A stretch of 64,000 nucleotides of DNA from a virus (Duplodnaviria > Caudoviricetes): the IMG/VR virus record IMGVR_UViG_3300010149_000008. The stretch is one strand, 5' to 3'. A program made the position numbers and the translations under genes. Positions 1-64,000 of this stretch are shown here, one piece after another. Every line of letters begins with the position of its first letter. The first letter of the stretch is position 1. Below the pieces are notes generated by a model. That model was not told the DNA's origin and did no database searches. It was given only the letters and a program-made list of their open reading frames with translations.

Positions 1-3000
1 TCTTTGCTCACTTCTTACGGAGGCTTATCAGCTAAAAGTTCTGATCAGACTCAGATTGCTTCTCAAGCTGTTGAAAACATGGCTAGTCAGTCTAAAAAAA
101 TTGATCAAGCTGCTTCAAAGTCTCAAAGCATGTCAAACGAGTTAAACGAAGTTGCTAATACAAAATCTGTTATTGATAATATAACATCAAATAGCAAAAA
201 AGTTAGTACAGACATTTCACAAAGTATGGAAACAGCAGCTAAGTCTGTAGATAAATCAAAAATAGATATATCAAAGTCTTCTATGCAATCTAAAAAGTCA
301 AATGAAGATATTTTAAAAACAGGCGACTTGCTTAATGCTACAGGTGATATACACAAAAACTTAGACAAGACAAGCAAAGAAATTTTAGAAATAAAAGATA
401 CTGTTAAAGGACAGTCTACTTTATTAAAAGTATGGACTAAAATAGTATCAATGCTAGTTAAGGTAAAAGATGCGCTATTTACAGGTGGCTTATCTTTATT
501 TAAAGATATACCAATGATGTTAATTAATTTTGCAAAATCAGCATTAAATATTTTTACATCTTTAATAGGCTCATTGACAAAATTTCTTGCATTTACAACC
601 ACACTACCTTTTACAATCGCAAAAATTGCTGTAGGTATAGGTAATCAAATAAGAACTGATTTAGTTGAAACTATACAGGGTGCTGGTGAAGAAGCAAAAG
701 AGTCTTTTGATTTAACATCAGCTATTGGTAAAAATGCAGATAAAATGACACAAACTGCTAAGGGCCTTCTTAAAACTTTTCAAAACCCTAAGTCTAGACT
801 AGTAAAACTTTTTGGTCTAGGCGCTTCAGGTGCTGCAACATTTCTCAAAGAAACTTTTAAAGCTGTCGATGATATGGGTCACTATGCTGAAATTTTTGGT
901 CCATCTATCTTAGGGAGTACAGAGAACGGTCAATTTGTTATAGAAATGCAACGAGCAATGGGAATAGGCTCAAAAGAAATGGCATATTACGCACTAGAAG
1001 CATATAACGCAGGTGAGCATCCTATTGATACTCTTACTAGAACTAGTGAAGTTATAAAAGCTGTTGCTGATAGGAATGATCAAGACTTTAAAGCACTTAC
1101 AAAAGACTTTCATGCACTTAGGACAAATATATCTGAATTTGGACATTTATCTTCAAATGAAATTGCTGATTTGACAGGCAAACTTAGGTCAATGAAAGTT
1201 AAAACAGAAGATGCTGTTAATGTATTTAAAAAGTTTACTACTTTTGAAGAAGCTGCAAAAACTTCTGCAATGCTTTTTCAAACTTTTGAAATGAACATAG
1301 ACGCATTTGATTTATTAAATTCAAGAGATCCAGGCGAAATGCTACAACAATTTAGAGACGCAATGTTTCAGTCAGGCAAAGCGTTTAAAGATCTAAATAG
1401 ACATGAAAAATCTTTAATGGCATCTATAACAGGAGTATCTGAGCAAGGTCTTTCCTCATTAATGAACTATATGAATTTAGGATTAACTCAAGACGAAGCT
1501 AGAAAAAAGCTAGAAGCTCAAGATCCAACTAAAGAACAAGAAAAAATGATTAAAGGTCTAACTTCTACAATAAAATTAGTTCAAAAAACAATGACTTTTT
1601 CAAACCCATTCCAAGCTTTCTTTGCAGGTCTAAGCGACAACGCAATGAACCAAAAAGAGTTGCAAAAAAAATTAATTTCTTTAAGCACAATATATTCTAA
1701 AATTAGAGATATGGGAGCTAGCTTAAATTTATCAAGTGTAAGTGCAGCTTTAAATCCAATAATCAAGGTTTTAAAAAATTTCGATGAAACAGTAAACGGT
1801 GACGGATTTAAAAAAGTCATGGCGATAACAGTAGGTACTGCTAGCAGATTTTTAACACATTTTTCTCATGATATAGAAACTGATCCTAATAAGCTTAAGA
1901 CAATAAACAAGATGTCTGTAGAAGAGAGAGTCAATGAACTCTATAGAGATCTTAGCAGCATGACAAGTTCTGGCGGTTCTCTCTTTCAAAACATGGTTAC
2001 AGTTGGTGGAAAAATAATGGGTGGAATTATTAAAGGTGCAATTTACGGAATTACTGCAGCATTTCATTTATTAGCAGGAGGCACAGATAAGGCAGTTACA
2101 TCGTTAGGTCTTACAATGACAGATCAAATGAAAGAAGATGCTGCTAAAAAAGGAATTCCAGTAAAAGAATACACAATATTAAATTGGTTAGGCATTAGCG
2201 AAAATGATGCTGATGGTATAAGTAATTCATTAGGCACAGCTGTAGGTGACTTTGTAACAAAACTGCCTTCTTTGATGTCAATGGCTTCTTCAGTTTTAGA
2301 AGATTTGTCTGAAGTACTATTACAATTTGCAGGTTCTTTGTTAGGAATTCTTGGTAGCATGACTTCAGAATACTATGACAGCTCAAATAGATTTACACAG
2401 GCAGGTCTTAGAGCAATGGGTTTTGATATTGAAGCAGCAAGATATGCAAAAGACGGTGTTGGTTCTGGAGAAAGTCTAAATATGGACATGTCAGAGCTTA
2501 TAAGTAAAACGCATGTAAAAGGAGAGTTAAAAGAAGGTTATATAGGCACATACATAAGTTATATCGAAGACTTGCAAAAATCATTTCCTCAAGGATCTCC
2601 TGCTCATAACTTTTTAAACAGTCCAAAAACTTCTCAAAATATAAACTATATTAAAAATACTGGAAATTTTAAATTTGATACGCTTGGCAGTATAATTGAT
2701 GATGCAGAAGAACCGCAAAGAGCACAGGCAATACTTGACATAGCAAAGAACGCATACAAAGTAAACTCTTATATGCCTTACGAAGTTTTCAATTTGTTTA
2801 AAGGAGTTGAAAATAAACCGAAGTGGTACGATAAAGATGCTAATTTTGCGAATAAAAAATCAAAAGAACTATCAAATGCTTTAATAAAAGGACCAGATAT
2901 TGATGGACATTATAGCAGTGATGAAAATTTAGTCTTTAGTTCTGCAAATAATGTAATTAAGTCTCAAGGTCTTGCAATTAATACTTTACAAAGACTAATT

Positions 3001-3429
3001 GATTCTAAAAAAATTATTAATAATAAAGGAAAATACGAATTGCCTCAAAGCGTACAAGACTTAGAGTACACAGGTAAAAATACAGTTCTTGTTACACCTG
3101 ATAAAAATTATTTTTTAGATGATTTTGACACAGTATTAGCAGCTAAAAAAGGCGGATTTTTAAATAACTTGTTTATTGGATTAACAGACTACTTCGGTCA
3201 GTCAAAAGAAATTAGTGAAATAAAAATTATAGGTTTAAAAAAAGAGCTAAACAAAGCTGAAGCTTCTGTAAACAAACTTTCAGACAATATTTTAGATAGA
3301 AAAAGTTTGGACTACGAAGCAGACGAAGAAGATTTTGTTAAATTGTTTGATTTATATGACAATATAATAAGTATAATTACAAATAAAGAAAACAAACCAG
3401 TAAAGACAAAAGTAGCATTTGACGTATAA
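1..3429 (+). CDS. Tape-measure-like tail protein, paralog 1 (5' end probably outside the window)
   Basis: Long helical Ala/Ser/Lys-rich ORF whose frame is open from base 1. Clear blocks of similarity to the next gene (GNQIRTDLVE, FKKFTTFEEAA..QTFEMNIDAFD). Lies upstream of baseplate genes. Confidence 0.7.
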   Translation, partial: SLLTSYGGLSAKSSDQTQIASQAVENMASQSKKIDQAASKSQSMSNELNEVANTKSVIDNITSNSKKVSTDISQSMETAAKSVDKSKIDISKSSMQSKKSNEDILKTGDLLNATGDIHKNLDKTSKEILEIKDTVKGQSTLLKVWTKIVSMLVKVKDALFTGGLSLFKDIPMMLINFAKSALNIFTSLIGSLTKFLAFTTTLPFTIAKIAVGIGNQIRTDLVETIQGAGEEAKESFDLTSAIGKNADKMTQTAKGLLKTFQNPKSRLVKLFGLGASGAATFLKETFKAVDDMGHYAEIFGPSILGSTENGQFVIEMQRAMGIGSKEMAYYALEAYNAGEHPIDTLTRTSEVIKAVADRNDQDFKALTKDFHALRTNISEFGHLSSNEIADLTGKLRSMKVKTEDAVNVFKKFTTFEEAAKTSAMLFQTFEMNIDAFDLLNSRDPGEMLQQFRDAMFQSGKAFKDLNRHEKSLMASITGVSEQGLSSLMNYMNLGLTQDEARKKLEAQDPTKEQEKMIKGLTSTIKLVQKTMTFSNPFQAFFAGLSDNAMNQKELQKKLISLSTIYSKIRDMGASLNLSSVSAALNPIIKVLKNFDETVNGDGFKKVMAITVGTASRFLTHFSHDIETDPNKLKTINKMSVEERVNELYRDLSSMTSSGGSLFQNMVTVGGKIMGGIIKGAIYGITAAFHLLAGGTDKAVTSLGLTMTDQMKEDAAKKGIPVKEYTILNWLGISENDADGISNSLGTAVGDFVTKLPSLMSMASSVLEDLSEVLLQFAGSLLGILGSMTSEYYDSSNRFTQAGLRAMGFDIEAARYAKDGVGSGESLNMDMSELISKTHVKGELKEGYIGTYISYIEDLQKSFPQGSPAHNFLNSPKTSQNINYIKNTGNFKFDTLGSIIDDAEEPQRAQAILDIAKNAYKVNSYMPYEVFNLFKGVENKPKWYDKDANFANKKSKELSNALIKGPDIDGHYSSDENLVFSSANNVIKSQGLAINTLQRLIDSKKIINNKGKYELPQSVQDLEYTGKNTVLVTPDKNYFLDDFDTVLAAKKGGFLNNLFIGLTDYFGQSKEISEIKIIGLKKELNKAEASVNKLSDNILDRKSLDYEADEEDFVKLFDLYDNIISIITNKENKPVKTKVAFDV

Positions 3430-3443
3430 AACAAGGATAAAAA

Positions 3444-6400
3444 ATGGCAGACGAAACAGAAAACAATCCTAATGATCCTAATTCAAGTAATACGTCAGCT
3501 ATAGATGCAAGTCAAACTGACTTGGCTAAAGAGCTAAATAGTGTTCTTGAACAAGTTGCAAACAGACTTGAAAAAATAAATGAAATTACAAAAAGTCAAG
3601 CAGACATGATGATTAACATGGCTCAGACATTCCAAGGTGTTCAAAGTAGTGTTTCAAATATGTCTCAAAGTGCTGAAATAATAACTGAAAGTATTGCACA
3701 AGCTGCTGAGACTGTTATAACTAATATTGATTCTCAATCAATGCAAAACGTTTCACAAAGTCTAGAGGAAGTAAGTGAAACTGCATCTAAAGGCTTGACT
3801 GCAAATTCAAAAAGCTTGACAGGCTTAAAAGAAAGTGTAACTAGCGCTGCAGCTAGCTGTCAAAGTGTGTCTGAAAGTTTATCTGGTGTTAGCGATGACA
3901 TAAGCGGTAACATGTCACAAATTAGTGATGACATACTGACTTTTAGAGAAAATACAAAAGGTTTAAAAGTAGAATCAAGAAGCTTTGTTGAAGCAATTAA
4001 AGAGTTAGATGAAAAAATATCCAATTTAGTAGGAGGTATTGCGTCTACATTTAAAAATATATTTATGGGTGCTTTTGGCATGATAAAAACTGTTGTAAGC
4101 TCTATAGGTTCTCTTGTAGGCGCTGCAACTCAATTTGTTAAATTTTCTTTAACAATACCTTTTACCATAGTGCAAGAAGCTGCAAAGCTAGGTAATCAAA
4201 TAAGGACAGATCTTGTAGAAGTCATTCAACAGTCTGCCGAAGATCTTAAAGAAAGCTTTGACTTTGAATCAAGCATAGGCCAAGGAATTCAAGAAATGAC
4301 TGCTAGAGGAAAAGGAATGCTATTAGAATTCCAAAACCCATCAAGCGAGTTAGTCAAGTTATTTGATATGGGTGCAAGTGGTATTGCTAATATGATCAAA
4401 GAAGTTGGGACAAATGTTGCTGCAATGGGACATTTTTCTGAAATATTTGGAAGAAGTATTATGGGCGACGAAAAAAGACTTAAAAATTTTACTAAAATGG
4501 TTAGAGGTTTTGGTTTTTCTTCAGAGGACATCCAGTATATGGCGTTAGATGCATCAGTCAACTTAGAGCATATTAATGTTAGAATGGCAAAGTTAGGTGT
4601 AACTTTAGAATCAACAGCTAAAGAGTTTGGTGTTGATAGAAAGAGGCTTTCAAAAAACTTTATGATCATGCGTAAAAACATTACGCAATTCGGTCACCTG
4701 TCAGATGAAGAAATTGCTTCAACAACAGCAAGATTAACGCAAATGAGAATTAAGCTAGAAGACGCTGTCGCTGTATTCGATAAGTTTAAAACTTTTGAAG
4801 ACGCTGCAAATTCTGTTGCAATATTATCACAAACTTTTGGTATGAATCTCGATGCGTTTGATATGATACAAGCTAAAAATCCAGAAGATATTATTAATAT
4901 GTTTAGAAATTCTATGCTTGAAACTGGCAGGGCTTTTGAAGATTTAAATAGGTTTGAGAAAGACTTGATGGCACAGCATACAGGAATGTCTGCAGAGTCT
5001 TTAGCAGCGCTTATGAATTATAGAGACTTAGGTTTAACACATCAAGAAGCAGTTGACAAAATGGCTTCTGAAAGACCTGAGGCTAAGCAAATGGCTTCAC
5101 TTAAAAAACTTAATAGCGCAATAAAAGAAGTTCAAAAAGTCATGACTTTCGATAGCCCTTTTAAAGCATTTGCATCAGGTGTCGCAGATAGCACAACTCT
5201 TACGGGAGAACTAAAAGATGTAATGGTTTCTCTAAGTCAAGGATACGAAGGAATATACAATTACGCTAAAAAACTAGATCCTAAAACATGGAGTGGACTA
5301 GTTAAACCTATAAACAGTATTATTAATATAATGTTAGGAATTTTTAAGAGTAAAGCATTTAAAGGAGGACTAACAAAAACTGTAGAAGTTATGTCTCATT
5401 TCATAGGTCAGCTTTTTAATTTTGATGAACCTACAAAAGCTTTACAAAATAGTGCAGTTGCAGCATCAAATGCAGGTAAAGAGCTAAGTGATGGAATGAA
5501 ATCAATTGGCGCAGCAAATGAAAAAAATGTAGGTGTCTTAGTCAATTTGAGTGGTAGAATAATGGGTGGTATTATTAAAGGAGCAGCAATTGGCTTTACA
5601 GCATTACTAATGACTGCAAATGATGGTATTGACACGCTTAAAACAAAGATGGATGCAAGAAACCCTTATAAGAACATAATTGAAACGTTTTTTGGATGGA
5701 ATCCGGGTGATGTTACAAAAATGGGCGACTCATTAAAGAATGCAGTTACTGACTTCTTTTCAAAGTCAGACGGTATGATTAGTTTAACCGGTTGGTTAAT
5801 GGAAGGCTTTGGTGATATTTTTGAAGTAGTTATTGGCATTTTTGGAGGTGCTCTAGCTGCTGGAATTGATAAGATTTTTGGTACACAATTTGGTGCAAAG
5901 CCAAGTGTTGCTTTAGCACAAACTTCTTTGAAAAGTCAAAGAAAACCAGCTAGTGAAACAATGCAAGAAATATCTGAAACTTTAGGTAAAGAAGGGACAG
6001 TTAATAGAAAAAATCTAGCTTCAATGATACACGACTTAAATGACAGAGCATCAACTGTAACTGACAAAGGACAAAAAGCACAGCTACAAACTGTAATAGA
6101 AAGTCTTAAGACAAGATTTACAGAAGAAGGTAATTCTGAGGATGATTTTAGAAATATTGCACTTCAAACAGCTGCAGTTATGCAAGGAATAAGTCAAGGT
6201 GCTTATAAAGGAAGAGATCTTTCTACTATACAGCAAATTAATGCACAAGACGATTTTGCAAACGCTGATGATCATGCTGTACATGGTAATATTGCAACTG
6301 CAGGTTTAGCAGGCGCTGGAGGAGTGCTTTTAGCTTCAAAAATGGCAGCAATGCTTCCGTTCCTTTCAGCAATACCTGGTGTTAATGTAGTTGCAGCAGG

Positions 6401-7304
6401 TGCACTCGGATTGGCTGGAGCAGGAATGATGGCTTACGGCTTGTATGATTGGTTTACAAGTAAAGAAACAAAATCAGTAACTACAGCCCGAGAATTTGAT
6501 AAGTACATGGAAAATAAAATAACTTCAAAGTTAATGGGTAGTCTTGTACAAGGCAGTGATTTTGCGCCTTATTTTAATAATATCTACTTTAAATCTTTCT
6601 GGGCAAATTATGGTGAAGAAATAACAGCTGCAGCTAAAAAATCTAAAGATTCAGGATATATGAACAGCATAAGCCCAGAATTTGAAGTAGGTAATTTTGC
6701 GGGTAGTCCTTATTACCAAAAAATATTTAAAAATACACTTAAAGGTGGACTTACGACTTACGAAGAACAATCAAATACTATTTTAGAACAAAAGCCAAGT
6801 GGTCCTAGTGAAGAGATGGTAAAAGATGGACAATCAGTTGGTGACTTAGAGTTTTTAAACAAGTATATAAATGTAAGTCAAAGCAAAAACATTTTAAACA
6901 ATTTACTAGCATCTGTATCTTTACCTAGTCTTTTTGAAGAAGAAACAAGCGCTACAACAATTGCTGCTTCAAATTATTCAGGTGCAAAAGAAATTAAAAT
7001 AAATAGAAGTAATCGATTGACTAAACAAAAAGTTGAAGATCAAAATCAAAAGCTAACTCAACTTAAAAAGAAGTTAGAAGAAGAAAATATTGAAGTTACA
7101 GCAGACTTTGTCTTTACAAACGAAATTATAGACAAGCTAATGAAGTCGATGGCAAAGAGTAATCTTGTTAGAATATTAGGCATGCCTGAGTATACAAATG
7201 GTGTCATGAGCTTAACAGAGAGTGCATTAGGGTCTAGATGCTTTAACATTGGCAGTGATGGTACTGCTGCGACAATAGAAACAGTCCAGCCTTCTGGAAG
7301 TTAA
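3444..7304 (+). CDS. Tape-measure-like tail protein, paralog 2
   Basis: 1286 aa, coiled-coil N-terminus, Gly/Ala-rich hydrophobic segment (GLAGAGGVLLASKMAAMLPFLSAIPGVNVVAAGALGLAGAGMMAYG), RBS AAGGA, tail-module context. Confidence 0.72.
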   Translation: MADETENNPNDPNSSNTSAIDASQTDLAKELNSVLEQVANRLEKINEITKSQADMMINMAQTFQGVQSSVSNMSQSAEIITESIAQAAETVITNIDSQSMQNVSQSLEEVSETASKGLTANSKSLTGLKESVTSAAASCQSVSESLSGVSDDISGNMSQISDDILTFRENTKGLKVESRSFVEAIKELDEKISNLVGGIASTFKNIFMGAFGMIKTVVSSIGSLVGAATQFVKFSLTIPFTIVQEAAKLGNQIRTDLVEVIQQSAEDLKESFDFESSIGQGIQEMTARGKGMLLEFQNPSSELVKLFDMGASGIANMIKEVGTNVAAMGHFSEIFGRSIMGDEKRLKNFTKMVRGFGFSSEDIQYMALDASVNLEHINVRMAKLGVTLESTAKEFGVDRKRLSKNFMIMRKNITQFGHLSDEEIASTTARLTQMRIKLEDAVAVFDKFKTFEDAANSVAILSQTFGMNLDAFDMIQAKNPEDIINMFRNSMLETGRAFEDLNRFEKDLMAQHTGMSAESLAALMNYRDLGLTHQEAVDKMASERPEAKQMASLKKLNSAIKEVQKVMTFDSPFKAFASGVADSTTLTGELKDVMVSLSQGYEGIYNYAKKLDPKTWSGLVKPINSIINIMLGIFKSKAFKGGLTKTVEVMSHFIGQLFNFDEPTKALQNSAVAASNAGKELSDGMKSIGAANEKNVGVLVNLSGRIMGGIIKGAAIGFTALLMTANDGIDTLKTKMDARNPYKNIIETFFGWNPGDVTKMGDSLKNAVTDFFSKSDGMISLTGWLMEGFGDIFEVVIGIFGGALAAGIDKIFGTQFGAKPSVALAQTSLKSQRKPASETMQEISETLGKEGTVNRKNLASMIHDLNDRASTVTDKGQKAQLQTVIESLKTRFTEEGNSEDDFRNIALQTAAVMQGISQGAYKGRDLSTIQQINAQDDFANADDHAVHGNIATAGLAGAGGVLLASKMAAMLPFLSAIPGVNVVAAGALGLAGAGMMAYGLYDWFTSKETKSVTTAREFDKYMENKITSKLMGSLVQGSDFAPYFNNIYFKSFWANYGEEITAAAKKSKDSGYMNSISPEFEVGNFAGSPYYQKIFKNTLKGGLTTYEEQSNTILEQKPSGPSEEMVKDGQSVGDLEFLNKYINVSQSKNILNNLLASVSLPSLFEEETSATTIAASNYSGAKEIKINRSNRLTKQKVEDQNQKLTQLKKKLEEENIEVTADFVFTNEIIDKLMKSMAKSNLVRILGMPEYTNGVMSLTESALGSRCFNIGSDGTAATIETVQPSGS

Positions 7305-7319
7305 AAGTGAGAATGTATT

Positions 7320-7577
7320 ATGAATAAATTAGATGTAAAAGAAGTGATTACAAAACTTGGACTTGACAAGGCACTATGCAAAGCATTTGCTAAAAAGACT
7401 GGAAAGACCGAGGAAGAATATTTAAAAATGTTTAACGAAATTGCAGAAAAAGAACTTAATGCTATTGGAAAATCACTAGTTGAAGGTCAAATAGATGAAA
7501 CTAAGTTCTCTCGATTACGAGGTTTGTCTCTGCAAGATTTTATGAAAGATAATGATAATATTATCAAGGACAAATAA
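7320..7577 (+). CDS. Hypothetical protein (tail module)
   Basis: 85-aa ORF tightly packed between tail genes. No recognisable motif. Confidence 0.6.
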   Translation: MNKLDVKEVITKLGLDKALCKAFAKKTGKTEEEYLKMFNEIAEKELNAIGKSLVEGQIDETKFSRLRGLSLQDFMKDNDNIIKDK

Positions 7578-7579
7578 AA

Positions 7580-10423
7580 ATGGCAAACAAGTATATTCTC
7601 AATCCTGATGGGTCGATACAAAAATATAAAGAAGATGCAAGCCAAGAGCTTGAAGGAAAAATATATCCAGACAAATTAACTGATGATGATGAGAGTTCTT
7701 ATTTAAGTGATTTACCTGCAGCAAAACAACTCAATAATACTATTTATGATGGTGTTCAAGCAGATATAGACTTTGGTTCGTTGTCAGATGATGCTGATTC
7801 AGGACATAAAAAAATAATATCTAATATCGAAAACGACAAGAGTTTTGGTTTTATTGACACAGATGGCAATGTAAAAGATACTCCTGGGAAAATATCTTCT
7901 TATACCCCCTTTAATTCTTATAGCGAAGTCAACGAAAAAGATGAAAAAATAAAAACAGTTGTCTTTGCAGATGAACTAGAAATGTTAGGAGGAATTAGAC
8001 TTGATGCGGATGCTCTAGACATTTCAGGGAAATTATTAGGTGCACTTTTTTCTTACTTTGCCGAGTCTATACTAAGAATAGTACTTGTTGAAGTAATTGT
8101 AATAGCAAATAAAGCTTTTGTTGCAGCAAATGGAAGTCAAACATCTACTTTTGAAAGATATAGCCTTAGAATAGGCAGATATGATTTTACAGAATTTGAT
8201 TTGTTTTCTAGATATGTCTTTAATGTTTTAAACTATCCACACGAAAGTTCAGGCACTGTTCAAAGAATTCTTGCTTATTTTGCAGGGTTTACGCAATGGC
8301 TAGCACCAGATATGTTAATAGACTTTGATGAAATTTTAAAAGAAACTAAAAAACAAAACAATAAGCTAGAGTTTGCTGTTAGCGCTTTTGATCCTAATTG
8401 GGCTAAGGCTTTAATGGTTATTGCAGAAAGTCTTGTAAGTATTGGGCTTGCTGCGTTATCAAATCAAACAGTCAATAATAGAGCAAACCTCCTATTTAGA
8501 AAATTTTATCAAGAAAGACACTGGAATCAAGAAATACTCTACAAAGCTAAAGAAAAAGAAGCTGCTGTTCCAGACTTATTTACAGACTTAAACTATTATT
8601 ACTTTAAGTTTTATATAGAAAGAATACAAATTGGCTTAAAATATATCAATAAGTACGTTTATAAATACACGTATCTTAGAGATAATGCAATAGATTCACC
8701 TTTCAATAGAGTTTCAGGAAACAAATCAAACAAAAATATTGATGCTGCTATTGAATTAATGACTTTTGATGGAAAAGCACTTACAGGTGACATCGCAGAA
8801 ATATTAACTCAAGGTGAATATAAACCAGAGAAAAGTACTGTGAAACCCACAGCTGTAGCTGCAGCAGCTGCAGCTGCAGCGGCTATAGGCTTAGATGCAC
8901 CTGCAGACGCAAGTTCACGTTCTCAGCAAGCAATAAAGTCTTATAGCTGGTTATATAAAGACTCTGATGGAGAGAAAACAGACGATGAAATATCTATAGC
9001 TAAAGGTAAAAAACCTGGCCAATCTACGAGAATAAGAGCTTTGCCGCAGATGTTTTCAATGCATCCGTCACTTTATAGAGCGTTAGCAGCAAATGGAAAG
9101 ACAGATATAAAATTAGGTAAAGATTTAATGCAAAATTTTTATACACTTTCTGATGATGAAAAAAGAATTCCTGATTATGCTGTGACTGAAATTGAAAATG
9201 CATTAGAGGCAGAGTATATGCCTTTTTACTTGCATGACATTAGAACGAACGAGATTTTGTCTTTTCATGCTTTTATAGAAAGTATAACTGACTCTTTTAA
9301 TCCAGAATACAACTCTAGCAGCGGTTTTGGTAGAATTGATGATGTTCGAACATATGTAAAAACAACAAGAAATATTAATGTATCTTTTACACTAGCATCA
9401 ACATCAGAGTCTGATCATGATTTAATGTGGTATCAAATAAATAAAATTGTTGCAATGGTATATCCACAATGGTCTGATGGCTTTAATGTCTTAGAGAGAA
9501 AAGAAGGTGAAGTTGTATTTGACAAAAGCGGCAATCCAAAAATAGATTTTAAATATCCTTTTACACAAGTACCAAATGCTTCACCTTTAGTAAGACTAAG
9601 AGTTGGTGACGTTATTAAAAGCAACTATAGTAGAACAAACCTTTCTAGACTTCACGGAGTAGGCGAAAGACAGGCAGACTTAGGTGCTGAAAAAGCATTA
9701 GATGCAAGCAATCGACATTATGAACTATTACCGGGAAATTACAAAGTAGATCAAGGAGGCTCAGATATTTTAGGCTTAACTCTTTCTTTTGGTAAAAGAC
9801 CAATGATGGTTACAATAGATTCTCCTGTTAAAATAGCAGAACTTATAGATAGTGCAGCTGATGAAGACAACTTTTATAAAGTTAAAATTGCTAATCCTTT
9901 TTATAGTGAAAACGAAGCAAAGTCAGTTGCAGATATTTTTAAACTACCTCCTGAGATACCAGCTGATGAAACAATCGAAGTTTATGCAGATGCATCAAAA
10001 ATAGTTGCAAGTCAAATTCACAAACTCAGTAAAGGAGGAGCTGCAGACGATCTTATGAAGCCTATGAAAGATGGAAAAGTTAATAATCCTATAACTAAGT
10101 CTTATGAAAGTGGAATGAGTAGAGGCTTGGCAGGATTTATAACGCAGTTAGATGTTAATTACAATGAAGTGCCTTGGGAGACTAGTAGAGTAGGTTCGAA
10201 AGCGCCAATGTTAGTAAAGTTAACCATAAACTTTGCACCAATTCATGATATACCTCCTGGGTTAGATCATAATGGAATGCTTAGAGCACCTGTTTATAAT
10301 GTAGGTAGAATAAACAACGAGTTTTTTGGAGACCCTAAGGATCACACGTATACAGGTTCTGGAAGAGACTTAGCAATGGCTAAATATAAATTTTTAAAAT
10401 ATAAAGAAGGATCAGGTAATTAA
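7580..10423 (+). CDS. Baseplate / tail-tube-initiator-like protein
   Basis: Segments PFYLHDIRTNEILSFHAFIESITDSFNPEY...GRIDDVRTYVKTTRNINVSFTL and GFITQLDVNYNEVPWET...APMLVKLTINFAPIHD resemble the tube-like baseplate proteins of contractile-tailed phages. Lies between the TMP and LysM/hub genes. Confidence 0.55.
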   Translation: MANKYILNPDGSIQKYKEDASQELEGKIYPDKLTDDDESSYLSDLPAAKQLNNTIYDGVQADIDFGSLSDDADSGHKKIISNIENDKSFGFIDTDGNVKDTPGKISSYTPFNSYSEVNEKDEKIKTVVFADELEMLGGIRLDADALDISGKLLGALFSYFAESILRIVLVEVIVIANKAFVAANGSQTSTFERYSLRIGRYDFTEFDLFSRYVFNVLNYPHESSGTVQRILAYFAGFTQWLAPDMLIDFDEILKETKKQNNKLEFAVSAFDPNWAKALMVIAESLVSIGLAALSNQTVNNRANLLFRKFYQERHWNQEILYKAKEKEAAVPDLFTDLNYYYFKFYIERIQIGLKYINKYVYKYTYLRDNAIDSPFNRVSGNKSNKNIDAAIELMTFDGKALTGDIAEILTQGEYKPEKSTVKPTAVAAAAAAAAAIGLDAPADASSRSQQAIKSYSWLYKDSDGEKTDDEISIAKGKKPGQSTRIRALPQMFSMHPSLYRALAANGKTDIKLGKDLMQNFYTLSDDEKRIPDYAVTEIENALEAEYMPFYLHDIRTNEILSFHAFIESITDSFNPEYNSSSGFGRIDDVRTYVKTTRNINVSFTLASTSESDHDLMWYQINKIVAMVYPQWSDGFNVLERKEGEVVFDKSGNPKIDFKYPFTQVPNASPLVRLRVGDVIKSNYSRTNLSRLHGVGERQADLGAEKALDASNRHYELLPGNYKVDQGGSDILGLTLSFGKRPMMVTIDSPVKIAELIDSAADEDNFYKVKIANPFYSENEAKSVADIFKLPPEIPADETIEVYADASKIVASQIHKLSKGGAADDLMKPMKDGKVNNPITKSYESGMSRGLAGFITQLDVNYNEVPWETSRVGSKAPMLVKLTINFAPIHDIPPGLDHNGMLRAPVYNVGRINNEFFGDPKDHTYTGSGRDLAMAKYKFLKYKEGSGN
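8852..8883 (+). repeat. GCN codon run encoding a poly-Ala linker (AVAAAAAAAA)
   Basis: gctgtagctgcagcagctgcagctgcagcggc read directly from the sequence. Confidence 0.8.
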
Positions 10424-10425
10424 CT

Positions 10426-10728
10426 ATGTCAAAATTTATAAGTAGGAAAGGTGGCATACCAAATCTTTCGTCTGCTATTTACTATGCTGTTGAAAATGGT
10501 ACAATAAGATTTAATACAGTTGTAGCAGATGGTAGAAGACTTGATCACTATGCTCAAGAATTTTATGGTAATGGTTTAAACTGGTGGATTATTGCAGCTG
10601 CAAGTGGAATTAGATGGCCTCTTGGAATTGGAGCAGGAGTAGCAAACAAAGGATCCATAGGAGACGACAGTATAGTGTTGTTTATACCGAACATAGAAGA
10701 CGTAATAAAACTCAAAGCAGGTAGATAA
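10426..10728 (+). CDS. LysM-like baseplate wedge protein (P2 gpX / T4 gp53-like)
   Basis: RLDHYAQEFYGNGLNWWIIAAASGI matches the RLD.lA..yYG....WW.Ia.aN pattern. It sits directly before the hub gene. Confidence 0.7.
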   Translation: MSKFISRKGGIPNLSSAIYYAVENGTIRFNTVVADGRRLDHYAQEFYGNGLNWWIIAAASGIRWPLGIGAGVANKGSIGDDSIVLFIPNIEDVIKLKAGR

Positions 10729-13700
10729 TGTCTTACGTAAATTATTTAAGAGAATCAAATATAAGCAAGTATACAAATATTATGTCCAATGAAGATGTAA
10801 TAAAAGAATTACTTAAACAATCTTCAGACGAAACATCAAAACTTGCAGCTGAAAAGCCTGAAGTTATAAAAGCAATTTCAGATGTATTTCAATCAATAAC
10901 GACAGAAGCTAAAACTGTTAATGAAATGATTGAAGATGTATACTTGAATTATTGCAAAGTTGTTCCTGGCGATGCAGAAGCAGAAGCAAAAGCAAAAGCA
11001 GAAGAAGTCTTAACAGAATTATCTTCATTTATAACAATAATACACGATGATGCAGAAAACAAGTTTTCTACTAGCACAGAAAATGTTTATACTTTTGATA
11101 ATAGAATAGATATAGGTGATCCTACAACTAAGCCTACTTTGTCTCCTAAAAAACTTAAAGATGTATTTAAGTTCCAAACTCCTTTTGTGTCTTTTAAGAG
11201 TCGTCCAAAACAAAATAAAATAGCAGGTGGAACTACAAAGTATGAACACTATAACAAATACGGATTACTTAACGCTGGCGCTGCAGAAGTTGGTACTATT
11301 TTTACAGCAGGAGGAGTAGCGTCTAGAACAATAAATTCTTCTTTTAAGAACATTTATAATACACATGAAATCTGTCACGCAAAAGCTGATGAAGCAACAG
11401 CTTCATCAAGAGGCGTTGAGGACGCAAGTCAGCTTAATTTAGTTAATGCAACTGGAAGTGGCTCTATACGTAATATTTGTGCAGCTACAAAAGATAAGCC
11501 TAGTCTTGCTTACATACTGATTGATCATCCAGACTTGCGTATAGGAACAAGAAATAGTTTAGAACTATCTACTTTTTTTAACTTATTAAATACAGTAGAA
11601 CTTAGCAAATGCCAACCTTATTTAGACGCTGTATTTGTATTGCCTTCAAATATATCATCAAATAATAATGGTAGAGTTTTTAAAACAGCTTCAATAACAC
11701 AGTTTTTTGAAGGAACGCCTGTATCGCCAAATGTTACAACTGATAATTTTAAAAAAATTGAAGCAAATTTTAAAAGAAAAGTAGGATCTGGTAAAACTGC
11801 AAAAATACAAGATGCTGTTGATACAAACATGTCAGCTTTTACAATGCCACAAACTATAAACAATTTTAACGAAAAGTTTATCGGGCATGGAGAAAACGTA
11901 CAGTTTAACACGGATATGAATTTTGCTAGACAAAACGCAGTTCATGATATCACGAGGCCTTTTTTAACTATAAAGAGTTTTAACATAGATGTTGCTCCAA
12001 CTCAAGGTCTCATGTCTTTTAAGACAGGAAAGCTTTCTTTAGTGCTTCATGATAGAACTCGCATGGTCGATATTGCTCCTTTCATCAAGCCTGATCTTTT
12101 TGGTTCATTTGGCGCTGAAATTTCTATTGAATATGGATGGAGTCATATCGACGGCAAGGTAGAAAATCCTGATGATAAAAAAGCTAGTTACTTAGGGCAA
12201 TTTTTAGAAAAATCTAGAGTAACAGAAAAATACATTATTACAAACTCTTCTTTTACAATGGATGCAACAGGACAAGTTAATATAGAGCTTTCAATAGCAA
12301 TGAGAGGGCCAGTTGACATAAGAAGTGTAAAGCTTCATTCTAATCCTATGCAAAACATTAAAACAAACTCAGTTTTAAAAAGCGAAAAAACTTTTCAAGA
12401 CATTGTAAGCATATTTAATGATCCTGCTCATAAGTATATTTTAGATAAAACTGATGGATATACGCACACAGATGAAAGTGGAGCCAATCCTCAATATATT
12501 TATTATGGAAAGCAGGTATTTCCTATAATTGAAAATTTAGTAACTGCAATTAGAAGTGAAACAAATCAAGTCCAGCTTGATGATCCTAAGTCTATTAAAG
12601 AAGCAAAATATGAAGTTATTAAATCAATTGCTGCAAATTTAACTAAAAGTGTAAGAACAAAATGGCTTAAAGCAAATACTGTTAAGCAAATAATCGAGGC
12701 TTTTAATCTTCTTGATCCAAAGCCTACACAAGAAGGCAAACTTTATTTAAGCGGAAAGTCGCGGCCTTTACTTTATATTCAAACTCATGAAGCTGATATA
12801 AATAATCTCGTAATTAATGCCTTTAGAAAAGATGAGATAAAAATACTCATGAGTAGCATTTTAAATTATATTGATAATGTCTACAATACATACGTTGTAA
12901 ATCAAGATAGTTTGCAACAAAAAGAAAGCACTTTAATAAACAAGATAATTGGTGGTCTAGATAAAATTGATCCTTTTATTAATACTGAGTTTTTAAAGCA
13001 ATATGAAAGAATAATACTAGGTGATGACACATCATCAGGCATATCTGTTAATAACTTAGGGGAAGAAGGAGAAAACGTAGGCTATGTTAGCTTTGGTTCT
13101 TTTATAACTGGTCTTATTGGTACACATATGGCTGCAGTAGGAAAATTTGATGAAATACAAATTGTAAGCTATACTTGTAATGAAAATTGTGGTCTTTTTT
13201 CAAACATGAACGTTTCTTCAATTTTGCTGCCTAAAGATGAATTAAGAGACTTTTTAGGTGACTTATTTGAAGATGGCACAACTATGACGTTAGAAGGAAT
13301 TATTTCTCAAATAATTAATAGATTTATAAATACTAGAACAAATATTTGTTATGGTCTTGCAGAATTTTATGTTATTGATGAAGAAACTGGGAACGTTGAA
13401 GCAGTTTTTAAAGAAGATGCGCAAAAAAAGAACATTAATGACAAACTAAGTACAATTTACCAAATGCTAGCTAATTCAGGTAAATCTCAACAAAGCCAGC
13501 AAACAACAGAAATTTCAGATGTTAGATTTGTTATGCCAAAAATTAAATTTACATTTGATACGCTTACAAGCAAAGATAGCAGTTTTGAAAAAACAATCTC
13601 TAGAATTTCTATATTTGATCAAAATGATAATCCTTTCGGTTCAGTTAACACTATAATGAAAGACGTTTATGATAGACAAATAGTTGCAACAGCTGCAAAA

Positions 13701-15431
13701 TTAAACAAAATTCGTCGTGATCATAAGTCTACTTATATTGATAAAAAAACAAAAAAAATAAAAAAGAAAACAACAAAAAACGTAGCAAGTGATATGCATG
13801 TTGCTGTTAGAGAAAGATTTTATCAAAAAAGTTGGTCTTTAATAAAAGATTTAATAAATCAAGGTGTCTTAATAGAAATTTCTGAAGGTGTTTATGAAAT
13901 TGGAGGTCAATTTAAATTACAAGGTCTTAAAAATAGCTTTAAATCAATTATGCCTTCTATAACTTACGGAACACAAAATTCTGCTGTAATAGAAGCTTCA
14001 GTTTCTACTGTTAATGAAGCCAAGCTTAATACAGTCTATTTAACAAGATCAGATAGAGCTGTAGATGGGAAAAATAAAATAGCAACAAAAGTAGCTTTCT
14101 CAAAAGACTTACCTCTTAGAGTTTTACCCTCGCAAGCAAACGTAACAATATACGGCTGTCCTTTTGTTAATTTTGCTCAATATATTTTCTTAGACTTTGA
14201 AACAGGAACAACTATTGACAATTCATATGCAATTACAGGCATTAAGCATGATTTATCTCCTGGGAAATTTACAACACAACTAACACTTTCTTACGGTGAT
14301 GTATACGGTAAATACGAAAATTCAGCTCAAACAATTGCAAGAACAATTAATGACATTGTAAAGCCTAAATCAATAGTAAGTGCTGTAGATGATGTGAGTA
14401 CTATTAAGATTAATTCATTTAAGAAAAGAGGAGATAAGCTAGGCAAAAAAGCAGCACTTATAGAAGTTACAAAAACATTTAATGGGAATATTAATTTTAA
14501 CATTAAGATTGTAGCTTCAAGAAGTAACGAAGTAGTCATTAAAAAAACTGGTGTCGTTAGCGATTATGATATGATTATATATGTTAACGAAAATAAACAA
14601 GGCAACCCTGCTGAGCTAGCTGATGGGAAATCTATAGATATATCTTTAGACATGACAAACGGATCTAATGATATTAAATTTTTCCAAGGAACAGCAGCTG
14701 ACTTTGGCATGCATGCTTATGCAAAAGCTAAGAATCTTTTTAAAACCCCGAATAGAATACCTACAGGTGGATTTGGCTTTGATACAAAAAGTCTTGCAAA
14801 CTTTAAGTCAATGGGTGTGAATGTGTTTAACAAAATTAGTGGTGATTTTATTAAAAACAGTTCAGCTGAAAGACTAAAATTTTTGAAAGATGCATTAACT
14901 CAACATGTTGGTTTCTTTTTTAAATTAAAATTTAAGTATAATGGTGTTGGCACTAATATTGAGCCTGATGCTATAAATCCTTCTTTAACAATAGACTGGA
15001 ATTTATTTGACAAAGTAAAAGTAGCTAATTTATTTAAAGCGTATGAAGATGTCAATGAAACAAACAACATTAGTTTAAATCCAGAGTACATTAATAAAGT
15101 ATCTAAAATATTAACTGACAACAACATACAAACAATTGAAGGTAGAAAAGAAAGTGTAAGTTTTTATACTAGCACTATAAAAAACATTAAAAGAAAACAA
15201 AAACTAAGTGCGTATGCAAAGCCTGGAAGTATAATGTTTACAACTGCTGGTTTAGAATTTGAAGTTATTGATGGATTTAAGTTTATTGGAAAAAAGAAAG
15301 TTAAAGTGGGTAAAAAAACAGTCGAAAAGATTGTAGCTGAATTTTCTTATAAAAAAGGCTCAATATCACTTAAGGATTTATTAGACAATATTACAGATCC
15401 TAAGAAACTTTATAATTTAAAGTCTAGATAA
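10728..15431 (+). CDS. Baseplate hub protein (gp27/VgrG/gpD-like) with long extensions
   Basis: C-proximal ANVTIYGCPFVNFAQYIFLDFETGTTIDNSYAITGIKHDLSPGKFTTQLTL is typical of hub/late-control-D proteins. ISIEYGWSH motif in the middle. Canonical TMP-tube initiator-LysM-hub order. Confidence 0.62.
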   Translation: MSYVNYLRESNISKYTNIMSNEDVIKELLKQSSDETSKLAAEKPEVIKAISDVFQSITTEAKTVNEMIEDVYLNYCKVVPGDAEAEAKAKAEEVLTELSSFITIIHDDAENKFSTSTENVYTFDNRIDIGDPTTKPTLSPKKLKDVFKFQTPFVSFKSRPKQNKIAGGTTKYEHYNKYGLLNAGAAEVGTIFTAGGVASRTINSSFKNIYNTHEICHAKADEATASSRGVEDASQLNLVNATGSGSIRNICAATKDKPSLAYILIDHPDLRIGTRNSLELSTFFNLLNTVELSKCQPYLDAVFVLPSNISSNNNGRVFKTASITQFFEGTPVSPNVTTDNFKKIEANFKRKVGSGKTAKIQDAVDTNMSAFTMPQTINNFNEKFIGHGENVQFNTDMNFARQNAVHDITRPFLTIKSFNIDVAPTQGLMSFKTGKLSLVLHDRTRMVDIAPFIKPDLFGSFGAEISIEYGWSHIDGKVENPDDKKASYLGQFLEKSRVTEKYIITNSSFTMDATGQVNIELSIAMRGPVDIRSVKLHSNPMQNIKTNSVLKSEKTFQDIVSIFNDPAHKYILDKTDGYTHTDESGANPQYIYYGKQVFPIIENLVTAIRSETNQVQLDDPKSIKEAKYEVIKSIAANLTKSVRTKWLKANTVKQIIEAFNLLDPKPTQEGKLYLSGKSRPLLYIQTHEADINNLVINAFRKDEIKILMSSILNYIDNVYNTYVVNQDSLQQKESTLINKIIGGLDKIDPFINTEFLKQYERIILGDDTSSGISVNNLGEEGENVGYVSFGSFITGLIGTHMAAVGKFDEIQIVSYTCNENCGLFSNMNVSSILLPKDELRDFLGDLFEDGTTMTLEGIISQIINRFINTRTNICYGLAEFYVIDEETGNVEAVFKEDAQKKNINDKLSTIYQMLANSGKSQQSQQTTEISDVRFVMPKIKFTFDTLTSKDSSFEKTISRISIFDQNDNPFGSVNTIMKDVYDRQIVATAAKLNKIRRDHKSTYIDKKTKKIKKKTTKNVASDMHVAVRERFYQKSWSLIKDLINQGVLIEISEGVYEIGGQFKLQGLKNSFKSIMPSITYGTQNSAVIEASVSTVNEAKLNTVYLTRSDRAVDGKNKIATKVAFSKDLPLRVLPSQANVTIYGCPFVNFAQYIFLDFETGTTIDNSYAITGIKHDLSPGKFTTQLTLSYGDVYGKYENSAQTIARTINDIVKPKSIVSAVDDVSTIKINSFKKRGDKLGKKAALIEVTKTFNGNINFNIKIVASRSNEVVIKKTGVVSDYDMIIYVNENKQGNPAELADGKSIDISLDMTNGSNDIKFFQGTAADFGMHAYAKAKNLFKTPNRIPTGGFGFDTKSLANFKSMGVNVFNKISGDFIKNSSAERLKFLKDALTQHVGFFFKLKFKYNGVGTNIEPDAINPSLTIDWNLFDKVKVANLFKAYEDVNETNNISLNPEYINKVSKILTDNNIQTIEGRKESVSFYTSTIKNIKRKQKLSAYAKPGSIMFTTAGLEFEVIDGFKFIGKKKVKVGKKTVEKIVAEFSYKKGSISLKDLLDNITDPKKLYNLKSR

Positions 15432-15439
15432 AATTTTTT

Positions 15440-15467
15440 TGTAAATTTTTCTATATAGTATTATACT
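15440..15467 (+). promoter_or_regulatory. Putative phage promoter TGTAAA-N16-TATACT
   Basis: Member of the repeated motif family. Directly upstream of the PolA-like gene. Confidence 0.6.
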
Positions 15468-15473
15468 CATATT

Positions 15474-16523
15474 ATGAGTGAATTATATAGATTATATAGA
15501 ATAGAAAATTTAAGTAAGTGGACAAAATATATTTCTATGTTTGACTTAAAAAAGTTTTATGATATAGAAAGTGTTTTACCTAATCATTTAGTAGAAAAAT
15601 ACAAAGAGGATGTTGAAAATGCAAACAGTATCTTAACAGAAAAAGATTTAACTTTAAATTATATAGACAAGTTTAAATCAAATCAGAAAATCTTTAAGAC
15701 AATAGAACCTGCAAAAATAAATTTAATATCTTATAGAGTTTTTAAAGAGCTAGAGAAAAACGAGACAATACTAAGTAATCTTCTTTCTTTTAAGCCTGTT
15801 AATGGCTTTGCTAATAAAGCAATGTATAAACAGACGTCTACAATTACAGGTAGACTAACAGACCAATCAGGATGCCCTAAGATCTTAACTTTGCCGGCTA
15901 GATGTCGTAAAATATTTGAAAGTAGATGGCAAAGAAATGGTGATCTTTTATACATTGATTTTAAAAACCTAGAACCACGTGTTATAAGAAAGATAAATGG
16001 TAAAGAAGCAGGTGATGACATATACAACGAAATTTCAGATGGTTTAGACTTTGAGGTTGATAGAGTTATTATTAAAAGAGGAATTATTTCAACTTTATAC
16101 GGTTCTTCTTCACAAATAGAAGGTTTAAGCAAAGATAGAAGCGAAGCAGTATTAGAAGCAACAAAGAGCTACTTTGATCTAAAAGCTATATTAAATAAAG
16201 CATCTATTGTCAACGAGATTGGCTGCAGAAACAACTATTATGGTAGACCAATATGGAATATCGAAGAAACAAAAGAAAACAAACTGATAAACAATTATGT
16301 ACAATCAACAGCTGTTGATATTGCACTTTCATATTTTTCAGAGTTATGTGATAAAATAAATCTAGAACTGTGCAAACCAGTTTATATTATTCATGATGCT
16401 TTAATATTAGACGTGCACAACGATTATATAAGTGATATTATGAACATCCTGGACACAGGATATAATTGCGAAAAACTTGGACATTTTCCTGTTGAAATAG
16501 AAAAATTATCGGAGACATTTTAA
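15474..16523 (+). CDS. Minimal family A DNA polymerase (polymerase domain only)
   Basis: TSTITGRLT, motif A YIDFKNLEPRV, motif B R.IIKRGIISTLYG, NNYVQSTAVDI and motif C IIHDALILDV. Only 349 aa, with no exonuclease domains. Confidence 0.8.
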   Translation: MSELYRLYRIENLSKWTKYISMFDLKKFYDIESVLPNHLVEKYKEDVENANSILTEKDLTLNYIDKFKSNQKIFKTIEPAKINLISYRVFKELEKNETILSNLLSFKPVNGFANKAMYKQTSTITGRLTDQSGCPKILTLPARCRKIFESRWQRNGDLLYIDFKNLEPRVIRKINGKEAGDDIYNEISDGLDFEVDRVIIKRGIISTLYGSSSQIEGLSKDRSEAVLEATKSYFDLKAILNKASIVNEIGCRNNYYGRPIWNIEETKENKLINNYVQSTAVDIALSYFSELCDKINLELCKPVYIIHDALILDVHNDYISDIMNILDTGYNCEKLGHFPVEIEKLSETF

Positions 16524-17128
16524 TGTATAAACAAAGAGACGTAGAAAAGCTATGGTCAAAGTATGAAGGACTTTTACATAAGCTTCAAGACCCTAGCATA
16601 AACAGCCTTTTAGAAAAACAAGGGCAGAGAATTATAATGGGAACATTTTCTCAAAGAGAAAAAGAGCAATTCTGTGGAATTGGAGGTTTAGTTGAATATG
16701 CCCTAGAGTTAGTAAAAACAAGTAGTCTTATCACGAAAGCATTAAATTATGACATAAACAAAGGATCACTTATTAAGTGCTCACTACTTTCAGTTTTAGG
16801 TAGAGTAGGAACTCCAGAGATTGATAGGTTTATAGATACTACTTCGGAGTGGCATAAAGAAAAGTTAGGACAATATTTCGATTGGAATGAACAATGTCCA
16901 AAGTATCAAGTAAATGATATGTCTCTTTATTGGCTGCAAAAATTTAATATCTCACTTACATGGGACGAGTGGAATGCAATATTATTACTTAGAGAAAACT
17001 CTTCAGAAGTTAGTAAGTTTTATGGTTCACATAAGTCAAGGTTAGCAACAGTACTTTGTTTATCAAGTGAAGCTGTACTTAAAGATGAATTAGATAAAAT
17101 TGCTGGAACTTATACTGTACCTTTTTAA
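16523..17128 (+). CDS. Degenerate HD-domain protein
   Basis: GGLVEYAL...SLLSVLGRVG...EW follows the phage YhaM-like pattern GGL..H.l...aLlHDlGK.g, but the His/Asp metal ligands are replaced. Confidence 0.55.
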   Translation: MYKQRDVEKLWSKYEGLLHKLQDPSINSLLEKQGQRIIMGTFSQREKEQFCGIGGLVEYALELVKTSSLITKALNYDINKGSLIKCSLLSVLGRVGTPEIDRFIDTTSEWHKEKLGQYFDWNEQCPKYQVNDMSLYWLQKFNISLTWDEWNAILLLRENSSEVSKFYGSHKSRLATVLCLSSEAVLKDELDKIAGTYTVPF

Positions 17129-17155
17129 TATATATGATAAACAAAAGGAACAACA

Positions 17156-17476
17156 ATGAACAGCGATTTATATTATCTTGTTTTAGAGGCTCTTTTAGAT
17201 GAAGCTGAAATTAATGAGTTTAGTGGTGTAGGTGCAATTGGTGTCGTTGCGACACCTTTAGGCACAGGTCCTACAGGAAAAGTTAAGTACAGAAGTGGCA
17301 AAAGTAAAAGTGACTCAGACTATAAGAAAAAAACAAGATCTAAAAAGTCTAAAACAAAATCACCTTCTTTCTATCTAAAAAATGGACCGGCAAAAAAAAG
17401 GTTGCAAGAGCAAAAAGCAATTGAAATGGAAACATTATTGCATAATGCTGTTGAATTAGTTCTAAGTAGTTATTGA
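17156..17476 (+). CDS. Small basic hypothetical protein with an acidic L-x-E N-terminus
   Basis: RBS AAGGA. Sequence LVLEALLDEAEINEFSGVGAIGVVATPLG followed by a Lys-rich tail. Confidence 0.55.
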   Translation: MNSDLYYLVLEALLDEAEINEFSGVGAIGVVATPLGTGPTGKVKYRSGKSKSDSDYKKKTRSKKSKTKSPSFYLKNGPAKKRLQEQKAIEMETLLHNAVELVLSSY

Positions 17477-17506
17477 AATTAAAAAAAACAAAATTAAAAT
17501 TTAACG

Positions 17507-17534
17507 TGTAAATTTAAAACAATCATTATATAAT
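17507..17534 (+). promoter_or_regulatory. Putative phage promoter TGTAAA-N16-TATAAT
   Basis: Exact motif, with the extended form ACGTGTAAAT, upstream of the SSB gene. Confidence 0.7.
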
Positions 17535-17608
17535 TCATCATGATTGGTTCAAACAAATAAAATTAATTATTACCAATTAAAAATTAAACAATTAGGAAGG
17601 TATTATTT

Positions 17609-18418
17609 ATGGCTATCGATTTAGCAGCAATCCGCAAGAAACTTAATCAAATTAGTGGACAAAACTCTCGTAAAAACGTTATGTGGCGACCAGAAGAAGG
17701 CTCTGAGACAACAGTTCGACTTATTGCTTATCCAGACAATGATGGGCAACCTTTTAAGGAGCTTATGTTTTACTACAACATTGGAAACAATCCTGGCTTG
17801 TTGTCCCCGTATCAATTTGGAAAAGCAGACCCTATTCAAGAGCTTATTACTAAGCTTAGAGATGAAGGATCTAAAGAGTCTTATGAGTTAGCAAAGAAGC
17901 TATATCCAAAAATGCGATGTTACGCTCCAGTTATTGTTAGAGGTGAAGAAGATAAAGGTGTTAGACTTTGGGCATTTGGAAAGCAAGTTTATCAAACATT
18001 ATTAAACTATATGTTAGATGAAGACTACGGTGACATTACAGATCCTACTGAAGGTCGTGACGTACGTATTACTTGTACTAAAACTCCAGGAAAGATGTGG
18101 GCTACAACAGATGTTCGACCAAGAGGGAAAGATACACCACTTAGCGAAGATAGTAGTAAAGCAAAGAAATGGTTAGATAATATTCCCGATGTAAATGATA
18201 TGTTTGAACTCAAGTCTTACGAAGAGTTAGAAAGAATTATTAACGAGTGGCTCAGCGGAGACGAAGAAGACAGTAAACAAACAGAGACAACACGCGGCGG
18301 TTCTTCTAACAGCTTCAATAGTACGACTAGCTCAATATCTAATGATGACTCACCAGACGCAATTAACAGCAAATATAATTCACTTGATGACGCATTTGCT
18401 GACCTTGAAAGCCTTTAA
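17609..18418 (+). CDS. T4 gp32-like single-stranded DNA-binding protein
   Basis: MAIDLAAIRKKL N-terminus, W.P.eG..tvRl, LYPKMR.YAPVIVRGEEDKGVRLWAFGK, DYGDITDP..GRD, acidic C-terminal tail (DDAFADLESL). Confidence 0.8.
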   Translation: MAIDLAAIRKKLNQISGQNSRKNVMWRPEEGSETTVRLIAYPDNDGQPFKELMFYYNIGNNPGLLSPYQFGKADPIQELITKLRDEGSKESYELAKKLYPKMRCYAPVIVRGEEDKGVRLWAFGKQVYQTLLNYMLDEDYGDITDPTEGRDVRITCTKTPGKMWATTDVRPRGKDTPLSEDSSKAKKWLDNIPDVNDMFELKSYEELERIINEWLSGDEEDSKQTETTRGGSSNSFNSTTSSISNDDSPDAINSKYNSLDDAFADLESL

Positions 18419-18436
18419 TCAGAGAGAATTAAATAA

Positions 18437-19636
18437 ATGGCAAAAAAGAAACCTAAAGAACCATTAGACGACTTTACGTCAGATCTAATTAAATCATTAA
18501 ATAAAGAAAGAGGTTCTCGAGTTGCTTATAATCTTAGCACAGATGAGTCTCCTACACATGTTAATAGATGGATTAGTACAGGATCTAAGCAATTAGACTA
18601 TATTATTGCAAATCAAAGAGATGGAGGTTTACCTGAGGGTAGGATTGTAGAAATATTTGGTCCTCCTAGTATAGGTAAATCTCATATTGCAACGCAAATT
18701 GCAAAGTCTACACAGAAAATGGGAGGAATTGTTGTATACATTGATACAGAAAACGCAACTTCAGTTGAAAATCTTAGGTTGCTTGGTGTAGATATTACAA
18801 AGAGATTTGTATATGTTGACACCCATTGTACAGAAGAAGTATTATCTATTGCAGAGTCTACAATTATTAAGGCAAAAGCAATGAACAAAGATGTGCCTGT
18901 AACAATTATATGGGATTCAGTTGCAGCAACTTCACCAAAAGCAGAATTATCAGGAGATTATGATCAAAACTCTATAGGTCTACAAGCTCGAGCGATTTCT
19001 AAAGGTATGCGAAAAATTACAGGTGTTATTGCTAACGAAAAAGTTCTTATGGTTTGTTTAAATCAGATTAGAACTAAAGTAGGCGTTTTATATGGTGATC
19101 CTACAACAACACCCGGCGGAATGGCAATACCTTTTCACAGTTCAGTACGTATTAAGCTAGGAGCAGGCTCTCAAATTCTAAATAAAGAGAAAGAGCCAAT
19201 TGGTATAAACGTGTCTGCAAAGACAATTAAAAACAAAGTATCAGCACCTTTTAGGAAGTGTGACTTTGAGATCCACTTTGGCAAAGGCATTAGAGAGCAT
19301 GAACAAGTTTTTGATTTGTTGAGAAAGAATGGACCAGAAGAAATTAATAATTACCACATTGAAGTTTCTGGAAACGGTGCATGGAAAAATCTTCTTGTTT
19401 CGACGTTAGACTCAGGCGAAGTAATTGTTGATAAGAAGTTTTATAAAGCTGAGTTTGATCAAATTATGAAGCATCCAGAGTTTGGACAATATGTCGATAT
19501 GCTATTAGAAAAAGCAATGATTAGAAAAAACGAAGTAGATGATCCAGACATTGATCCAGAAAGTTATACAGAAATACAAGAAGTTGCTCGACAAGTTATG
19601 GATGTACACTCAGACGCATTTGAAGCACTAAAGTAA
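18437..19636 (+). CDS. recA: RecA/UvsX recombinase
   Basis: GGLPEGRIVEIFGPPSIGKS Walker A, YIDTENA, IIWDSVAA, NQIR.KVG..YGDP.TTPGG, FHSSVRI. Confidence 0.95.
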   Translation: MAKKKPKEPLDDFTSDLIKSLNKERGSRVAYNLSTDESPTHVNRWISTGSKQLDYIIANQRDGGLPEGRIVEIFGPPSIGKSHIATQIAKSTQKMGGIVVYIDTENATSVENLRLLGVDITKRFVYVDTHCTEEVLSIAESTIIKAKAMNKDVPVTIIWDSVAATSPKAELSGDYDQNSIGLQARAISKGMRKITGVIANEKVLMVCLNQIRTKVGVLYGDPTTTPGGMAIPFHSSVRIKLGAGSQILNKEKEPIGINVSAKTIKNKVSAPFRKCDFEIHFGKGIREHEQVFDLLRKNGPEEINNYHIEVSGNGAWKNLLVSTLDSGEVIVDKKFYKAEFDQIMKHPEFGQYVDMLLEKAMIRKNEVDDPDIDPESYTEIQEVARQVMDVHSDAFEALK

Positions 19637-19637
19637 T

Positions 19638-20606
19638 ATGAACAATAAGCCTGATATTTATATTGATGGCTTAAACGTTTTTATGAGACACTTTGCCGCC
19701 AATCCAGCTAAGTCTTTAAACGGACAGTTGTGTGGCGGCATTTTTGGTATGTTAAGAAATATTCAGCATCTCACGGAAAAGTTTAAGCCTTCTAATGTTT
19801 TTGTTGTATGGGAAGGCGGAGGCTCTCCTAGAAGAAGAAATATTGACCCTAACTATAAACAAGGTCGTAGACCAATTAGACTTAATAGAAGTGAGTTTCA
19901 TGAAGACATACCTGATACTCAAGAAAATAGAGATTGGCAACTTAAAACTTTAGTTAATATTCTTTATAAGACGCCTGTTACACAAGTTTACGTATCAGAT
20001 TGTGAAGCAGATGATGTAATAGCTTATTTGACGTCGACCAAGTCATCGACTAAAGAAAAAATAATTGTAACTTCTGACAAAGATTACTATCAGCTAATAA
20101 GTAATAGTGTTAAAATATGGAGTCCTAATAAAAAGATTTTGATTGATGAAGACTATGTACTTGAAAAGTGGGGTGTAATGCCTAAGAATTTTTGTGCTAC
20201 AAGATGTTTTAGTGGAGATCAGAGTGACGGTATTAAAGGTGTTAAAGGCGCCGGATTTAAAGTAATGACCAAGAGGTTTCCAGTTTTAGGTACGTGCAAA
20301 GATATATCCGTGAATGATATAATAAAAGAGGCCGGCAAAGAAGTAAAAAACGGCAGCAAGCTTAAGCTGTTTAAGAACATTGTAGATGCTTCAAATGACA
20401 TCAATAAAAACTGGAAGCTTATGTATTTAGATTCTATGATGTTAAGTGCTGATCAAATTAAAAAGATCAATTATCAAATTGAAAACAAAGAAAACAGAAT
20501 AAATAAGTTTGATTTGCTTAAGACTTTAAATAAGCAAGGTCTAAATGCTTTTGACATACACACCTTTCTGTTAACAATAAAATCTAGTTTAAGGACACAA
20601 ACATAA
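19638..20606 (+). CDS. 5'-3' exonuclease / flap endonuclease (PolI 5'-exo, T4 RNase H family)
   Basis: IDGLN, EADDVIAYL, TSDKDYYQL, GDQSDGIKGVKGAG (helix-3-turn-helix). Confidence 0.9.
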   Translation: MNNKPDIYIDGLNVFMRHFAANPAKSLNGQLCGGIFGMLRNIQHLTEKFKPSNVFVVWEGGGSPRRRNIDPNYKQGRRPIRLNRSEFHEDIPDTQENRDWQLKTLVNILYKTPVTQVYVSDCEADDVIAYLTSTKSSTKEKIIVTSDKDYYQLISNSVKIWSPNKKILIDEDYVLEKWGVMPKNFCATRCFSGDQSDGIKGVKGAGFKVMTKRFPVLGTCKDISVNDIIKEAGKEVKNGSKLKLFKNIVDASNDINKNWKLMYLDSMMLSADQIKKINYQIENKENRINKFDLLKTLNKQGLNAFDIHTFLLTIKSSLRTQT

Positions 20607-20607
20607 T

Positions 20608-21984
20608 ATGAGCTTAGAAAAAAACTTTTCAAAATTCGGCAAACCTTTTCAAGAAAAAGTATTTCAAGGAATGCTAACAGACCCCATGTGGTCAGGACAA
20701 ATGGTAGAAGTAGTCAGTCCAGACTATTTTGACTTGAAATATCTTAGCTTCTTATGCGACAAGTATTTTTCTTATTACAAGAAGTATAAAACTTTTCCAA
20801 CACTTACAATTTTAATTACAATTATTAAAGAAGATTTATCAAAATCTAAAGATTCAATACTAAGAGATCAAATAATAGAGTATCTTCATCGTATGAAAAC
20901 AAATCCTGACATTGGTGATCTACAATATGTAAAAGATAAGTCACTAGAGTTTTGCAAGAGACAGGCATTTAAAGAAGCGCTAGAACAAAGTGTTGATCTA
21001 ATTCAAACTGAAAAATATGAGTCTGTTATTAATATAATGAAAGAAGCAATTTCTGTTGGTATGCCTAATACCGCCGGGCACAATTTCTTTGACGATATTG
21101 AAGCACGTTTTGTCCAAATTAATAGGCAAGTTTGTCCAACAGGATTGACTAGAATTGATGCACAAGACATTTTAAGAGGTGGTTTAGGCAGAGGAGAGCT
21201 AGGAGTAATTGCAGCAAATACAGGAGTTGGTAAATCACACTTCTTAGTAGCAATGGGATGTGCTGCAATGTTAGCGGGTAAAAATGTAATCCATTATACA
21301 TTTGAGCTATCAGAGCATGAAACTGGAAAGAGATATGACTCAAATCTTTGTGACATACCTTCAAATGAAGTTATTGAAAGAAAGCGAGAAGTAGTTGGAA
21401 AATATGAAAAAATGGAACTAGGCAAATTAATAATTAAAGAGTATGCTACAGGCTCTGCTTCTGTCATGACTTTAAGAAATCATATAGAAAAATTAACGCT
21501 AAAAGGTTTTAAACCTAGCTTAGTAACAGTTGACTATGCTGATGTTATGAAAAGTTCTAGAGCTTATGACTCTTTAAGACATGAATTAAAACTTATATAT
21601 ACAGAATTAAGAAATCTTGCTGTAGAGCTTAACATACCGATATGGACAGCTTCACAAGCAAACAAAGATTCTTCAAAGTCTGATATTGTTGGTCTAGAAA
21701 ACTTAGGAGAGTCATATGGTAAGGCACAAGTAGCTGATGTTGTGTTGTCCATAAGCAGAAAGCCTATGGAAAAAAGCGAAGGTACTGGTAGAATATTTGT
21801 AGCAAAAAACAGAGCGGGAAGAGATGGTCTTCTATTCCCTATAAATATTGACACAGCAAAGTCTAAGTTTAAAATTTTGGATGAAAGTGAACTGACGCTT
21901 AATGAAGCTGTTACTCAAGACAATAGTGACATGAAAAACAAATTAAGAGAAAAGTGGAAAGAGGTAAACAAAAAAGATGATTAG
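20608..21984 (+). CDS. dnaB: DnaB-like replicative helicase (gp41-like)
   Basis: GGLGRGELGVIAANTGVGKS Walker A, VDYAD, IWTASQ, KNRAGRDG. Confidence 0.92.
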   Translation: MSLEKNFSKFGKPFQEKVFQGMLTDPMWSGQMVEVVSPDYFDLKYLSFLCDKYFSYYKKYKTFPTLTILITIIKEDLSKSKDSILRDQIIEYLHRMKTNPDIGDLQYVKDKSLEFCKRQAFKEALEQSVDLIQTEKYESVINIMKEAISVGMPNTAGHNFFDDIEARFVQINRQVCPTGLTRIDAQDILRGGLGRGELGVIAANTGVGKSHFLVAMGCAAMLAGKNVIHYTFELSEHETGKRYDSNLCDIPSNEVIERKREVVGKYEKMELGKLIIKEYATGSASVMTLRNHIEKLTLKGFKPSLVTVDYADVMKSSRAYDSLRHELKLIYTELRNLAVELNIPIWTASQANKDSSKSDIVGLENLGESYGKAQVADVVLSISRKPMEKSEGTGRIFVAKNRAGRDGLLFPINIDTAKSKFKILDESELTLNEAVTQDNSDMKNKLREKWKEVNKKDD

Positions 21985-22489
21985 TATTTTTCTTAGTGAC
22001 GAGTTAAAAGATGTTTTAAAAGAAAACAACATTAGTGTACATAATTATATTCCTGCATATAATGGTGAAAGTGCAGGTCTAGATTTGTTTAATTGTAATA
22101 AAGATATTTCGTTAATACCTACGCAGTATAAAAATGTTACAAATGAAAAACACTACACACAGCATAAATTTAAGACGTTAATATCAACAGGTTTAAGATT
22201 GATTGTTCCTAAGGGATATGTTGCACTAGTTCAAGAACGCGGTTCTATTACAAAAACTCCTCTTAAGGTTAGAGCAGGCGTTATAGATAGCGGTTATACA
22301 GGCGAAATATTTGTTAATTGTATTAACATTGGTTCGAAACCTTTTAACTTAAAAAAAGGGCAGAAGTTACCTTTTCAAATTGTAGTAGTTAAATGTGACA
22401 ACAATTTTAGAGTAATAGATGAAAAAGAATATTTAACATTATCATCAGCTTCTCAAAGAAAAGAAGGAATGGTGGGAAGTTCAGACTAA
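21977..22489 (+). CDS. dut: Trimeric dUTPase
   Basis: AGLDL, ERGS, GVIDSGYTGEI and the C-terminal R..G.vGSS motif. Confidence 0.88.
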   Translation: MISIFLSDELKDVLKENNISVHNYIPAYNGESAGLDLFNCNKDISLIPTQYKNVTNEKHYTQHKFKTLISTGLRLIVPKGYVALVQERGSITKTPLKVRAGVIDSGYTGEIFVNCINIGSKPFNLKKGQKLPFQIVVVKCDNNFRVIDEKEYLTLSSASQRKEGMVGSSD

Positions 22490-22501
22490 AAAGGAATTTA
22501 A

Positions 22502-24289
22502 ATGAAAAAACAATGCTATGGTATTACTATAGATTTAAAAAAAGATGATAAATTAAGTGACTTTGCTAAAAATCTTTTAAAAGATTACTATATGAGTGAA
22601 GATGAGAAATCACCTCAAGAAAGCTTCGCAAGAGCAGCAACAGCATTTTCAGAAGATAAAAAATTAGCGCAAAGAATATATGATTATGCAGCAAGTGGTT
22701 GGTTTGTTTTTAGTTCACCTATTTTGTCAAATGCACCAAAACCAAATCAAAAGTCTAGAGGCATGCCTATATCTTGTTTTTTAACTTATGTAGATGATTC
22801 GCTTGAAGGATTAGTTTCTCATACAGAAGAGTTAAGGTGGATGTCAGTAAAAGGAGGCGGTGTTGGAGGTCACTGGAGTGATATTAGATCAAATAGTGAT
22901 ATATCACCTGGCCCTATTCCTTTCTTAAAAACAGTAGACAGTGATATGACAGCATATCGTCAAGGAAAAACTAGAAAAGGAAGCTATGCAGCTTACATGG
23001 ACATTAGTCATCCTGATATATTAGAATTTTTAAACCTTAGAGTTCCTACTGGAGGAGATGTTAATAGAAAATGCTTTAATCTAAATAACGCTGTAAATGT
23101 TACAGATGAGTTTATGGAAGCAGTATTAAATGGTGACAATTGGGATCTTAAAGATCCTAATGACAGTTCTGTAAGAGAACAAATTGACGCTAGAAAGCTC
23201 TGGCAAAGAATAATTCAAGTTAGATTTAGAACAGGAGAGCCTTATGTTAACTTTATAGATGAAGCTAACAGACATTTACCAAAGTTTCAAAAAGACCTAG
23301 GTTTAAAAATTCATGGAAGTAACCTTTGCAATGAAATACATTTAGCAACTTCTAGTGAAAGAAGTGCTGTTTGTTGCTTAAGCTCTCTTAATATTGAAAA
23401 ATATGATGAATGGAAAAACACGAGTATTGTTGCTGATCTTATAGAGTATTTAGACAACGTAATTTCTTATTTTGTTAATAACTCTCCTAAAACTTTGTCT
23501 CGAGCAATAAAGTCTGCTAGAGCTGAAAGAAGTCTAGGCTTAGGCGCTATGGGATTTCATGCTTACTTGCAATCAAAAAACATACCATTTGAATCCAGTA
23601 TTGCTGTTGCTGCAAACAAAGGAATATTTATGGATATCAAAGAAAAGGCAAAACAACAAACACATAAGTTGGCAAAAGTTAAAGGTGAGTGTCCAGATGG
23701 TAAGGGATACGGTGTAAGAAACTCTCATCTTCTTGCAATAGCACCTAACGCAAACTCTTCAATTATAGCAGGAACATCTCCTTCTATAGAACCTTGGAAG
23801 TCAAATGCATATACACATAGAACAAGAGTTGGTTCTTACTTAGTTAAAAATCCACACTTAGAAAAAGTTTTAAAAAGTTACTGGTCTAAAGATTTCTATA
23901 GTATAGATTATAATGAGTGGCTAAGTAAACAATGGAAGTCCATAATTCTATCAGAAGGTTCTGTTCAACATTTAGATTACATGTCAGACTGGCATAAGGA
24001 AGTATACAAAACAGCTTTTGAGCTCGATCAACGGTGGATAGTAGATCATGCAGGTGACAGACAACAATTTATATGTCAAGGACAGAGTGTTAATTTGTTT
24101 TTTCCAGCAGGCACTGAAAAGTCTGTTGTCAATGCAGTTCATATTCGAGCCTGGAAAAAGAAGTTAAAAGGGCTGTATTATCTTAGAACAAATGCAGGAG
24201 CATCAGCTGAAAAGGTTAGTCAAAAAGTAGAGCAAAACAAGCTTCAAGATTTTGCTGATCCTGATGATTGTTTGAGTTGTCAAGGATAA
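22502..24289 (+). CDS. nrdA: Class I ribonucleotide reductase large subunit (no ATP cone)
   Basis: SSPILSN, ISCFL, GGGVG, GSNLCNE radical-site loop, IAPNANSS, KGLYYLR, C-terminal CLSCQG. Confidence 0.95.
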   Translation: MKKQCYGITIDLKKDDKLSDFAKNLLKDYYMSEDEKSPQESFARAATAFSEDKKLAQRIYDYAASGWFVFSSPILSNAPKPNQKSRGMPISCFLTYVDDSLEGLVSHTEELRWMSVKGGGVGGHWSDIRSNSDISPGPIPFLKTVDSDMTAYRQGKTRKGSYAAYMDISHPDILEFLNLRVPTGGDVNRKCFNLNNAVNVTDEFMEAVLNGDNWDLKDPNDSSVREQIDARKLWQRIIQVRFRTGEPYVNFIDEANRHLPKFQKDLGLKIHGSNLCNEIHLATSSERSAVCCLSSLNIEKYDEWKNTSIVADLIEYLDNVISYFVNNSPKTLSRAIKSARAERSLGLGAMGFHAYLQSKNIPFESSIAVAANKGIFMDIKEKAKQQTHKLAKVKGECPDGKGYGVRNSHLLAIAPNANSSIIAGTSPSIEPWKSNAYTHRTRVGSYLVKNPHLEKVLKSYWSKDFYSIDYNEWLSKQWKSIILSEGSVQHLDYMSDWHKEVYKTAFELDQRWIVDHAGDRQQFICQGQSVNLFFPAGTEKSVVNAVHIRAWKKKLKGLYYLRTNAGASAEKVSQKVEQNKLQDFADPDDCLSCQG

Positions 24290-24325
24290 TTTATATTATA
24301 CGAATATTTTACAAAGGTTAAAGAC

Positions 24326-25294
24326 ATGTCATTATTAAAATATAATACAACATACAAGCCCTTTAAGTATCCTTGGGCCATGGAGATTGCTGAGTCACAT
24401 GAGAAGATACATTGGGGTAGCTGGGAAGCTAAGCTAGCAGAAGACGTAAATCAGTGGAAAGGTGGTAAAATTTCTTCTATAGAAAAAAACCATATTACAC
24501 AAATCCTTAGACTGTTTACACAAAGTGATGTTCAAGTAGGCGGAAACTATTGTGATTTGTTTATTCCTAAGTTTAAGAATAATGAAATTAGGAGTATGCT
24601 ATTAAGCTTTGCAAATCGTGAAGGCACACATCAACGTAGTTACGCTCTGCTCAATGATACGTTAGGTTTACCTGAAGAAGAGTACAGTGCTTTCTTAGAG
24701 TATAAAGAGATGAGTGACAAGATAGAGTTTATGCAGCAGAATGATGTGTCTACTCGAAAAGGTTTAGGATTAGCATTAGCACAATCAGCATGCAATGAAG
24801 GAATGAGTCTTTTCTCTGCTTTTGTCATGCTTCTTAATTATCAGCGATATGGTAAGATGAAAGGAATGTGTGAGATTGTTGAATGGTCTATTCGAGACGA
24901 AACAATGCATGTTCAAGGAATGACTAGATTATTTAGAGAATATGTTGCTGAACATCCTCGAGTTGTAAATGATGACTTTAAAAAATCAATTTACAAAATG
25001 TACCGAGAAGCTGTTAAGCTTGAAGATAAAGTTATTGACTTAGCGTATGAAATGGGTGCAATTGAAGGTTTAGATAAAGATGAGGTAAAAATATACATTA
25101 GATATCTAGCTGATAGAAGGCTTATTCAGCTAGGATTGAAGCCTAATTTTAAAGTAAAGACAAATCCTTTAGACTGGCTTGACTGGATTATTAACGGCGA
25201 CAGCTTTAAGAATTTTTTCGAAGGGACTGTAACTGATTATAACGCTGACGGTATGGGCGGGTCAGATTGGGGTTGGGAAATAATTGGAGGATAA
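24326..25294 (+). CDS. nrdB: Class I ribonucleotide reductase small subunit
   Basis: FTQSD, EGTHQRSY, EGMSLFSAF, RDETMH di-metal ligands, NFFEG.V..Y. Confidence 0.95.
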   Translation: MSLLKYNTTYKPFKYPWAMEIAESHEKIHWGSWEAKLAEDVNQWKGGKISSIEKNHITQILRLFTQSDVQVGGNYCDLFIPKFKNNEIRSMLLSFANREGTHQRSYALLNDTLGLPEEEYSAFLEYKEMSDKIEFMQQNDVSTRKGLGLALAQSACNEGMSLFSAFVMLLNYQRYGKMKGMCEIVEWSIRDETMHVQGMTRLFREYVAEHPRVVNDDFKKSIYKMYREAVKLEDKVIDLAYEMGAIEGLDKDEVKIYIRYLADRRLIQLGLKPNFKVKTNPLDWLDWIINGDSFKNFFEGTVTDYNADGMGGSDWGWEIIGG

Positions 25295-25295
25295 A

Positions 25296-25538
25296 ATGAA
25301 TAAAGAAATATTGTTTTTTAGCTCACCTTGGTGTGGGCCATGTAGACAAATAAAATCAATGTTAAGCAAAGAAATTATTAGCGAGCTCGGCATAAGAATT
25401 GTTGATATAGCTGATGACATGGAGACAGCTACAGCTCATGAAGTAATGAACGTTCCTACTTTTGTTAAAATCGTAGAAGGTGTTGAAGTTGCTCGAGTAA
25501 TAGGAATGACAACTATTGATACACTAAGAAAGTTGTAA
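25296..25538 (+). CDS. trxA: Thioredoxin
   Basis: WCGPC and VPTF. Start moved to ATG 25296 behind the GGAGG RBS. Confidence 0.9.
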   Translation: MNKEILFFSSPWCGPCRQIKSMLSKEIISELGIRIVDIADDMETATAHEVMNVPTFVKIVEGVEVARVIGMTTIDTLRKL

Positions 25539-25561
25539 ATAATAGATAATAGTAATATAAT
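25534..25561 (+). promoter_or_regulatory. Putative phage promoter TGTAAA-N16-TATAAT
   Basis: Exact motif upstream of clpP. Confidence 0.65.
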
Positions 25562-25592
25562 ATAACTTATATTTAAGGAGGGAATTAAATAT

Positions 25593-26195
25593 ATGAATTT
25601 TCTAACAGAAATATCACCATTAATAAAAACAATTGAGTTAAAGCAAGAACCTATAATTATTGTTGTCAATGAGTTTAATGAAGAAGCAGCGACAGAGTTT
25701 TCTACAGCTATGAGCTTAGCACAAAATACTGGACAAAAAGTTGTGCCTGTTGTAATTGATTCTTACGGCGGACAAGTTTATTCACTTATGTCAATGATTT
25801 CTTCAATAAAATCTTCAACTATTCCTGTTGCTACTATTGTGCAAGGCAAAGCAATGAGTTGTGGTGCAATATTATCTTCTTTTGGCTCTGATGGTCTTAG
25901 GTTTATGGATAAAGATGCCACAATGATGATACACGACGTATCAGGATACGCTTTTGGAAAAGTAGAAGAATTAAAGGCAGATGCTAGGGAGTCAGAAAGA
26001 TTAAATAAAAAGGTTTATAAAATGATGGCTAGAAATTGTGAAAAGCCTGATGAATATTTTTCAAACTTAATTCATGATAAAGGTCATGCAGATTGGTTTT
26101 TAGATGCAGAAGAAGCGAAAGAACATAATATTATTAATCAAATTAGAGTTCCACATTTAAAAGCTTCTGTTGTTGTTGAAATAGATATGGAATAA
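25593..26195 (+). CDS. clpP: ClpP-family protease subunit
   Basis: IDSYGG, GKAMSCGA (nucleophile Ser), MIHD (His), DWFLDAEEA. Strong RBS AGGAGG. Confidence 0.85.
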   Translation: MNFLTEISPLIKTIELKQEPIIIVVNEFNEEAATEFSTAMSLAQNTGQKVVPVVIDSYGGQVYSLMSMISSIKSSTIPVATIVQGKAMSCGAILSSFGSDGLRFMDKDATMMIHDVSGYAFGKVEELKADARESERLNKKVYKMMARNCEKPDEYFSNLIHDKGHADWFLDAEEAKEHNIINQIRVPHLKASVVVEIDME

Positions 26196-26294
26196 AGTAA
26201 TATATAATATAAATTAATTTTAAGACCATGACAAAAAGTCCAGATCAACATGGCATTATAAAGAAAGTTTTCTTTATACTAAAAGGAATATAAA

Positions 26295-27089
26295 ATGGAA
26301 CAGTTTAAAACATTAAACAAAGATAAAGATTATGTGATATCGCTCCAACAAGAAGTAGGTGTTACTGCAGACGGTGTTTACGGTCCTAATACACATAGAG
26401 CTGTAAGGAATTACTATGGCATGCCTATTATGATGCATATGGGCAAAGTTGTACCTATAGACTCACCTTTAGAGATAGACTGGTCTACGTCTCTATACGA
26501 GCTAGATGACGGAACAAAAAACTGGTATAACAGAAAATCAGATCCTAGCACGATTTGTGTTCACTGGGGTGGTTTAAATACAAGACATTGCTATAATGTT
26601 TTTAACTTAGCTAAGGGTAGACATGTATCATCACACTTTCTTATTGGTAAAAATCATAAGACAGACGAATATGAAATTTTGCAATGTCTAGACACAGGAT
26701 TAGTTGCATATCATGCAGGTAAATTCAATAAACATTCTATAGGTATCGATATTTGTATGCATCCAGAAGAAAAGTATTGGGAACGTACAAAAAAATGGTA
26801 CCCAGATGCTAGACTTGAAGTTTGTAAAATTCCTGATAGACGTGTTAAAGGTAGAAAAACTGTAATGATTGGAGAAGAATTATCTGAACTTTCAAGAGAC
26901 TTTTTGCAATCATTAAGAGAATCAACAGGTTTGTTAGAAAAGCCGGTATGCGAAAGCTTAGAAGTAATGCCTGTAGCTGAAGCATCAAAATTTAGCATTG
27001 TAGGACATCACAATATATCAGCAAAAAAGTGGGATGTTATACCATGGGCAGAAAAGTTATACTACGGATTAGACAAGGAACTTTTTTAA
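26295..27089 (+). CDS. N-acetylmuramoyl-L-alanine amidase (probable endolysin) with N-terminal peptidoglycan-binding motif
   Basis: LQQEVGVTADGVYGPNT (PG-binding). VHW, SSHFLI, AYHAG..N..SIGIDI, GHHNI and KWD supply the Amidase_2 Zn ligands. Confidence 0.85.
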   Translation: MEQFKTLNKDKDYVISLQQEVGVTADGVYGPNTHRAVRNYYGMPIMMHMGKVVPIDSPLEIDWSTSLYELDDGTKNWYNRKSDPSTICVHWGGLNTRHCYNVFNLAKGRHVSSHFLIGKNHKTDEYEILQCLDTGLVAYHAGKFNKHSIGIDICMHPEEKYWERTKKWYPDARLEVCKIPDRRVKGRKTVMIGEELSELSRDFLQSLRESTGLLEKPVCESLEVMPVAEASKFSIVGHHNISAKKWDVIPWAEKLYYGLDKELF

Positions 27090-27098
27090 AGGTTATTT

Positions 27099-27815
27099 AT
27101 GGAAAAATTACGTTATTTATACAATGATAAAATTGGCAGTGTAGAATTAGTTCAACATATGGGAGAAGATATAACTGTAGTTAATTCTGCGAGAGTATCA
27201 TTTGGTGTACAAAAACAAAAAATAGACGAAAAAGATAAAAAGCTAATTAGCTATCTTATTAAGCATAGACACACTTCTACTCTCGAGCATAATATTGCAA
27301 CTTTTAGAATTAAAGTTCCTTTGTTTGTTAGGTCTCAACATCATAGACACAGAACGTGGAGTTATAACGAAATATCTAGAAGATATACAGACGCTGATAT
27401 ACAGTTTTATGAGCCTTTGAGCTTTAGAACTCAACACAAAAGTAATAGACAAGCTTCAAATGCAGAAGATACAATCAACCCAGAAATAGAAATTAAAAGT
27501 GACATATGCTCAAAACCTTTAATTAAACTAGCTTCTAAAGCTATTGTTGATCATCATGACAGCTGTATAAAGCTTTTTGATAACTTACTTGCAGCAGGTG
27601 TCTGTAGAGAGCAGGCAAGAGGAATATTACCTCAAAACTTATACACAGAATATTATGCAACTGCAAATCTAAACAATATTTTAAAATTTATTGACTTAAG
27701 AACACACGAAGGTGCACAATGGGAAATACAACAGGTTGCATTGGCAATGTTAGATATTATAAAAGATCTGTGGCCAGAAACAGTAAATGCTTATAGAGAA
27801 ACTAGAGGCGTGTAA
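27099..27815 (+). CDS. thyX: Flavin-dependent thymidylate synthase (canonical)
   Basis: HTSTLEH, RHRTWSYNEISRRY signature, REQARGILP, LR..EGAQWEI. Confidence 0.95.
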   Translation: MEKLRYLYNDKIGSVELVQHMGEDITVVNSARVSFGVQKQKIDEKDKKLISYLIKHRHTSTLEHNIATFRIKVPLFVRSQHHRHRTWSYNEISRRYTDADIQFYEPLSFRTQHKSNRQASNAEDTINPEIEIKSDICSKPLIKLASKAIVDHHDSCIKLFDNLLAAGVCREQARGILPQNLYTEYYATANLNNILKFIDLRTHEGAQWEIQQVALAMLDIIKDLWPETVNAYRETRGV

Positions 27816-27838
27816 ATATTAAATTAATATTATATAAT
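27811..27838 (+). promoter_or_regulatory. Putative phage promoter TGTAAA-N16-TATAAT
   Basis: Exact motif overlapping the thyX stop codon. Confidence 0.65.
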
Positions 27839-27879
27839 TAATCCATAATTATTATTATATTCTACACGAGGTTATAATA

Positions 27880-28254
27880 ATGATTATAGAAGAAAAAAGA
27901 CGTCTTATTCTCGAGAGACATAAAGATTTAATCAATGCGTTAGTAAGATGCAGAATAATGATTGAAGACAGAGAAGATCCTACTGTATTAGACATAATGA
28001 CAGATATGAGGGCTCTTGAAGGAATTGTTACTGTTAGACAAACCCGACCAATCAGTGATCCAGTTACAAATGCAGGGCATAGAATAGTAGAGCTAAATGT
28101 CTCATATATTCCAAAGTTCATAAGTGAAGAAAACAAATTAAAAAAAGTAGCAAAATTAATAAAATCAGTTGAAGGTGTTGATATGATTAAGGTTATGGAG
28201 CACGACAACGATATTATTAATCAAAGATTACAAAAAAGACCAATGATTTTATAG
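27880..28254 (+). CDS. Hypothetical protein
   Basis: 124-aa ORF with RBS GAGG downstream of the promoter motif. Confidence 0.65.
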   Translation: MIIEEKRRLILERHKDLINALVRCRIMIEDREDPTVLDIMTDMRALEGIVTVRQTRPISDPVTNAGHRIVELNVSYIPKFISEENKLKKVAKLIKSVEGVDMIKVMEHDNDIINQRLQKRPMIL

Positions 28255-28261
28255 GATAAAA

Positions 28262-28483
28262 ATGGAAAATAAAGATTTTAAATTAGATGACAATGTTATT
28301 GCACACATTGCAAGAATTTTACAGGTTTCAATGCTTACTGGAACTGATATTATTGATCATATGAGAATGATTAGATTTACTTGTAAAGATGAAAAGTTAG
28401 TATTGCAAGATGAGTACGCAAAAATTTTTGATGGATCTTTAGACAACATGCTTAAAAATGCGCAAGAAAAGAAAGATGACTAA
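28262..28483 (+). CDS. Hypothetical protein
   Basis: 73-aa ORF with RBS AGGA, translationally coupled to the next gene. Confidence 0.65.
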   Translation: MENKDFKLDDNVIAHIARILQVSMLTGTDIIDHMRMIRFTCKDEKLVLQDEYAKIFDGSLDNMLKNAQEKKDD

Positions 28484-28860
28484 TGAACAAAGACAAATTG
28501 TTTGATATTTTTGAAAAGCGTGAAAGTTTTATGCATTTAATTAAGCAAAAATTTGAAGACTCTTACCCACAGTGGCCAGTTGATTTATCAACAAAAAAAG
28601 CACAGCATACATGTAGAGAGACAGCGCTTAAAGGTGTTGAAGAAATGTTTGAAGCACTTGGTCATCTAAAAAACTGGAAGCCTCATCGCGAAACAGAAAT
28701 GCCTGAAATTGATAGAGAAGAGTTCTTAGAAGAAATTGTAGACGCTTTTAATTATTTTTTCTCTCTAATGATTTTAATCGGAGTTGACGTTGAAGAATTC
28801 TATACAGCTTTTTTAAGCAAGGATGAGATCATAAGAAATAGAATTATTCAAGGATACTAG
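28483..28860 (+). CDS. All-alpha NTP pyrophosphatase (dimeric dUTPase / MazG / T4 gp56 dCTPase-like)
   Basis: EEMFEAL..LKNWKPHR....IDREEFLEEIVDAFNYF carries both acidic metal-binding helices of the superfamily. Confidence 0.8.
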   Translation: MNKDKLFDIFEKRESFMHLIKQKFEDSYPQWPVDLSTKKAQHTCRETALKGVEEMFEALGHLKNWKPHRETEMPEIDREEFLEEIVDAFNYFFSLMILIGVDVEEFYTAFLSKDEIIRNRIIQGY

Positions 28861-28862
28861 AT

Positions 28863-29534
28863 GTGATAAGTAAGCATGACACAATTAGTTTGTTTGGCAA
28901 CAAAAGCCTAAGAGCGTCATGCTTTGTATCATATGTGTGGAATATAATAGAAGACAAAATATTATATGTTCTAGGTATGACAAACAGTAATACAATTACT
29001 GTTTATATTGACAATGACAGCATAATATTTTCAGCTACTTCTAATCATAACATATTATGCGTTGAAAGATTTAACTTTTTTTACGATCATGTTTTAACAT
29101 CAATGACAGACTTATGCATAACTTTAACTGTAAACTTTATATCTTCTAAAATAAAAAAAATAAATTATGACATGTGCTCTTTTTACTATGACATAGAAAA
29201 CAAAGAAGATGATGGTATGATAGAAATATACTGTGACGCTTACTATGACATTGAAAGCTATAAAGATTTTAAGACAGAAATTACAATTCAACTAGCAAGA
29301 GAACTGCAGTATCTTATACATAGGAATATTATTGAAAGCAACATCGATACATGTGAAGTTGCAAAAATAGATTCAGTTTTTGAATGTGTTAATATTGTTA
29401 GAAAAGTAAAGAGTATAAGTTTTAAATCAGCAGCTGATTATTTACTTAATATAGATAAAGTGTCTATAGAAGAATATCAAGAAGTGTGTAATATAAACAA
29501 AGAGGTTGAACATGAAATCAGAAAACAACAATAA
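28863..29534 (+). CDS. Hypothetical protein
   Basis: 223-aa ORF with a GTG start, packed inside the operon. Confidence 0.5.
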   Translation: MISKHDTISLFGNKSLRASCFVSYVWNIIEDKILYVLGMTNSNTITVYIDNDSIIFSATSNHNILCVERFNFFYDHVLTSMTDLCITLTVNFISSKIKKINYDMCSFYYDIENKEDDGMIEIYCDAYYDIESYKDFKTEITIQLARELQYLIHRNIIESNIDTCEVAKIDSVFECVNIVRKVKSISFKSAADYLLNIDKVSIEEYQEVCNINKEVEHEIRKQQ

Positions 29535-29880
29535 AACTAGGCGAAGCGATTTAGCTTATGAGGCAAAAGATCTTTTACAAAAAGCTTCACGTGTTCCTAC
29601 AAAATGGTTAGATATTTTTAATGCTATAGAAATGTTTAGAAAAAAAGTACAAGCAGGAAGAGATTCATACGACTCTACAGCTAACGATTCGCAAGTAGGT
29701 CTAATGTCACCAATGCTTGTCATGTTTGCTTTAATGCTTGAGACTAACATGTTAATGGAACCATTAGACACAAACATAATAATAAACATACTTTCAGATA
29801 ATTTCCGTGAAGAAAGGCACATTGAAACGCTTAAAGAGCTACTGCGTACACTTCACCCAGAAAAAAAAGAGTTTAAATGA
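29506..29880 (+). CDS. Hypothetical protein
   Basis: 124-aa ORF with RBS GAGG, overlapping its neighbours. Confidence 0.55.
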   Translation: MNMKSENNNKTRRSDLAYEAKDLLQKASRVPTKWLDIFNAIEMFRKKVQAGRDSYDSTANDSQVGLMSPMLVMFALMLETNMLMEPLDTNIIINILSDNFREERHIETLKELLRTLHPEKKEFK

Positions 29881-30803
29881 AAAATAATTTAACTATTAAA
29901 AGCTTACTAAAGCTTCAAGACAATTTTTCTTCTACATTTTATGATAAAAAAACAATGTCAGCAAAACAAAAAGAAGAAATGTTAAAAACAATTACATTAG
30001 CAATGCATCATGAAGTATCAGAAATTGTTTCTTCTTCTAACTTTAAAGTTTTTGATAAAACTGACTATGAAGTAGATAAAGATAAGATTTTATATAATTC
30101 TATAGATGTGTTTAGATATCTAATGGCAATAATGAATCTTTATGAAATATCTAGCGAAGAATTTATTTCTTCATTTGACGAGAGAGATATTCATTTAAAA
30201 GTAAGCAAGAACATTAAAAGCCCAGAAACATCTCAAAAGGTTATTGTTGTTGACATAGATGACGTTGTTTGTGACTTTCGTAACTATTTTAATAATTGGT
30301 TGTATAAGACTTACGGTGTTTACGTAGATCAAAATAATACTTCTTACTATTCTTCAAAAGAAGTAAAAAATAAAGGTTTGAGTCCTGAAGGTGTTTTTGA
30401 AAATTTCATTTCATGTAATGAATTTCTTAACATTCCACCAATAGATAGCATGGTAAAATTTCTAAGGTTGGCAAAAGAAGAAAATATATACATTCAGCTC
30501 CTTACTTCTAGACCAAGCAGCAATTTAAAATGTAAATATCAAACTTATGCTTGGCTAGAAAATAACAATATACCTTTTGACAATTTAGACTTTGCGGCAG
30601 AAAAATATATTTGGGTTGCAAAACGTGACTTTTATTTAAACGGGAATTTAATGTGTGCTATAGATGACAGTCCTAAACATGCAATGGAGTACGCAACTCA
30701 CGACATTAAAGTCTTTGTACCAAAAATGCCATACAATGATCAAATAAGTCATGAAAACATACATCACTACGTTCTTGAAGACTTAGAAAAATTTAAATTT
30801 TAA
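29877..30803 (+). CDS. Fusion of an all-alpha NTP-PPase-like domain and a HAD 5'(3')-deoxyribonucleotidase
   Basis: The N-terminus aligns by eye to 28483..28860. The C-terminus has HAD motifs VDIDDV, LLTSRP, K and IDDSP. Confidence 0.75.
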   Translation: MKNNLTIKSLLKLQDNFSSTFYDKKTMSAKQKEEMLKTITLAMHHEVSEIVSSSNFKVFDKTDYEVDKDKILYNSIDVFRYLMAIMNLYEISSEEFISSFDERDIHLKVSKNIKSPETSQKVIVVDIDDVVCDFRNYFNNWLYKTYGVYVDQNNTSYYSSKEVKNKGLSPEGVFENFISCNEFLNIPPIDSMVKFLRLAKEENIYIQLLTSRPSSNLKCKYQTYAWLENNNIPFDNLDFAAEKYIWVAKRDFYLNGNLMCAIDDSPKHAMEYATHDIKVFVPKMPYNDQISHENIHHYVLEDLEKFKF

Positions 30804-30808
30804 TTACG

Positions 30809-30836
30809 TGTAAATATTGTCAACACGTATTATAAT
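30809..30836 (+). promoter_or_regulatory. Putative phage promoter TGTAAA-N16-TATAAT with an overlapping 7-bp inverted repeat
   Basis: Exact motif. TACGTGT at 30805-30811 and ACACGTA at 30823-30829. Confidence 0.7.
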
Positions 30837-30895
30837 ATTAAAGTAATAAGAAAAAATACTTTATATGATATTAAAAACAAATCACGGAGAAATAT

Positions 30896-31882
30896 ATGCC
30901 TGTTAACAACAATCTTGAACCAGTAGCACTTCCTATGCAGCTTAAGTTTGGACAAGATCCAGTTACAAATTACATTAACAATCTAGAATCACTAAAAGTA
31001 GAAGTAATTGATGCGCCTACAAGAGAACAAGCACAAAATATTGCTTGGCACATGACAAAAGCAACATGGGCAGATTCACCTTCTGAAACTGATTTTAAGA
31101 ACTCAACACCCGAAGAGGCTTCTACAAATCTTCAAGATGTACTTAATTTTCGTGCACTTCCTACTCCAATGGAGTGTTTAGGATTTACATTTAAGATTAG
31201 TGGTATTGATGTACAAACTGTTACACATCTTATTCGTCATAGAGCAGGATCTTTTGCAGCACAATGTACAGGTGACAGAGACTTGAGACACGATAATGCA
31301 CTAGTTCCTGAGTCAATTGAAAACTGCAGAAAAGATGATGATGACTTTTATTTTAGGTATTTAGATATTGTCAAGGAAGCAAAACTACTATACTCTGAAA
31401 TGGTTGATAGCAAAAAAGTTTCAATGATGGACGCAAGAGTAATACTTCCTAAGTGCATGGAGACTTTTTATATTGCAAGATTTAATCTTAAAGACTTGAT
31501 CGGTTTTATTAAACAACGTCAAGACGTTCAAATCCAACCTGAGGTTGATAATATTTTAGCAACGCGCATCGCACGTGCTGTTTGTGAAGCAATTCCAGAA
31601 GTATCAACTTGTCTAGACTTTAACAAGCCTGATATGCACTACGTAAGAACTTTTAGAGTTAAATTGCCAGATGGAACTTACACTTCTCGTGGAACAAATC
31701 TATATCAGCCAGAACCTAAAAATGATTTATTTGATTATAATGAAAATGATTCAATATACCAGTGCAAAAGAGAAGACTTAAATGGTAATAAGTCAGGTGA
31801 AGAAAAAGTATTTACACGAATGTGGAATGACGATGTAAAAGCTGTAAGTTTAATTAAACAAAAACTTAATAGCGAATTTTAG
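30896..31882 (+). CDS. Divergent ThyX-like flavoprotein
   Basis: FTFKISGID...HLIRHRAGSFAAQCTGDR, DARVILP and FIKQR..Q.Q.E retain the ThyX scaffold, but the signature is altered. C-terminal extension of about 90 aa. Confidence 0.8.
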   Translation: MPVNNNLEPVALPMQLKFGQDPVTNYINNLESLKVEVIDAPTREQAQNIAWHMTKATWADSPSETDFKNSTPEEASTNLQDVLNFRALPTPMECLGFTFKISGIDVQTVTHLIRHRAGSFAAQCTGDRDLRHDNALVPESIENCRKDDDDFYFRYLDIVKEAKLLYSEMVDSKKVSMMDARVILPKCMETFYIARFNLKDLIGFIKQRQDVQIQPEVDNILATRIARAVCEAIPEVSTCLDFNKPDMHYVRTFRVKLPDGTYTSRGTNLYQPEPKNDLFDYNENDSIYQCKREDLNGNKSGEEKVFTRMWNDDVKAVSLIKQKLNSEF

Positions 31883-31910
31883 TGTAAAACTGTTATAGAC
31901 AGTACATATT
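31883..31910 (+). promoter_or_regulatory. Putative weaker promoter TGTAAA-N16-CATATT
   Basis: Same spacing as the motif family, with an ACTGT/ACAGT inverted repeat in the spacer. Confidence 0.45.
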
Positions 31911-31961
31911 AATGAAAAATAATTAAAAACTTGGTAATTTATTTATAAAAGGAACAATTCA

Positions 31962-32411
31962 ATGAAAAAGATTTATCTTGCTAGCGGTTGGTTTAATACT
32001 AAACAAGCTGATGAGCTTACTGAGCTCGAGCGTATTTTTGATGAAAGAAAAGAACATTTTAATCTAGCATCGCCTAGAAGGATCTTTGTTTGTCCACCAG
32101 ACGCGCCAAAAGAAGTTCAAAACGAAACTTTTGAAGGTAATTTACATCACATAAAAACAGCAGACTTTTTGCTTGTTAACACAAGAGACAAAGACATTGG
32201 AACAATTTGGGAAGCTGGATATGCATATGCATATGACAAGCCAATTATTTATTTTTGCGCAGGATTACCAGAAGGAGCAAAATTTAATTTAATGCTAGCT
32301 AGAAGTGGTATTAAAGTTTGCACGTCTTTTGATGAATTAGAAGACTATCTGGATAGAACAATTAAAATACGTTCATTTATAAATGAGCCATACTCAGCTT
32401 CAATCGAGTAA
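31962..32411 (+). CDS. Nucleoside 2-deoxyribosyltransferase-family nucleotide N-glycosidase (DNPH1/MilB-like)
   Basis: IYLASGWF, SP, ADFLL, DIGTIWEAGYAYAYDKPII (catalytic Glu). Confidence 0.85.
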   Translation: MKKIYLASGWFNTKQADELTELERIFDERKEHFNLASPRRIFVCPPDAPKEVQNETFEGNLHHIKTADFLLVNTRDKDIGTIWEAGYAYAYDKPIIYFCAGLPEGAKFNLMLARSGIKVCTSFDELEDYLDRTIKIRSFINEPYSASIE

Positions 32412-32413
32412 GC

Positions 32414-32707
32414 ATGAACAATAAAAACTTTAAGCAAGATAAGTTTTGGTCTCTAAAAGACACAACAAACTATTTTTCTGCAAACATTAACAAGTTATTA
32501 TTTAAACCTGATGTTGTAAGGTTGTTTTATTTTAAAAACTCTTATTTACTTAAAGTCAGACTTCGTAGACTTAACAATCAAGAAGTCTTTGTTTCTCCTA
32601 CAAGCTTTATGTCACAATTTTTTCCGCATGGCTTTTACCAGTGTGTCTATCAAAACAAAAAATACACGTTTACAGATGATGACATTATAGAAGTAATAGA
32701 TGTTTAA
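32414..32707 (+). CDS. Hypothetical protein
   Basis: 97-aa ORF in a run of small coupled ORFs. Confidence 0.5.
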   Translation: MNNKNFKQDKFWSLKDTTNYFSANINKLLFKPDVVRLFYFKNSYLLKVRLRRLNNQEVFVSPTSFMSQFFPHGFYQCVYQNKKYTFTDDDIIEVIDV

Positions 32708-32930
32708 TATGAGTACTAGATATATTATATGTTCAGACAAAAATATCACAATCTATGGTGATGTATTCGAAGAAAAAAATGTTTATTTTAAACATAACAA
32801 TTTAGAAAATTTTTCTATTCTTTCGGAAAATAAAAATTCTTTCTTAGAAGTCATCGTTGACAGTAAGCAGCTTAAAAATATTTGTGAGTTATACATTGAA
32901 TACTTAGAAAAAAATAATAAGCTTGCCTGA
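32700..32930 (+). CDS. Hypothetical protein
   Basis: 76-aa ORF overlapping its neighbours. Confidence 0.45.
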   Translation: MFNMSTRYIICSDKNITIYGDVFEEKNVYFKHNNLENFSILSENKNSFLEVIVDSKQLKNICELYIEYLEKNNKLA

Positions 32931-33130
32931 TGTCTGACAATGAAGCTGAGTTAAAAATAGGGGACTTAATTGAATTTAACTATTTATTTTCTAATGAAAA
33001 AAACAAAATCGGTATTGTGCTTGAAATTAAAAAAGATTTAAATTTTTGCTATATGATAACAATTTTAAGTAACAATCTTTTAGAAAAAATACCTTGGGGT
33101 ATTTTAGAAAGTAAAGTTCATAAATTATGA
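32930..33130 (+). CDS. Small KOW/SH3-like hypothetical protein
   Basis: LKIGDLIEF...KIGIVLEIK pattern. Confidence 0.5.
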   Translation: MSDNEAELKIGDLIEFNYLFSNEKNKIGIVLEIKKDLNFCYMITILSNNLLEKIPWGILESKVHKL

Positions 33131-33411
33131 AAAAAATAAAAAAATACAGTGTTTATAAAAGTGGTTTAAGAATTGGCGACTTAGTAACTTATGATGCTTT
33201 TTTATTTACTAATAAAAGAACACACGGCTACAAAAAAACTTCTTTAGTTTTAAATAGAAAACTTTTGTTTAAACAAGATACAAGTTATGGTATTAAATCA
33301 TTTTACGAATACGAAATGATGGATTTTACTAAAAATAATAAACATAATTTAAATACAATTAAAACACAAAACATGTCAATAAAAAGTGTTAATACAGCAA
33401 ATAAAAGGTAA
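33127..33411 (+). CDS. Small KOW/SH3-like hypothetical protein
   Basis: LRIGDLVTY...SLVLNRK pattern. Confidence 0.5.
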   Translation: MKKIKKYSVYKSGLRIGDLVTYDAFLFTNKRTHGYKKTSLVLNRKLLFKQDTSYGIKSFYEYEMMDFTKNNKHNLNTIKTQNMSIKSVNTANKR

Positions 33412-33413
33412 AA

Positions 33414-34403
33414 ATGAGAATAGCAATTACTGGAGAAAAAGGATTTATTGCAAGAAATCTTGCAGTTGAAATTAGTAAAAACAATCATGAATTTATTTCT
33501 TTAGACAACTCGTCTTATGCAAATGAGTTTATGAACTATACAAAGTCTGAAGAAGTTTGTGTACATAGTAATACTGTTGATAAGTGGGTTGAATTATTTG
33601 ATGAGTTAGAGTTAGATGTTATAGTTCACAACGCTGCTGTAGTTGGAACTGATGTTGTAGCTCTTAATCCTAAAGATGCTGTACTGACAAATGTGTTAGG
33701 CACTAAAATAATTACAGAGGCAGCAAACATTTCAGGTCAAACAATAGTATATACTGGCACAACAGTAATTTATGATACTTTTGAGTATCAAGACAAAGAG
33801 TTGTCTGAAGAAAGTAAAGTTTTTCCTAGGACTGATTATGCAATACAAAAGTATGCTGGAGAAATGATTGTACGAAACAATGCAAAAGAGTGGCTAGTTA
33901 CTAGGCCTTTGTTTGCTTACGGTGGTGAAGGTGATATGAACTCACTTATAGCAAAATCTTTGTTTGCTATTAAAAACAACATAAAAAACGTTGACATGTT
34001 TCTTAATCCTGAAAAGATTAAAGATTATATGCACGTAGAAGACTTTTGTTATAGCGTAATACAGCTTATTAATTCAAAAATTAGAAATATGGATTTTAAT
34101 ATTACAGCAGCAAACCCACACTCAACGCTAGAGATTGTTAATATGATTGAAGAAGTAACAGGAAAAAGCTTAACTGATTATATTAAGTGGCATCCGGAAA
34201 CTGACTATCTTGGAAATCATAGGTTAAGTAACAACAAGTTTCAAGAATTTATGGGATTTACAAAGACTAGACTTTTAAAAAGTGGTATTAGTCAATCATG
34301 GGAATCAATTCAAAATTCAGAAAGTAATTATAATCCTCTTAAACATCTAAAGCAAGCAAAAGAAGAAAGTGTTGACTTAAAAGAATTTTTTCCTATGTTT
34401 TAA
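33414..34403 (+). CDS. NAD-dependent nucleotide-sugar epimerase/dehydratase (extended SDR)
   Basis: ITGEKGFIA Rossmann loop, HNAA, T in YTGTT, YAIQK (YxxxK), RP..AYG, KDYMHVEDF. Confidence 0.88.
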   Translation: MRIAITGEKGFIARNLAVEISKNNHEFISLDNSSYANEFMNYTKSEEVCVHSNTVDKWVELFDELELDVIVHNAAVVGTDVVALNPKDAVLTNVLGTKIITEAANISGQTIVYTGTTVIYDTFEYQDKELSEESKVFPRTDYAIQKYAGEMIVRNNAKEWLVTRPLFAYGGEGDMNSLIAKSLFAIKNNIKNVDMFLNPEKIKDYMHVEDFCYSVIQLINSKIRNMDFNITAANPHSTLEIVNMIEEVTGKSLTDYIKWHPETDYLGNHRLSNNKFQEFMGFTKTRLLKSGISQSWESIQNSESNYNPLKHLKQAKEESVDLKEFFPMF

Positions 34404-34458
34404 ATTATTTGAACAAATAACCATAAGTAGCATCATAATTAAAAACAGGAGATTACTT

Positions 34459-35238
34459 ATGGCTAGAAAAACAAATAAAATAGAATTGACATGCAAAAAT
34501 TGTGGTAATAATTACCATTTGCCACCTTCTAAAGCAGGAAGGTCAAAGTTTTGCAGCAGATCTTGCAAAGATGAGAGCTCAACTATACATAACACAAAAG
34601 CTAATTGTTTATGTTGTAAAAAAGAATTTGTTGTAAAAAAAGGAAAGAAATATTGTTCTAGAGACTGTTACATTAAAGTTAACAAAAAGCCTAGAATTGA
34701 TTTAAGCTGTGACTTTTGTGGTAAAAATTATCAAAAGCCAATTGGTGAAGCAACAAAATATTGTTCAAAAACATGTCAATACACAGCACAAAGCAGTGGA
34801 TTTCATGAAATACCTTCTAACGGAAGGATGGGATTTAGATATGACTTACCTAACAACTATTTTTTTAAATCATCACTAGAGGCTGATTATGCTAGGTGGT
34901 GTGAAGCAACAAAAAAACCTTATGTATATGAACATAAAACGTTTACTGTTAAGTATGAAGGAAGAGATAAACAATATACACCAGACTTCTACCATCCAGA
35001 CGAAGATAGATATGTAGAACTAAAAGCAATTAGAAGAGATAGAAAATTTAACTCAAATCTTCTTGCAGCTGATTTATTAAAAGAAAATGGTCTAAACATA
35101 GATGTTCTTTTAATGCACGAATTTTATACTCAGATAAAACAAAGTGGTCACTACTGGTTAGTTGATAACATAGAAAACAAAAACTACTTAGGAACAAAAC
35201 ACTTGATATATTTAAAAAAGAAACAACAGAATGTATGA
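34459..35238 (+). CDS. Zinc-finger-repeat PD-(D/E)xK endonuclease (homing-endonuclease-like)
   Basis: Three CxxC...CSxxC repeats, then SSLEADYARW...YVYE...YTPDF...YVELKA (T7 endonuclease I-like core). RBS AGGAG. Confidence 0.75.
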   Translation: MARKTNKIELTCKNCGNNYHLPPSKAGRSKFCSRSCKDESSTIHNTKANCLCCKKEFVVKKGKKYCSRDCYIKVNKKPRIDLSCDFCGKNYQKPIGEATKYCSKTCQYTAQSSGFHEIPSNGRMGFRYDLPNNYFFKSSLEADYARWCEATKKPYVYEHKTFTVKYEGRDKQYTPDFYHPDEDRYVELKAIRRDRKFNSNLLAADLLKENGLNIDVLLMHEFYTQIKQSGHYWLVDNIENKNYLGTKHLIYLKKKQQNV

Positions 35239-35449
35239 GAAAGCAAAGTTAGTATTAAATAAAAATTGCATTGGAGAACTTTACAATTTAAGGTTTAGTT
35301 ACAGTAATTATAAGTTTAAGCTTGAAGCAACTGCTTGTTTGCTTTTAAAAATAAAAAATAGCAAAGTTACTTTTTTAACTGAAGGTAAAATATCCATGTT
35401 TGATTTATATGACAAGGACATTGTGTTATATGCAAAAAAAACTTCGTAA
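35231..35449 (+). CDS. Small hypothetical protein, KOW/SH3-like
   Basis: IGELYNL...ACLLLKIK, similar in layout to 32930 and 36619. Confidence 0.45.
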   Translation: MYEKAKLVLNKNCIGELYNLRFSYSNYKFKLEATACLLLKIKNSKVTFLTEGKISMFDLYDKDIVLYAKKTS

Positions 35450-36629
35450 TGAAAAAGGCTTTGCTTCTGCTGTCACATTGTTATTAGCAGCTGTACTAGC
35501 AGTCTTATCATATAAGATTATAATGATAGCAAGAATTGCTATTAATGTAGCAAAAGAAAAGCAATCGCTTGATGCATGTGCAATGTATGCAGGATTAAAT
35601 ATTTTAAAGACTAATGACACTGAAAATATATGTCATGCAAGATTTTTTGATGAATGTGTTAGTCACCTTGAAATAGTTAACATTAACGGTCAAATGCAAT
35701 GTATAGATGAAGGATTAGTTTGCAATAATTTAAACGAATGTAAAAGAGTAATAAAAGTTTCTTCTACATATAATCCAGGAATACGAAACGTTACAAAGTC
35801 TGTCGATGTTCATATAAATGAAGAAGAGCATAACGTTGACTTAATTGATGCTGCAGTAATACTTTTGCTAGACTACAGCGGCTCAATGAGCGGTAATAGA
35901 ATACAACAGTTAAAAAACACAGTTAATCAATTTATAAGTTCGAACTTTAATCTAAGTTACTCTGTTATTCTTTATAATAGCGATATTATATCATCAACAG
36001 AAATTGGTAAAAGTATTCAACACGATAATACAGCAGCGTCAATTGTCAACAATAATAATCCAAATGGAGGTACTAATTTCATAAAGCCTTTAAATAAAGC
36101 TTTGCAACAAATATCAAGCACTAATTATGAAGCGTATTATATACTCTTAATATCAGATGGCTCTCCAAACGAAGGTATAAATTCATCTCAGTCTCTTGTC
36201 CAAAACAATATAATGAATATTAGTGATGAAAATTGTATTTATACAACTAATTCTAACCCTTGCACTACGATTTACACCCTTGGTGTAGACAATGCGAATA
36301 CTGAAGCACTTCGCTCTATAAGTGGGAACACACTTAGCTCAGCTTCTAACGATTTTTCTTTTGTTGTTAACGCAAATCAAGTAACTGCAGCATTTAATGC
36401 TATTATAAAAGAAATAATGTGCAGGATTGGACCGGTTATTGGAGGAGAAGGACTAAATGTTTTTAACAATCTAGAAATATTAGAAAAAGATATTGACTAT
36501 TTATATGATAGTGTATACAAGATTATAAAGTTTTATGACGTAGAACCTTTTAATATCTGTACTGAAATGTTAGGTAACAATGCAAATATAACTTTAAGAT
36601 GGGGAAAGCCAAAGTTATATGTTGAATAG
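35430..36629 (+). CDS. TadG-like pilin-domain / von Willebrand A protein
   Basis: Start moved to ATG 35430 (RBS AAGGA). KG|FASAVTLLLAAVLAVL prepilin-like segment, KQSLDACAMYAG Tad motif, VWA MIDAS LLDYSGSM...GGTN...ISDG.PN, YTLGV. Confidence 0.72.
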   Translation: MQKKLRNEKGFASAVTLLLAAVLAVLSYKIIMIARIAINVAKEKQSLDACAMYAGLNILKTNDTENICHARFFDECVSHLEIVNINGQMQCIDEGLVCNNLNECKRVIKVSSTYNPGIRNVTKSVDVHINEEEHNVDLIDAAVILLLDYSGSMSGNRIQQLKNTVNQFISSNFNLSYSVILYNSDIISSTEIGKSIQHDNTAASIVNNNNPNGGTNFIKPLNKALQQISSTNYEAYYILLISDGSPNEGINSSQSLVQNNIMNISDENCIYTTNSNPCTTIYTLGVDNANTEALRSISGNTLSSASNDFSFVVNANQVTAAFNAIIKEIMCRIGPVIGGEGLNVFNNLEILEKDIDYLYDSVYKIIKFYDVEPFNICTEMLGNNANITLRWGKPKLYVE

Positions 36630-36849
36630 TCATAAAGAAGAAATAAGATTTGTTTCTCAACTAAACAAAGGTGACATGATCGATATTTTTTATTACGGAA
36701 AAAAAATAAAAAACAATTGTTTAGTTGTAGAAATTATACAAGATCACTATTTTACAAAAGGTTTAATCGTCTATTTAAATGGAACATCTAAAGAAACAAT
36801 AGACTTGGAAAACAATGAAGGTCTTTGGGTTAAGAAAGCATCAATTTAA
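36619..36849 (+). CDS. Small KOW/SH3-like hypothetical protein
   Basis: LNKGDMIDIF...CLVVEII pattern. Confidence 0.45.
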   Translation: MLNSHKEEIRFVSQLNKGDMIDIFYYGKKIKNNCLVVEIIQDHYFTKGLIVYLNGTSKETIDLENNEGLWVKKASI

Positions 36850-38488
36850 TATACTCTACTAAGCCTGATTTGTTTTCAAAAAGATAAACATGATCTCTAA
36901 AATAAGACTTACCGCGGTGATCCTGTTTTGAATATATTGTCTTAAGAATTTCTTTTATTTGACTATACTCTTTTTGATCTTTATATTTTGAGAAGTCAAA
37001 TTGTTGTAATATACACTGAAGTATTGAACTGTGAGAATTCGCAGAAATAACGTTAATTTCCCCTTGCAGATACAAAGTTTTCATTTTAGAAAGAACTGTA
37101 AGTATTTTTACTACATCGTTTAAATTTAATGACTCGTGTTTGTATATTTCAATGGCCTCGCTCCCCCAGATCATATCTTCTAATCCTTTAGACACGTTGT
37201 TGGAAAGTATTAGTTCGTCAATATACTGACTATCTTCTGTAGGGTTTTCTATAAAGTAATCTATCATTTCATCTTTAAAATTAGGCCCTATTAGATTAAA
37301 GTTTTTGTGTTCAACACAAAAAGCAATTAATATACAGAAAAAATCGTTTATATACTCTTTATTTTTATACATTTTACTTAATTCATCAATCGCGACATTA
37401 AAATCAGATTTATTAAGTATGTCATTTCTTTCAAGAAAACTAAAAGGAAGCGGAGCATCATCATATATTAAATCATTGTAAACTAGTTCTTCTTTATAAC
37501 TTCTCATTATATGCTCAACTACTTTTTTGTCATTTGTGTATTTTAAATAGCTTGACATTTCTTGATTTATTGTGTCGTCTCCAAGTCCTTGTGCATTCAT
37601 TTGTTTTTCTATTCTTAAGATTTGGCTTAAGGTAGCTTTTGAATACATCTCAGCAAATGACGTTTCTTTTCTGGTACTTACTCTATTTACAATCAAGTCT
37701 AATATGTCTTTGTTAACTATATCGTTTATTGTTGTTGAGTCTATAGATTGATTTTTAGCATCAACTGTCGATCCACCTTTTTCTTCTAATATGGCTTCAC
37801 CTTCATACACAGTATATGACAAACAAAGTCTTCTATTCACAGACTTGTCATTATCATAGTCTGTTCTTATAACATAAAACATGTGCAAATTACCTGCGTA
37901 ATTTGGAAACATGTTATTCCCTGTAGAGACTCCAGTGCACCAACCACTTCTTCTTTTCGGGTCAGTCTCTTCCGAACCGTCAGGTTTTCCATGTGTCCAT
38001 GCTATTGAACCCTGTATTGTTTTAGGTTCAATCACAATCCAGTCACGACCACTATACACAACGTCAAAGTCTTGATAACTCCCAATTATAGGCTTACCAC
38101 TCTGATATCTGCATTGTTGCCTAACTTCATTTTTATTAAAACTGGACTTAGCATCTATTTGTTTTCTAAGTTCATCAATAGAAATATTGCCACTACCTAT
38201 TTGATCTTTAATCTTTGGCCCTACTGATTGATAGATTTTTTTATAATGAAGCTTGCAAACATCTAATATTTCTTTAACGGGCTCTTGAGTTGTATTTATT
38301 TCATTTTGAATGACTTGTGTATATTTTGTGATAAATCTATTACTATTCCAAAATTCTATAAAATACTTAATTTCCCTTTCAGATCTTTCTTTTTTCTGTA
38401 ATGTTTGAATTAATTCATCTCGAGAAATTATCTTGTGCTCGTTAAGAAGAAAAGTCTTCCATTCATTTAATAACTGTGTAGTTTTCAC
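36830..38488 (-). CDS. Hypothetical protein with a capsid-targeting-like leader and a WCT-motif domain
   Basis: GTG start, MKTTQLLNEWKTFLLNE leader, GWCTG....NMF.NY....MFYVI motif seen in large-phage proteins (PcfJ-like by recollection). Confidence 0.7.
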   Translation of the reverse strand: MKTTQLLNEWKTFLLNEHKIISRDELIQTLQKKERSEREIKYFIEFWNSNRFITKYTQVIQNEINTTQEPVKEILDVCKLHYKKIYQSVGPKIKDQIGSGNISIDELRKQIDAKSSFNKNEVRQQCRYQSGKPIIGSYQDFDVVYSGRDWIVIEPKTIQGSIAWTHGKPDGSEETDPKRRSGWCTGVSTGNNMFPNYAGNLHMFYVIRTDYDNDKSVNRRLCLSYTVYEGEAILEEKGGSTVDAKNQSIDSTTINDIVNKDILDLIVNRVSTRKETSFAEMYSKATLSQILRIEKQMNAQGLGDDTINQEMSSYLKYTNDKKVVEHIMRSYKEELVYNDLIYDDAPLPFSFLERNDILNKSDFNVAIDELSKMYKNKEYINDFFCILIAFCVEHKNFNLIGPNFKDEMIDYFIENPTEDSQYIDELILSNNVSKGLEDMIWGSEAIEIYKHESLNLNDVVKILTVLSKMKTLYLQGEINVISANSHSSILQCILQQFDFSKYKDQKEYSQIKEILKTIYSKQDHRGKSYFRDHVYLFENKSGLVEYIKLMLS

Positions 38489-38554
38489 TTAAAACCCTTT
38501 TTATATCTTTTCTATTTAGCATGCTTATTTATGATCCTTAGTAATATTAATACG

Positions 38555-38582
38555 TGTAAATTAAATATTAATTAATTATAAT
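38555..38582 (+). promoter_or_regulatory. Putative phage promoter TGTAAA-N16-TATAAT
   Basis: Exact motif, with the extended form ACGTGTAAAT, upstream of dnaE. Confidence 0.7.
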
Positions 38583-38608
38583 AAATAAAAACAAGAAAGG
38601 TATATAAT

Positions 38609-41600
38609 TTGTCTATTGATTTAATAACACCACCAAATAGATTTGTATCGCTTCATTCACACTCAACTTTTAGTACTTTTGATGGTCTAGGATATCCAGC
38701 AGATCACATTGATTTTGTTCTTTCTGAATCACAAGGAATGGATGCTTGGGCACTAACAGATCATGGTAATGGTAATGGTCTTGCACATGCTCATTCGCAT
38801 GCTGTTAAAATGCAAAAAGCAGGCAGAAAGTTTAGACAAATATACGGAGTAGAATTCTATTTTGTTCCTTCACTAGATCAGTGGACTAGCGACTATGCAG
38901 ATCACAAGCAATCAATTAAAGATGCAAAAACAGCTGCTGCAGCTGAAAAGAAGAGTAAAGAAAAAATCATTATTGATGCTGATGATGAGAGTGGTGGTCT
39001 TGTCATAGAGGATGAAGATGAATCTAAAAAGATTGATATACTTAAAGATGAGTGGAAGCGACGTTATCACTTAGTAGTTACAGCAAGAAATAGAAAGGGT
39101 CTTAATAATCTATTTACCCTTGTAAAAAAATCATACAAAGACGGCTTTTATAGATACCCGCGCATTGACTTTAAAATGCTTAAAGAGCACGGCGAAGGTT
39201 TACATGTCAATACAGCATGCTTAGGAGGCATATACAGTAATAGAATACTTCGTGGTGTAGCTCATGACAAATCACGTGATGAAATCCAAAAAGACCTGCA
39301 AAACTTATCAGATAGATTTACAGATGCTGTTGGTATTGAAAACTTTAAGTTAGAGCTACAATTTAACAAACTTAATAAGCAACACGTTGTTAATGACTAT
39401 CTTATTGAGCATCATAAGCTAACGGGTATTCCACTTATATCAACAGCAGACTCTCATTACCCGAGCAATGACAAATGGCAAGCAAGAGAGTTATATAAAA
39501 AGCTTGGATGGTTAGGCAAGAAAGATGGTCTAACGCTTCCAGCATTTGAAGATCTTAAGTGTGAGTTGTATCCAAAAAACGCTCAGCAGATGTGGGATGA
39601 GTTTCTTGAAGGTTACAAAGAACACGATTTTTATAAAGGTAACGAGCAGCTAGTTAAAGAGTCAATAGAAAGAACACATGACATTGTCTGGAATGATTTT
39701 GAAGATACTTGGATAGATGTAAGTGCAAAGCTTCCAACAATATCAATTCCTAACAAAACACCTTTTAAACACCTATCAGACTTAGTCAAGAACGCTTTAA
39801 TCAGCGAAGGTTTACATACTAACAAAGAATATGTAGATAGAGCTAAATATGAATTGTCTGATATTAAGTATTTAGGACATGAAGCTTATTTCATTACAAT
39901 GTATGAAATCTTTAAAAAGGCTGAAACGAAGACATTATTTGGTCCTGCTCGAGGAAGTGGTGGAGGTTCTTTGGTTAACTATCTATTAGGCATTACTCAG
40001 CTTGACCCTATTCCTTATAACTTACTTTGGAGCAGATTCTTAGGTAGGCATCGTGTTTCTTGGCCAGACATAGACACAGATGCTGGTGATCGCGATGAAC
40101 TCATCAATGCAGCTAAAGAGCTATACGGTGATGATGCTGTTATTCCAGTATCAAACTTCAACACACTTAAGCTTAAGTCGCTAGTAAAAGATATTGCAAA
40201 GTTTTATGATATTCCATTTGACGAAGTAAATAAGGTAACTGGCCCTCTTCAAGATCAAGTAATGCAAAAAGCAATGGACAAGAATCAAGAAAAGTCTGTG
40301 TTCGTTCTTAAGCATGAAGATTGCATGAAACACTCTCCTGAGTATAATTCGTTTATGACAGAATACCCAGAAGTTGCTGAGCATGTTGAAACTTTATTTA
40401 TGCAGAATAGAGCTATTGGTAGACATGCAGGAGGCGTAATAATAGCAGATGCTGATTCACTAGCTGAATCTATGCCTATTGTTGGTGTTCGTGGTGAACT
40501 ACAAACTCCGTGGACAGAAGGTATGAACTTTAGAAATCTTGAAGATAACGGATTTTTAAAGTTTGACTTTTTAGGTTTAACACTGCTCAAGGACGTAGAA
40601 AACTGTATATATAGAATTCTTAAAAAACAAGGAAATCCTAACCCAACATTCTCAGATGCTCGAGCATTTTTTGATAAGTATTTAAATTGTAGGTTTGTAA
40701 AACAGGATGATAAAAAAGTTTGGGAACATGTATATAAGGACGGTCACTTTTGCGGTGTTTTCCAATTTACAGCTGTAGGTGCAAGAAACTTTGCAAAAGA
40801 GGCAGAGCCTGATTCAATTGAGGAACTAGCAGCATTAACTGCAATTTACCGTCCGGGACCTCTTAAAGCAAATGTACATAAGAAATATGTTAAAGCAAAG
40901 AGAAACGTAGGTGATATAAAATATGAGCATCCTATTATTGAAAAGATACTTGGCCCAACATTTAACTATGTAGTGTTTCAAGAGCAGTTTATGCTTTTAG
41001 CACAAGAGCTAAGCGGATTTGATCCTGGCGAAGCTGACAAGCTTAGAAAGACTTTGGTAAAGAAGTCTTTAGATACTCTACATTCTAAAGGCTCAGAAAA
41101 GGCAATTGCTAGAGATAAGTTTATTAAAGGTGCTAAAGAGCTAAACGATGTTCCAGAATCAGTATCATCTAAGTTATGGGCAGACATAGAAAATTTTGCT
41201 GTTTACGGCTTTAACAAATCCCATGCTATTGCATATGCTATCGGGTCATATTATGCTGCTTGGTTGCATACTCATTATGAGACTGAGTGGCTTGCTGCGA
41301 TATTGCAATCTGAAAATGGTAATCCTAAAGGCATGTCAAAAGCAATTTCAGAGATTAAATCTTTTGGTTACGAGATTGCTGCAATCGATATAAATCACTC
41401 AGGTCTAGAATGGGAATATTCTGATGTGTTGAAAGCCTTTGTGCCGCCTTTGACTTCTCTTAAAGGAGTAGGAGACAAAGCTGTTGAAGAAGTATTTGCA
41501 AATAGACCATACAAAAATTTAAATAATTTATTTTATGATACAGAAGGTGCATGGAAACATTCAAAGCTAAACAAAACAGCTTTTTCATCGCTAGCGAAGA

Positions 41601-42184
41601 TGGAAGCATTTAAGTCTCTTGATGAGTTTAAAGATAATACACTTGATAATCATAAACAACTCCATGATTTGATCCTCGATAATTATGCTATTTTAAAGAA
41701 AGGTTATTGGGGAATGACAAAAACTGCAGTAAAAAGAGCAAAAAAGAACGAAGAAACAATTGTCCCTATTGTAGATCATTTAATTACTAGATATAAAGTT
41801 ATTAGTGACTGGTGCAGATCAGAAAAAATAAAGAATTATTTCAATCTCAGCAATGATGCAAGTGATGACCTCCTATTTCCACCTAAATTAATAAATCGAT
41901 TAAAACAGAAACAAATTAACAGCGTATTTGATATACCACAAGGTGAAAGAGGAATTGGCTGGTTTACAGTTACTGAGGTAATACATAAGACAACAAAGAA
42001 TGGTAAGGCTTTTATGCGCTGGAAGTGCGTTGACTCAGATAATCGTAGTGGCTGGCTACGTGTGTGGGGAAGCATTGAAGAAGGAGTTGAATTTAGTACA
42101 TGGCTTGTAGACGTAAAGAATGATGCTGGTTGGGGTATGTCTACTAATTTAGGCAAGCTTAAAAAGATTAATGCTTTTGATTAA
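38609..42184 (+). CDS. dnaE: Family C DNA polymerase III alpha subunit
   Basis: PHP domain (HSHSTFS.FDG, TDHG, DSHY), GPARGSGGGSLV, PDIDTD catalytic motif, GRHAGG, KFDFLGL, YRPGP, FNKSHA, C-terminal OB fold. TTG start with RBS AAGG. Confidence 0.95.
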   Translation: MSIDLITPPNRFVSLHSHSTFSTFDGLGYPADHIDFVLSESQGMDAWALTDHGNGNGLAHAHSHAVKMQKAGRKFRQIYGVEFYFVPSLDQWTSDYADHKQSIKDAKTAAAAEKKSKEKIIIDADDESGGLVIEDEDESKKIDILKDEWKRRYHLVVTARNRKGLNNLFTLVKKSYKDGFYRYPRIDFKMLKEHGEGLHVNTACLGGIYSNRILRGVAHDKSRDEIQKDLQNLSDRFTDAVGIENFKLELQFNKLNKQHVVNDYLIEHHKLTGIPLISTADSHYPSNDKWQARELYKKLGWLGKKDGLTLPAFEDLKCELYPKNAQQMWDEFLEGYKEHDFYKGNEQLVKESIERTHDIVWNDFEDTWIDVSAKLPTISIPNKTPFKHLSDLVKNALISEGLHTNKEYVDRAKYELSDIKYLGHEAYFITMYEIFKKAETKTLFGPARGSGGGSLVNYLLGITQLDPIPYNLLWSRFLGRHRVSWPDIDTDAGDRDELINAAKELYGDDAVIPVSNFNTLKLKSLVKDIAKFYDIPFDEVNKVTGPLQDQVMQKAMDKNQEKSVFVLKHEDCMKHSPEYNSFMTEYPEVAEHVETLFMQNRAIGRHAGGVIIADADSLAESMPIVGVRGELQTPWTEGMNFRNLEDNGFLKFDFLGLTLLKDVENCIYRILKKQGNPNPTFSDARAFFDKYLNCRFVKQDDKKVWEHVYKDGHFCGVFQFTAVGARNFAKEAEPDSIEELAALTAIYRPGPLKANVHKKYVKAKRNVGDIKYEHPIIEKILGPTFNYVVFQEQFMLLAQELSGFDPGEADKLRKTLVKKSLDTLHSKGSEKAIARDKFIKGAKELNDVPESVSSKLWADIENFAVYGFNKSHAIAYAIGSYYAAWLHTHYETEWLAAILQSENGNPKGMSKAISEIKSFGYEIAAIDINHSGLEWEYSDVLKAFVPPLTSLKGVGDKAVEEVFANRPYKNLNNLFYDTEGAWKHSKLNKTAFSSLAKMEAFKSLDEFKDNTLDNHKQLHDLILDNYAILKKGYWGMTKTAVKRAKKNEETIVPIVDHLITRYKVISDWCRSEKIKNYFNLSNDASDDLLFPPKLINRLKQKQINSVFDIPQGERGIGWFTVTEVIHKTTKNGKAFMRWKCVDSDNRSGWLRVWGSIEEGVEFSTWLVDVKNDAGWGMSTNLGKLKKINAFD

Positions 42185-42270
42185 ATAAAAGTTTATTTTA
42201 GTCTTCCAATTATTATTTTCATATATACATTCTTCTGTCTACTGTTTTAATTATATTTTAAATGCACTTT

Positions 42271-43086
42271 TTATATATCTAAAACTAATAAATGTTTTTC
42301 TTTTAGAAGTTCAATAATATTAGCGTTGTCTTTTCTATAAGTTTTGCTTAAAGGGCTTTCTGGCCACATATACCCCATATGGTCCATAGCAGAAAACTGT
42401 GAAGTATCATCAGACGTCTGTGGTGTTAAAGGCATTAGCTTTCTAACGCCTTGATCTTCCCACTGATCTGGATACTCTTTTTTGTAATAAGAAATATCAT
42501 CAGGATTAATATCTAGCTGTTTAGCAACGACATCATTTCTTTTAACGTAATTTTTCCAAACTTTAATTGCTTCGTCTGTGACTGATGCAGAGTCTGGCTT
42601 TATTCCTGCATTTAAATTGTTAGAAACAAATTCTATAACAACTTCATACAAAAGAGGACCCATTCCTTTTTTTGTGTCGTGTGTTTTTTTTATGTACCAA
42701 GTAGAGTTAACTTCATCTTTTGCTTTGCCTGGAGCTTCAACATCAGGGTTGTCATATTCTGAAGCTAGCTTTGCTTTAGATGACATTATTTCTATGCAGC
42801 CGTATAATTGCGGCGCTAATTCATGTTGTTTTTTTTCTTTGCTATTTAAATACAAATTAACATTAGAAAACATTGATTTTTCTTTGCTTACATAACCAAT
42901 ATTATATTTGTTAATGTTTTCTTTTTGAATTTTTATTTTATACTCTAAATTGCTGTTAAAATTAATTTCTTCTAGTTTATTTATTTGTTTATATATTTTT
43001 TCAATACTAACTGGTTTATCTTCTTCACTTTCATTTAAAAAGTTTTTCCACTCTTTAATTAGCATTTTAAAGTTTTTGTTATTCAT
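42271..43086 (-). CDS. Putative GNAT-fold protein with a capsid-targeting-like leader
   Basis: MLIKEWKNFLNESEE leader. KKGMGPLLYE...GIKPD..SVTDEA..VW resembles the acetyl-CoA loop of phage GNAT-like domains. Confidence 0.6.
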   Translation of the reverse strand: MNNKNFKMLIKEWKNFLNESEEDKPVSIEKIYKQINKLEEINFNSNLEYKIKIQKENINKYNIGYVSKEKSMFSNVNLYLNSKEKKQHELAPQLYGCIEIMSSKAKLASEYDNPDVEAPGKAKDEVNSTWYIKKTHDTKKGMGPLLYEVVIEFVSNNLNAGIKPDSASVTDEAIKVWKNYVKRNDVVAKQLDINPDDISYYKKEYPDQWEDQGVRKLMPLTPQTSDDTSQFSAMDHMGYMWPESPLSKTYRKDNANIIELLKEKHLLVLDI

Positions 43087-43114
43087 TATTTTCCCAACTA
43101 TTTTTTCATTGTTT

Positions 43115-43142
43115 TGTAAATTTAATTATTATATTATATAAT
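43115..43142 (+). promoter_or_regulatory. Putative phage promoter TGTAAA-N16-TATAAT
   Basis: Exact motif upstream of the kinase-TS fusion gene. Confidence 0.7.
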
Positions 43143-43161
43143 AATTTTAAAAAGGATTTAA

Positions 43162-44055
43162 ATGAGATTTTTAAATATTAATATAGAAGGTCCTGATTGT
43201 AGTGGTAAGACTACACTTTTTAATAGAATTCATAAAGAAACAAGCTTTAAGTACAACATACAAGACAGAAGCTGTATGTCAATGTATGTTTATGCAAAAT
43301 TGTATGAAAGAGATAACGCTTCTTTTTGGTTTGATAAAGTTCTTGAAGACATTAAACGATTAGATACATTATATATTGTTCTTTTACCTTCAAACCATAC
43401 TGTGTTAGAAAGACTAAGAAAAAGAGGTGATGAGTTTCAAGATGAAGAAAGCATTATGGATGTCAAACGTTTATTTTACAACTTAGTTAAATGCGGATTT
43501 GGTAACTTTCCAAATGTTTTAGTGCTAGAAGACATTGAAGATTTAACGCAGAAAGTTGATATGTGTTTAAGCTTTATTGAAAGTTTAAATGAATTTCCTA
43601 GTGGCGACTTAATAAAGTCTATTGTTATTAATAGCGGCAGAAACGAATTAGTTGACGTACAATGCAAGGAAGTAGTTGACATTAGCTCTTTAGACTACAC
43701 AGCATTAAATTTTCCTGAAGAAAAATCGTATTATGAAAAAATTACTACAGATATTGAAAATAAGATCTTTAAAGAATTTGCAGGTTTAAATTCACATAAT
43801 ACACCACAAAAACATGACAGTAGAAGATTTGTTTATACTGATGCAAGTTGTATATCGCTTATTCATGCTTTGTTTCGAAAGAACAGACTAAACGTTTCAG
43901 TGACACTTAGATCTTCAAATGTAATTAAAACACTCTGGGCAGATTATGAATTTTTAAAGATAATTAGTGTAAAATTAGCAGAACTTATGCAACTTGACGA
44001 AAGCATACCAGTCGATTTGACTATTAATATAAGGTCTGCACATATTGTACCTTAA
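43162..44055 (+). CDS. dNMP kinase fused to a minimal thymidylate-synthase-fold domain
   Basis: N-terminus IEGPDCSGKTT and QDRS (TMPK family). C-terminus SRR, C230-X19-R250-S, D261 and SAH294, with spacing that matches TS catalytic residues. Confidence 0.78.
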   Translation: MRFLNINIEGPDCSGKTTLFNRIHKETSFKYNIQDRSCMSMYVYAKLYERDNASFWFDKVLEDIKRLDTLYIVLLPSNHTVLERLRKRGDEFQDEESIMDVKRLFYNLVKCGFGNFPNVLVLEDIEDLTQKVDMCLSFIESLNEFPSGDLIKSIVINSGRNELVDVQCKEVVDISSLDYTALNFPEEKSYYEKITTDIENKIFKEFAGLNSHNTPQKHDSRRFVYTDASCISLIHALFRKNRLNVSVTLRSSNVIKTLWADYEFLKIISVKLAELMQLDESIPVDLTINIRSAHIVP

Positions 44056-44064
44056 GGAAATTAA

Positions 44065-44634
44065 ATGAATCCGTTTTTTAAAATATATACGGGTCCAATG
44101 TTTGGATCAAAAACAACAAGGCTAGTAGCAGAAATCGATCGTTCTTCTTATAAAGACAGAAAAATTTTTGCTTTTAAAGCAAAGAAAGATAAAAGATACG
44201 ACGCTGAATCTATATCTACACATAGTGGTGTTACATGGCCTGCAATTTGTATCAATGATGCACTAGAAATATTTGACTATTTAAACGATGATTATAATCT
44301 TTCTAATGTGTTAATTGCTGTAGACGAAGCTTTTATGATTAAAGGAATTGATGAAGCTTTAATTTCTTTATTTTTTAAAGGCGCTAATATTGTAGTTTCT
44401 ACAATTCAATTAGATGCAAACGAAAGACCTTTTGAAAATATAAAAAACATGTTGCCTTTTGCAACGCATATTGAAATTTGTCCGGCAGTTTGTACAAAAT
44501 GCAATAACGATGCTTATTATACAGCAGCAATGTTTGACATAGATAACGCAACAGATGAAGAGCGAGTTGGTTCTAAAGACATGTATGAGCCAAGATGCTC
44601 AAAACATTACAAGGCATTTTTTAAATATGAATAG
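44065..44634 (+). CDS. tdk: Thymidine kinase
   Basis: GPMFGSKTT, VDEAF, CTKC and YEPRCSKHY zinc site. Confidence 0.9.
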   Translation: MNPFFKIYTGPMFGSKTTRLVAEIDRSSYKDRKIFAFKAKKDKRYDAESISTHSGVTWPAICINDALEIFDYLNDDYNLSNVLIAVDEAFMIKGIDEALISLFFKGANIVVSTIQLDANERPFENIKNMLPFATHIEICPAVCTKCNNDAYYTAAMFDIDNATDEERVGSKDMYEPRCSKHYKAFFKYE

Positions 44635-44664
44635 AGAATATTTATTTAAAAAAGGTAGAAAAGC

Positions 44665-45561
44665 ATGTCAATAAAATTTAAATCAGCAGAAATGTACTAT
44701 GGAATACGTGTATACATTTCTGAAAATTCAGACAAAGATTTTTATTTAACAAAATCTTTGATTAACAACTTAAAAAACGTTGAAATAAAATTTAGACAAA
44801 ATAGAATAAATACACCGGTAGCAGACTTATTTAAACATCTTGTTATAATAAAAGGAAGTAAAGAAAGAAGTAGTATTGACAAGATACATAAATCTGGAGC
44901 TGCTAATTGGAGGGCTTTTTTTAATCCAGACACAGAGACTATAGCTTTTGACTTGCAACACTTTAAAAACGAAGAAGCATTAATTAATACTTTAGTTCAT
45001 GAAATAGGTCATGCAATACATGTTAAATTTGTAACGCCAGATGCTAGCAAATACATTTCAGTAGTAGGAAAACAATATGTTAATGTTATAGTTAGTCTCA
45101 AAGACCTTAAAAGTATTGTTGAACAAAACGTACATGACGACGACTTGTGCATGAGACTTATAAAAAAAGCTGAAGATGTATTTTATGATTTTGCAGATTT
45201 ACTAGATAACAGTATTAATTCTTCAGACTACGATGAAAATCATAAAACTTCAAATATTTCTTTCCAAATATGTGAAGAATATGAACTGTATCTTAAGGAA
45301 AAAGGAATTAAAACTTATGTTTCAAAAATTGAAAAAATGATTAGTGTAATAATGAAATTTATACCTTCTGAGTATGGTGCCACAGAAGAGAAAGAGTTTT
45401 TTGCTGAGTGTTTTAGGCAGTTTATTTTAAGCCCAGATGATCTTTCTTTGAACAATAGAAACATGATCATTAATGCATTAACATATTCTAGAGCACAAGG
45501 TAAAGAATTAATGCAGGCACATAAGCTTTTAAAAAACTATGTTAGATATATTATTGATTAA
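44665..45561 (+). CDS. Zincin-like metallopeptidase-domain protein
   Basis: LVHEIGHAIH (HExxH) and a distal SEYGAT..KEFFAECF third-ligand motif. Confidence 0.7.
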   Translation: MSIKFKSAEMYYGIRVYISENSDKDFYLTKSLINNLKNVEIKFRQNRINTPVADLFKHLVIIKGSKERSSIDKIHKSGAANWRAFFNPDTETIAFDLQHFKNEEALINTLVHEIGHAIHVKFVTPDASKYISVVGKQYVNVIVSLKDLKSIVEQNVHDDDLCMRLIKKAEDVFYDFADLLDNSINSSDYDENHKTSNISFQICEEYELYLKEKGIKTYVSKIEKMISVIMKFIPSEYGATEEKEFFAECFRQFILSPDDLSLNNRNMIINALTYSRAQGKELMQAHKLLKNYVRYIID

Positions 45562-45909
45562 TTATTTTAAATTATTACAGCAGGCGTCGAAGTCCTTTCG
45601 AGTCAATTTATAAATCTTACACCAGTTTTTTATTCTTTTTTCTTTGCGCTCGTAGTATCTATCACCATCAATATTACAGATTTCTCTTGCGTCTTCTTCC
45701 TGCTCCTGAGTAAAGTGTCTTCCAGGAAAGTATGGATGATCAGGTGCATTTGAATAATAATCCATTTGAGAAACCTCGCCTCTTTCAAATGCACCTCGAA
45801 ATGCAGTAGGCGAGTTATAACCTGAGTGTGCAATGTATGAGTCTCTCTGATCATCTTCTAGCAACACTTTTCTTATAATTCTTCTTAAACGGCTTTCTGT
45901 AATTTTCAT
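45562..45909 (-). CDS. Small hypothetical protein with a capsid-targeting-like leader
   Basis: Start moved to 45909 (MKITESRLRRIIRKVLLE). Its stop is back-to-back with the metallopeptidase stop (TAATTA). Confidence 0.65.
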   Translation of the reverse strand: MKITESRLRRIIRKVLLEDDQRDSYIAHSGYNSPTAFRGAFERGEVSQMDYYSNAPDHPYFPGRHFTQEQEEDAREICNIDGDRYYERKEKRIKNWCKIYKLTRKDFDACCNNLK

Positions 45910-45985
45910 ATCTCTTACTTTCTTTGTAAATTTTAAAATAATGTACACAATTAAATATTAAGTAAATATAATAAAAAGGTAAATA

Positions 45986-46411
45986 ATGGAAAATATAGCT
46001 CGTCCCTCTTGGGACAAAATATGGATGACAATGGCAGAAACTATTGCACAAAGAAGTCATCATTCTACTTTCAAGGTAGGCGCTATTATAGTAACGTCAG
46101 ATAATACACAAGTGCTTTCTTTGGGGTATAATGGTAATGCTGCAGGATTATCAAACGTACCTCAATCTGAAGAACCTGGCTGTAGTGGTTTATTACATGC
46201 TGAAATTAATGCTTTACTTAAGCTGGATTATAATAACCCAAAAGATAAAGTTATGTATTTGACGTTAAGCCCTTGCACAAACTGCGCGATCGCTGTTATT
46301 AATAGTGGAATAAAAAAAGTAGTCTATAAAACAAAGTATAGAGACGATACAGGCATTAACATGTTAACATCTGCAGGTGTGTTAGTAGAGCAATTTAATT
46401 TAAACAAATAA
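45986..46411 (+). CDS. dCMP deaminase
   Basis: RPSWD..WM..A..IA.RS, VGA.IV, GYNG, HAEINA, SPCTNC. Confidence 0.9.
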   Translation: MENIARPSWDKIWMTMAETIAQRSHHSTFKVGAIIVTSDNTQVLSLGYNGNAAGLSNVPQSEEPGCSGLLHAEINALLKLDYNNPKDKVMYLTLSPCTNCAIAVINSGIKKVVYKTKYRDDTGINMLTSAGVLVEQFNLNK

Positions 46412-46483
46412 AATAATTTATAATCGTCTTCATATTTATTACTATAATTAATCTGAAAATAACAGAAATAGGTAGTAACACAT

Positions 46484-49400
46484 ATGAGTCTAAAACTTAA
46501 AGACGCTTTATTTGAAACTAATGAAAAAAATCTATATAAGATTTTTGAAAAAGCAGATAAAAGAGAACTTGAAGGAAATGTTCAAGCGCTTAATAAGCAA
46601 AAACTACAAGCTGTGGTTAAAGCAATTGCAACTTCTTTAAATAACAAGTTACCGGATACGGAAACTGTAAAGCTAAAAGACGTAATGAAGTCTCCTTTAG
46701 GTGTTTTTGGTTTTAATGACATTAAAGCACTATCAAATGTTCCTATTGCACTAGGTCTAAAAATTGATCCTGTTAACATTAAAGGAGATCAATCACAAGG
46801 CATTGATCCTCTTTCTTTTAAAGCTGCAGATACTTTTGATATTATGCCAATACAGATTGTTAACAAATTTGGTGAGGCAATAGGTGGAAATGTTAAAGGC
46901 AACGAGATGATAGGAATTGCTTATTTTCCTGCAATAATGAAACCTTTAGATAATCCAGAATTTCATGTTAAAAGATTTGGATTGAAGCCTCCAGAAAAAG
47001 GTAATACTTTAATGCATATGAAGGTACCTTTAGATATTCCTGTTGAGCTGGTTACTAAAGAAGAGTTTGAAGAGATTCAAAAAGCTTTTCTTACAGGTAA
47101 AGAAGCAGTTATTAATAGAATTAGTAATTTGCAAAAGTCTAGAATAAGTGGAGGAGTTCCGGAGCAAGCAGGTCAAAGTGATGTTGCTATGTCAAAGAAT
47201 AAGAGAAAAACATCTGCAGACAATAAAGATGCGAGTAGTAACGAAGATAAAGATATAGACAACAAGACAGATTCAATAGAAAAACCAGATAAAATGCCAG
47301 AAGCATTTAACTTTTCTACAGGAAAAAAACTTCATGAACATTCTTTGTCATCATTGCTTTTAGAGAGTCAAGATGAAGATCCAGTTACAGAACCTGCAGC
47401 AAAATTGGACAAAGGTGGTGCGCAAGCGGAAATCGTTCCTCAACGAGTTGAATTTATGCTTAAAGATTTTCCTGGAGTAACTATTGAGCAAATGTTTTCT
47501 GTAGGTTCTGATATTTTTGCAGGAGATGAAAAAATAAGAAAAGCTGGTGTTGCCGGCGTTATTGACGATAATATAGAACAAAAACTAGATTCATATTTTG
47601 ATAGTATGAGTAGCTTTCAATTAGCATGTTTTTATCTGTACCTTGAAGCTATAGGTGAAATGGATGAATTTAATGCTACAGCTAATCAAACGGTATGGAA
47701 AAATTATATAAATAATAATTTTGGTGGTTCTATAGAAAATATGGTAACCGCGTTTAAAAGCAATCCTGAATCTCTTGATTTAAAACAAAATGGTATTACT
47801 AAAGATGAATTAGTAGCTTTATTTGATGATTTAAAACAACCTGAAGTTCAGGTTGCAACTCATATAGATAATTCTGTAAGTGGTGATAGTAAAGGATCGG
47901 CTACAGACCCTTTCAGTGAAGATCTTGATTCATTGTTTGACATAATAGATGTTGATGGTGTTGATGGTTGGTCGAACATGGATCCAGATGAACAAATAGA
48001 TGCAGTGAGCTCAAATCTAAGTGGCAGTCAATTACAACAAGTACTTAATACAGCTGAAGAAAACACTGGTAACGAAATGACGATACAAGCATTAACAAAT
48101 GCTGATGCACCTTTTTGCAATTTAGTTGTTGGAAATGAAAAAGAAAGTGACGAAAAATCTAGTATTCTATTTTTTCAAAGTATACAAATGTCCCCTAAAG
48201 GTAGACGTAAAAAAAATATTGTCTTTATAATCTTATTTAAAGATAATGGTGGCTACGAATTTTTAAGGAAAGATCATAAATTTGATACATACAAAGAAAT
48301 AATAGATAATCTTGCAGACTGCGCACTATATGATATTTCAAAAAACAAAGAACCCGATGTGCTTTCTATTTTATCTAGAATAAAAGAATTAGATGCCACC
48401 GAAGGCAAACAAACGATTACTAAAACGCTTCAAGATGAATTTAATATAGATATTGAACATCTTGAAAGTCAAGATGATGACAAAGGGCAAGAAAAACCAG
48501 ACGAAATTCAACAAGCTAGTTCTAAAGTTCCTAATGCGCCAAGCGAAGAAGAGCAAAAAGCTTACGAAGGATTTCAAGATATTTTTAGTGCTAATCGATA
48601 TGATAATAATTTGTCGACAGCGCAAAATAATATTTCAAAAGTACAAGACACAGAGCAAAAAATTCCAGATAAAATAAAGTCTAAAATCGATCAGATTGAC
48701 AAATTATCTGGAGTCGATCAAAATGATATTAAAAATGTAGGTGCGCTTTTAAATGCAAAGAGCGATTTATGTCGAACTATGTCAACTGTAATGGATGACG
48801 TAGAAGATTGTGCAAAAAATTTATCAAAACTTGTAAAATTTAAACCAAAAATAAGTGAAGAAGGCGAAGAACGAAAATTTGTGCCTAAGTATAGGACTAA
48901 ATCTTTTGTTGCGGGTCTTGATTATGTTAAAAAAGTTGCTAATTTAGTAGAAGAAACTTTTAATGCTATGGGAATTAGTGAATTTCTTTCTCAAGAAAGT
49001 GAATCTCAAAATACTGTTGCTATGCTTAATAACAGTGCTCGTCCAATTGTAAAAAGTATATTAGACTTTAAATATAAAGATAATAAAAGATCATATTCTC
49101 AATTTAGTCAATGGAGCAAAACTTATAAAATAAGTACTCGAGTAAATGATCAGTGGGAAAAAAAGACTGGCGATGATGTTAAAAATTCTATTCAATATTT
49201 AATTGAAGAGTTAGTAAAAGCATTTAAAAAAGGCTCAGCACAAATAGAAAAAGAGCTTAATAATGCTATTGAAGATTTTAGTAAAGAAAACGCTGAAGCT
49301 TTAAGTAAAGTTGAACAAGGTGCCTTTAATTGGCGTGAAGGTTTAAAATATGATATTGATAAAATATACAAGCCTTTTAGTAAAATAAGTGGTATTGATA

Positions 49401-52400
49401 TAACATACGAGACGTTTGAATCTTATTTCGACTCATTTGTTGAGCAGGCACAAGAAAGAGTAGAAACTTCAAAAAAAGAGTTTGACCCAAGCATTTTAGA
49501 AAAGCCTTTAGTATTAGACTTAGATGCTGTAATTGGTGAATTAGAAAAAGTTAATATTAAAGACGAATCTATTAATGACTTGGCAATTATATTGGCTAGA
49601 AACTTTATTGAGATAGATGATAAAAAACGTCAGCAATTAACTGCTGTTGAAGCACAAAGATATTTTGTAGAATCTTTTTATGAAGCATTAGATATTCAAG
49701 GAAAGAGCGGAAGATTTTTAGAAAATGCTAACAAAAAAGGTGAGCCTTTAAATGAAATTGTAGGAGTCGCAGCTGGTGCAGTAGCAAGTGCAGCTTTGTT
49801 TTGTGGCGTTACTCTAGGCACTTCTATTGTAATTATTGCTCTTGCAGGTTATGGAATAGGTCAGATTACTGGTTTTGATGACTGGATTAAACGAAAATTA
49901 TCAAAAAAAGTGCTTAAAAAGCAAGACGTTGTTGAAGCTATAATGGATAATGACGAAATGGTAGCAGCATATAAAAAGCTAATAAAAGTTAGTTTGTTAA
50001 AAGCTGCGCAAGAATACTTTATATCTCTTGAAAGTAGTTTAGAAGAAAAATTTAATATTAAGCTAAAATATAGTAATCAAAAAGAATATAGGGCAGTAAA
50101 GACTAGACAGCAAGAAGAGAAAAAGTCTGCTAAAGCTATTGAAAACATGTCTGACTTTGGTAAAGAGCTTATGACAAAAATAGAAGATGTTGGACATGAT
50201 GTTCTTCCTTCTATGCCGGGATCACAACACTTTTCTGATGTCACAGTGACACGTGTTAATAGTGCGCTTAGAGAAAGCAAGCATATTAACATGATAATTA
50301 ATCATTTAAGTGATGGCAATACTGCAGGTCAAGAAAATGCTGGGTTTGTGTATCAAAAAGGCTTGGGTCAGCTTATTCTTAAAGAATCAGAAGAAAATTC
50401 TGTGTCAAGCAAAAAAGAGCAAATAAACATTCCAGTAAATAAAATGTTTGGAGAGCTCAAGAGACTTATTGGTCAGTCTATTTCTAAAACAAATTACAAT
50501 GAAAAAATCCTCAGAGACTTAGAAAAAGACTTTATAAAGTACGGTAATGAAAATTCTTCAAAAATAAGCATAACAAAAGCAGAGAACAAAACAATCCCAG
50601 TTAGTTTTGTAGTACAAAAAATATCTGCTTACACTGGTATACCTCAAGCTAAAATTAAAAAGCAGCTTTTTGAAAGCAAAAATAGAAATTCAAACTTAAT
50701 AAATTACAATAATAAAAAGAACATTGAAAACTTAATAAACGAAAACATTCTAAGTGGTTCTCTTGCTAATCTTTTACTTGAAGAAAGTTCAGTTGTATCA
50801 CATGTAAGCTCTGCAGGTCAATATTCAAGAGATGGTCGATTCTATTTTGAGAACTTGCAAAGCAAGGGCAGCGATGGAGTGGAGAAATATGATTACTATG
50901 TTACTGACTTTGCTAAAAGTATTAAAAGGCCTACAATAAAATTTGATCTTAATGATGTTGGTATTGTACCGTCAAAGGGCAGTCAGTTTACCATTAGTTC
51001 TGAAGATGGGGCTGATCCTACACCTTTTGTTAGATTTAGTGTTGAACACAATGGTGTTAAAAAAGTTTTAAGATTTAGAGCAGATGGAATTGCTAGTGAT
51101 TTTGACAAGGATGTAAAAATATTCTTGAAATTGAAAAATATGGATGCTGCGGAAAGGATGAGATACTCTGATCAAATTAGTAAAATATCTAATCGACTTG
51201 GTAATCTAAAAGGAAAAATTGATCCTAATGGTAAGATTACAATAACATCAGACGGTGAGAATGTAGGTATAATAAAGAATGTTAAAGAATTTAAAACGCC
51301 TCCAATTAGTAGAACTAATAAATTAACTGAAGATAGATTTAATGATATGATTGAAAGTACGTCAGCTAAGGGTGAAATTTATCTATCTGCTTCAGAAAAT
51401 TTACAAGCGAAACATGATCAATTTCTACTACATAAATTAGGTGGTGAACGTAGTGATTACGTAGTAAAAAAAGGTTTAGCTATTCCTAAAGAACACATGC
51501 TAGAAGGAGAAATACAGTGGGGAGATTCAGACGTTATTGAAGGTGTAAAAGCTTTTAAAACTAATGGGGAATTTGTTGAAATAAAAATTGCTGCTGGATC
51601 AACTAGCGGTGAAATTGTTACAATTTCACCTGATGGTGTAGAGCTAGCTTCTAGATCACGAGTTATAGAGCTTAGAGACAAACTTGTCGGAAATCCAGTA
51701 AAGTTTAAAACTACAGGTGATACAATTTCAGATAATGGTTTAGTTTCTTCAAAACTAGAAATGTCTGCGAAGGCAAAGGAAACTCTAGGTAGTGCTGGTA
51801 CTGAGGTTGGTGAACAGGCTGGTGCTGAGGCTGGTGCTGAGGCTGGTGCTGAGGCTGGTGCTGAGGCTGGTTCAGAGGCTGGTTCAGAGGCTGGTTCAGA
51901 GGCTGGTTCAGAGGCTGGAGAGCAAGCAGCTGGTGAACAAGCTGGAGAGCAAGTAGATACAGAAATTAAGGACGTCAAGTCTAATGATTCTAATATAGAC
52001 ATTTTTAAAGATGATAAAGTAGATTCAATTGATCAAGATGCTTTAGATGAAATATATAAAGATCATATGAGAACAGACTCAGGCGGTAATATTAGACTAG
52101 ACGCTCAACATTTAGATGATGATTTTGAAAAGTTAGGTTATAAAGTAGATACTTCTAATAGTGTTGGTGAAATAAAACTATATAGGATTGACTCAGATGG
52201 CAATGCATCTTCGGAAGTAATAGAAACTTTTGAAAACAGTCCGGATGGTGTTAAAGATCTTTGTCAAAAAATAAACGATTTGAAAGGTCAAAGTAATATT
52301 TCTTTAGAAGTTAAAGAAATTAATATGGAAACTAAAACTTTAACAAAAATCGATCCAGAGTCTGAAGGTTTTTTTGCAGGTGCTAAGAAATTCTATAACG

Positions 52401-54718
52401 ACTTGTTTGATTCATCTTCTAGTGTGACAGACAAGACTCTTTCTAATATTGCTATATCTAAAGGCCCACCTATGACTGGTCCTGATGCTGAAGCATTTCA
52501 AAACTTATTTAATGCTGACGGTTTTGAGTCTGCTAAAGTTTTTGAGCTCAAAGGCGGAGGTGGAATAATTGACTTTGGTAATGGTAAAGTAATTGCTTCA
52601 CCTACAATTGAAAATCTAAAAGAGCAATATGGTATAATAGCACAAAATAACTTTGATTTTAAAGTTGCAATGGCTAAAGAGTTTGGAAAGGAATATGCAA
52701 CTGTTTCAAGCGGTGCTGAAGTTGTAGAACCTACGCTTGGTGAGGCTTTAGTGGGGAAAATAGGTGCATGGTTGCCAATAATTCCTTTAGCACTTTATGG
52801 TTATAAAACTTTTAAGAGCATACAGTCAGCTAAAAAAGACGTTATAATAAAAGCTATGTTAGATAGCATTAAAGCTGAGTCTGATATAGGTTTCTTTAAC
52901 ATTTCAGCATCTGTGCCTTTAGCTTATAAAATATGTAAGTTACTAGAAGAAAACAAACAAACATTAAAGGAAAATGGTATTAATATTGTTGGTTCTCTAG
53001 GTCAAGAAAAAGCAGGAACTACTGGAATGGGTAGCCAAAAGTTAGCTTCAAGCAAACTTGTATCTTCTCTTAAGCAGCAACTTAGAACTAGTACTAGTGG
53101 TCCGTTTAAGAAGTGGAGAGGACAATCAAAGGCAAGTGGCGTAAATGCAGATAGTATTACAGATGATCAAATTGCGCAAGCAATAAACGGAGGTTTAACA
53201 CAGATCTGTGTTGGTCTTCTTAAGATTTATGATAAAGAAAGATATAAAGAAACAGTTAAGACTGCAGATAAGGAAAGCTACAGTAAAGAAGCTTCTAAGT
53301 GGTTTAAAAGCAAAAATTATGACAATGTCATTAATAGAATTGGTGGTGAAGAAGTTTCCAGTAATAGAGAAAAAATGCTGCAAAAAAATGTTTCAAAAGA
53401 AGTAGAGCTATTATCAAACTTTATTATTGGACTAAATAGAGACTCAAAAGGTTTAGGTGAAAGCTTTTACAAAAACAAACTAAAAAACCTTTTGTTTGAA
53501 ACAGGATTTTTGACTGAAGTTTCAAATAAAACAATTATTGACGTTAAAGAACTTAAAAGTGGATTAAGATCTTCTGGTGTAGCAGTATACTCTTCAGGAT
53601 TAAAACCTGATAGCAAAGATTTCGTTGAAGGTGAAAACTATTTAGTTGGTACACTTGCAGACTTTTTATACACTAACTTTGACATTGAAGTTAAAGGAGT
53701 AGAAGAATATCAAAAGCTCAACTTAACAAAGGTTGCTGTAGAAGCTGATGTTGATCAAGATGCAAAAGTTGGTGAATCTGCTTCTAAAGAGCTTGAAGCT
53801 GTTGTTGGTAATGGACCGGTTGCACAAAACATGAATGCACCTATGGACTTAAATCAGCTAGCTGGTTTAATTAATATGAGCGGCGGCAATAATGCACTTT
53901 TGCTTATACTACTCCTTTCACAACAACCTCAACTTCTTCAAGCACTTGTTGCACTTCAAGGTAAAGGTGGTGCTTCTTTATTAGACGGACTTAACTTAAT
54001 AAAGCAAGAAGCACCTGAAGATGCTAAAGAAAAGCTTGAAGGGATTGATAGAGACATAGAACAAGCTTTGGAGTATCAAAACAACTCTAAACCAAATATG
54101 TCAAAGAAAGATGTTAAAAGGCTTTATAAACTACTAAATGCTGATCCTTTGAGCAAGCTAAGCAATCAAAATATAATATCAGGATCAAAAATTAACATAA
54201 AAGATTCAAGCATGTTTGTTGCAAACTTAAGACGCTATTTTAATATAACAGATGGAAATGTAGGTTATAGTGATGATGATGTCTTTAAATTATTTAATTT
54301 TATGCTTGGTGTTAATGGATTTTATGATACAGAAAATCTTAAAGCATCTAATGATGAAGGTTATTATAAACATGATAGCAACAAAGTAATTGATAATAGT
54401 GAACAAGAAATTATGTATATAACAACCTGCGCAGGCCTTTATTTAGCTGCAAAGTTTCTTAGACTTGATCATGATAGTATTATTAAAACCTACATAATGA
54501 AAGCAATTGCAGGAACTGACGATGATAAAAATACTTTTTATAGTAAATTAAATCAAGGAAACAATGTTATATTTACTTCGCTTGATATACCAGAGTTAAC
54601 TGCAGAGAATAAATTTAGAAAATCAAAGGTAATTACAAGAAAGCCTAAAAAACTAAAAGTGATAGAAGAGGCTAAGTTTTTGGAGCAAGAGTTTAAACGA
54701 TTATGGAATTTAAGATAA
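46484..54718 (+). CDS. Giant (2744 aa) putative virion-internal protein
   Basis: One uninterrupted ORF, acidic, with recurring L-L-x-E motifs and hydrophobic segments. No enzyme motif recognised. Confidence 0.75.
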   Translation: MSLKLKDALFETNEKNLYKIFEKADKRELEGNVQALNKQKLQAVVKAIATSLNNKLPDTETVKLKDVMKSPLGVFGFNDIKALSNVPIALGLKIDPVNIKGDQSQGIDPLSFKAADTFDIMPIQIVNKFGEAIGGNVKGNEMIGIAYFPAIMKPLDNPEFHVKRFGLKPPEKGNTLMHMKVPLDIPVELVTKEEFEEIQKAFLTGKEAVINRISNLQKSRISGGVPEQAGQSDVAMSKNKRKTSADNKDASSNEDKDIDNKTDSIEKPDKMPEAFNFSTGKKLHEHSLSSLLLESQDEDPVTEPAAKLDKGGAQAEIVPQRVEFMLKDFPGVTIEQMFSVGSDIFAGDEKIRKAGVAGVIDDNIEQKLDSYFDSMSSFQLACFYLYLEAIGEMDEFNATANQTVWKNYINNNFGGSIENMVTAFKSNPESLDLKQNGITKDELVALFDDLKQPEVQVATHIDNSVSGDSKGSATDPFSEDLDSLFDIIDVDGVDGWSNMDPDEQIDAVSSNLSGSQLQQVLNTAEENTGNEMTIQALTNADAPFCNLVVGNEKESDEKSSILFFQSIQMSPKGRRKKNIVFIILFKDNGGYEFLRKDHKFDTYKEIIDNLADCALYDISKNKEPDVLSILSRIKELDATEGKQTITKTLQDEFNIDIEHLESQDDDKGQEKPDEIQQASSKVPNAPSEEEQKAYEGFQDIFSANRYDNNLSTAQNNISKVQDTEQKIPDKIKSKIDQIDKLSGVDQNDIKNVGALLNAKSDLCRTMSTVMDDVEDCAKNLSKLVKFKPKISEEGEERKFVPKYRTKSFVAGLDYVKKVANLVEETFNAMGISEFLSQESESQNTVAMLNNSARPIVKSILDFKYKDNKRSYSQFSQWSKTYKISTRVNDQWEKKTGDDVKNSIQYLIEELVKAFKKGSAQIEKELNNAIEDFSKENAEALSKVEQGAFNWREGLKYDIDKIYKPFSKISGIDITYETFESYFDSFVEQAQERVETSKKEFDPSILEKPLVLDLDAVIGELEKVNIKDESINDLAIILARNFIEIDDKKRQQLTAVEAQRYFVESFYEALDIQGKSGRFLENANKKGEPLNEIVGVAAGAVASAALFCGVTLGTSIVIIALAGYGIGQITGFDDWIKRKLSKKVLKKQDVVEAIMDNDEMVAAYKKLIKVSLLKAAQEYFISLESSLEEKFNIKLKYSNQKEYRAVKTRQQEEKKSAKAIENMSDFGKELMTKIEDVGHDVLPSMPGSQHFSDVTVTRVNSALRESKHINMIINHLSDGNTAGQENAGFVYQKGLGQLILKESEENSVSSKKEQINIPVNKMFGELKRLIGQSISKTNYNEKILRDLEKDFIKYGNENSSKISITKAENKTIPVSFVVQKISAYTGIPQAKIKKQLFESKNRNSNLINYNNKKNIENLINENILSGSLANLLLEESSVVSHVSSAGQYSRDGRFYFENLQSKGSDGVEKYDYYVTDFAKSIKRPTIKFDLNDVGIVPSKGSQFTISSEDGADPTPFVRFSVEHNGVKKVLRFRADGIASDFDKDVKIFLKLKNMDAAERMRYSDQISKISNRLGNLKGKIDPNGKITITSDGENVGIIKNVKEFKTPPISRTNKLTEDRFNDMIESTSAKGEIYLSASENLQAKHDQFLLHKLGGERSDYVVKKGLAIPKEHMLEGEIQWGDSDVIEGVKAFKTNGEFVEIKIAAGSTSGEIVTISPDGVELASRSRVIELRDKLVGNPVKFKTTGDTISDNGLVSSKLEMSAKAKETLGSAGTEVGEQAGAEAGAEAGAEAGAEAGSEAGSEAGSEAGSEAGEQAAGEQAGEQVDTEIKDVKSNDSNIDIFKDDKVDSIDQDALDEIYKDHMRTDSGGNIRLDAQHLDDDFEKLGYKVDTSNSVGEIKLYRIDSDGNASSEVIETFENSPDGVKDLCQKINDLKGQSNISLEVKEINMETKTLTKIDPESEGFFAGAKKFYNDLFDSSSSVTDKTLSNIAISKGPPMTGPDAEAFQNLFNADGFESAKVFELKGGGGIIDFGNGKVIASPTIENLKEQYGIIAQNNFDFKVAMAKEFGKEYATVSSGAEVVEPTLGEALVGKIGAWLPIIPLALYGYKTFKSIQSAKKDVIIKAMLDSIKAESDIGFFNISASVPLAYKICKLLEENKQTLKENGINIVGSLGQEKAGTTGMGSQKLASSKLVSSLKQQLRTSTSGPFKKWRGQSKASGVNADSITDDQIAQAINGGLTQICVGLLKIYDKERYKETVKTADKESYSKEASKWFKSKNYDNVINRIGGEEVSSNREKMLQKNVSKEVELLSNFIIGLNRDSKGLGESFYKNKLKNLLFETGFLTEVSNKTIIDVKELKSGLRSSGVAVYSSGLKPDSKDFVEGENYLVGTLADFLYTNFDIEVKGVEEYQKLNLTKVAVEADVDQDAKVGESASKELEAVVGNGPVAQNMNAPMDLNQLAGLINMSGGNNALLLILLLSQQPQLLQALVALQGKGGASLLDGLNLIKQEAPEDAKEKLEGIDRDIEQALEYQNNSKPNMSKKDVKRLYKLLNADPLSKLSNQNIISGSKINIKDSSMFVANLRRYFNITDGNVGYSDDDVFKLFNFMLGVNGFYDTENLKASNDEGYYKHDSNKVIDNSEQEIMYITTCAGLYLAAKFLRLDHDSIIKTYIMKAIAGTDDDKNTFYSKLNQGNNVIFTSLDIPELTAENKFRKSKVITRKPKKLKVIEEAKFLEQEFKRLWNLR
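51818..51913 (+). repeat. 12-bp tandem repeat, 8 units: (GCTGGTGCTGAG)x4 then (GCTGGTTCAGAG)x4
   Basis: Read directly from the sequence. Encodes (AGAE)4(AGSE)4, followed by degenerate AGEQ units. Confidence 0.95.
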
Positions 54719-54728
54719 GGTTTTAAAA

Positions 54729-55190
54729 ATGAAGCTTAACGAGAATATGATGAAAAAAGTTTTAAAAGAAGAGTATGACAAGAGAATAAAATATTTTCTT
54801 ACAGAAAAGATAACTGTTAAAGATAAACGTGGTGTAAATGTTTTGCAATATGCTAATGGTCTTAAAGTTTTAGATAGTGCAGGAAATCAATACTCTTTTG
54901 ATGGAGTAGTTAAAAAAGGAAATGAAGAATTTGCTAAACTTTACTTACCTGATGAGCCTCGTAAAGATGCTTATGGAGTAAGTGGAGGATCAACTTTGCA
55001 TGAAGATGAAAGAGGCGAAATTGGATTTTACAGTAGATCTAATGGAAACATGAGAGACGTTTCGGCTGTTGATGACGTTGAAATGCCAGAAGAAAGACCT
55101 TCCTCACCTAAACTTCCAGATAGAAAATTTATACTAGTTCCTATGGGTGAATTTGAGCAAAGATTTAAACTTAAAACTGAAGAAGAGTAA
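54729..55190 (+). CDS. Hypothetical protein with a leader motif
   Basis: MKLNENMMKKVLKEEY N-terminus. Confidence 0.7.
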   Translation: MKLNENMMKKVLKEEYDKRIKYFLTEKITVKDKRGVNVLQYANGLKVLDSAGNQYSFDGVVKKGNEEFAKLYLPDEPRKDAYGVSGGSTLHEDERGEIGFYSRSNGNMRDVSAVDDVEMPEERPSSPKLPDRKFILVPMGEFEQRFKLKTEEE

Positions 55191-55198
55191 AACTTATT

Positions 55199-55936
55199 AT
55201 GCATATAAATAATTTAATTAAAAAAGCGATCGCTGAAACATTAGAAGAAAAAGGATTATCAACCAATGCTAGTCAAGAAAGATTAACAGAGAACAATCTT
55301 GTTTCATCTGGAGTTATGTCTGAGGCTTATGTCGCTGAAGCTGGAAAGTTTAATTTAAAAACAGAACTTTTATCAGATAAAACTAAGAAAGCACATCAAG
55401 AACTTTTAGAAGGATACGTTGAAAATCTTAACAAAGTTTCTGCAAAGTTAGACGGAGTAGACAAATCTTCAGCTAATTTAAACCACTCTGACTTTCGAAA
55501 CTTAAAGGTAGACGAAACTTACAATCATAATGCTGCATTTTTACATGGCATGTATTTTGAAAACATAAGTGACTTAAATAGTCAGATTACAGTTGATTCA
55601 TTGACTTATATGAAGTTAGCAAGAGACTTTGGCACGTTTGATAAGTGGCAAGAAGATTTTGTTGCTTGTTGTCTTTCAGCAAGAAATGGTTGGGCTGTTA
55701 CTTTTTATAATCCAAATCTTAAAAGATATATGAATACTGTTATTGACTTACATAGCCAAAACGTAATGATTAGCATGCTTCCAGTTGTTGTAATGGATTG
55801 TTGGGAACATAGTTATTATAGAGATTATCTTAAAGACAGAAAAACATATGTCTATGGAATGATGAAAGAGATAGATTGGTCTATTGTTGAGAATAGAGTT
55901 AAATTATCTGAAAAAATTGCGAAAGTGTTAGGTTAA
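55199..55936 (+). CDS. sod: Fe/Mn superoxide dismutase with an N-terminal extension
   Basis: H in KAHQELLEGYVENLN, H in AAFLHGMYF, signature DCWEHSYYRDY, FGTFDKWQEDF...GWA. Confidence 0.85.
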   Translation: MHINNLIKKAIAETLEEKGLSTNASQERLTENNLVSSGVMSEAYVAEAGKFNLKTELLSDKTKKAHQELLEGYVENLNKVSAKLDGVDKSSANLNHSDFRNLKVDETYNHNAAFLHGMYFENISDLNSQITVDSLTYMKLARDFGTFDKWQEDFVACCLSARNGWAVTFYNPNLKRYMNTVIDLHSQNVMISMLPVVVMDCWEHSYYRDYLKDRKTYVYGMMKEIDWSIVENRVKLSEKIAKVLG

Positions 55937-55938
55937 TC

Positions 55939-56769
55939 ATGTCTGATAGATTTTTAAACAATATGAAGTATATGCTAGAAAATACTAGAGGTTTGTCATT
56001 AAAAGTTTTACTTGAAGACAAAGAAGATAAAGAAGACAAAGAAGATAAAGAAGACCCCTTTGCAGATGCGTTCGACAGTAATGACGAAGATGAAAAGGAC
56101 ACAGACAAAGAAGATAAAAAGAGCGCAGAAGAAGGTGAAGATGAAGAAGGTGAAGATGACGTAACTGAGCCTGAAGAAAGCACTGATAGTTCTGCTGGTG
56201 TATATGATGATTTACATAGCTTGTCTGATTTTACAAAAACAGTTTCTGACGCTAATGATGAAAAAGAAAGAGTTAAAAATAAATTTAAGTTTAAACCTGA
56301 AGCTATAATTTCTTCTTCGTTTGATCCTATAATAAGTCATAAAAACAAGTCTTCTTTAATTTTAAAGAATTTACTCTTAATGAAAGAAGAAAGTAAATTT
56401 GACAAAACTTTAGATAAAGTAGAAAAGTCAATAGAAGATGAGCAAAAAAGAATAGAAAAATTAGGAGATGATGCACATTCTATTTCTTCAAAGATAGTAA
56501 AAGGATTTAATATAAATCATGAAAAAGAATCAGCAGAAGCTTTAAATAATTTTAAAAACTTTGATGCTAAATTTAGCAAAGCTGAGCTTGTTGCAAACAT
56601 GTATATTGATAAAATATCTGATTTAAGTTCGCCTCAAGACTTAGAAAGAAACATAAAAGATTTTTTATCTAGATTTAACCAGCTTTTACCAGACAGCGAT
56701 AAGATTGATATACAGGAAAAGCCGACTTCATATAATACAGGCACAGGCGGCAAAACACCGTCAGGATAA
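55939..56769 (+). CDS. Acidic hypothetical protein (putative head-internal or scaffold-like)
   Basis: MLEN...SLKVLLED leader and an E/D-rich low-complexity segment. Confidence 0.7.
   Translation: MSDRFLNNMKYMLENTRGLSLKVLLEDKEDKEDKEDKEDPFADAFDSNDEDEKDTDKEDKKSAEEGEDEEGEDDVTEPEESTDSSAGVYDDLHSLSDFTKTVSDANDEKERVKNKFKFKPEAIISSSFDPIISHKNKSSLILKNLLLMKEESKFDKTLDKVEKSIEDEQKRIEKLGDDAHSISSKIVKGFNINHEKESAEALNNFKNFDAKFSKAELVANMYIDKISDLSSPQDLERNIKDFLSRFNQLLPDSDKIDIQEKPTSYNTGTGGKTPSG
56014..56055 (+). repeat. 9-bp GAAGAYAAA repeat encoding (EDK)n
   Basis: gaagacaaagaagataaagaagacaaagaagataaagaagac read directly from the sequence. Confidence 0.85.
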
Positions 56770-56780
56770 GGCTTTTAAAA

Positions 56781-57077
56781 ATGAATGAAAAACAATTGGC
56801 AAACAAAATAGTGAATAACAAAACAATTCACTTTGAGTTGCAAGGAAACATTCATAGAAAACTTAGAGCACTTTTATTCTTAAAAGAAATGTCAATGCAA
56901 AAATTTTTTAGACTCATGTCAGAAAAGTTTGTTGACGGAGATGACTATATAATTAGTCTTATAGAACAAAGAGTTAAAGAAGAAAAGACAAACAAGATTT
57001 CAAAGTTAAAAAATATAAATACGAAAGATTTGTACGATGCTATCGAAGAAAATTCTCCTCTTAAAGAAAAAGATTAA
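56781..57077 (+). CDS. Putative ribbon-helix-helix DNA-binding protein
   Basis: TIHFELQGNIHRKLRALLFLKEMSMQKFFR has the beta-strand, helix, helix RHH pattern. Confidence 0.5.
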   Translation: MNEKQLANKIVNNKTIHFELQGNIHRKLRALLFLKEMSMQKFFRLMSEKFVDGDDYIISLIEQRVKEEKTNKISKLKNINTKDLYDAIEENSPLKEKD

Positions 57078-57483
57078 AAAAGCAGAACAGATGTATTTAG
57101 GCAATTTGCTTGATCAAAAGTTGTCTTTGCTAAGTGATAGAATTGAAAATCAAGAGCAGAAAATAAAAAATCTAGAATGTAAAATAATTGAGCTTAAAAA
57201 AACAAATAATAAAGAATTATTAAAAGTTAAAAGTGGAATTGATTTAATTCTAGACAGCGTAACTGATCTAGAAGACTATAGAGAAACTTGCTCTTTAGAC
57301 TTGTCTACATTGGCATCAGCAATAACAGAACTTTATAATGTTTTAAATTACATGTTAGGTGGAAAGCTTTTAGTAAAAAAGGAGCCTACAAATGAAGACG
57401 AAGACTTTTTTGAAGAAGATTTACACCTTGAAGAGTACATAGATGAATGTGGTAAAAAGAAAAAGAAAAAGGTATATCATTAA
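57037..57483 (+). CDS. Coiled-coil hypothetical protein (true start may be ATG 57091)
   Basis: Heptad-rich ORF with an acidic then basic C-terminus. Confidence 0.55.
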   Translation: MLSKKILLLKKKIKKAEQMYLGNLLDQKLSLLSDRIENQEQKIKNLECKIIELKKTNNKELLKVKSGIDLILDSVTDLEDYRETCSLDLSTLASAITELYNVLNYMLGGKLLVKKEPTNEDEDFFEEDLHLEEYIDECGKKKKKKVYH

Positions 57484-57531
57484 TCGAAACAATTAATATA
57501 ATTATACCTATATGATATTAGGAAACGTTAT

Positions 57532-57942
57532 ATGAAAATAGATTTAGCAAATATAAAAGATTTAGCAAAAAACCTTTTGTTTGAAAATAATATAAATGAG
57601 CTCAGGCTTCCTCTAGACCATGACATGGATGCGGGTAAAAATAATAGAACTTCTGCTAAGGATCAACCTGGGCCTCAAATAGATGGTGAAGGTAATTATG
57701 AAAAGTCATACGAAGACTTAGAAGATGAGTTACCATTAGTACCATCAGATATTATGCCTGTCTTCTATGATGAAAAACTATCAGTTAATGCATTAGATGA
57801 CGAAGAATATATACCACAAAACACTTCAGAGCTCATGCGAGCATCTAATACGCTTATAGATAGAAATAAAGAAGAATTAAGTAGCAAAGAAATAGAGCTA
57901 GCATGGAAAACTTTAGTTAAAATTATTAAGAAAGCGAACTAG
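57532..57942 (+). CDS. Hypothetical protein with a leader motif
   Basis: LAKNLLFENNINE N-terminus, RBS AGGA. Confidence 0.7.
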   Translation: MKIDLANIKDLAKNLLFENNINELRLPLDHDMDAGKNNRTSAKDQPGPQIDGEGNYEKSYEDLEDELPLVPSDIMPVFYDEKLSVNALDDEEYIPQNTSELMRASNTLIDRNKEELSSKEIELAWKTLVKIIKKAN

Positions 57943-57947
57943 CAAAA

Positions 57948-60900
57948 ATGTCAAATAAAAAACTAACGAAAAGGGTTATGACCCTTATTGAAAACAAAAA
58001 CAAAGACTTTAAAGAAAAATTTTATCTTTTGTCTTATTTAGCGAATACTGATATAAAATCAGATGAAAGATTAATGTCTGAGGCAGATTGTTACATTAAT
58101 ACTCTAGTCAATACAGACGGAGTCAAGCCAGATATCAAACATGTACATAACTTATTAAAAGAGTCTATTAAGATAAAAGAAGGAGCTAAGTACAAAAAAG
58201 AATTTGAATGTGTTAAAGATCTTTGTCGTTTAATTAACATAGAAAAGCTTTCTTCGGAAGAAAGCTTTATTTTTGAAGAATTAAATAGTATTAGTAACTT
58301 AACTGACTTTAAGTTAAACAACAAATTAAAAAATATATTTTTAAAGTCTGTTAATAACAATACGCCTCTTTTAATCAGTGAAGCAATTAAAACAGTAGAT
58401 GCAGACGATTTATTAGACAATTTTTATGGTGATAAAAAAGTTTCAAAGCCCAATACAGGAAGATATGCTGACTTGGACTTAGACGTCTTAGATGACAATG
58501 AAGCTTATAGCGACGAAGCTGTTCAAGATGATGATGAAGCTGTTCAAGATGATGATGACTTTGACAAAAAAGTTAATGCTAGAGAATTAAATCGAAGACA
58601 AAAAGAAGTCTTGTTAAGATATGACTGGCTGCTTAAAAGAAAAAATATTCCTTTTATTGCAAGTAAACTAAACATATATCTTCCTAAGCAAATTAAAAAG
58701 AAAGGTGTTAGTATTCCTCCTCCAGAAAATTTAGAAAATATTCCTGCAATTGACAAGCTTGCAATTGTTGCAAAATACAAGTTGATTGTTGAACAAAGTG
58801 CTACAGTTAAAGCATTAAGAAAATTTGAAATTATAAATCAGATATACTACTATCTTAATATTCAAAAAAGATTTTTAGATAGTGACATGGCACAAATAAT
58901 GTCTGTAGGAGAGAAAGACTTAACAAAAAATAGAAAATCAAGATTTTCTTCTTCACCATCGAGGCTTACTGATGATGAAAAAAGAGAAGTTAAAGCAGAG
59001 CTTGATAAATTAATTTCAAAAATAAACTTAGATAATGCGTCTACTTTAGACTCTGATACTGTATCTGAAAGCGAGCTTATTTCTATACTTAAAAAGTCTG
59101 TAGGAGTACAGAAAGATGCTGCTGTTAGCTTTTTGTCTTATTTAAATAATGCATATCCGCTATCAGGCAATAAACAAAACAGTCAAGAAGTAATGTCAGA
59201 TGAAGAGTATGAAGAATATCTAAGAGGAAACAGAGAATTAGACGCAAAAGAAGCACTAGAAGATGATGAAGAGTTTAGAAATGATTTAGTTGATGCTGAG
59301 TCTGGCGAACCTCTTTATGCAAGTGTAGAAACTGCAGCTAAAATTGCAAGCTCTTATAAGAAAGAAAATGATTTTGAAGAAGTAGAAGTTGAAGCAGCTG
59401 ATGCTATACAACTTATGTCGCAAAAGTCACAAAGCTTAATGAAAATACAGGAGCTTGAAACTAAAGCTAAAGCAAGAAAAAAGCTTGTAAGATCTTCTAA
59501 CGAAGAAAAGCAGAAGTTTATTGCAGAACTTTCAGCTTCAATGACTCGTAGCCAAGTAGAAGCTGAAAAGCAGAAGCCAGGATGGCAAACAAGAATGTAC
59601 TTATCTGAGTTAGATAGAGCTGAATTTGATGATGCAATTGAAAAATATTCAGTTCTTGTTGGGACTAAATTAATTGTTATTCCAGATCGATCAAAAAAAG
59701 AAGTACATGATGAAATATTACATGCAATAGATAAACCTCAAGGCGCAAACAAATTAAATCCTACAACAGGAAAGATTGAATCTTCTACTTGGAACGAATT
59801 TTTTGACAAGTACTTAGACTATGATCCAGAAAATCCAACTAGTAATGCAGACATTGCTAGATTAAGTCAAGGTCAGTGGAGAGATACAGGTGGTGTTAGA
59901 CAAAGTGTAGGGAAATCTTTTGCTAAATCTTTATTTTATACTTCAAACATCAAAGTTAAATCAGAAATATACGCTGAACTTGGTAAGAAGTATATTGATA
60001 TTGCTAGAAAATTAGGTCTAGTTGAATTTGATATATCTTCTGTAGGTGAAGATACTTCGAGCATAGAAACTAAAGGTGACATTGTATCTTTTAAAAGATT
60101 AGAAGAACTAATTACTCGAGAAGATGTTTTTGAAGAGTATTTTACTAGTGGATTATCAAATGAAGAAGATGAAGAAACGCTAGATTATCTTACAACAAAA
60201 ATTTCTTCTTTTAGAATATTTTGTAATGAATATCTAGATTACTTTTATTCTAACTTTATATGGAATAAATGTGAAGTTAAAATTGCCTTAGCAATAAAAA
60301 AATATTTTTCTACAAAGTATCCTGGCTCAAATATTGGTAAAAGCTTAGATGATAATACAAAAACTTGGCGTGGAAGCAAAGTAGATCAAGAGCACGGTAG
60401 GATGTTATTTGATACAATCATTAACTGGACAATGGGAAGATCAGGAATAAAAGATTCAGGCAACGTGATCTCTAATCCTAAAATGGAGCTTGATCAAAGA
60501 AAAAATGCTTTTATAAATGGCCAAGGAAAATTTAAGTCTCTTGCAGAAAAAGTATCTTCATTTAACTCAATGTCTTATGCAAACAAGATACAAAACTTTG
60601 ATCCAGAACATTTAATGTATGATTGTTTAAATGATACTTCTAAAGTATCAGCTCCATATCCTATTATAGGAGCAGCATTTAAAAACTGCAGCGAGTTAAA
60701 TGCTGATGATAGGTCTTTGTTTTTAAATTATATATCTAAGCAAAAGTCTTCTAGCCTCGAGACAACTTTTATTGAGTCACTTATGAAACAAGAATATTAT
60801 GATGCTGCTCTTAATAATCCAAATAGTCCGTTAGGAAATCCAGCTGAAATTCAAGGAATAGAGACAGGCTCTGGCTCTGAATCTCCTGCTGACTCAGGCA

Positions 60901-61247
60901 TGCCTTTAAGCACAAAAGGTGCACCATATTTTAGAAAACATTGGCGTGAAGCAATTAAAAGCAGCTTAAAAGATTTAGCAGCTCGTGCAGATAAAGAAGC
61001 TAAAGAAAGAGAAGTAAAAATTAGTCAGTCTAGAAATTATGATTTCTTAGAAGACGAAGAGCTAATGCTTACAGACTATCAAGTTATTTATGACGGAAAG
61101 TTAGCTGAAATAAGTACTATTGACATTGAAAATCAAAAAGCAAAGGTTATTATTGATGTTCTAGACTCAAAAGGAAATGTTATAGATGTTAAAACAGTAA
61201 CAGCAGATTTTTCTGAATTGCGTCATGCTGATTTAATGAGAAAGTAA
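57948..61247 (+). CDS. Large hypothetical protein (1099 aa) with L-x-E motifs and a possible sigma-region-4-like HTH
   Basis: TLIEN, RLMSEAD and LLISEA motifs. Segment TSNADIARL...TGGVRQSVGKSFAK. Confidence 0.7.
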   Translation: MSNKKLTKRVMTLIENKNKDFKEKFYLLSYLANTDIKSDERLMSEADCYINTLVNTDGVKPDIKHVHNLLKESIKIKEGAKYKKEFECVKDLCRLINIEKLSSEESFIFEELNSISNLTDFKLNNKLKNIFLKSVNNNTPLLISEAIKTVDADDLLDNFYGDKKVSKPNTGRYADLDLDVLDDNEAYSDEAVQDDDEAVQDDDDFDKKVNARELNRRQKEVLLRYDWLLKRKNIPFIASKLNIYLPKQIKKKGVSIPPPENLENIPAIDKLAIVAKYKLIVEQSATVKALRKFEIINQIYYYLNIQKRFLDSDMAQIMSVGEKDLTKNRKSRFSSSPSRLTDDEKREVKAELDKLISKINLDNASTLDSDTVSESELISILKKSVGVQKDAAVSFLSYLNNAYPLSGNKQNSQEVMSDEEYEEYLRGNRELDAKEALEDDEEFRNDLVDAESGEPLYASVETAAKIASSYKKENDFEEVEVEAADAIQLMSQKSQSLMKIQELETKAKARKKLVRSSNEEKQKFIAELSASMTRSQVEAEKQKPGWQTRMYLSELDRAEFDDAIEKYSVLVGTKLIVIPDRSKKEVHDEILHAIDKPQGANKLNPTTGKIESSTWNEFFDKYLDYDPENPTSNADIARLSQGQWRDTGGVRQSVGKSFAKSLFYTSNIKVKSEIYAELGKKYIDIARKLGLVEFDISSVGEDTSSIETKGDIVSFKRLEELITREDVFEEYFTSGLSNEEDEETLDYLTTKISSFRIFCNEYLDYFYSNFIWNKCEVKIALAIKKYFSTKYPGSNIGKSLDDNTKTWRGSKVDQEHGRMLFDTIINWTMGRSGIKDSGNVISNPKMELDQRKNAFINGQGKFKSLAEKVSSFNSMSYANKIQNFDPEHLMYDCLNDTSKVSAPYPIIGAAFKNCSELNADDRSLFLNYISKQKSSSLETTFIESLMKQEYYDAALNNPNSPLGNPAEIQGIETGSGSESPADSGMPLSTKGAPYFRKHWREAIKSSLKDLAARADKEAKEREVKISQSRNYDFLEDEELMLTDYQVIYDGKLAEISTIDIENQKAKVIIDVLDSKGNVIDVKTVTADFSELRHADLMRK
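58515..58556 (+). repeat. 21-bp direct tandem duplication GAAGCTGTTCAAGATGATGAT x2
   Basis: Read directly from the sequence. Encodes EAVQDDD twice. Confidence 0.9.
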
Positions 61248-61249
61248 AA

Positions 61250-61612
61250 ATGATGTTGCAAAACTTAATGGAAAACTACTTAAATAGCAGTACTAAATCA
61301 GTAATGCCAGTTTCAGACATTGAAACCAGTATGCCAGTCATACCTAAAAATCCACAGTGGATTATAGGAAAAAACAAAATCCAGAAAGCTTATAAGTTCG
61401 ACACTAGAAAGCAAAAAGAAGCTTTTGTTTTAGAGCTTGTCAAGTATTGTAGAGAAACTGAAGCTGATGTTGAGTTTAGAATTAGAAAAAACAAAGTAGG
61501 TGTAATATTACATGCTACTTCACCACAAGTTTCTGAAATTGAATTTGAAGCAAAAGTTGAAATTGACAAGATAAGAAAAGACGTAGTATACTACTTTGCA
61601 AAGAAAGATTAA
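61250..61612 (+). CDS. Pterin-4a-carbinolamine dehydratase (PCD/DCoH)-fold-like protein, degenerate
   Basis: W....KIQKAYKF...AFV..L......ADV.....KV.V.L......VSE.E......ID follows the PCD pattern, but the HHP motif is absent. Confidence 0.45.
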   Translation: MMLQNLMENYLNSSTKSVMPVSDIETSMPVIPKNPQWIIGKNKIQKAYKFDTRKQKEAFVLELVKYCRETEADVEFRIRKNKVGVILHATSPQVSEIEFEAKVEIDKIRKDVVYYFAKKD

Positions 61613-61614
61613 AA

Positions 61615-62013
61615 ATGAAAGAAGAGTTAGACGAGATTTTGTCAAATCAGCTTAAAAAAGAAAATGTATTTATTTCAAAAGAGTTAGATCAATTACTTTC
61701 TTCAAACAAACAAAATCAGTTTAATTCTTCATTTTGGTTTAACGCTGTTTTTAATGAATTTGAAGTTTCATTTGAATATATTAGCTATAAAAAAAGCAAA
61801 AACAGAGAAACAATAAAAGGTCTTTGCAGCTGTGAAGGTGTTTATAAAATCTTAGACAATAAAAATACAAAAAATATATTTCTTATGTTTAAGGATAAAG
61901 TCATAAAAAAAATAAGTGCAGAAAACATTAGTGACATGTCAGTTAAATATAAAAGTGAAAATAGTTATATTATTAAGTATAAAATAAAAAAAGGAGATAA
62001 AAATGGAATTTAA
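61615..62013 (+). CDS. Hypothetical protein
   Basis: 132-aa ORF tightly packed. Confidence 0.55.
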   Translation: MKEELDEILSNQLKKENVFISKELDQLLSSNKQNQFNSSFWFNAVFNEFEVSFEYISYKKSKNRETIKGLCSCEGVYKILDNKNTKNIFLMFKDKVIKKISAENISDMSVKYKSENSYIIKYKIKKGDKNGI

Positions 62014-62170
62014 GTTTGATAAATTTGTCGATGATCTAGAGAGAAGAGAGTTAAACAACAAAAAGTCTAGAGAAATAAACAGAGAAATTGCAAATCTAGA
62101 TGAGTTAAGAAGAAAAAGGTCTGAGCTTTATCATGAAAAATGGCAAAATAGAATAAAGTGGGAGAAATAA
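62003..62170 (+). CDS. Small protein missed by the ORF track (55 aa, MEFKFDKFVDDLERRE...KWEK)
   Basis: Strong RBS AAGGAG before ATG 62003. The open frame fills the gap exactly up to the next gene. Confidence 0.7.
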   Translation: MEFKFDKFVDDLERRELNNKKSREINREIANLDELRRKRSELYHEKWQNRIKWEK

Positions 62171-62171
62171 C

Positions 62172-62870
62172 ATGAAGTCTAACAAAGAAAAAGCTAGTAG
62201 TTTTGATTTGTTTTCACTTTTAGAAAGTACAATATATGAAGATACTGAAGTTTCTTGGGAGAAAGAAAGAAGCAATGCTGAAAAGTTTGTAAAAAAAGCT
62301 TCTATCGATGGTTTCGAAGCATCAAAGCCTAAAAAAAAGAAAAAGAAGAAAAGCTTAAACCAAAACAATAAAAAAGAAGAATTCGATATTATTGATGACG
62401 AAGAAGAAGAAAATGACGAAGATCAAAGTAATGAAAAAGAAGAGCCTACAACAATAAACCTTTCTGATGCAGTTAGTTACGAAAAGTTAGTAGATGAACT
62501 TAACATGTTTAGAGCAGCTCATTCTTTTTCTGACAAGGAAATTGCTATAGAACTTAAAGATTACTTTAATAGCCTAACAAAAGAAGAAAAACAAGTTTTA
62601 CATGTATTAATTAAAGGGTTAATACATGTTACATTGATGGATGTAAAAGGAAAATCTGCAAAAACACCTTCAGACTTTAGTTTTAACATAACGAAGTCTG
62701 GTGCAACTAGTAAAGAAAAGAAAAAGTCTTTAGACAATAAAATTTCTTCAGAAAAGCAAGGTAAAAAAGTAGACAATAATACTCCTATTACAATTAAAAA
62801 CCCAATTAAAATTGGTGAAAGTGCTCAAAACAAAAATGATGTTTTAAAAGTTTTATATAGCAACAAATGA
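62172..62870 (+). CDS. Hypothetical protein
   Basis: 232 aa, FSLLES motif, poly-Lys and acidic tracts, RBS GGAG. Confidence 0.7.
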   Translation: MKSNKEKASSFDLFSLLESTIYEDTEVSWEKERSNAEKFVKKASIDGFEASKPKKKKKKKSLNQNNKKEEFDIIDDEEEENDEDQSNEKEEPTTINLSDAVSYEKLVDELNMFRAAHSFSDKEIAIELKDYFNSLTKEEKQVLHVLIKGLIHVTLMDVKGKSAKTPSDFSFNITKSGATSKEKKKSLDNKISSEKQGKKVDNNTPITIKNPIKIGESAQNKNDVLKVLYSNK

Positions 62871-63688
62871 ATTCGTACTATAGCTACTCTTTTGATTTAA
62901 AAAGCATAAACTCTATTAATGAATACTTGTTTATATTAAAAAACTGCTTAAGACTAGCTTCTAAAAACAAGCTTTACAACAATACTTTCAATAAAAGAAT
63001 ACATATAAGCTACTGCAATGTCACAAATAAATATTATTATAAAGTTAATAATAGCAATATAAAAACAGATATTTCTTGTGATTTAAGTATTGTCTATAGC
63101 TTTAATTTAAAAAAGCAATTAGACGTTTTAAAGTTGAACAAATACTCAAATAGAACTATAGAATTTGAAATAGACAAAGACAACAAACTATACCCAATAA
63201 CGCTGTATAATAGTAATACTAAAAAAATAATATTAGCATACTCAGACTTATTTTCTTATTTTGTTAATGTAAATAATAGTATAAGAAAATTGAATTTACA
63301 AATAAATATTGAAAATTACCAAAAATTATATTACAAATTTATAGAGTATATAGAAAATATAAAAATTCTAAAAGACATCAACTCAATTAAATATACTAAC
63401 TTGACAAAAAAAAGTTCTGATGTGAGAATGGATTATCTAGATTTTGATAAAGCATACAAGATGAAACTGTTTCCTTTAAAAAAGCACAGATTTTATTACA
63501 CTGTTTTTTTAATATCTATTGAATTTAATAATTTTTTAAGAGACAATCTTGATATTCCTGTTAGCAACTTTTGTATATTTGACAACAGTATAGGGAAAAT
63601 TATTAAGTTTCCTTGCTCTTTTTATAACAATGTTTATAAAGAAAATACAAAAAAACATTTGCCACCTTTGCTACCTGTGAGATTTTAA
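62867..63688 (+). CDS. Hypothetical Asn/Tyr/Lys-rich protein
   Basis: 273-aa ORF, coupled to both neighbours, in very AT-rich sequence. Confidence 0.55.
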   Translation: MNSYYSYSFDLKSINSINEYLFILKNCLRLASKNKLYNNTFNKRIHISYCNVTNKYYYKVNNSNIKTDISCDLSIVYSFNLKKQLDVLKLNKYSNRTIEFEIDKDNKLYPITLYNSNTKKIILAYSDLFSYFVNVNNSIRKLNLQINIENYQKLYYKFIEYIENIKILKDINSIKYTNLTKKSSDVRMDYLDFDKAYKMKLFPLKKHRFYYTVFLISIEFNNFLRDNLDIPVSNFCIFDNSIGKIIKFPCSFYNNVYKENTKKHLPPLLPVRF

Positions 63689-63939
63689 TGACAAAAGAAG
63701 AATTTTTTAAAGTAAAAGAGCTTCTCGATGAAATCGGAGAGTATTATAAAGACAATGACTGGTTAATAGTTAAGAAATATATTTTAAGATATTTAAATCC
63801 GACAATAAGAAAATATTTTTCTACTAGAGACTTAAAGTCTAAAAAGCATAAAATTAATAGCTTTGATCAAAAAGCTATAGACTATTATTACCAAAAATTC
63901 AATGTAAAGTTGGTGTTAGATGATTCAAAAAAATTATAA
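63688..63939 (+). CDS. Hypothetical protein
   Basis: 83-aa coupled ORF. Confidence 0.55.
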   Translation: MTKEEFFKVKELLDEIGEYYKDNDWLIVKKYILRYLNPTIRKYFSTRDLKSKKHKINSFDQKAIDYYYQKFNVKLVLDDSKKL

Positions 63940-64000
63940 ACTTCAAATTTCAGATAATAAAACAATTATTAAAGAAGTCCAAGGTGGAAGTCCCTATGCG
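63920..64000 (+). CDS. Probable 5' fragment of the next gene (MIQKNYKLQISDNKTIIKEVQGGSPYA...)
   Basis: ATG 63920 with a frame open to the window end. Contains an IIKE motif. Confidence 0.4.
   Translation, partial: MIQKNYKLQISDNKTIIKEVQGGSPYA

Follow-up and report, generated by a model that had tools for sequence, protein, structure and literature searches.

The window, meaning the whole 64,000-nucleotide stretch of DNA that was analysed, comes from an uncultured marine jumbo phage and carries two ORFs that appear to encode related nucleotide-hydrolysing domains. The first, MazGs, is a stand-alone protein. The second, FUS, is a 308-aa protein whose whole ORF (29877-30803) lies 1 kb downstream of MazGs and joins two domains in one chain. 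These two and the neighbouring genes that bear on their interpretation are as follows.

Trimeric dUTPase-like gene, 21977-22489, plus strand: PF00692 1e-12; TIGR00576 1.9e-18, below the equivalog cut-off.
o73, 28262-28483, plus strand: 73-aa ORF with no function assigned; constant upstream companion of MazGs.
MazGs, 28483-28860, plus strand: 125-aa predicted stand-alone all-alpha NTP pyrophosphatase (NTP-PPase) of the dimeric-dUTPase/dCTPase type, with a full catalytic motif set.
o223, 28863-29534, plus strand: clade-specific inserted ORF with no assigned function.
o124b, 29506-29880, plus strand: clade-specific inserted ORF with no assigned function.
FUS N-domain (residues 1-115), 29877-30221, plus strand: degraded all-alpha NTP-PPase domain, likely a pseudo-enzyme.
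FUS C-domain (residues 121-308), 30237-30803, plus strand: predicted HAD 5'(3')-deoxyribonucleotidase of the NT5C type; its C1 cap is helical.
ThyX2, 30896-31882, plus strand: divergent ThyX-like flavoenzyme (PF02511 1.9e-20; TIGR02170 below cut-off).
Nucleoside 2-deoxyribosyltransferase-like (NDT-like) gene, 31962-32411, plus strand: PF05014 8e-13; core neighbour.

The stop codon of o73 overlaps the start of MazGs (TAATG), and o73 stands upstream of MazGs in 73 of 80 loci collected with FUS as the seed and in 41 of 42 loci that lack FUS, the one exception (L122) being cut at its 5' end. It has no match in Pfam, PHROG, PADLOC or the atlas, and an apparent o73-MazGs fusion in one locus (L068) proved to be an artefact of ORF calling. 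The ORF o223, which found no family in the same four resources, is restricted to the window's clade, including relatives without FUS; distant loci, in which MazGs and FUS are directly adjacent or overlap, do not have it. The stop codon of o124b overlaps the start of FUS (ATGA); this ORF occurs in only six of the 80 FUS-seeded loci, its sole match is a weak one to phrog_25095 (0.0076), and PADLOC and the atlas gave nothing useful. On the other side, ThyX2 adjoins FUS in 76 of the 80 loci and is retained in most loci that lack FUS, and the NDT-like gene is found in 71 of the 80. Thymidine kinase and a canonical ThyX are also encoded, the neighbourhood includes an SDR epimerase gene, and a trimeric dUTPase, whose presence had been part of an earlier reading made from the sequence alone, is represented by the dUTPase-like gene listed above. 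A promoter and terminator scan of the region revealed no enrichment.

That sequence-only reading had described MazGs and FUS as carrying two paralogous all-alpha NTP-PPase domains, and both ORFs are indeed present with the peptides it quoted. The two proteins share 26% identity over 80 aa by BLASTP (E 2e-6), and hhalign comparison of 38 MazGs orthologs with 45 FUS N-domains yields a probability of 98.2% (E 3.5e-14, 110 columns). By these alignments, MazGs and FUS residues 1-115 are homologous all-alpha NTP-pyrophosphatase domains, as had been proposed. A recent tandem duplication is an unlikely origin for the pair, given that neither copy is the other's sister in the domain tree.

MazGs retains every catalytic motif. 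Residues E54, E57, E83, E84, D87, K66, H68, K113, R120 and Y125 are invariant among the 38 orthologs; the tetrad E54/E57/E84/D87 aligns with E46/E49/E74/D77 of Campylobacter jejuni dUTPase, and the motif-V residues K113/R120 align with its K175/R182, all of which are named ligand residues of that enzyme (PMC10014863). The AF2 model is a four-helix bundle (pLDDT 93.2). Its Foldseek neighbours include YpjD, DCTPP1, the staphylococcal phage dimeric Dut, DR2231 and S-2L MazG; the best of these have TM values of 0.55-0.68 with weak E-values, and all matches listed are all-alpha NTP-PPases. Against Pfam dUTPase_2 (PF08761) the protein scores 17.4 bits, below the gathering cut-off of 22.9. We place MazGs among the all-alpha NTP-PPases because of its match to phrog_12184 ('nucleotide pyrophosphohydrolase', 4.6e-16), the profile-profile link to the FUS N-domain and the conserved motifs.

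The FUS N-domain has kept the fold and lost much of the active site. FUS matches dUTPase_2 with 29.3 bits over residues 7-141 (cut-off 22.9), and its AF2 model (pLDDT 92.8 for the whole protein) places helices at 7-18, 29-51, 68-88 and 93-111 in a four-helix bundle. The claim that the EE ligands are lost in this copy holds only in part. In the window's FUS the first ExxE is kept (E54 and E57 of MazGs correspond to E46 and E49), and it is the second motif that has gone, with EExxD replaced by YNxxD (E83 to Y73, E84 to N74) while D87 is kept as D77. Furthermore, the K66-x-H68-R69 motif of MazGs becomes K57-V-F59-D60, and the motif-V pair K113/R120 becomes R103/S110. Four of the 11 catalytic-motif positions therefore remain (E46, E49, K57 and D77). 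The changes in the window's clade affect three distinct motifs (E74 to N/K/H, KxHR to KxFD, and motif-V K/R to R/S), and E73 has become Y or F in all the paired fusion copies listed, that is, fusions accompanied by a free MazGs. The complete Mg tetrad and the phosphate-binding basic residues required of an active member are not found in the FUS N-domain, which on this evidence is homologous to the family but not to be counted among its active representatives. Nevertheless, these N-domains show purifying selection over 27-62% identity and carry a conserved signature of their own (Q14, F17, H44, R80, Y81 and N87). Folded and still conserved, the domain is likely a pseudo-enzyme.

The C-terminal half of FUS, approximately residues 120-308, is predicted to be an NT5C-type HAD 5'-deoxynucleotidase, in agreement with the earlier view that the degenerate copy is fused to a DxDxV nucleotidase. 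All four HAD motifs (D126-x-D128, T210, K243 and D263-D264) are shared without variation by 32 homologs, and FUS exceeds the Pfam NT5C (PF06941) cut-off of 24.8 with 28.3 bits over residues 121-277. In the AF2 model, helices between motifs I and II (134-201) form a four-helix C1 cap like that of mdN and cdN. Fold searches were made with the whole FUS model, and the matches were taken up by the HAD domain: the best are 3bwv (Z 16.9) and human cdN 6g2n (Z 16.3), other HAD proteins reach at most 13.9, and the top Foldseek match is mdN 4mum (TMt 0.74). Identity to deoxynucleotidases is 15-19%, which is too low for reliable transfer of specificity residues. Among PHROG families, phrog_415 ('polynucleotide kinase', 2.2e-14) and phrog_420, a family with no assigned function, both outscore the deoxyribonucleotidase family. 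The phosphatase domain of T4 Pnkp aligns with Z 13.9 over 128 residues, in comparison with 161-176 residues for the deoxynucleotidases, which lead by about 2.5 Z units. Pnkp-type 3'-phosphatases are cap-less HAD proteins that are usually joined to a kinase domain; FUS, in contrast, is capped and lacks a kinase domain.

The distribution of FUS across related phages is uneven. It is accompanied by MazGs in every one of the 75 loci that include upstream DNA. The reverse does not hold: FUS is missing, by clean deletion, from 42 of 76 loci gathered with MazGs as the seed, and a complete 239.5-kb relative genome carries MazGs but lacks both FUS and any NT5C gene. About nine gains or losses of FUS are placed on a quick tree, at least two of them forced by well-supported branches, and they are concentrated in the window's clade. 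Most of the losses fall in this clade, which also has the most heavily decayed FUS N-domains. The FUS N-domain averages 0.41 identity to the window and its HAD domain 0.455, compared with 0.575 for MazGs, 0.58 for ThyX2 and 0.61 for the NDT-like protein; saturation of synonymous sites over such distances was the reason to use relative identities in place of dN/dS. By these measures FUS evolves faster than the core genes and is repeatedly deleted. It is probably an accessory to a putative pool-editing module of o73, MazGs, ThyX-like and NDT-like genes, not a core part of it.

An exhaustive profile search for FUS relatives, with locus contexts drawn from IMG/VR scans, found 840 proteins. Many of these are 300-325 aa long and combine an intact N-domain with matches to Pfam dUTPase_2 and NT5C. 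Judged by these profiles, NTP-PPase plus NT5C fusions are a broad family in uncultured phages, and a literature search found no description of the intact phage fusions. Intact representatives (P0153, P0161, P0173, P0176 and P0182) have the same two-domain architecture as FUS and often adjoin ThyX-like, dUTPase-like, SDR and kinase-like genes. They differ from FUS in their full N-domain motif set and in having no free all-alpha paralog nearby. The EEED Mg tetrad is intact in 43 of 46 unpaired fusions as against seven of 62 fusions paired with free MazGs, and the mean score over the 11 motif positions falls from 9.5 in unpaired fusions to 6.6 in distant paired ones and 4.1 in the window's clade. 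In loci gathered from IMG/VR with a narrow alignment of intact fusions, no free all-alpha partner lies within 6 kb (55 of 55 loci); single-protein IMG/VR scans with P0176 and with P0153 returned no matches.

The association between degeneracy and pairing comes largely from one clade, and it may represent a single evolutionary event.

Among cultured phages, FUS has no sequence-level match by tblastn and the whole region has none by megablast. A tblastn search with P0176 recovered stand-alone actinophage HAD nucleotidases or phosphatases only, and the two that were inspected are 207-236 aa long.

The explanation that we consider best, and moderately probable, is that FUS is a formerly bifunctional protein now serving as an accessory nucleotidase with a pseudo-enzyme N-domain, and that MazGs is the working pyrophosphatase. 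The ancestor of FUS would have been a phage enzyme with an active all-alpha NTP-PPase domain and a nucleotidase, converting dNTP to dNMP and then to nucleoside. This dNTP-to-dNMP-to-nucleoside logic had been anticipated from the sequence and is plausible, and the wider family of the same fusion with a fully intact N-domain lends it support. In the window's lineage, the separate and intact MazGs just upstream would perform the conversion of dNTP to dNMP and PPi, and with that step covered the fused copy could have lost its catalytic residues. Its N-domain would persist for dimerisation and/or nucleotide binding. The HAD domain would dephosphorylate the dNMP, making the exit of the nucleotide from the pool irreversible, and the nucleoside might then pass to the products of the neighbouring NDT-like and kinase genes. 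As a guess, the substrate might be a canonical pyrimidine, either dCTP/dCMP or a dUTP/dTTP-derived nucleotide; if it were dTMP, a nucleotidase encoded together with thymidine kinase and canonical ThyX would create a risk of futile cycling. Overall, the locus looks like a two-in-one enzyme that was split up and then often discarded, rather than an obligate two-protein machine.

A machine assembled as a heterodimer of MazGs and FUS was proposed in the sequence-only reading. As an obligate partnership it is not supported, in view of the loci that retain MazGs without FUS, the complete genome that lacks FUS and the intact fusions that have no partner. In this model MazGs would pair with the FUS N-domain, one protomer live and the other dead, and the dNMP would be handed directly to the tethered nucleotidase. 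The four-helix core of dimeric dUTPases is responsible for dimerisation as well as for the active site, and simplified phage dimeric Duts take some catalytic residues from the neighbouring protomer (PMC5608427). The constant company of MazGs wherever FUS occurs, the abutting or overlapping genes in distant lineages, and an N-domain that is still folded and conserved with invariant residues of its own are all consistent with such contact. However, MazGs is unchanged in many relatives without FUS and must therefore work alone or as a homodimer, and the fused domain of intact fusions, which have no free partner, presumably self-associates. The copies are also only 26% identical and, as noted, not sisters. 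Moreover, tandem all-alpha 'Rosetta-stone' proteins were absent among the long top matches examined, whose extra regions resemble other domains. We regard this heterodimer as unlikely.

To a similarly low degree, we can credit the idea that the FUS N-domain is a pseudo-enzyme kept on purpose as an adaptor. Such an adaptor may exchange protomers with the MazGs dimer and so dock the nucleotidase there, channelling dNMP directly to dephosphorylation, or it may sense a specific, possibly modified, nucleotide and gate the nucleotidase. If this were true, FUS would serve a phage base-replacement pathway, centred on the ThyX-like enzyme, as its switchable 'drain'.

Somewhat harder to accept is a truly bifunctional FUS, whose N-domain would hydrolyse a (d)NTP other than that used by MazGs through a reduced metal site, giving the phage two pyrophosphatase specificities. 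Just three acidic residues, equivalent to E46/E74/D77, coordinate Mg in E. coli MazG (PMC10014863). Since the window's copy keeps E46, E49 and D77 and distant paired copies keep precisely the MazG trio, the FUS N-domain may have residual or altered catalysis. The purifying selection on this domain agrees with such a role, and the conserved substitutions H44, R80 and N87 could mean a new specificity. Against this stand the three altered motifs of the window's clade, a position 49 that is free to vary across the family, and the shared replacement of E73 in the paired copies listed.

Least probable of all is a HAD domain that serves hypermodification or repair, with a sugar phosphate or the 3'-phosphorylated ends of nucleic acids as its substrate; the phrog_415 and Pnkp matches, a proposal that an RB69 protein of 5'(3')-deoxyribonucleotidase fold dephosphorylates arabinose-5-phosphate (PMC13326640), and the SDR epimerase gene near FUS, of a kind frequent beside intact fusions, point that way, but the NT5C score, the closer and longer structural matches to deoxynucleotidases and the mdN/cdN-like cap speak against it, and the fusion to an NTP-PPase domain argues for a nucleotide substrate.

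A phage that rewrites the chemistry of its DNA has to clear the canonical nucleotide, and needs enzymes for this. The present locus exposes a widespread family in uncultured phages that is predicted to carry out the dNTP-to-dNMP-to-nucleoside conversion in one chain, and fusions beside ThyX-like genes could help to flag candidate DNA-modification pathways. It also offers a natural series from intact fusion, through paired and partly decayed and then heavily decayed copies, to deletion, which is a clean and testable case of redundancy turning an enzyme domain into a pseudo-enzyme. We anticipate that MazGs, FUS and an intact fusion such as P0176 are well suited to reveal which nucleotide these marine jumbo phages exclude.

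Comparison with known systems helps to define what is unusual here. The closest relatives of MazGs are in the dimeric dUTPase/dCTPase branch (dUTPase_2; C. jejuni 1w2y, staphylococcal phage Dut 5mil/5myf and DCTPP1), with which it has in common the four-helix core, the Mg tetrad (ExxE...ExxD) and the Lys/Arg pair of motif V; at 125 aa MazGs is a minimal version that lacks the mobile domain. Sequence matches to solved members of the branch are weak (E 0.3-0.7). The fold and some of the motifs recur in the FUS N-domain, from which E74, KxHR and motif V are missing and to which a HAD domain is joined.

In a cultured phage, the model-based alignment suggests that the 304-aa protein A0A2I6UG56 of Salinibacter phage M8CC-19, annotated as 'dATP/dGTP diphosphohydrolase N-terminal domain-containing', is a two-domain NTP-PPase plus HAD protein. 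It aligns with the FUS model over its full length by Foldseek (329 columns, TM 0.41), although the rmsd is 20 A, the domain orientation differs and the two have no sequence-level match.

One of the two MazG domains in tandem-domain MazG proteins is less active. These proteins (E. coli 3cra and the M. tuberculosis enzyme; PMC10014863) share with the phage pair the general theme of two cooperating all-alpha domains. In tandem-domain MazG both domains lie on one chain. The phage has them on two polypeptides, with a nucleotidase joined to the degraded domain, and any association between the two is putative.

Finally, the FUS C-domain shares the HAD core, the DxDxV/T/K/DD motifs and the helical cap with NT5C deoxyribonucleotidases (human mdN/cdN and S. 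epidermidis 3bwv), from which FUS differs by its N-terminal all-alpha domain. The dTMP phosphatase Dtm of phage PBS1 (PF06941) provides a precedent for a phage NT5C enzyme that clears one dNMP from the pool (PMC12697855).

The two peptides quoted in the sequence-only reading lie in ORF 28483-28860 (MazGs, 125 aa, a predicted stand-alone all-alpha NTP pyrophosphatase) and ORF 29877-30803 (FUS, 308 aa, an NTP-PPase-like N-domain joined to a HAD domain), and MazGs and the FUS N-domain are paralogs. BLASTP aligns MazGs 35-114 with FUS 27-104 at 26% identity (E 2e-6), and profile-profile comparison of 38 MazGs orthologs with 45 FUS N-domains gives a probability of 98.2% (E 3.5e-14) over 110 columns. 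MazGs matches a PHROG nucleotide pyrophosphohydrolase family, and FUS carries dUTPase_2 (7-141) and NT5C (121-277), both above the Pfam gathering cut-offs. The AF2 models of MazGs (pLDDT 93.2) and FUS (pLDDT 92.8, pTM 0.87) have a four-helix bundle in each all-alpha domain and, in FUS 120-308, a HAD core with a helical cap. The closest structures to this HAD domain are deoxyribonucleotidases (3bwv, Z 16.9; human cdN, Z 16.3; remaining HADs, Z <=13.9), and mdN is the top Foldseek match of the FUS model. Fold neighbours of MazGs, at weak E-values, are YpjD, DCTPP1, the dimeric Duts of staphylococcal phages, DR2231 and S-2L MazG.

The Mg ligands of this superfamily form an ExxE...ExxD tetrad (E46/E49/E74/D77 in C. 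jejuni dUTPase), and in that enzyme the phosphates are handled by the basic residues K175/R182/K194 (PMC10014863). MazGs has E54, E57, E84 and D87 together with K113/R120, which align with K175/R182, and all are invariant among its orthologs. The loss of the EE ligands claimed earlier for the second copy is only half right because the FUS equivalents are E46, E49, N74 and D77: the second motif has indeed changed (EExxD to YNxxD), but the first is kept. FUS also has K57-V-F-D in place of the KxHR motif (MazGs K66-x-H68-R69) and R103/S110 in place of the motif-V K/R pair. Almost all FUS family members keep E46 and D77; position 49 is free to vary. At position 74, distant members have Glu, and those of the window's clade (its close relatives) have N, K, H or G. 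The N-domain also has conserved residues of its own (Q14, F17, H44, R80, Y81, N87) and is under selection, not just decaying.

Searching exhaustively with a FUS N-domain profile returned 840 proteins at E <= 1e-3. Many matches of 300-325 aa have the complete motif set (ExxE, NWKxHR, EExxD-xx-K and the motif-V-like RKSxVVxQRY), and among five such intact fusions scanned against Pfam (P0153, P0161, P0173, P0176, P0182) all carry NT5C and four carry dUTPase_2. Matches of 90-205 aa with a degraded signature are probably contig-end fragments. No second all-alpha ORF was found within 6 kb of the intact fusion at any of 55 IMG/VR loci, where ThyX-like genes (19/55), trimeric dUTPase-like genes, ~140-aa kinase-like ORFs and SDRs are frequent neighbours. 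The EEED tetrad is intact in 43 of 46 non-redundant fusions lacking a free paralog nearby versus 7 of 62 paired with a free MazGs, and a mean of 9.5 of 11 motif positions is kept in unpaired fusions, 6.6 in distant paired ones and 4.1 in the window's clade, although this link between degeneracy and pairing comes largely from one clade. In a quick domain tree of modest support, the N-domains of intact fusions surround a single clade made up of the degraded ones, and MazGs clusters with stand-alone proteins. A recent tandem duplication is probably not the origin of the pair, given that the tree places the two copies in separate groups. No description of an NTP-PPase-NT5C fusion was found in the literature searched.

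Other arrangements were noted as well. At loci L184, L185, L187, L189, L193-L201, L203, L216 and L219 (~6000-9200 in most), an intact fusion and, after it, a trimeric dUTPase/dCTP-deaminase-like gene, a ~140-aa kinase-like ORF and a ~350-aa SDR form a fixed array, which is a conserved module in uncultured phages. In P0171, P0212, P0237, P0241, P0259, P0262 and P0267 (418-432 aa) and P0177 (649 aa), an N-terminal region precedes an intact all-alpha NTP-PPase, followed in P0177 by NT5C. Reading three of the sequences (P0171, P0259, P0177) showed in that region a glycine-rich, Rossmann-like motif, a possible binding site for FAD or another dinucleotide, and the design may represent another uncharacterised nucleotide-modifying architecture.

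The order o73, MazGs, FUS, ThyX-like, NDT-like is kept down to 35% identity among 80 FUS-seeded IMG/VR loci, and MazGs is present in all 75 with upstream DNA. In distant lineages MazGs abuts or overlaps the FUS start. The additional ORFs in the window are as follows.

28262-28483, + strand: o73, 73 aa, upstream of MazGs, no known family
28863-29880, + strand: o223 and o124b (223 and 124 aa), between MazGs and FUS, in the window's clade only, no family match for either

In the window, o73 and MazGs share a TAATG stop/start overlap, and o124b and FUS meet at ATGA. Nearly all loci, FUS-deleted ones included, have o73 upstream of MazGs; this most constant partner may serve the pyrophosphatase as a subunit or regulate it.

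FUS itself is dispensable: it is absent from 42 of 76 MazGs-seeded loci, which keep o73, MazGs and the ThyX-like and NDT-like genes. In most of these the sequence continues for 3-6 kb downstream, with flanking genes only ~70 nt apart, and o223 is retained in relatives without FUS. A relative whose 239.5-kb genome is complete, with terminal repeats, has neither FUS nor an NT5C gene, and the same holds for two large partial genomes (84% and 61% complete). A quick MazGs tree (like the domain tree, ~120 columns) has FUS on all deep branches and requires ~9 changes in FUS presence, at least two of them forced by well-supported branches; losses cluster in the window's clade (22 members without, 19 with). 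The core genes change more slowly than either FUS domain: over the same genome pairs, identity to the window averages 0.41 and 0.455 for the FUS domains, and 0.575, 0.58 and 0.61 for MazGs, ThyX2 and NDT. For FUS, the heterodimer with MazGs proposed earlier keeps a low probability: dimeric Duts use the same four-helix core to dimerise and can draw residues from the partner protomer (PMC5608427). MazGs does not depend on such a heterodimer and intact fusions manage without a partner, and we consider it unlikely.

The window comes from a 115.5-kb IMG/VR record (estimated completeness ~46%), has ~30% GC and carries nearly all genes on the + strand. Around MazGs and FUS lie genes for DnaB, RecA, a gp32-like protein and DNA polymerase III alpha; both RNR subunits, a trimeric dUTPase-like protein, thymidine kinase and dCMP deaminase; a canonical ThyX and a second, divergent ThyX-like protein; and an NDT-like protein, an SDR epimerase, a dNK/dTMP-kinase-like P-loop protein, ClpP and an amidase. 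Three of the more distal genes are listed here.

43162-44055, + strand: P-loop protein, 297 aa, recognised only in its dNK/dTMP-kinase-like N-terminus
45986-46411, + strand: dCMP deaminase, 2 kb beyond the P-loop protein
55199-55936, + strand: Fe/Mn superoxide-dismutase-like protein (PF02777, 5.4e-20; N-terminal domain match weak)

The first two probably belong to the same pyrimidine pathway. Short (~140-aa) relatives of the P-loop protein recur beside intact fusions. Close homologs come from marine metagenomes, Tara samples included, on contigs of up to 256 kb; cultured phages gave no DNA-level match to the region and no protein-level match to FUS.

The simplest account of MazGs and FUS is a partition of function. 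A bifunctional pyrophosphatase-nucleotidase would have come to share its operon with a free pyrophosphatase; the active site of the fused domain would then have degenerated, to some extent in all paired lineages and severely in the window's clade, before the whole FUS gene was deleted in many close relatives. MazGs would be the putative core dNTP-to-dNMP enzyme and FUS an optional dNMP-to-nucleoside drain. By analogy with PBS1 Dtm, a dTMP phosphatase of the NT5C family (PMC12697855), and with the dCTPase logic that modified-cytosine phages follow (PMC13326640), such a drain would render the exclusion of one canonical nucleotide, whichever the substrate may be, irreversible, and the adjoining NDT-like gene and kinases could recycle the nucleoside.

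A 304-aa protein of Salinibacter phage M8CC-19 (A0A2I6UG56, in BFVD), annotated as 'dATP/dGTP diphosphohydrolase N-terminal domain-containing', aligns over its full length with the FUS model and may be an analogous pyrophosphatase-HAD fusion, one that is experimentally accessible in a cultured phage.

Follow-up and report, generated by a model that had tools for sequence, protein, structure and literature searches.

The stretch of viral DNA analysed here (64,000 nucleotides of IMG/VR record IMGVR_UViG_3300010149_000008; hereafter the window) stems from a marine jumbo phage and encodes a 328 amino acid divergent ThyX-fold putative flavoenzyme (30896-31882, + strand), termed X2, that is very probably a selected, non-housekeeping and neofunctionalised enzyme. 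Members of the X2 clade travel with a pyrophosphatase, a kinase and a cytosine-type miniature ThyA domain (mini-ThyA), and the most likely product of the system is therefore a non-standard pyrimidine building block for DNA, not thymidylate. Judged from sequence, there is an even chance that X2 itself is a pyrimidine-dNMP C5-modifying enzyme for DNA, and dCMP is put forward more tentatively as its substrate. An earlier note on this DNA had proposed a neofunctionalised enzyme acting on another nucleotide or carrying out other C5 chemistry. Purifying selection, a separate clade, failure of the ThyX equivalog model, co-retention of a thymidylate synthase (TS) and gene context all support neofunctionalisation; the other nucleotide or C5 chemistry, together with flavin use, substrate, product, the role of residue Cys124 and incorporation into DNA, is what we infer for X2.

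X2 adopts the ThyX fold and scores below the ThyX equivalog threshold. It belongs to the Thy1 superfamily (PF02511, 73.9 bits versus a gathering cut-off of 24.8; E 1.9e-20) and reaches 54.6 bits with the equivalog model TIGR02170, for which the cut-off is 87.9. The canonical ThyX encoded in the same window (27099-27815, + strand; PF02511 E 1.9e-48), the ordinary dTMP synthase of the phage, exceeds this cut-off with 173.2 bits and matches ThyX entries in the PDB at E 1e-41. The Pfam Thy1 core of X2 spans residues 45-235 and is flanked by an N-terminal extension of ca. 44 residues (1-44) and a C-terminal extension of ca. 93 residues (236-328), the latter already recorded in the earlier note. Neither extension is basic, and both are folded in the AF2 model with pLDDT values above 90 (96.1 for the whole model). 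The top 50 matches of this model in a Foldseek search of the PDB are all ThyX or PolB (TM ca. 0.75 by target), with E values of 2e-11 for ThyX and 3.8e-10 for PolB. The closest PDB match by sequence is 3g4c, the one Thermotoga maritima ThyX entry with a cysteine at the Ser88 position. A Shine-Dalgarno sequence, GGAG, read from the sequence at 30886-30889 (+ strand), lies 6 nt before the ATG in an AT-rich 92-bp spacer that contains a single sigma-70-like match (9 of 12 positions). Around X2 such matches are no more frequent than expected by chance in the promoter scan (34 observed, 32.6 +/- 5.2 expected), and the earlier proposal that X2 has its own promoter was dropped as unproven because of this chance frequency. 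A megablast search with 16 kb of the X2-bearing window returned no match among isolated phages.

The substrate-recognition peptide of X2 has been rebuilt relative to that of ThyX. The signature region reads RHRAGSFAAQCTGDR in X2 and RHRTWSYNEISRRY in the canonical copy, with the RHRAGS of X2 beginning at residue 114 and its cysteine at residue 124. Residue equivalences were taken from a HMMER alignment to T. maritima ThyX and a MAFFT alignment with 71 canonical ThyX sequences, and the two agree. Relative to the T. maritima enzyme, Ser88, Glu86, Arg90, Tyr91, Gln75 and His53 are replaced by Cys124, Ala122, Gly126, Asp127, His111 and Leu88, respectively. The RHR of the ThyX signature RHR-x7-S is present (114-116) with Cys124 at the serine position, and the Glu-x-Ser-x-Arg-Tyr recognition peptide is replaced by Ala122-Gln-Cys-Thr-Gly126-Asp127, part of the segment A122-Q-C124-T-G126-D127-R-D129. 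Arg78, His79 and Arg80 are retained as R114, H115 and R116, as are the phosphate and O2 arginines Arg147 (R181, within the DARVILP motif) and Arg174 (R208). Both alignments thereby bear out what had been read from the letters, namely the exchange of Ser for Cys, Glu for Ala and Arg/Tyr for Gly/Asp as well as the persistence of RHR, the DAR.ILP motif and the late arginine. E93, T90 and N197 of X2 align with the flavin-contacting residues E58, T55 and N163 of T. maritima ThyX. His53 of T. maritima ThyX stacks on the folate/NADPH site, and this position is Leu88 in X2. Active-site geometry was deduced from the alignments. Residue roles come from the structures of PolB, where Arg98' contacts both O4 of the pyrimidine and the phosphate, the uracil is stacked by Tyr99 (the Y99A variant is nearly inactive), and O3' and O2 are held by Glu94' and Arg193, respectively (PMC5003785). 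The altered positions of X2 map onto these PolB/ThyX substrate contacts.

X2-type sequences form a conserved clade under purifying selection. Related loci were gathered with a single-protein query. Across 78 relatives, conservation of the X2 motif reaches at least 98% and the median dN/dS is 0.148, compared with 0.198 for the canonical ThyX of the same phages. A decaying duplicate, for which relaxed selection would be expected, is ruled out by this dN/dS value and the motif conservation. X2 and its homologues group in a monophyletic clade (SH-aLRT 96.7; 99 rows against 71 canonical ThyX rows) with the consensus C-[ST]-G-D-x-D-x-R-H. Since the motif is so highly conserved among the 78 relatives and defines a whole clade, its difference from canonical ThyX is far beyond chance. 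All 11 clade members scored with TIGR02170 remain below the cut-off (29-59 bits). Among 92 clade representatives, the equivalents of R78, R80, R147 and R174 are 95-100% conserved; the last two, R181 and R208 in X2, are conserved at 98-99% in the clade, and the O2-binding arginine is Arg in 99%. The Arg90, Tyr91 and Glu86 positions are occupied by Gly (72%), Asp or Glu (82%) and Ala or Gln, respectively. The Cys124 position is Cys in 71% and Ser in 13% of the clade and otherwise also Gly, Thr or Ala, with the cysteine lost for example in the homologues of contigs L095 and L097, so that this residue cannot be an obligatory nucleophile clade-wide. The His53 position is Leu in 88%, and folate-dependent one-carbon transfer is therefore not assured. 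At 90% identity the clade resolves into more than 1000 clusters, for the most part of marine metagenome origin; at 50% identity and E <= 1e-10 there are ca. 130. Members are found in ca. 240-kb marine phages, in Geobacillus phage GR1, whose homologue is 44.6% identical, and in a mobile cassette of Patescibacteria (CPR).

X2 is not the sole TS-like gene of its genome, as the window also encodes the canonical ThyX. The two types occur together in four of five large (jumbo) relatives, including a complete 239.5-kb genome, and are co-retained even when 70-80 kb apart; ThyA or canonical ThyX is likewise encoded in each of the five cellular genomes that have a clade member. The exception is phage GR1, where the clade member is the only TS-like gene. 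GR1 thus favors a reading that we consider improbable, in which X2, though divergent, would still be a true dTMP synthase of the flavin-dependent type, a second isozyme with for example another reductant or oxygen tolerance, and its motif would be normal for a phage-rich ThyX subfamily. The Thy1 fold, the flavin and phosphate arginines and the database name of the clade, "thymidylate synthase (FAD)", are consistent with such an isozyme, and dUTPase_2-like, ThyX-like and Tmk-like proteins with a UDG would make up a set for dTTP supply and uracil exclusion. However, X2 is devoid of the O4-binding arginine, the O3' glutamate, His53 and the stacking tyrosine, whose exchange in Y99A leaves PolB almost inactive. 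The separation of the clade from canonical ThyX, equivalog scores below the cut-off for every member tested, the co-presence of ThyA or canonical ThyX in cellular genomes and jumbo relatives and a tighter constraint on X2 than on the canonical copy likewise argue against dTMP synthesis.

The genes around X2 encode nucleotide-metabolizing enzymes, several of which recur next to X2 homologues in other lineages. A MazG-like all-alpha NTP pyrophosphohydrolase (28483-28860, + strand; phrog_12184 E 4.6e-16) with a weak dUTPase_2 match is a candidate for the dNTP-to-dNMP step; it occurs in 68 of the 80 related loci, and the X2 relatives of L005, L006, L008 and L094-L098 have a homologue of it next to them. 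Directly upstream of X2, a degenerate MazG-like domain is fused to a HAD (NT5C-type) 5'-deoxynucleotidase (29877-30803, + strand; PF08761 E 1.2e-6, PF06941 E 1.9e-6), and a gene homologous to this fusion (E 4e-10) immediately precedes the X2 homologue of L089, an unrelated phage contig. PDB sequence searches with these two proteins gave no usable clue to specificity, the best match being a mitochondrial deoxyribonucleotidase at E 0.07. The gene directly downstream of X2, adjacent to it in 78 of the 80 loci, belongs to the nucleoside 2-deoxyribosyltransferase (NDT) family (31962-32411, + strand; PF05014 E 8e-13). It had been described as an N-glycosidase, and its best PDB match, the N-deoxyribosyltransferase 6evs (E 2.3e-11, versus E 0.29 for DNPH1), makes a deoxyribosyltransferase more likely. 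NDT genes also occur near the X2 homologues of GR1, L005 and L006. An extended SDR similar to NDP-sugar epimerases/dehydratases (33414-34403, + strand; PF01370 E 3.5e-27) is a conserved member of the block (65 of 80 loci). A thymidine kinase (TK; 44065-44634, + strand; PF00265 E 1.2e-29) for ordinary dTTP supply, a dCMP deaminase (45986-46411, + strand; PF00383 E 2.6e-23) leading dC into the dU/dT pool and a trimeric dUTPase (21977-22489, + strand; PF00692 E 1e-12) complete the context. Whether a lineage replicates with a DnaE, PolB or PolA polymerase, the recurring partners of X2 are a MazG-like protein, a Tmk-like kinase, often a mini-ThyA, and NDT or UDG. MazG-like protein, X2 and Tmk-like kinase, a gene set of the kind expected of a T4-like module, recur side by side in GR1, L005, L006, L008, L094-L098 and the lineage of the window. 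The same combination is also plain dTTP logic (dUTPase, TS, Tmk), which counts against a modification function for X2, as does the GR1 exception. In GR1 a nitroreductase-type flavin reductase gene lies just upstream of the X2 homologue.

The most informative partners of X2 are the protein preceding it, through its homology to genes preceding X2 homologues elsewhere, and a fusion of a small Tmk-like dNMP kinase to a miniature ThyA-fold domain (43162-44055, + strand; model pLDDT 92.8). The kinase part has a clear kinase fold (Z 14 and 11.9). The mini-ThyA domain matches T4 dCMP hydroxymethylase in Foldseek (E 1.2e-4) and by profile (E 6.6e-8, with Cys148 and Asp179 aligned), and its structural matches further include the HY126 dCMP hydroxylase (9iqc, Z 9.0, and 9iqu). 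It carries the cysteine, an Asp at the T4 D179 position and an Asn at the Escherichia coli D169 position (RSSN), a signature that, from its sequence, is of the cytosine type. The cytosine-specific Asp of T4 gp42 (Asp179) is aligned in mini-ThyA; in X2, Asp127 beside the lost O4-binding arginine would correspond to it by analogy only. Mini-ThyA is seen only in X2-bearing lineages, often two genes away from X2, and separate kinase and mini-ThyA genes adjoin X2 homologues in the CPR cassette, GR1 and L090. It was not detected beside the X2 homologues of L005, L006 and L089, and in G004 and G005 it has lost its cysteine.

With its dCMP-type site, the mini-ThyA of the window could be the real modifier and X2 could have another role, a point against C5 modification by X2 itself. 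X2 might for instance be an NAD(P)H-dependent component that reduces or presents flavin, with the dCMP-binding mini-ThyA as the oxygenase or C5-activating part, resembling the ThyA-fold 5-hydroxy-dCMP (5hodCMP) synthases of RB69 and HY126. We regard such a division of labor as unlikely, even though the restriction of mini-ThyA to X2-bearing lineages, its position as next gene but one, its match to the HY126 enzyme and the loss of the folate-stacking histidine in the X2 clade are compatible with it. Both residues reported as signatures of 5hodCMP synthases, an Asp at N177 and an Asn at D169, are present in the window mini-ThyA, and these enzymes hold flavin loosely and require it in reduced form (PMC13326640). 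Loss of the cysteine is also complementary, affecting mini-ThyA in G004/G005 and X2 in L095/L097. However, three lineages have an X2 homologue and no detectable mini-ThyA, GR1 has its own nitroreductase-type flavin reductase, and a mere flavin reductase needs neither a conserved recognition peptide at the nucleotide site nor the R147/R174 equivalents. A complex prediction for X2 and the mini-ThyA domain, run without controls, gave a score of 0.00 and no answer, and is neutral on binding.

Association with glycosyltransferases is a pointer to a hydroxyl group in the product of X2. The X2 homologue of L005 is fused to a GT-A-like domain, and a glycosyltransferase lies inside the X2 block of phage GR1. 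Searches for homologues of the L005 domain in G000, G004, G001 and GR1 and for PDB matches (phmmer) were empty, which leaves three weak leads behind the GT-A assignment. Profile models detected no GT1 or GT2 glycosyltransferase in G000 or the complete relative G004, and the result for G004 counts against the main reading; glycosyltransferases acting on phage DNA frequently diverge too far to be caught by such models. The same association would suit an X2 that acts on the uracil nucleotides dUMP or UMP, yielding for example 5-hydroxymethyl-dUMP or 5-hydroxy-dUMP to partly replace or decorate thymine. Phages with hmU in their DNA exclude dT and dU, a task for which an NT5C-type nucleotidase and an NDT, both encoded in the window, would be suited, and X2 retains R208 for O2 together with the phosphate arginines. 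Yet the uracil-O4 arginine is replaced and has an acidic neighbor, the phage invests in ordinary dTTP through canonical ThyX, TK and dCMP deaminase, and the ThyA-fold partner is of the cytosine type; a uracil substrate thus seems improbable.

For the preferred reading, modification of a cytosine deoxynucleotide, we propose the following mechanism. X2 keeps the residues that in ThyX hold FAD and the 5'-phosphate and O2 of a pyrimidine nucleotide (R114, H115, R116, R181, R208, E93, T90 and N197) and has rebuilt its recognition peptide, with the uracil-O4 arginine and stacking tyrosine turned into Gly-Asp, Ser into Cys and the O3' Glu into Ala. dCMP may be bound above the reduced flavin, where Asp127 would read the 4-amino group, like the Asn-to-Asp switch of ThyA-fold dCMP enzymes, and Cys124 would be positioned to help attack at C6. 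X2 would then add a hydroxymethyl, methyl or hydroxyl substituent at C5. The pointer to cytosine is the partner mini-ThyA, which aligns with T4 dCMP hydroxymethylase and places an Asp on D179. In the cell, MazG-like pyrophosphatases would provide the dNMP and deplete the canonical dNTP, X2 would modify the dNMP, the Tmk-like kinase fused to the cytosine-type mini-ThyA would phosphorylate the product for use by the DnaE polymerase of the phage, and the HAD nucleotidase, NDT, dCMP deaminase, canonical ThyX and TK would turn unmodified dC into dT. Post-replicative action of X2 on DNA or RNA is judged unlikely because X2 retains the arginines for a mononucleotide 5'-phosphate and has non-basic extensions. 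As a tentative proposal, X2 may thus represent a new enzyme class, a ThyX-fold flavoenzyme for C5 modification of cytosine deoxynucleotides with an acquired Asp reading the base and an acquired Cys activating it, possibly together with the mini-ThyA partner, in a pre-replicative pathway common to marine jumbo phages, GR1 and the Patescibacteria cassette, and the base may be new. Searches of the literature on ThyX-fold dCMP or hydroxymethyl enzymes, phage ThyX paralogues and GR1 DNA returned no description of such an enzyme.

To our knowledge, the characterised phage enzymes for pyrimidine pre-modification (hmC, hmU, m5C and the newly found 5-hydroxy-C) all possess the ThyA fold, and PolB, which still methylates a uracil nucleotide, is the only known neofunctionalised ThyX. 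The X2 clade would therefore provide DNA base modification with a second scaffold, independent of the ThyA fold. If so, the DNA of abundant ca. 240-kb marine phages is probably chemically non-canonical, with bearing on restriction and CRISPR evasion and on biases in sequencing and metagenome recovery. Annotation would also need correcting, since X2-clade genes are all labelled as thymidylate synthase. The question is directly testable because a carrier, Geobacillus phage GR1, is in culture.

With ThyX (TM0449 and the M. tuberculosis enzyme; PF02511/TIGR02170), X2 has in common the fold, the RHR motif and the Arg147/Arg174 equivalents and probably also FAD binding and stacking of the nucleotide on the flavin; it differs in failing the equivalog model, in six site residues, in both extensions, in forming its own clade and in co-existing with a real TS. 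Cytosine modification in T4 relies on the dCTPase gp56, the dCMP hydroxymethylase gp42, the dNMP kinase gp1 and glucosyltransferases. The window resembles this pathway in combining an NTP pyrophosphatase, a putative dNMP C5-modifier and a dedicated dNMP kinase with dCMP deaminase, TS and TK, and in the D179-type Asp of its ThyA-fold domain. In contrast to T4, the conserved core enzyme has a ThyX instead of a ThyA fold, the ThyA-fold partner is a miniature fused to a kinase, the gene set also includes an NDT and a HAD nucleotidase, and the complete relative is without a detected GT1/GT2 glycosyltransferase. PolB of polyoxin biosynthesis (PDB 4P5A/4P5B), a ThyX-fold UMP/dUMP C5-methylase, sets a precedent for a paralogue recruited beyond dUMP (PMC5003785). 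It retains Glu94, Ser96, Arg98 and Tyr99 and still methylates a uracil nucleotide, whereas X2 has replaced all four and so has no intact recognition peptide of the PolB type (PMC5003785); PolB is encoded in an antibiotic gene cluster and X2 in phage replication modules. RB69 gp48, DLP3 gp80 and the HY126 dCMP hydroxylase are flavin-dependent ThyA-fold 5-hydroxy-dCMP synthases (PMC13326640; PDB 9iqu/9iqc) that share the Asp (N177) and Asn (D169) signatures with the mini-ThyA of the window. Unlike X2, which has an unrelated ThyX fold, these synthases have a ThyA fold, and they act alone; they show that TS-superfamily scaffolds can pair flavin with a dCMP site for new C5 chemistry.

The open reading frame at 30896-31882 (+) encodes a 328-amino-acid ThyX-like protein (X2) in which RHRAGS starts at residue 114 and a cysteine occupies residue 124; the canonical ThyX at 27099-27815 (+) carries RHRTWSYNEISRRY. 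Residue equivalences were taken from HMMER alignment against T. maritima ThyX (Tm numbering) and from a MAFFT alignment that included 71 canonical ThyX proteins, which are concordant and place no insertions or deletions in the critical peptide. Both bear out the rewired signature described in the earlier note, with Glu86 replaced by Ala122, Ser88 by Cys124, Arg90 by Gly126 and Tyr91 by Asp127. His53 and Gln75 are replaced by Leu88 and His111, and Arg78, His79, Arg80, Arg147 and Arg174 are retained. The top PDB sequence match is 3g4c, the sole T. maritima entry with Cys at the Ser88 position. Pfam Thy1 spans residues 45-235, AlphaFold DB clusters cover residues ~33-236, and the structural model (pLDDT 96.1 overall) shows confidently folded extensions on either side of Thy1. 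Foldseek matches are confined to ThyX and PolB, the ThyX-fold UMP/dUMP C5-methylase of the polyoxin pathway. A good GGAG lies 6 nt ahead of the X2 ATG. The gene had been credited with its own promoter, which is not upheld: sigma-70-like sites occur at chance frequency (34 observed, 32.6 +/- 5.2 expected). The spacer (30804-30895) also contains an inverted repeat, ACGTGT...ACACGT (~30807-30829), overlapping a TTGTCA / TATAAT-like stretch, which could be a phage-specific regulatory site.

X2 belongs to a conserved clade separate from canonical ThyX. A search of 5.8 billion proteins returned 1068 clusters at E <= 1e-5, the best 120 of which are 77-89% identical and many of marine/Tara origin; an exhaustive search of 50% representatives gave 130 clusters at E <= 1e-10. 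In a maximum-likelihood tree, a branch with SH-aLRT 96.7 splits 99 clade members from 71 canonical ThyX proteins. All 11 clade members tested score 29-59 bits with the NCBIfam equivalog model for ThyX, whose cut-off is 87.9, compared with 173 for the canonical copy. Among 92 diverse representatives, Arg is found at Tm positions 78 (100%), 80 (95%), 147 (98%) and 174 (99%), Leu at His53 (88%), Gly at Arg90 (72%) and Asp (74%) or Glu (8%) at Tyr91; the Ser88 position holds Cys (71%), Ser (13%), Gly (8%) or Thr (5%). Across 78 orthologues from IMG/VR loci the median dN/dS is 0.148 (canonical ThyX, 0.198; the neighbouring nucleoside deoxyribosyltransferase-family gene, NDT, 0.16; NrdB, 0.05), ratios that are if anything too high because dS is close to saturation, and the SFAAQCTGDRD stretch is conserved at 98% or more. 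X2 is thus neither a decaying duplicate, as had been considered, nor a singleton. One clade member, P0149 (515 aa), carries a C-terminal HNH / His-Me homing-endonuclease region. A further ThyX-like group with the recognition peptide S-Q-L-S-Q-Q-Y-H, placing Gln at the O4-binding Arg position, differs from canonical ThyX (S-x-R-Y) and the X2 clade alike; it occurs in Mycobacterium, Nostoc, Acidobacteria and alphaproteobacteria (contigs L116, L124, L126, L131, L133, L134, L142, L145, L147, L149, L155, L157, L162-L164, L166, L167, L170 and L171).

Structures of PolB with 5-Br-dUMP indicate what the altered residues contact. In these, Arg98' (Tm Arg90) makes hydrogen bonds to both the phosphate and pyrimidine O4, and the Tyr after it stacks on uracil (Y99A nearly abolishes activity); Glu94' holds O3', Ser96' touches the phosphate and Arg193 (Tm Arg174) binds O2 (PMC5003785). 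Judged from its sequence, X2 would retain the phosphate and O2 contacts common to uracil and cytosine nucleotides and probably lacks the uracil-specific O4 donor, with an Asp placed beside that position. In ThyA-fold enzymes, replacement of Asn by Asp changes the substrate from dUMP to dCMP (summarised in PMC13326640); the Asp of X2 may be a parallel case.

The window belongs to a 115.5-kb IMG/VR viral contig, ~46% complete, with a GC content of 31% and nearly all genes on one strand. It encodes DnaB, a UvsX-like recombinase, NrdAB, a DnaE-type polymerase, trimeric dUTPase, TK and dCMP deaminase. Related contigs reach ~240 kb, including a complete genome with terminal repeats (G004, 239,550 bp); isolated phages gave no DNA-level match. 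Four very large ORFs (1141, 1286, 947 and 1567 aa) occupy 4-15431 (+), and the three scanned (1141, 1286 and 947 aa) have no PHROG match. An Fe/Mn superoxide dismutase C-terminal domain is encoded at 55199-55936 (+; E 5e-20). A weak pterin-4a-carbinolamine dehydratase-like match at 61250-61612 (+; 22.1 bits against a required 26) could bear on phage pterin/folate cofactor recycling.

The genes around X2 recur. In 80 related loci it is preceded by a MazG-like gene (in 68) and a MazG-HAD fusion (in 48) and followed by an NDT gene (78) and an SDR gene (65). The downstream gene, previously called an N-glycosidase, is of the NDT family and closest to the true deoxyribosyltransferase 6evs (E 2e-11), not DNPH1. 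Like gene types adjoin X2 homologues in unrelated phages. Geobacillus phage GR1 (OK896991.1) has the order NDT, HD phosphohydrolase, glycosyltransferase, P-loop kinase, nitroreductase, X2 and a 151-aa gene; the last three, at 8286-10424 of locus L001, are a nitroreductase-type NAD(P)H flavin reductase, the X2 homologue and a gene annotated hypothetical that is homologous to the window's miniature ThyA-fold domain (mini-ThyA; hmmsearch E 4e-11). Locus L006 reads MazG-like, NDT, HD, X2, kinase and SAM methyltransferase beside DnaE, and L005 reads MazG-like, NDT, Tmk-like kinase and a GT-like::X2 fusion near a PolB-type polymerase; in L089, beside PolA, a gene related to the MazG-HAD fusion of the window (E 4e-10) overlaps the X2-homologue start. 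The L005 fusion (7726-9381, P0138, 551 aa) places before its X2-clade domain a region that three weak but concordant leads identify as a GT-A-like glycosyltransferase. A five-gene cassette (a 460-aa protein ending in a dUTPase_2/MazG-like domain, X2, Tmk-like kinase, 180-aa mini-ThyA and a UDG-family gene) occurs on large Patescibacteria contigs (L094-L098; ~6500-10500 in L094), in L008, beside a transposase, and on IMG/VR viral contig L187.

Homologues of the 180-aa protein lie downstream of X2 in GR1 and L090, and another forms the C-terminal half of the product of 43162-44055 (+). The AF2 model of that product (pLDDT 92.8) joins a ThyA-fold domain to a dNMP-kinase domain; the kinase part scores Z 14.0 against 2axp and 11.9 against a dTMP kinase. 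The ThyA-fold part best matches T4 dCMP hydroxymethylase (Foldseek E 1.2e-4) and HY126 dCMP hydroxylase, with a VIA Z of 9.0 to 9iqc. The family profile aligns to T4 dCMP hydroxymethylase (E 6.6e-8) with Cys on Cys148, RS-x-D on RSND and Asp on Asp179. The window's copy has RSSN, so that Asn stands where E. coli has Asp169, a feature reported as diagnostic of flavin-dependent 5-hydroxy-dCMP synthases (PMC13326640); it thus shares their reported signature pair (Asp at T4 gp42 D179, Asn at D169). Mini-ThyA itself could be the enzyme that modifies dCMP, in which case X2 would be its flavin partner. It is found in X2-bearing lineages only, and was not detected beside the X2 homologues of L005, L006 and L089. 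The closest relatives (G004, G005; loci L173, L174) have lost its Cys and Arg, with the X2 Cys retained in G004 and G005; L095 and L097 show the opposite pattern, keeping the mini-ThyA Cys and losing that of X2.

A pyrophosphatase, a modifying enzyme and a dedicated dNMP kinase make up the pre-replicative base modification logic of T4, and the same triad recurs here, where X2 would be the modifying enzyme of such a route. The triad also describes ordinary dTTP synthesis. Canonical ThyX accompanies X2 in four of five large relatives, the complete genome included, even at 70-80 kb separation, and none of the five has ThyA. Six contigs from cellular MAGs, belonging to Patescibacteria, a Sphingobacterium and a gammaproteobacterium, encode full-length members of the clade, and all five carrier genomes searched have ThyA or canonical/tandem ThyX. 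Only in GR1, a complete 79-kb genome lacking ThyA and canonical ThyX, is the X2 homologue (44.6% identical) the sole TS-like gene. The cytosine-type ThyA partner, the set of dCMP deaminase, canonical ThyX and TK, and the U-to-C-like peptide change point to a cytosine deoxynucleotide. The glycosyltransferase fusion and neighbour in two lineages hint at a hydroxyl-bearing product there; no GT1/GT2 was found in G004. From the triad, these pointers and the glycosyltransferases we therefore read X2, with middling confidence, as a flavin-dependent enzyme that modifies a pyrimidine dNMP at C5, its substrate probably being dCMP, with the caveats that Cys124 is not clade-wide and the folate-stacking His is lost. 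The literature searched contained no description of a ThyX-fold enzyme for dCMP or DNA hypermodification, and a jumbo-phage survey considered ThyX solely as an alternative TS. The closest precedents to X2 are PolB (PMC5003785) and the ThyA-fold flavin-dependent 5hodCMP synthases (PMC13326640).

What the first reader, a model, noticed from the sequence alone, without database searches (positions are those of the whole stretch)
43162..44055. dNMP kinase fused to a minimal thymidylate-synthase-fold domain carrying the dCMP-specificity Asp
Seen: C230 (43849) lies exactly 20 residues before R250-S251, as C146 does before R166-S167 in E. coli ThyA. Eleven residues after the Arg, where ThyA has Asn177, this protein has D261 (RSSNVIKTLWADY). 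ThyA Asp169 is Asn here. The protein stops at SAHIVP, just after the His of the HxY motif. Established: Asn at 177 selects dUMP and Asp selects dCMP, as in T4 dCMP hydroxymethylase. The domain is only about 110-150 aa and seems to lack the segments that bind folate. Inference: a dCMP-activating enzyme doing folate-independent or partner-dependent C5 chemistry, channelled straight to its kinase. I do not know of a described fusion like this.
Basis: partly seen in the sequence, partly recalled or inferred. Interest (0 to 1): 0.87.

Follow-up and report, generated by a model that had tools for sequence, protein, structure and literature searches.

The report
Nucleotide kinase fused to minimal dCMP-modifying domain
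A gene of an uncultured marine jumbo phage fuses a nucleotide kinase to a stripped-down, 150-residue version of the thymidylate-synthase fold; the domain keeps the dCMP-type active site and most resembles the recently described flavin-dependent dCMP 5-hydroxylases, so this abundant phage group probably puts a modified cytosine in its DNA.

Summary
ORF 43162-44055 (+, 297 aa) has a YorR/thymidylate-kinase-like P-loop kinase domain (residues 1-145). Residues 146-297 form a real, minimal thymidylate-synthase (TS) fold: the AF2 model has pLDDT 96-97, and an exhaustive structure search puts seven TS-fold enzymes on top (Z 9.1-11.5), with the next fold at Z 5.7.

The best structural and profile match is AfhB of phage HY126 (near-identical to RB69 gp48), the flavin/O2-dependent dCMP 5-hydroxylase published in 2025-26.

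All are at least 90% conserved in a family of about 290 viral proteins that reaches down to about 25% identity.

The window's protein carries the published 5-hydroxy-dCMP-synthase signature (ThyA D169→N, N177→D, acidic residue before the Cys). It lacks about 60-70 residues, including the wall of the cofactor pocket.

A homodimer model passes its controls with a TS-like interface.

My best reading is a bifunctional dCMP C5-modifying enzyme plus kinase, with 5-hydroxylation the likeliest chemistry. Catalysis is not shown: the D169-equivalent residue toggles N/D within the family, and some lineages have lost the catalytic residues.

The same scan noted a Cys-less copy of this fusion in another genome.

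I rate it a new variant of a known kind.

The parts
43162..44055 (+). Whole ORF, 297 aa plus stop: kinase fused to a minimal TS-fold domain
   Evidence: AF2 model pLDDT 97.2, pTM 0.90. About 290 homologs of the same length and architecture.
43162..43596 (+). N-terminal P-loop nucleotide kinase domain (residues 1-145), YorR / thymidylate kinase / deoxynucleoside kinase type
   Evidence: VIA-align: YorR 2axp Z 13.5, M. mycoides dAK 2jaq Z 13.1, Aquifex TMK Z 12.4, over model residues 4-151. Profile against PDB: YorR E 6e-14, TMK 1e-7. phrog_761 thymidylate kinase 5e-15.
43189..43215 (+). P-loop GPDCSGKTT (residues 10-18)
   Evidence: E9, G10, D12, G15 and K16 are at least 90% conserved.
43264..43269 (+). 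D35-R36, the 'DR' motif of TMK/dNK-type kinases (binds the phosphate-acceptor nucleotide)
   Evidence: At least 90% conserved. Aligned to the DR of YorR and Aquifex TMK.
43411..43431 (+). LID-like basic segment RLRKRGD (residues 84-90)
   Evidence: R84, R88, G89 and D90 are at least 90% conserved. Aligned to RLRVRGDE of YorR.
43597..44052 (+). C-terminal minimal thymidylate-synthase-fold domain (residues 146-297)
   Evidence: Domain model pLDDT 96.3. VIA-align against 48,161 chains: 9iqc AfhB Z 11.5 (140 of 152 residues aligned, rmsd 3.1), three ThyA chains and one DHFR-TS Z 9.8-10.8, MilA 9.3, T4 dCH 9.1; next fold Z 5.7. All top 50 Foldseek hits are TS fold.
43729..43731 (+). Y190, aligned with ThyA Y94
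   Evidence: Alignment. Nearly invariant in the family.
43816..43827 (+). D219-S220-R221-R222, equivalent to ThyA D124-S125-R126-R127 (phosphate-binding arginines donated across the dimer)
   Evidence: R221 in 69/74 and R222 in 67/74 sequences. Both lie in the predicted dimer interface.
43849..43851 (+). C230, equivalent to the catalytic nucleophile ThyA C146 / T4 dCH C148
   Evidence: Present in 68/74 sequences. D227 lies three residues before it, where ThyA has L143 and the dCMP-modifying homologs have Asp/Glu.
43909..43920 (+). R250-S251-S252-N253, equivalent to ThyA R166-S167-C168-D169. N253 is the 'D169N' position.
   Evidence: R in 69/74 and S in 70/74. Position 253 is N in 41, D in 23, H in 4.
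43942..43944 (+). D261, equivalent to ThyA N177 / T4 dCH D179 (cytosine-selecting residue)
   Evidence: Present in 71/74 sequences.
44041..44043 (+). H294, equivalent to ThyA H207. The protein ends three residues later, with V296 in the place of Y209.
   Evidence: Present in 68/74 sequences.
44065..44634 (+). Thymidine kinase, the next gene downstream (conserved neighbour)
   Evidence: PF00265 E 1e-29. Synteny in relatives.
45986..46411 (+). dCMP deaminase (conserved neighbour; directly abuts the fusion gene in distant relatives L019-L021)
   Evidence: PF00383 E 3e-23.
38609..42184 (+). DnaE-type DNA polymerase III alpha (conserved upstream neighbour)
30896..31882 (+). Divergent ThyX-like flavoprotein gene, co-conserved with the fusion gene
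   Evidence: PF02511 E 2e-20, below the TIGR02170 cut-off. A roughly 72-bit ThyX-like gene is present in 5 of 5 other viral records that carry the fusion, and lies within 5 kb of the polymerase gene in L019-L022.
28483..30803 (+). Candidate all-alpha NTP pyrophosphatase genes (dUTPase_2-like, 28483-28860; dUTPase_2 + NT5C nucleotidase fusion, 29877-30803), possible suppliers of dCMP. Two ORFs without a Pfam hit (28863-29534, 29506-29880) lie between them.
   Evidence: the first is weak, E 0.006. Homologs lie next to the ThyX-like gene in L020-L022.

Best explanation
The gene encodes a homodimeric, bifunctional enzyme of phage nucleotide metabolism.

The C-terminal 152 residues are a minimal thymidylate-synthase fold that binds dCMP. 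The phosphate is held by R250, S251 and, across the dimer, R221'/R222'. The cytosine is read by D261. Cys230 attacks C6 to activate C5, and a substituent is put on C5.

The likeliest substituent is a hydroxyl group from O2 and reduced flavin, giving 5-hydroxy-dCMP. That is what the closest relatives do (HY126 AfhB, RB69 gp48), and they share the N253/D261/acidic-before-Cys signature.

The N-terminal YorR/TMK-like kinase then phosphorylates the modified dNMP to the diphosphate, so that it reaches the phage DNA polymerase. This mirrors gp42 plus gp1 in T4, and gp48 plus a dNMP kinase in RB69.

Shown here: the two folds, the conserved active-site residues, the family and its synteny, and a predicted TS-like dimer.

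Inferred: dCMP as substrate, catalytic activity, the nature of the C5 group, and the kinase's substrate.

My sub-odds are:
- TS fold: 0.97.
- Binds dCMP or a C5-modified dCMP: 0.8.
- Catalytically active: 0.6.
- Product is 5-hydroxy-dCMP: 0.35.
For: Fold:
- Model pLDDT 97.2 for the full protein and 96.3 for the domain.
- The exhaustive VIA search puts seven TS-fold chains on top (9iqc AfhB Z 11.5; three ThyA 10.3-10.8; a DHFR-TS 9.8; MilA 9.3; T4 dCH 9.1), then a gap to Z 5.7.
- AfhB is also first in Foldseek and in the profile-against-PDB search.
- hhalign against RB69 gp48: probability 91.5%, E 8e-7.

Active site:
- Y190, R221, R222, C230, R250, S251, D261 and H294 map onto ThyA Y94, R126, R127, C146, R166, S167, N177 and H207.
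- They are 8 of the 13 columns that are at least 90% conserved in a C-domain alignment whose mean column identity is 24%.

Signature:
- PMC13326640 reports that N177D gives dCMP preference.
- It reports that L143D/E goes with non-methyl products.
- It reports that D169N is diagnostic of 5-hydroxy-dCMP synthases; nine diverse D169N homologs made 5hodC in vivo.
- The window's protein has D261, D227 and N253.
- The C-terminal truncation just after the His is already nearly complete in RB69 gp48, which ends 13 residues after SAHVFE.

Kinase link:
- The same paper lists a YorR/TMK-like 'nucleotide kinase' one to three genes from the synthase in DLP3, RB69 and RL38J1.
- It shows that co-expressing a dNMP kinase raises 5hodC incorporation.
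- Here YorR is the top hit of the N-domain.

Dimer: full-length homodimer score 0.87 against 0.00 for the best of 3 controls. That mark was reached by 20 of 30 solved homodimers and 1 of 23 monomers. The interface contains R221/R222 and the Cys, Arg and His strands, as in TS dimers.

Context: the gene set resembles T4's, with RNR, dUTPase, all-alpha NTPases, ThyX, TK and dCMP deaminase. Synteny is conserved down to 33% identity.
Against: - No activity data exist for any member of this family.
- Compared with AfhB/gp48, the domain lacks about 40-55 residues between the first strand and the Tyr (in ThyA, helix B to W80/W83, one wall of the cofactor pocket). It also lacks 16 residues between SRR and the Cys. 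It is therefore unclear where a flavin or folate would bind.
- The D169-equivalent residue is N in only 41 of 74 relatives (D in 23). It switches at least 5 times on the tree, so the published diagnostic may not carry over.
- Six of 81 aligned members, in at least 4 separate places on the tree, have lost Cys/Arg/His yet keep the domain. This points to a role beyond catalysis, such as dimerisation.
- Glycosyltransferase genes, the usual companions of 5-hydroxycytosine, were found near the fusion only in one distant sub-lineage (L019-L021). They were not found in the window's 115-kb, 46%-complete record.
- Pfam PF00303 does not recognise the domain.
- The dimer pass may partly reflect the model's memory of TS dimers.
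Confidence: 0.5

Rival explanations
1. The TS-like domain is not a catalyst. It is a dCMP (or modified-dCMP) binding and dimerisation module that gives the fused kinase its substrate selectivity or regulation. The C5 chemistry is done by another enzyme, for example the co-conserved ThyX-like flavoprotein.
For: The cofactor-pocket wall and the C-terminus are deleted. Catalytic residues were lost repeatedly while the domain and the kinase were kept (an earlier scan note records a Cys-less copy in another genome). The predicted dimer is built by the TS-like sheet and also touches kinase residues 28-59. A ThyX-like gene is present in all 5 other records that carry the fusion.
Against: A pure binding module would not need the nucleophile Cys (68/74), the Tyr94 equivalent, or the His207 equivalent to stay nearly invariant at 25-55% identity. 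The position equivalent to D169, which contacts cofactor rather than nucleotide in ThyA, stays polar (N/D/H/E) in nearly all members with an intact active site.
Confidence: 0.25
2. The domain is a folate-dependent dCMP hydroxymethylase or methylase like T4 gp42. The missing part of the folate site is supplied by the kinase domain of the partner subunit or by another protein.
For: T4 dCH is among the best sequence and fold matches. 23 of 74 relatives have Asp at the D169 position, as ThyA and T4 dCH do. Kinase residues 28-59 lie in the predicted inter-subunit interface.
Against: The window's protein and its whole clade have Asn at that position. In ThyA the D169N mutant does not promote opening of the cofactor ring (PDB entry title 1bjg), and in the published survey Asn marks the hydroxylases. 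W80/W83-type and C-terminal folate contacts are absent. No DHFR or folate gene was seen in the window.
Confidence: 0.12
3. It is a plain dTMP or dNMP kinase with an evolutionarily decaying, inert TS-derived tail.
For: Public annotations call some members 'thymidylate kinase'. A few members have degenerate TS motifs.
Against: The tail folds with pLDDT 96. It is kept at full length in about 290 proteins. Its TS active-site residues are its most conserved columns.
Confidence: 0.03

Closest known systems
5-hydroxy-dCMP synthase / dCMP hydroxylase of the TS superfamily (phage HY126 AfhB, PDB 9iqu/9iqc; RB69 gp48; DLP3 gp80)
   Same: It is the best structural hit (Z 11.5, 140 residues aligned) and the best profile hit. 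It shares the SRR, Cys, RS-x-N, Asp and SAH motifs in register. The N177D, D169N and acidic-before-Cys signature is the same. The short C-terminus after the His is shared. A YorR/TMK-like kinase gene lies in the same cluster.
   Different: The domain here is 152 aa against 217-238 aa. It lacks about 40-55 residues of the helical cofactor-side region and a 16-residue loop before the Cys. It is fused to the kinase instead of being a separate gene. Sequence identity is only 13-19%. No flavin binding or product has been shown. No arabinose or UDP-sugar genes or glycosyltransferases were seen in this record.
T4 dCMP hydroxymethylase gp42 together with dNMP kinase gp1
   Same: It has the TS fold with Cys148 and Asp179 equivalents. 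The logic of 'modify dCMP, then phosphorylate it' is the same. The gene set is similar (dCMP deaminase, TK, RNR, dUTPase).
   Different: gp42 keeps Asp at the D169 position (D171) and a folate site. gp1 is a different kinase family and a separate protein. Here the two activities would sit on one chain.
E. coli ThyA (classical thymidylate synthase)
   Same: The fold is the same (Z 10.3-10.8 to bacterial ThyA chains). Equivalents of Y94, R126, R127, C146, R166, S167 and H207 are present. The predicted dimer uses the same sheet.
   Different: N177 is Asp here and D169 is Asn. Roughly residues 36-90 and everything after residue 210 are missing. The Pfam model does not hit.
SPbeta YorR (PDB 2axp/3kb2) and bacterial thymidylate kinases
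   Same: The N-domain has the same fold (Z 13.5 and 12.4), P-loop, DR motif and basic LID segment.
   Different: YorR's own substrate is not established. The domain here is shorter than TMK (145 against about 200 aa) and carries the TS-like domain.
Viral 'Thymidylate kinase/Thymidylate synthase domain-containing protein' cluster of the ESM Atlas (437 aa, 62 members; automatic name only)
   Same: It has the same domain order, a kinase followed by a TS fold, and occurs in Uroviricota.
   Different: Its TS domain is full size and is recognised by PF00303. TM-score to this model is only 0.45. I could not retrieve its sequences to check the active-site signature.
Stand-alone mini TS-like proteins (for example Synechococcus phage S-CBWM1 A0A3G1L3Q7, 151 aa; metagenomic A0A0F9MSN6, 187 aa)
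   Same: They have a similar minimal TS fold (TM 0.58-0.73).
   Different: They are not fused to a kinase and are uncharacterised. Their residue signatures were not examined.

Membership tests
Thymidylate synthase superfamily (TS fold; ThyA / dCH / MilA / AfhB) | TS alpha/beta fold | tested here: met
   VIA-align: seven TS-fold chains at Z 9.1-11.5 with 131-140 of 152 residues aligned; next fold Z 5.7. The Foldseek top 50 are all TS fold.
Thymidylate synthase superfamily (TS fold; ThyA / dCH / MilA / AfhB) | Catalytic Cys nucleophile (ThyA C146) on the central strand | tested here: met
   C230 aligns with C146/C148. It is conserved in 68/74 sequences.
Thymidylate synthase superfamily (TS fold; ThyA / dCH / MilA / AfhB) | Phosphate-binding arginines R166 and R126'/R127', plus S167 | tested here: met
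   R250, S251, R221 and R222 are aligned and at least 90% conserved. An R21 equivalent (R160) is not conserved.
Thymidylate synthase superfamily (TS fold; ThyA / dCH / MilA / AfhB) | Obligate homodimer through the beta-sheet, with the Arg pair reaching into the partner's site | tested here: inconclusive
   The predicted homodimer passes (0.87 against best control 0.00; that mark was reached by 20/30 solved dimers and 1/23 monomers). R221/R222 and the core strands lie in the interface. This is a prediction only and may draw on memory of TS dimers.
Thymidylate synthase superfamily (TS fold; ThyA / dCH / MilA / AfhB) | Match to the curated sequence model (Pfam PF00303) above its cut-off | tested here: not met
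   PF00303 gives no hit at E <= 1. Only PHROG phrog_160 hits, at E 2e-4 over residues 227-295.
Thymidylate synthase superfamily (TS fold; ThyA / dCH / MilA / AfhB) | Folate-binding segments (helix B/E58, I79-W80-W83, C-terminal residues) | tested here: not met
   The alignment with ThyA, gp42 and gp48 shows roughly ThyA 36-90, and everything after H207+3, absent.
5-hydroxy-dCMP synthases (AfhB / RB69 gp48 type) | Asp at the ThyA N177 position (dCMP preference) | tested here: met
   D261, present in 71/74 sequences. The criterion comes from PMC13326640.
5-hydroxy-dCMP synthases (AfhB / RB69 gp48 type) | Asn at the ThyA D169 position (published diagnostic residue) | tested here: met
   N253 is present in the window's protein and its whole clade. 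Family-wide it is N in 41, D in 23 and H in 4 of 74, and it changes repeatedly on the tree.
5-hydroxy-dCMP synthases (AfhB / RB69 gp48 type) | Acidic residue at the ThyA L143 position | tested here: met
   D227 lies three residues before C230. In most relatives the Asp is two residues before the Cys.
5-hydroxy-dCMP synthases (AfhB / RB69 gp48 type) | Binds a flavin and uses O2 to hydroxylate C5 | not testable with these tools
   This needs protein chemistry. The region that walls the cofactor pocket in full-size homologs is deleted.
5-hydroxy-dCMP synthases (AfhB / RB69 gp48 type) | Accompanied by DNA glycosyltransferases or NDP-sugar genes | tested here: inconclusive
   Two weak GT4/GT1-like genes lie 3-5 kb downstream in L019, with unsearched ORFs of the same size at the same place in L020-L021. 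NAD epimerase/dehydratase genes occur in the window (33414-34403) and beside the fusion in L022. No GT1 was found in the window's record or in 4 of 5 other fragments, all 30-53% complete.
T4-type dCMP hydroxymethylase | Asp retained at the ThyA D169 position and an intact folate site | tested here: not met
   The residue here is N253, and the folate-side helices are absent.
P-loop NMP/deoxynucleoside kinases (TMK / dNK / YorR) | Fold, Walker A P-loop, DR motif and basic LID | tested here: met
   Z 12-13.5 to YorR, dAK and TMK. GPDCSGKT, D35-R36 and R84..R88-G-D are conserved. Pfam TMK/dNK hits are below the cut-off (21-23 bits against 27).
P-loop NMP/deoxynucleoside kinases (TMK / dNK / YorR) | Substrate: a (modified) dNMP rather than a nucleoside | not testable with these tools
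   This is inferred only, from the fusion to a dNMP-binding domain and from the separate TK gene next door.

The most novel reading that the evidence does not exclude
A 150-residue TS core that has shed its own cofactor pocket still hydroxylates, or otherwise modifies, dCMP. It would work as a two-component system: reduced flavin (or another C5 donor) comes from the co-conserved ThyX-like flavoprotein, and the product passes directly to the fused kinase across the dimer. In that case a widespread group of marine jumbo phages would replace cytosine with 5-hydroxycytosine or a new C5 derivative.
Probability: 0.15. Interest if true: 0.85.

Novelty: new variant of a known kind. Interest (0 to 1): 0.66.

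Why it matters
[quoted passage not shown] There are about 290 family members, on contigs up to 278 kb, with Tara Oceans records among the sources.
- The fusion is 'Rosetta-stone' evidence that the YorR/TMK-like kinases sitting beside 5-hydroxy-dCMP synthase genes in RB69, DLP3 and RL38J1 work on the synthase's product.
- It defines the smallest TS-fold enzyme candidate so far (about 150 aa). That makes a clean test of which parts of the fold are needed for pyrimidine C6 activation and which for cofactor handling.
- It predicts modified cytosine in these phages' DNA. This would affect restriction/CRISPR evasion and how well their genomes are sequenced.

Tried and rejected
- Pfam and NCBIfam gave only sub-threshold kinase hits and nothing for the C-domain.
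- tblastn of P0001 and of two distant homologs against 50,697 cultured-phage records found no fusion homolog. P0256 hit only a kinase-domain match in Geobacillus phage GR1.
- BLASTP and hhalign against RB69p045, the kinase of the RB69 cluster, aligned only the P-loop. No specific orthology can be claimed.
- The search for related loci with the 81-sequence alignment failed because no stretch was conserved enough. Single-protein queries were used instead.
- The look-up of encoding contigs for P0129, P0131 and P0224 returned contigs too short for context. P0224, a 149-aa C-domain-only call on a 696-bp contig, may be a split gene or a sequencing frameshift; this is unresolved.
- Glycosyltransferase searches in the window's own record were empty, but the record is only 46% complete.
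- The He et al. paper on the AfhB structure is not in the paper library, so I could not compare flavin-contacting residues.
- I could not obtain sequences of the 437-aa kinase-TS Atlas cluster.
- Using N versus D at the D169 position to split the family into two clean functional clades failed, because the residue toggles across the tree (quick tree only, the careful search did not finish).
Full report
**1. What is there**

The ORF 43162-44055 (+) is open and encodes 297 aa. It lies in a 31% GC, almost entirely plus-strand window full of phage replication and nucleotide-metabolism genes:
- gp32-like protein, RecA, DnaB, a family A DNA polymerase piece, class I RNR, trimeric dUTPase, ClpP, and an amidase;
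- a canonical ThyX (27099-27815) and a divergent ThyX-like gene (30896-31882);
- a dUTPase_2 + NT5C fusion, a nucleoside 2-deoxyribosyltransferase-like gene, and an NAD epimerase;
- DnaE-type Pol III alpha at 38609-42184;
- downstream of the finding, thymidine kinase and dCMP deaminase.

The window belongs to a 115.5-kb IMG/VR viral record estimated to be 46% complete. A gene call identical to residues 81-297 (217 aa) lies on a 192-kb contig, and close homologs lie on contigs up to 278 kb. It is therefore an uncultured jumbo phage, and no cultured phage is close.

**2. The observation**

One search confirms C230 (nt 43849), R250-S251, N253, D261 and the terminal RSAHIVP. I fetched E. coli thyA, T4 gene 42 and RB69 gene 48 from annotated records and verified the ThyA numbering. 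The spacings match: Cys to Arg is 20 residues, Arg to Asn177/Asp is 11, and Arg+3 is D169/N253.

- DSRR at 219-222 is identical to ThyA D124-R127.
- Y190 aligns with ThyA Y94.

**3. Is it a TS fold?**

Yes.

Sequence evidence is weak but in register:
- PHROG TS profile, E 2e-4;
- T4 dCMP hydroxymethylase by single-sequence phmmer, E 0.85;
- with a profile of the C-domain alone, HY126 AfhB (9iqu/9iqc) at E 0.0025 and T4 dCH at E 0.006 are the best PDB sequences;
- hhalign against RB69 gp48 gives probability 91.5%, E 8e-7.

Structure evidence is strong:
- With an 81-sequence alignment (A1) the AF2 model has pLDDT 97.2 and pTM 0.90. The C-domain alone (A2) has pLDDT 96.3.
- Foldseek puts AfhB first, followed by T4 dCH and many ThyA structures.
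- A search independent of Foldseek, against 48,161 representative chains, gives seven TS-fold enzymes on top: 9iqc Z 11.5 (140 of 152 residues aligned, rmsd 3.1), three ThyA chains at 10.3-10.8, a DHFR-TS at 9.8, MilA at 9.3, and T4 dCH at 9.1. The next fold scores Z 5.7.

Residues 1-148 are a P-loop kinase closest to SPbeta YorR (Z 13.5), a mycoplasma deoxyadenosine kinase and thymidylate kinases (profile E 6e-14 to YorR).

**4. What has been removed**

I aligned the domain with ThyA, gp42 and gp48 and used the secondary structure of the model. The domain keeps helix A, the first strand, the Tyr94 position, the helix leading into DSRR, the three core strands carrying Cys, Arg-Ser and His, and the long J-helix carrying D261.

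Three parts are missing:
- the helical region equivalent to ThyA 36-90 (E58, W80, W83; one wall of the folate pocket);
- a 16-residue loop between SRR and the Cys;
- everything beyond three residues after the His.

RB69 gp48 already ends only 13 residues after its SAHVFE, so the C-terminal loss is shared with the hydroxylase branch.

**5. The family**

- The search for homologous proteins gave 292 hits. The exhaustive representative search gave 288 at E <= 1e-3.
- The full-length hits are almost all 290-330 aa with the same two domains, down to about 23-30% identity. Sources are marine and other metagenomes, and Atlas clusters are 100% viral.
- In the 74-sequence diverse set the counts are R221 69, R222 67, C230 68, R250 69, S251 70, D261 71 and H294 68.
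- Mean column identity of the C-domain alignment is 24%. Of its 13 columns that are at least 90% conserved, 8 are TS active-site equivalents.
- R239 is also conserved. It matches the 'IRD' of both T4 gp42 and RB69 gp48 but not ThyA.
- The kinase motifs (P-loop, D35-R36, R84/R88-G-D) are equally conserved.

This rules out an inert tail.

Two cautions remain:
- Position 253 is N in 41, D in 23 and H in 4 sequences. On a quick ML tree it switches at least 5 times.
- Six of 81 aligned members, at four or more separate places in the tree, have lost Cys/Arg/His but keep the domain.

**6. Comparison with the literature**

Lee et al. (NAR 2026, PMC13326640) report the following:
- RB69 gp48, DLP3 gp80 and nine other diverse TS homologs make 5-hydroxy-dCMP from dCMP and O2 with a loosely bound flavin.
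- N177D gives dCMP preference.
- An acidic residue at L143 goes with non-methyl products.
- D169N is the diagnostic residue of this branch.

The window's protein has all three residues (D261, D227, N253).

Table 1 of that paper also lists a 'nucleotide kinase' one to three genes from the synthase: DLP3_078, RB69p045 and RL38J1_214. Their best structural matches are YorR or thymidylate kinase. In addition, co-expression of a dNMP kinase was needed for robust incorporation of 5hodC.

The fusion found here joins just these two kinds of protein. I found no specific sequence orthology to RB69p045 beyond the P-loop. I found no paper describing the fusion.

**7. Quaternary structure**

A full-length homodimer prediction scored 0.87 in three runs against 0.00 for the best of three controls. 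That mark was reached by 20 of 30 solved homodimers and 1 of 23 monomers.

The interface includes R221/R222, residues 224-251 and 287-294. These are the same sheet and the same Arg pair that form the TS dimer and its shared active sites. The interface also includes kinase residues 28-59, around the DR motif.

This fits an intact TS-type active site and places the kinase acceptor region against the partner subunit. It is a model only, and may lean on known TS dimers.

**8. Context in relatives**

- The order Pol III alpha, fusion, (TK), dCMP deaminase is kept down to relatives with 33-37% identity in the fusion protein. In L019-L021 the deaminase gene directly abuts the fusion gene.
- In L019-L022 the ThyX-like and deoxyribosyltransferase-like genes lie immediately upstream of the polymerase. 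The small all-alpha NTPase is there in L020-L022, and the NTPase-nucleotidase fusion in L022.
- A roughly 72-bit ThyX-like gene is present in all five other viral records that carry the fusion. The canonical ThyX is present in three of them.
- Two weak GT4/GT1-like genes lie 3-5 kb downstream in L019; L020-L021 carry ORFs of the same size at the same place, which I did not search.
- In L022 the fusion is flanked by a GMP-reductase-like gene and an NAD epimerase/dehydratase gene.
- No GT1 was found in the window's record or in four of the other five fragments. All of these records are 30-53% complete.

Glycosylation of a hydroxylated base is therefore possible in some lineages but is not supported for this one.

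**9. Mechanism and odds**

Best reading (0.5): a homodimeric bifunctional enzyme.
- The mini-TS domain binds dCMP through R250, S251, R221'/R222' and D261.
- Cys230 adds to C6, and C5 receives a substituent. The likeliest is OH from O2 and reduced flavin, as in AfhB/gp48 (about 0.35 on its own).
- The fused kinase then makes the diphosphate. This is the one-chain equivalent of T4 gp42 plus gp1.

Shown here: the folds, the residues, their conservation, the synteny and a predicted dimer. Inferred: the substrate, turnover, the product and the kinase's specificity.

Rivals:
- a non-catalytic dCMP-binding and dimerisation module for the kinase (0.25);
- a folate-dependent hydroxymethylase or methylase whose cofactor site is completed in trans (0.12);
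- a plain kinase with a decaying tail (0.03).

**10. Novelty**

The components and the chemistry class are known, so this is not categorically new. What is undescribed, as far as the searchable literature shows:
- the extreme minimisation of the TS fold;
- its fusion to the kinase;
- its spread in uncultured marine jumbo phages.

Related uncharacterised forms exist: stand-alone 150-190-aa mini-TS proteins and a 437-aa viral kinase-TS cluster.

I rate it a new variant of a known kind, with interest about 0.66.

Noticed in passing
window 30896-31882 (+); also L019:4962-5927, L022:1741-2724: A divergent ThyX-like gene (PF02511 E 2e-20, far below the thyX equivalog cut-off) sits beside a canonical ThyX (27099-27815). 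It occurs in all five other viral records that carry the kinase-TS fusion. It could be a partner or an independent pyrimidine-modifying enzyme.
   Followed up: partly
window 55199-55936 (+): A Fe/Mn superoxide-dismutase-like gene (Sod_Fe_C E 5e-20) is conserved downstream in relatives (54-72% identity in L012, L014, L016, L017, L022). This is unusual cargo for a phage, and could be relevant if an O2/flavin hydroxylase is at work.
   Followed up: no
L010:1067-7953, L014:366-6563, L016:4937-9919, L017:4166-9133, L028:4445-9477: In several relatives the Pol III alpha gene is broken into two to four ORFs by inserted genes with intein-splicing signatures (PF14890). The window's copy (38609-42184) is uninterrupted.
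   Followed up: no
L019:13745-16512: Two adjacent weak GT4/GT1-like glycosyltransferase genes (492 and 430 aa) lie 3-5 kb downstream of the fusion gene in this distant sub-lineage (ORFs of the same size in L020-L021 were not searched). They are candidate DNA glycosyltransferases.
   Followed up: partly
L022:8898-9986 and L022:10969-12009: In this relative the fusion gene is flanked by a GMP reductase/IMPDH-family gene (E 2e-72) and a GDP-mannose-4,6-dehydratase-like NAD epimerase (E 4e-46).
   Followed up: no
proteins P0123, P0127, P0131, P0188, P0193, P0206: These family members have lost the Cys, Arg-Ser and/or His of the TS-like site but keep the domain and the kinase motifs. They are scattered over the tree, which suggests repeated inactivation.
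   Followed up: partly
window 44665-45561 (+): A 298-aa ORF with an HEIGH zincin-type motif and weak SprT/MPTase-like hits (E about 0.02) lies between the TK and dCMP deaminase genes. Only a distant homolog is present in L014.
   Followed up: no
window 46484-54718 (+): A 2,744-aa ORF contains a low-complexity (AEAG/SEAG)n run. L007 has a 2,699-aa homolog, and ORFs of 1,081 to 1,880 aa occupy the same position in other relatives. It is probably a virion or injected protein.
   Followed up: no
window 29877-30803 (+): A fusion of an all-alpha dUTPase_2-type NTP pyrophosphatase with an NT5C-type 5'-deoxynucleotidase. It is conserved in L022 (35% identity).
   Followed up: no
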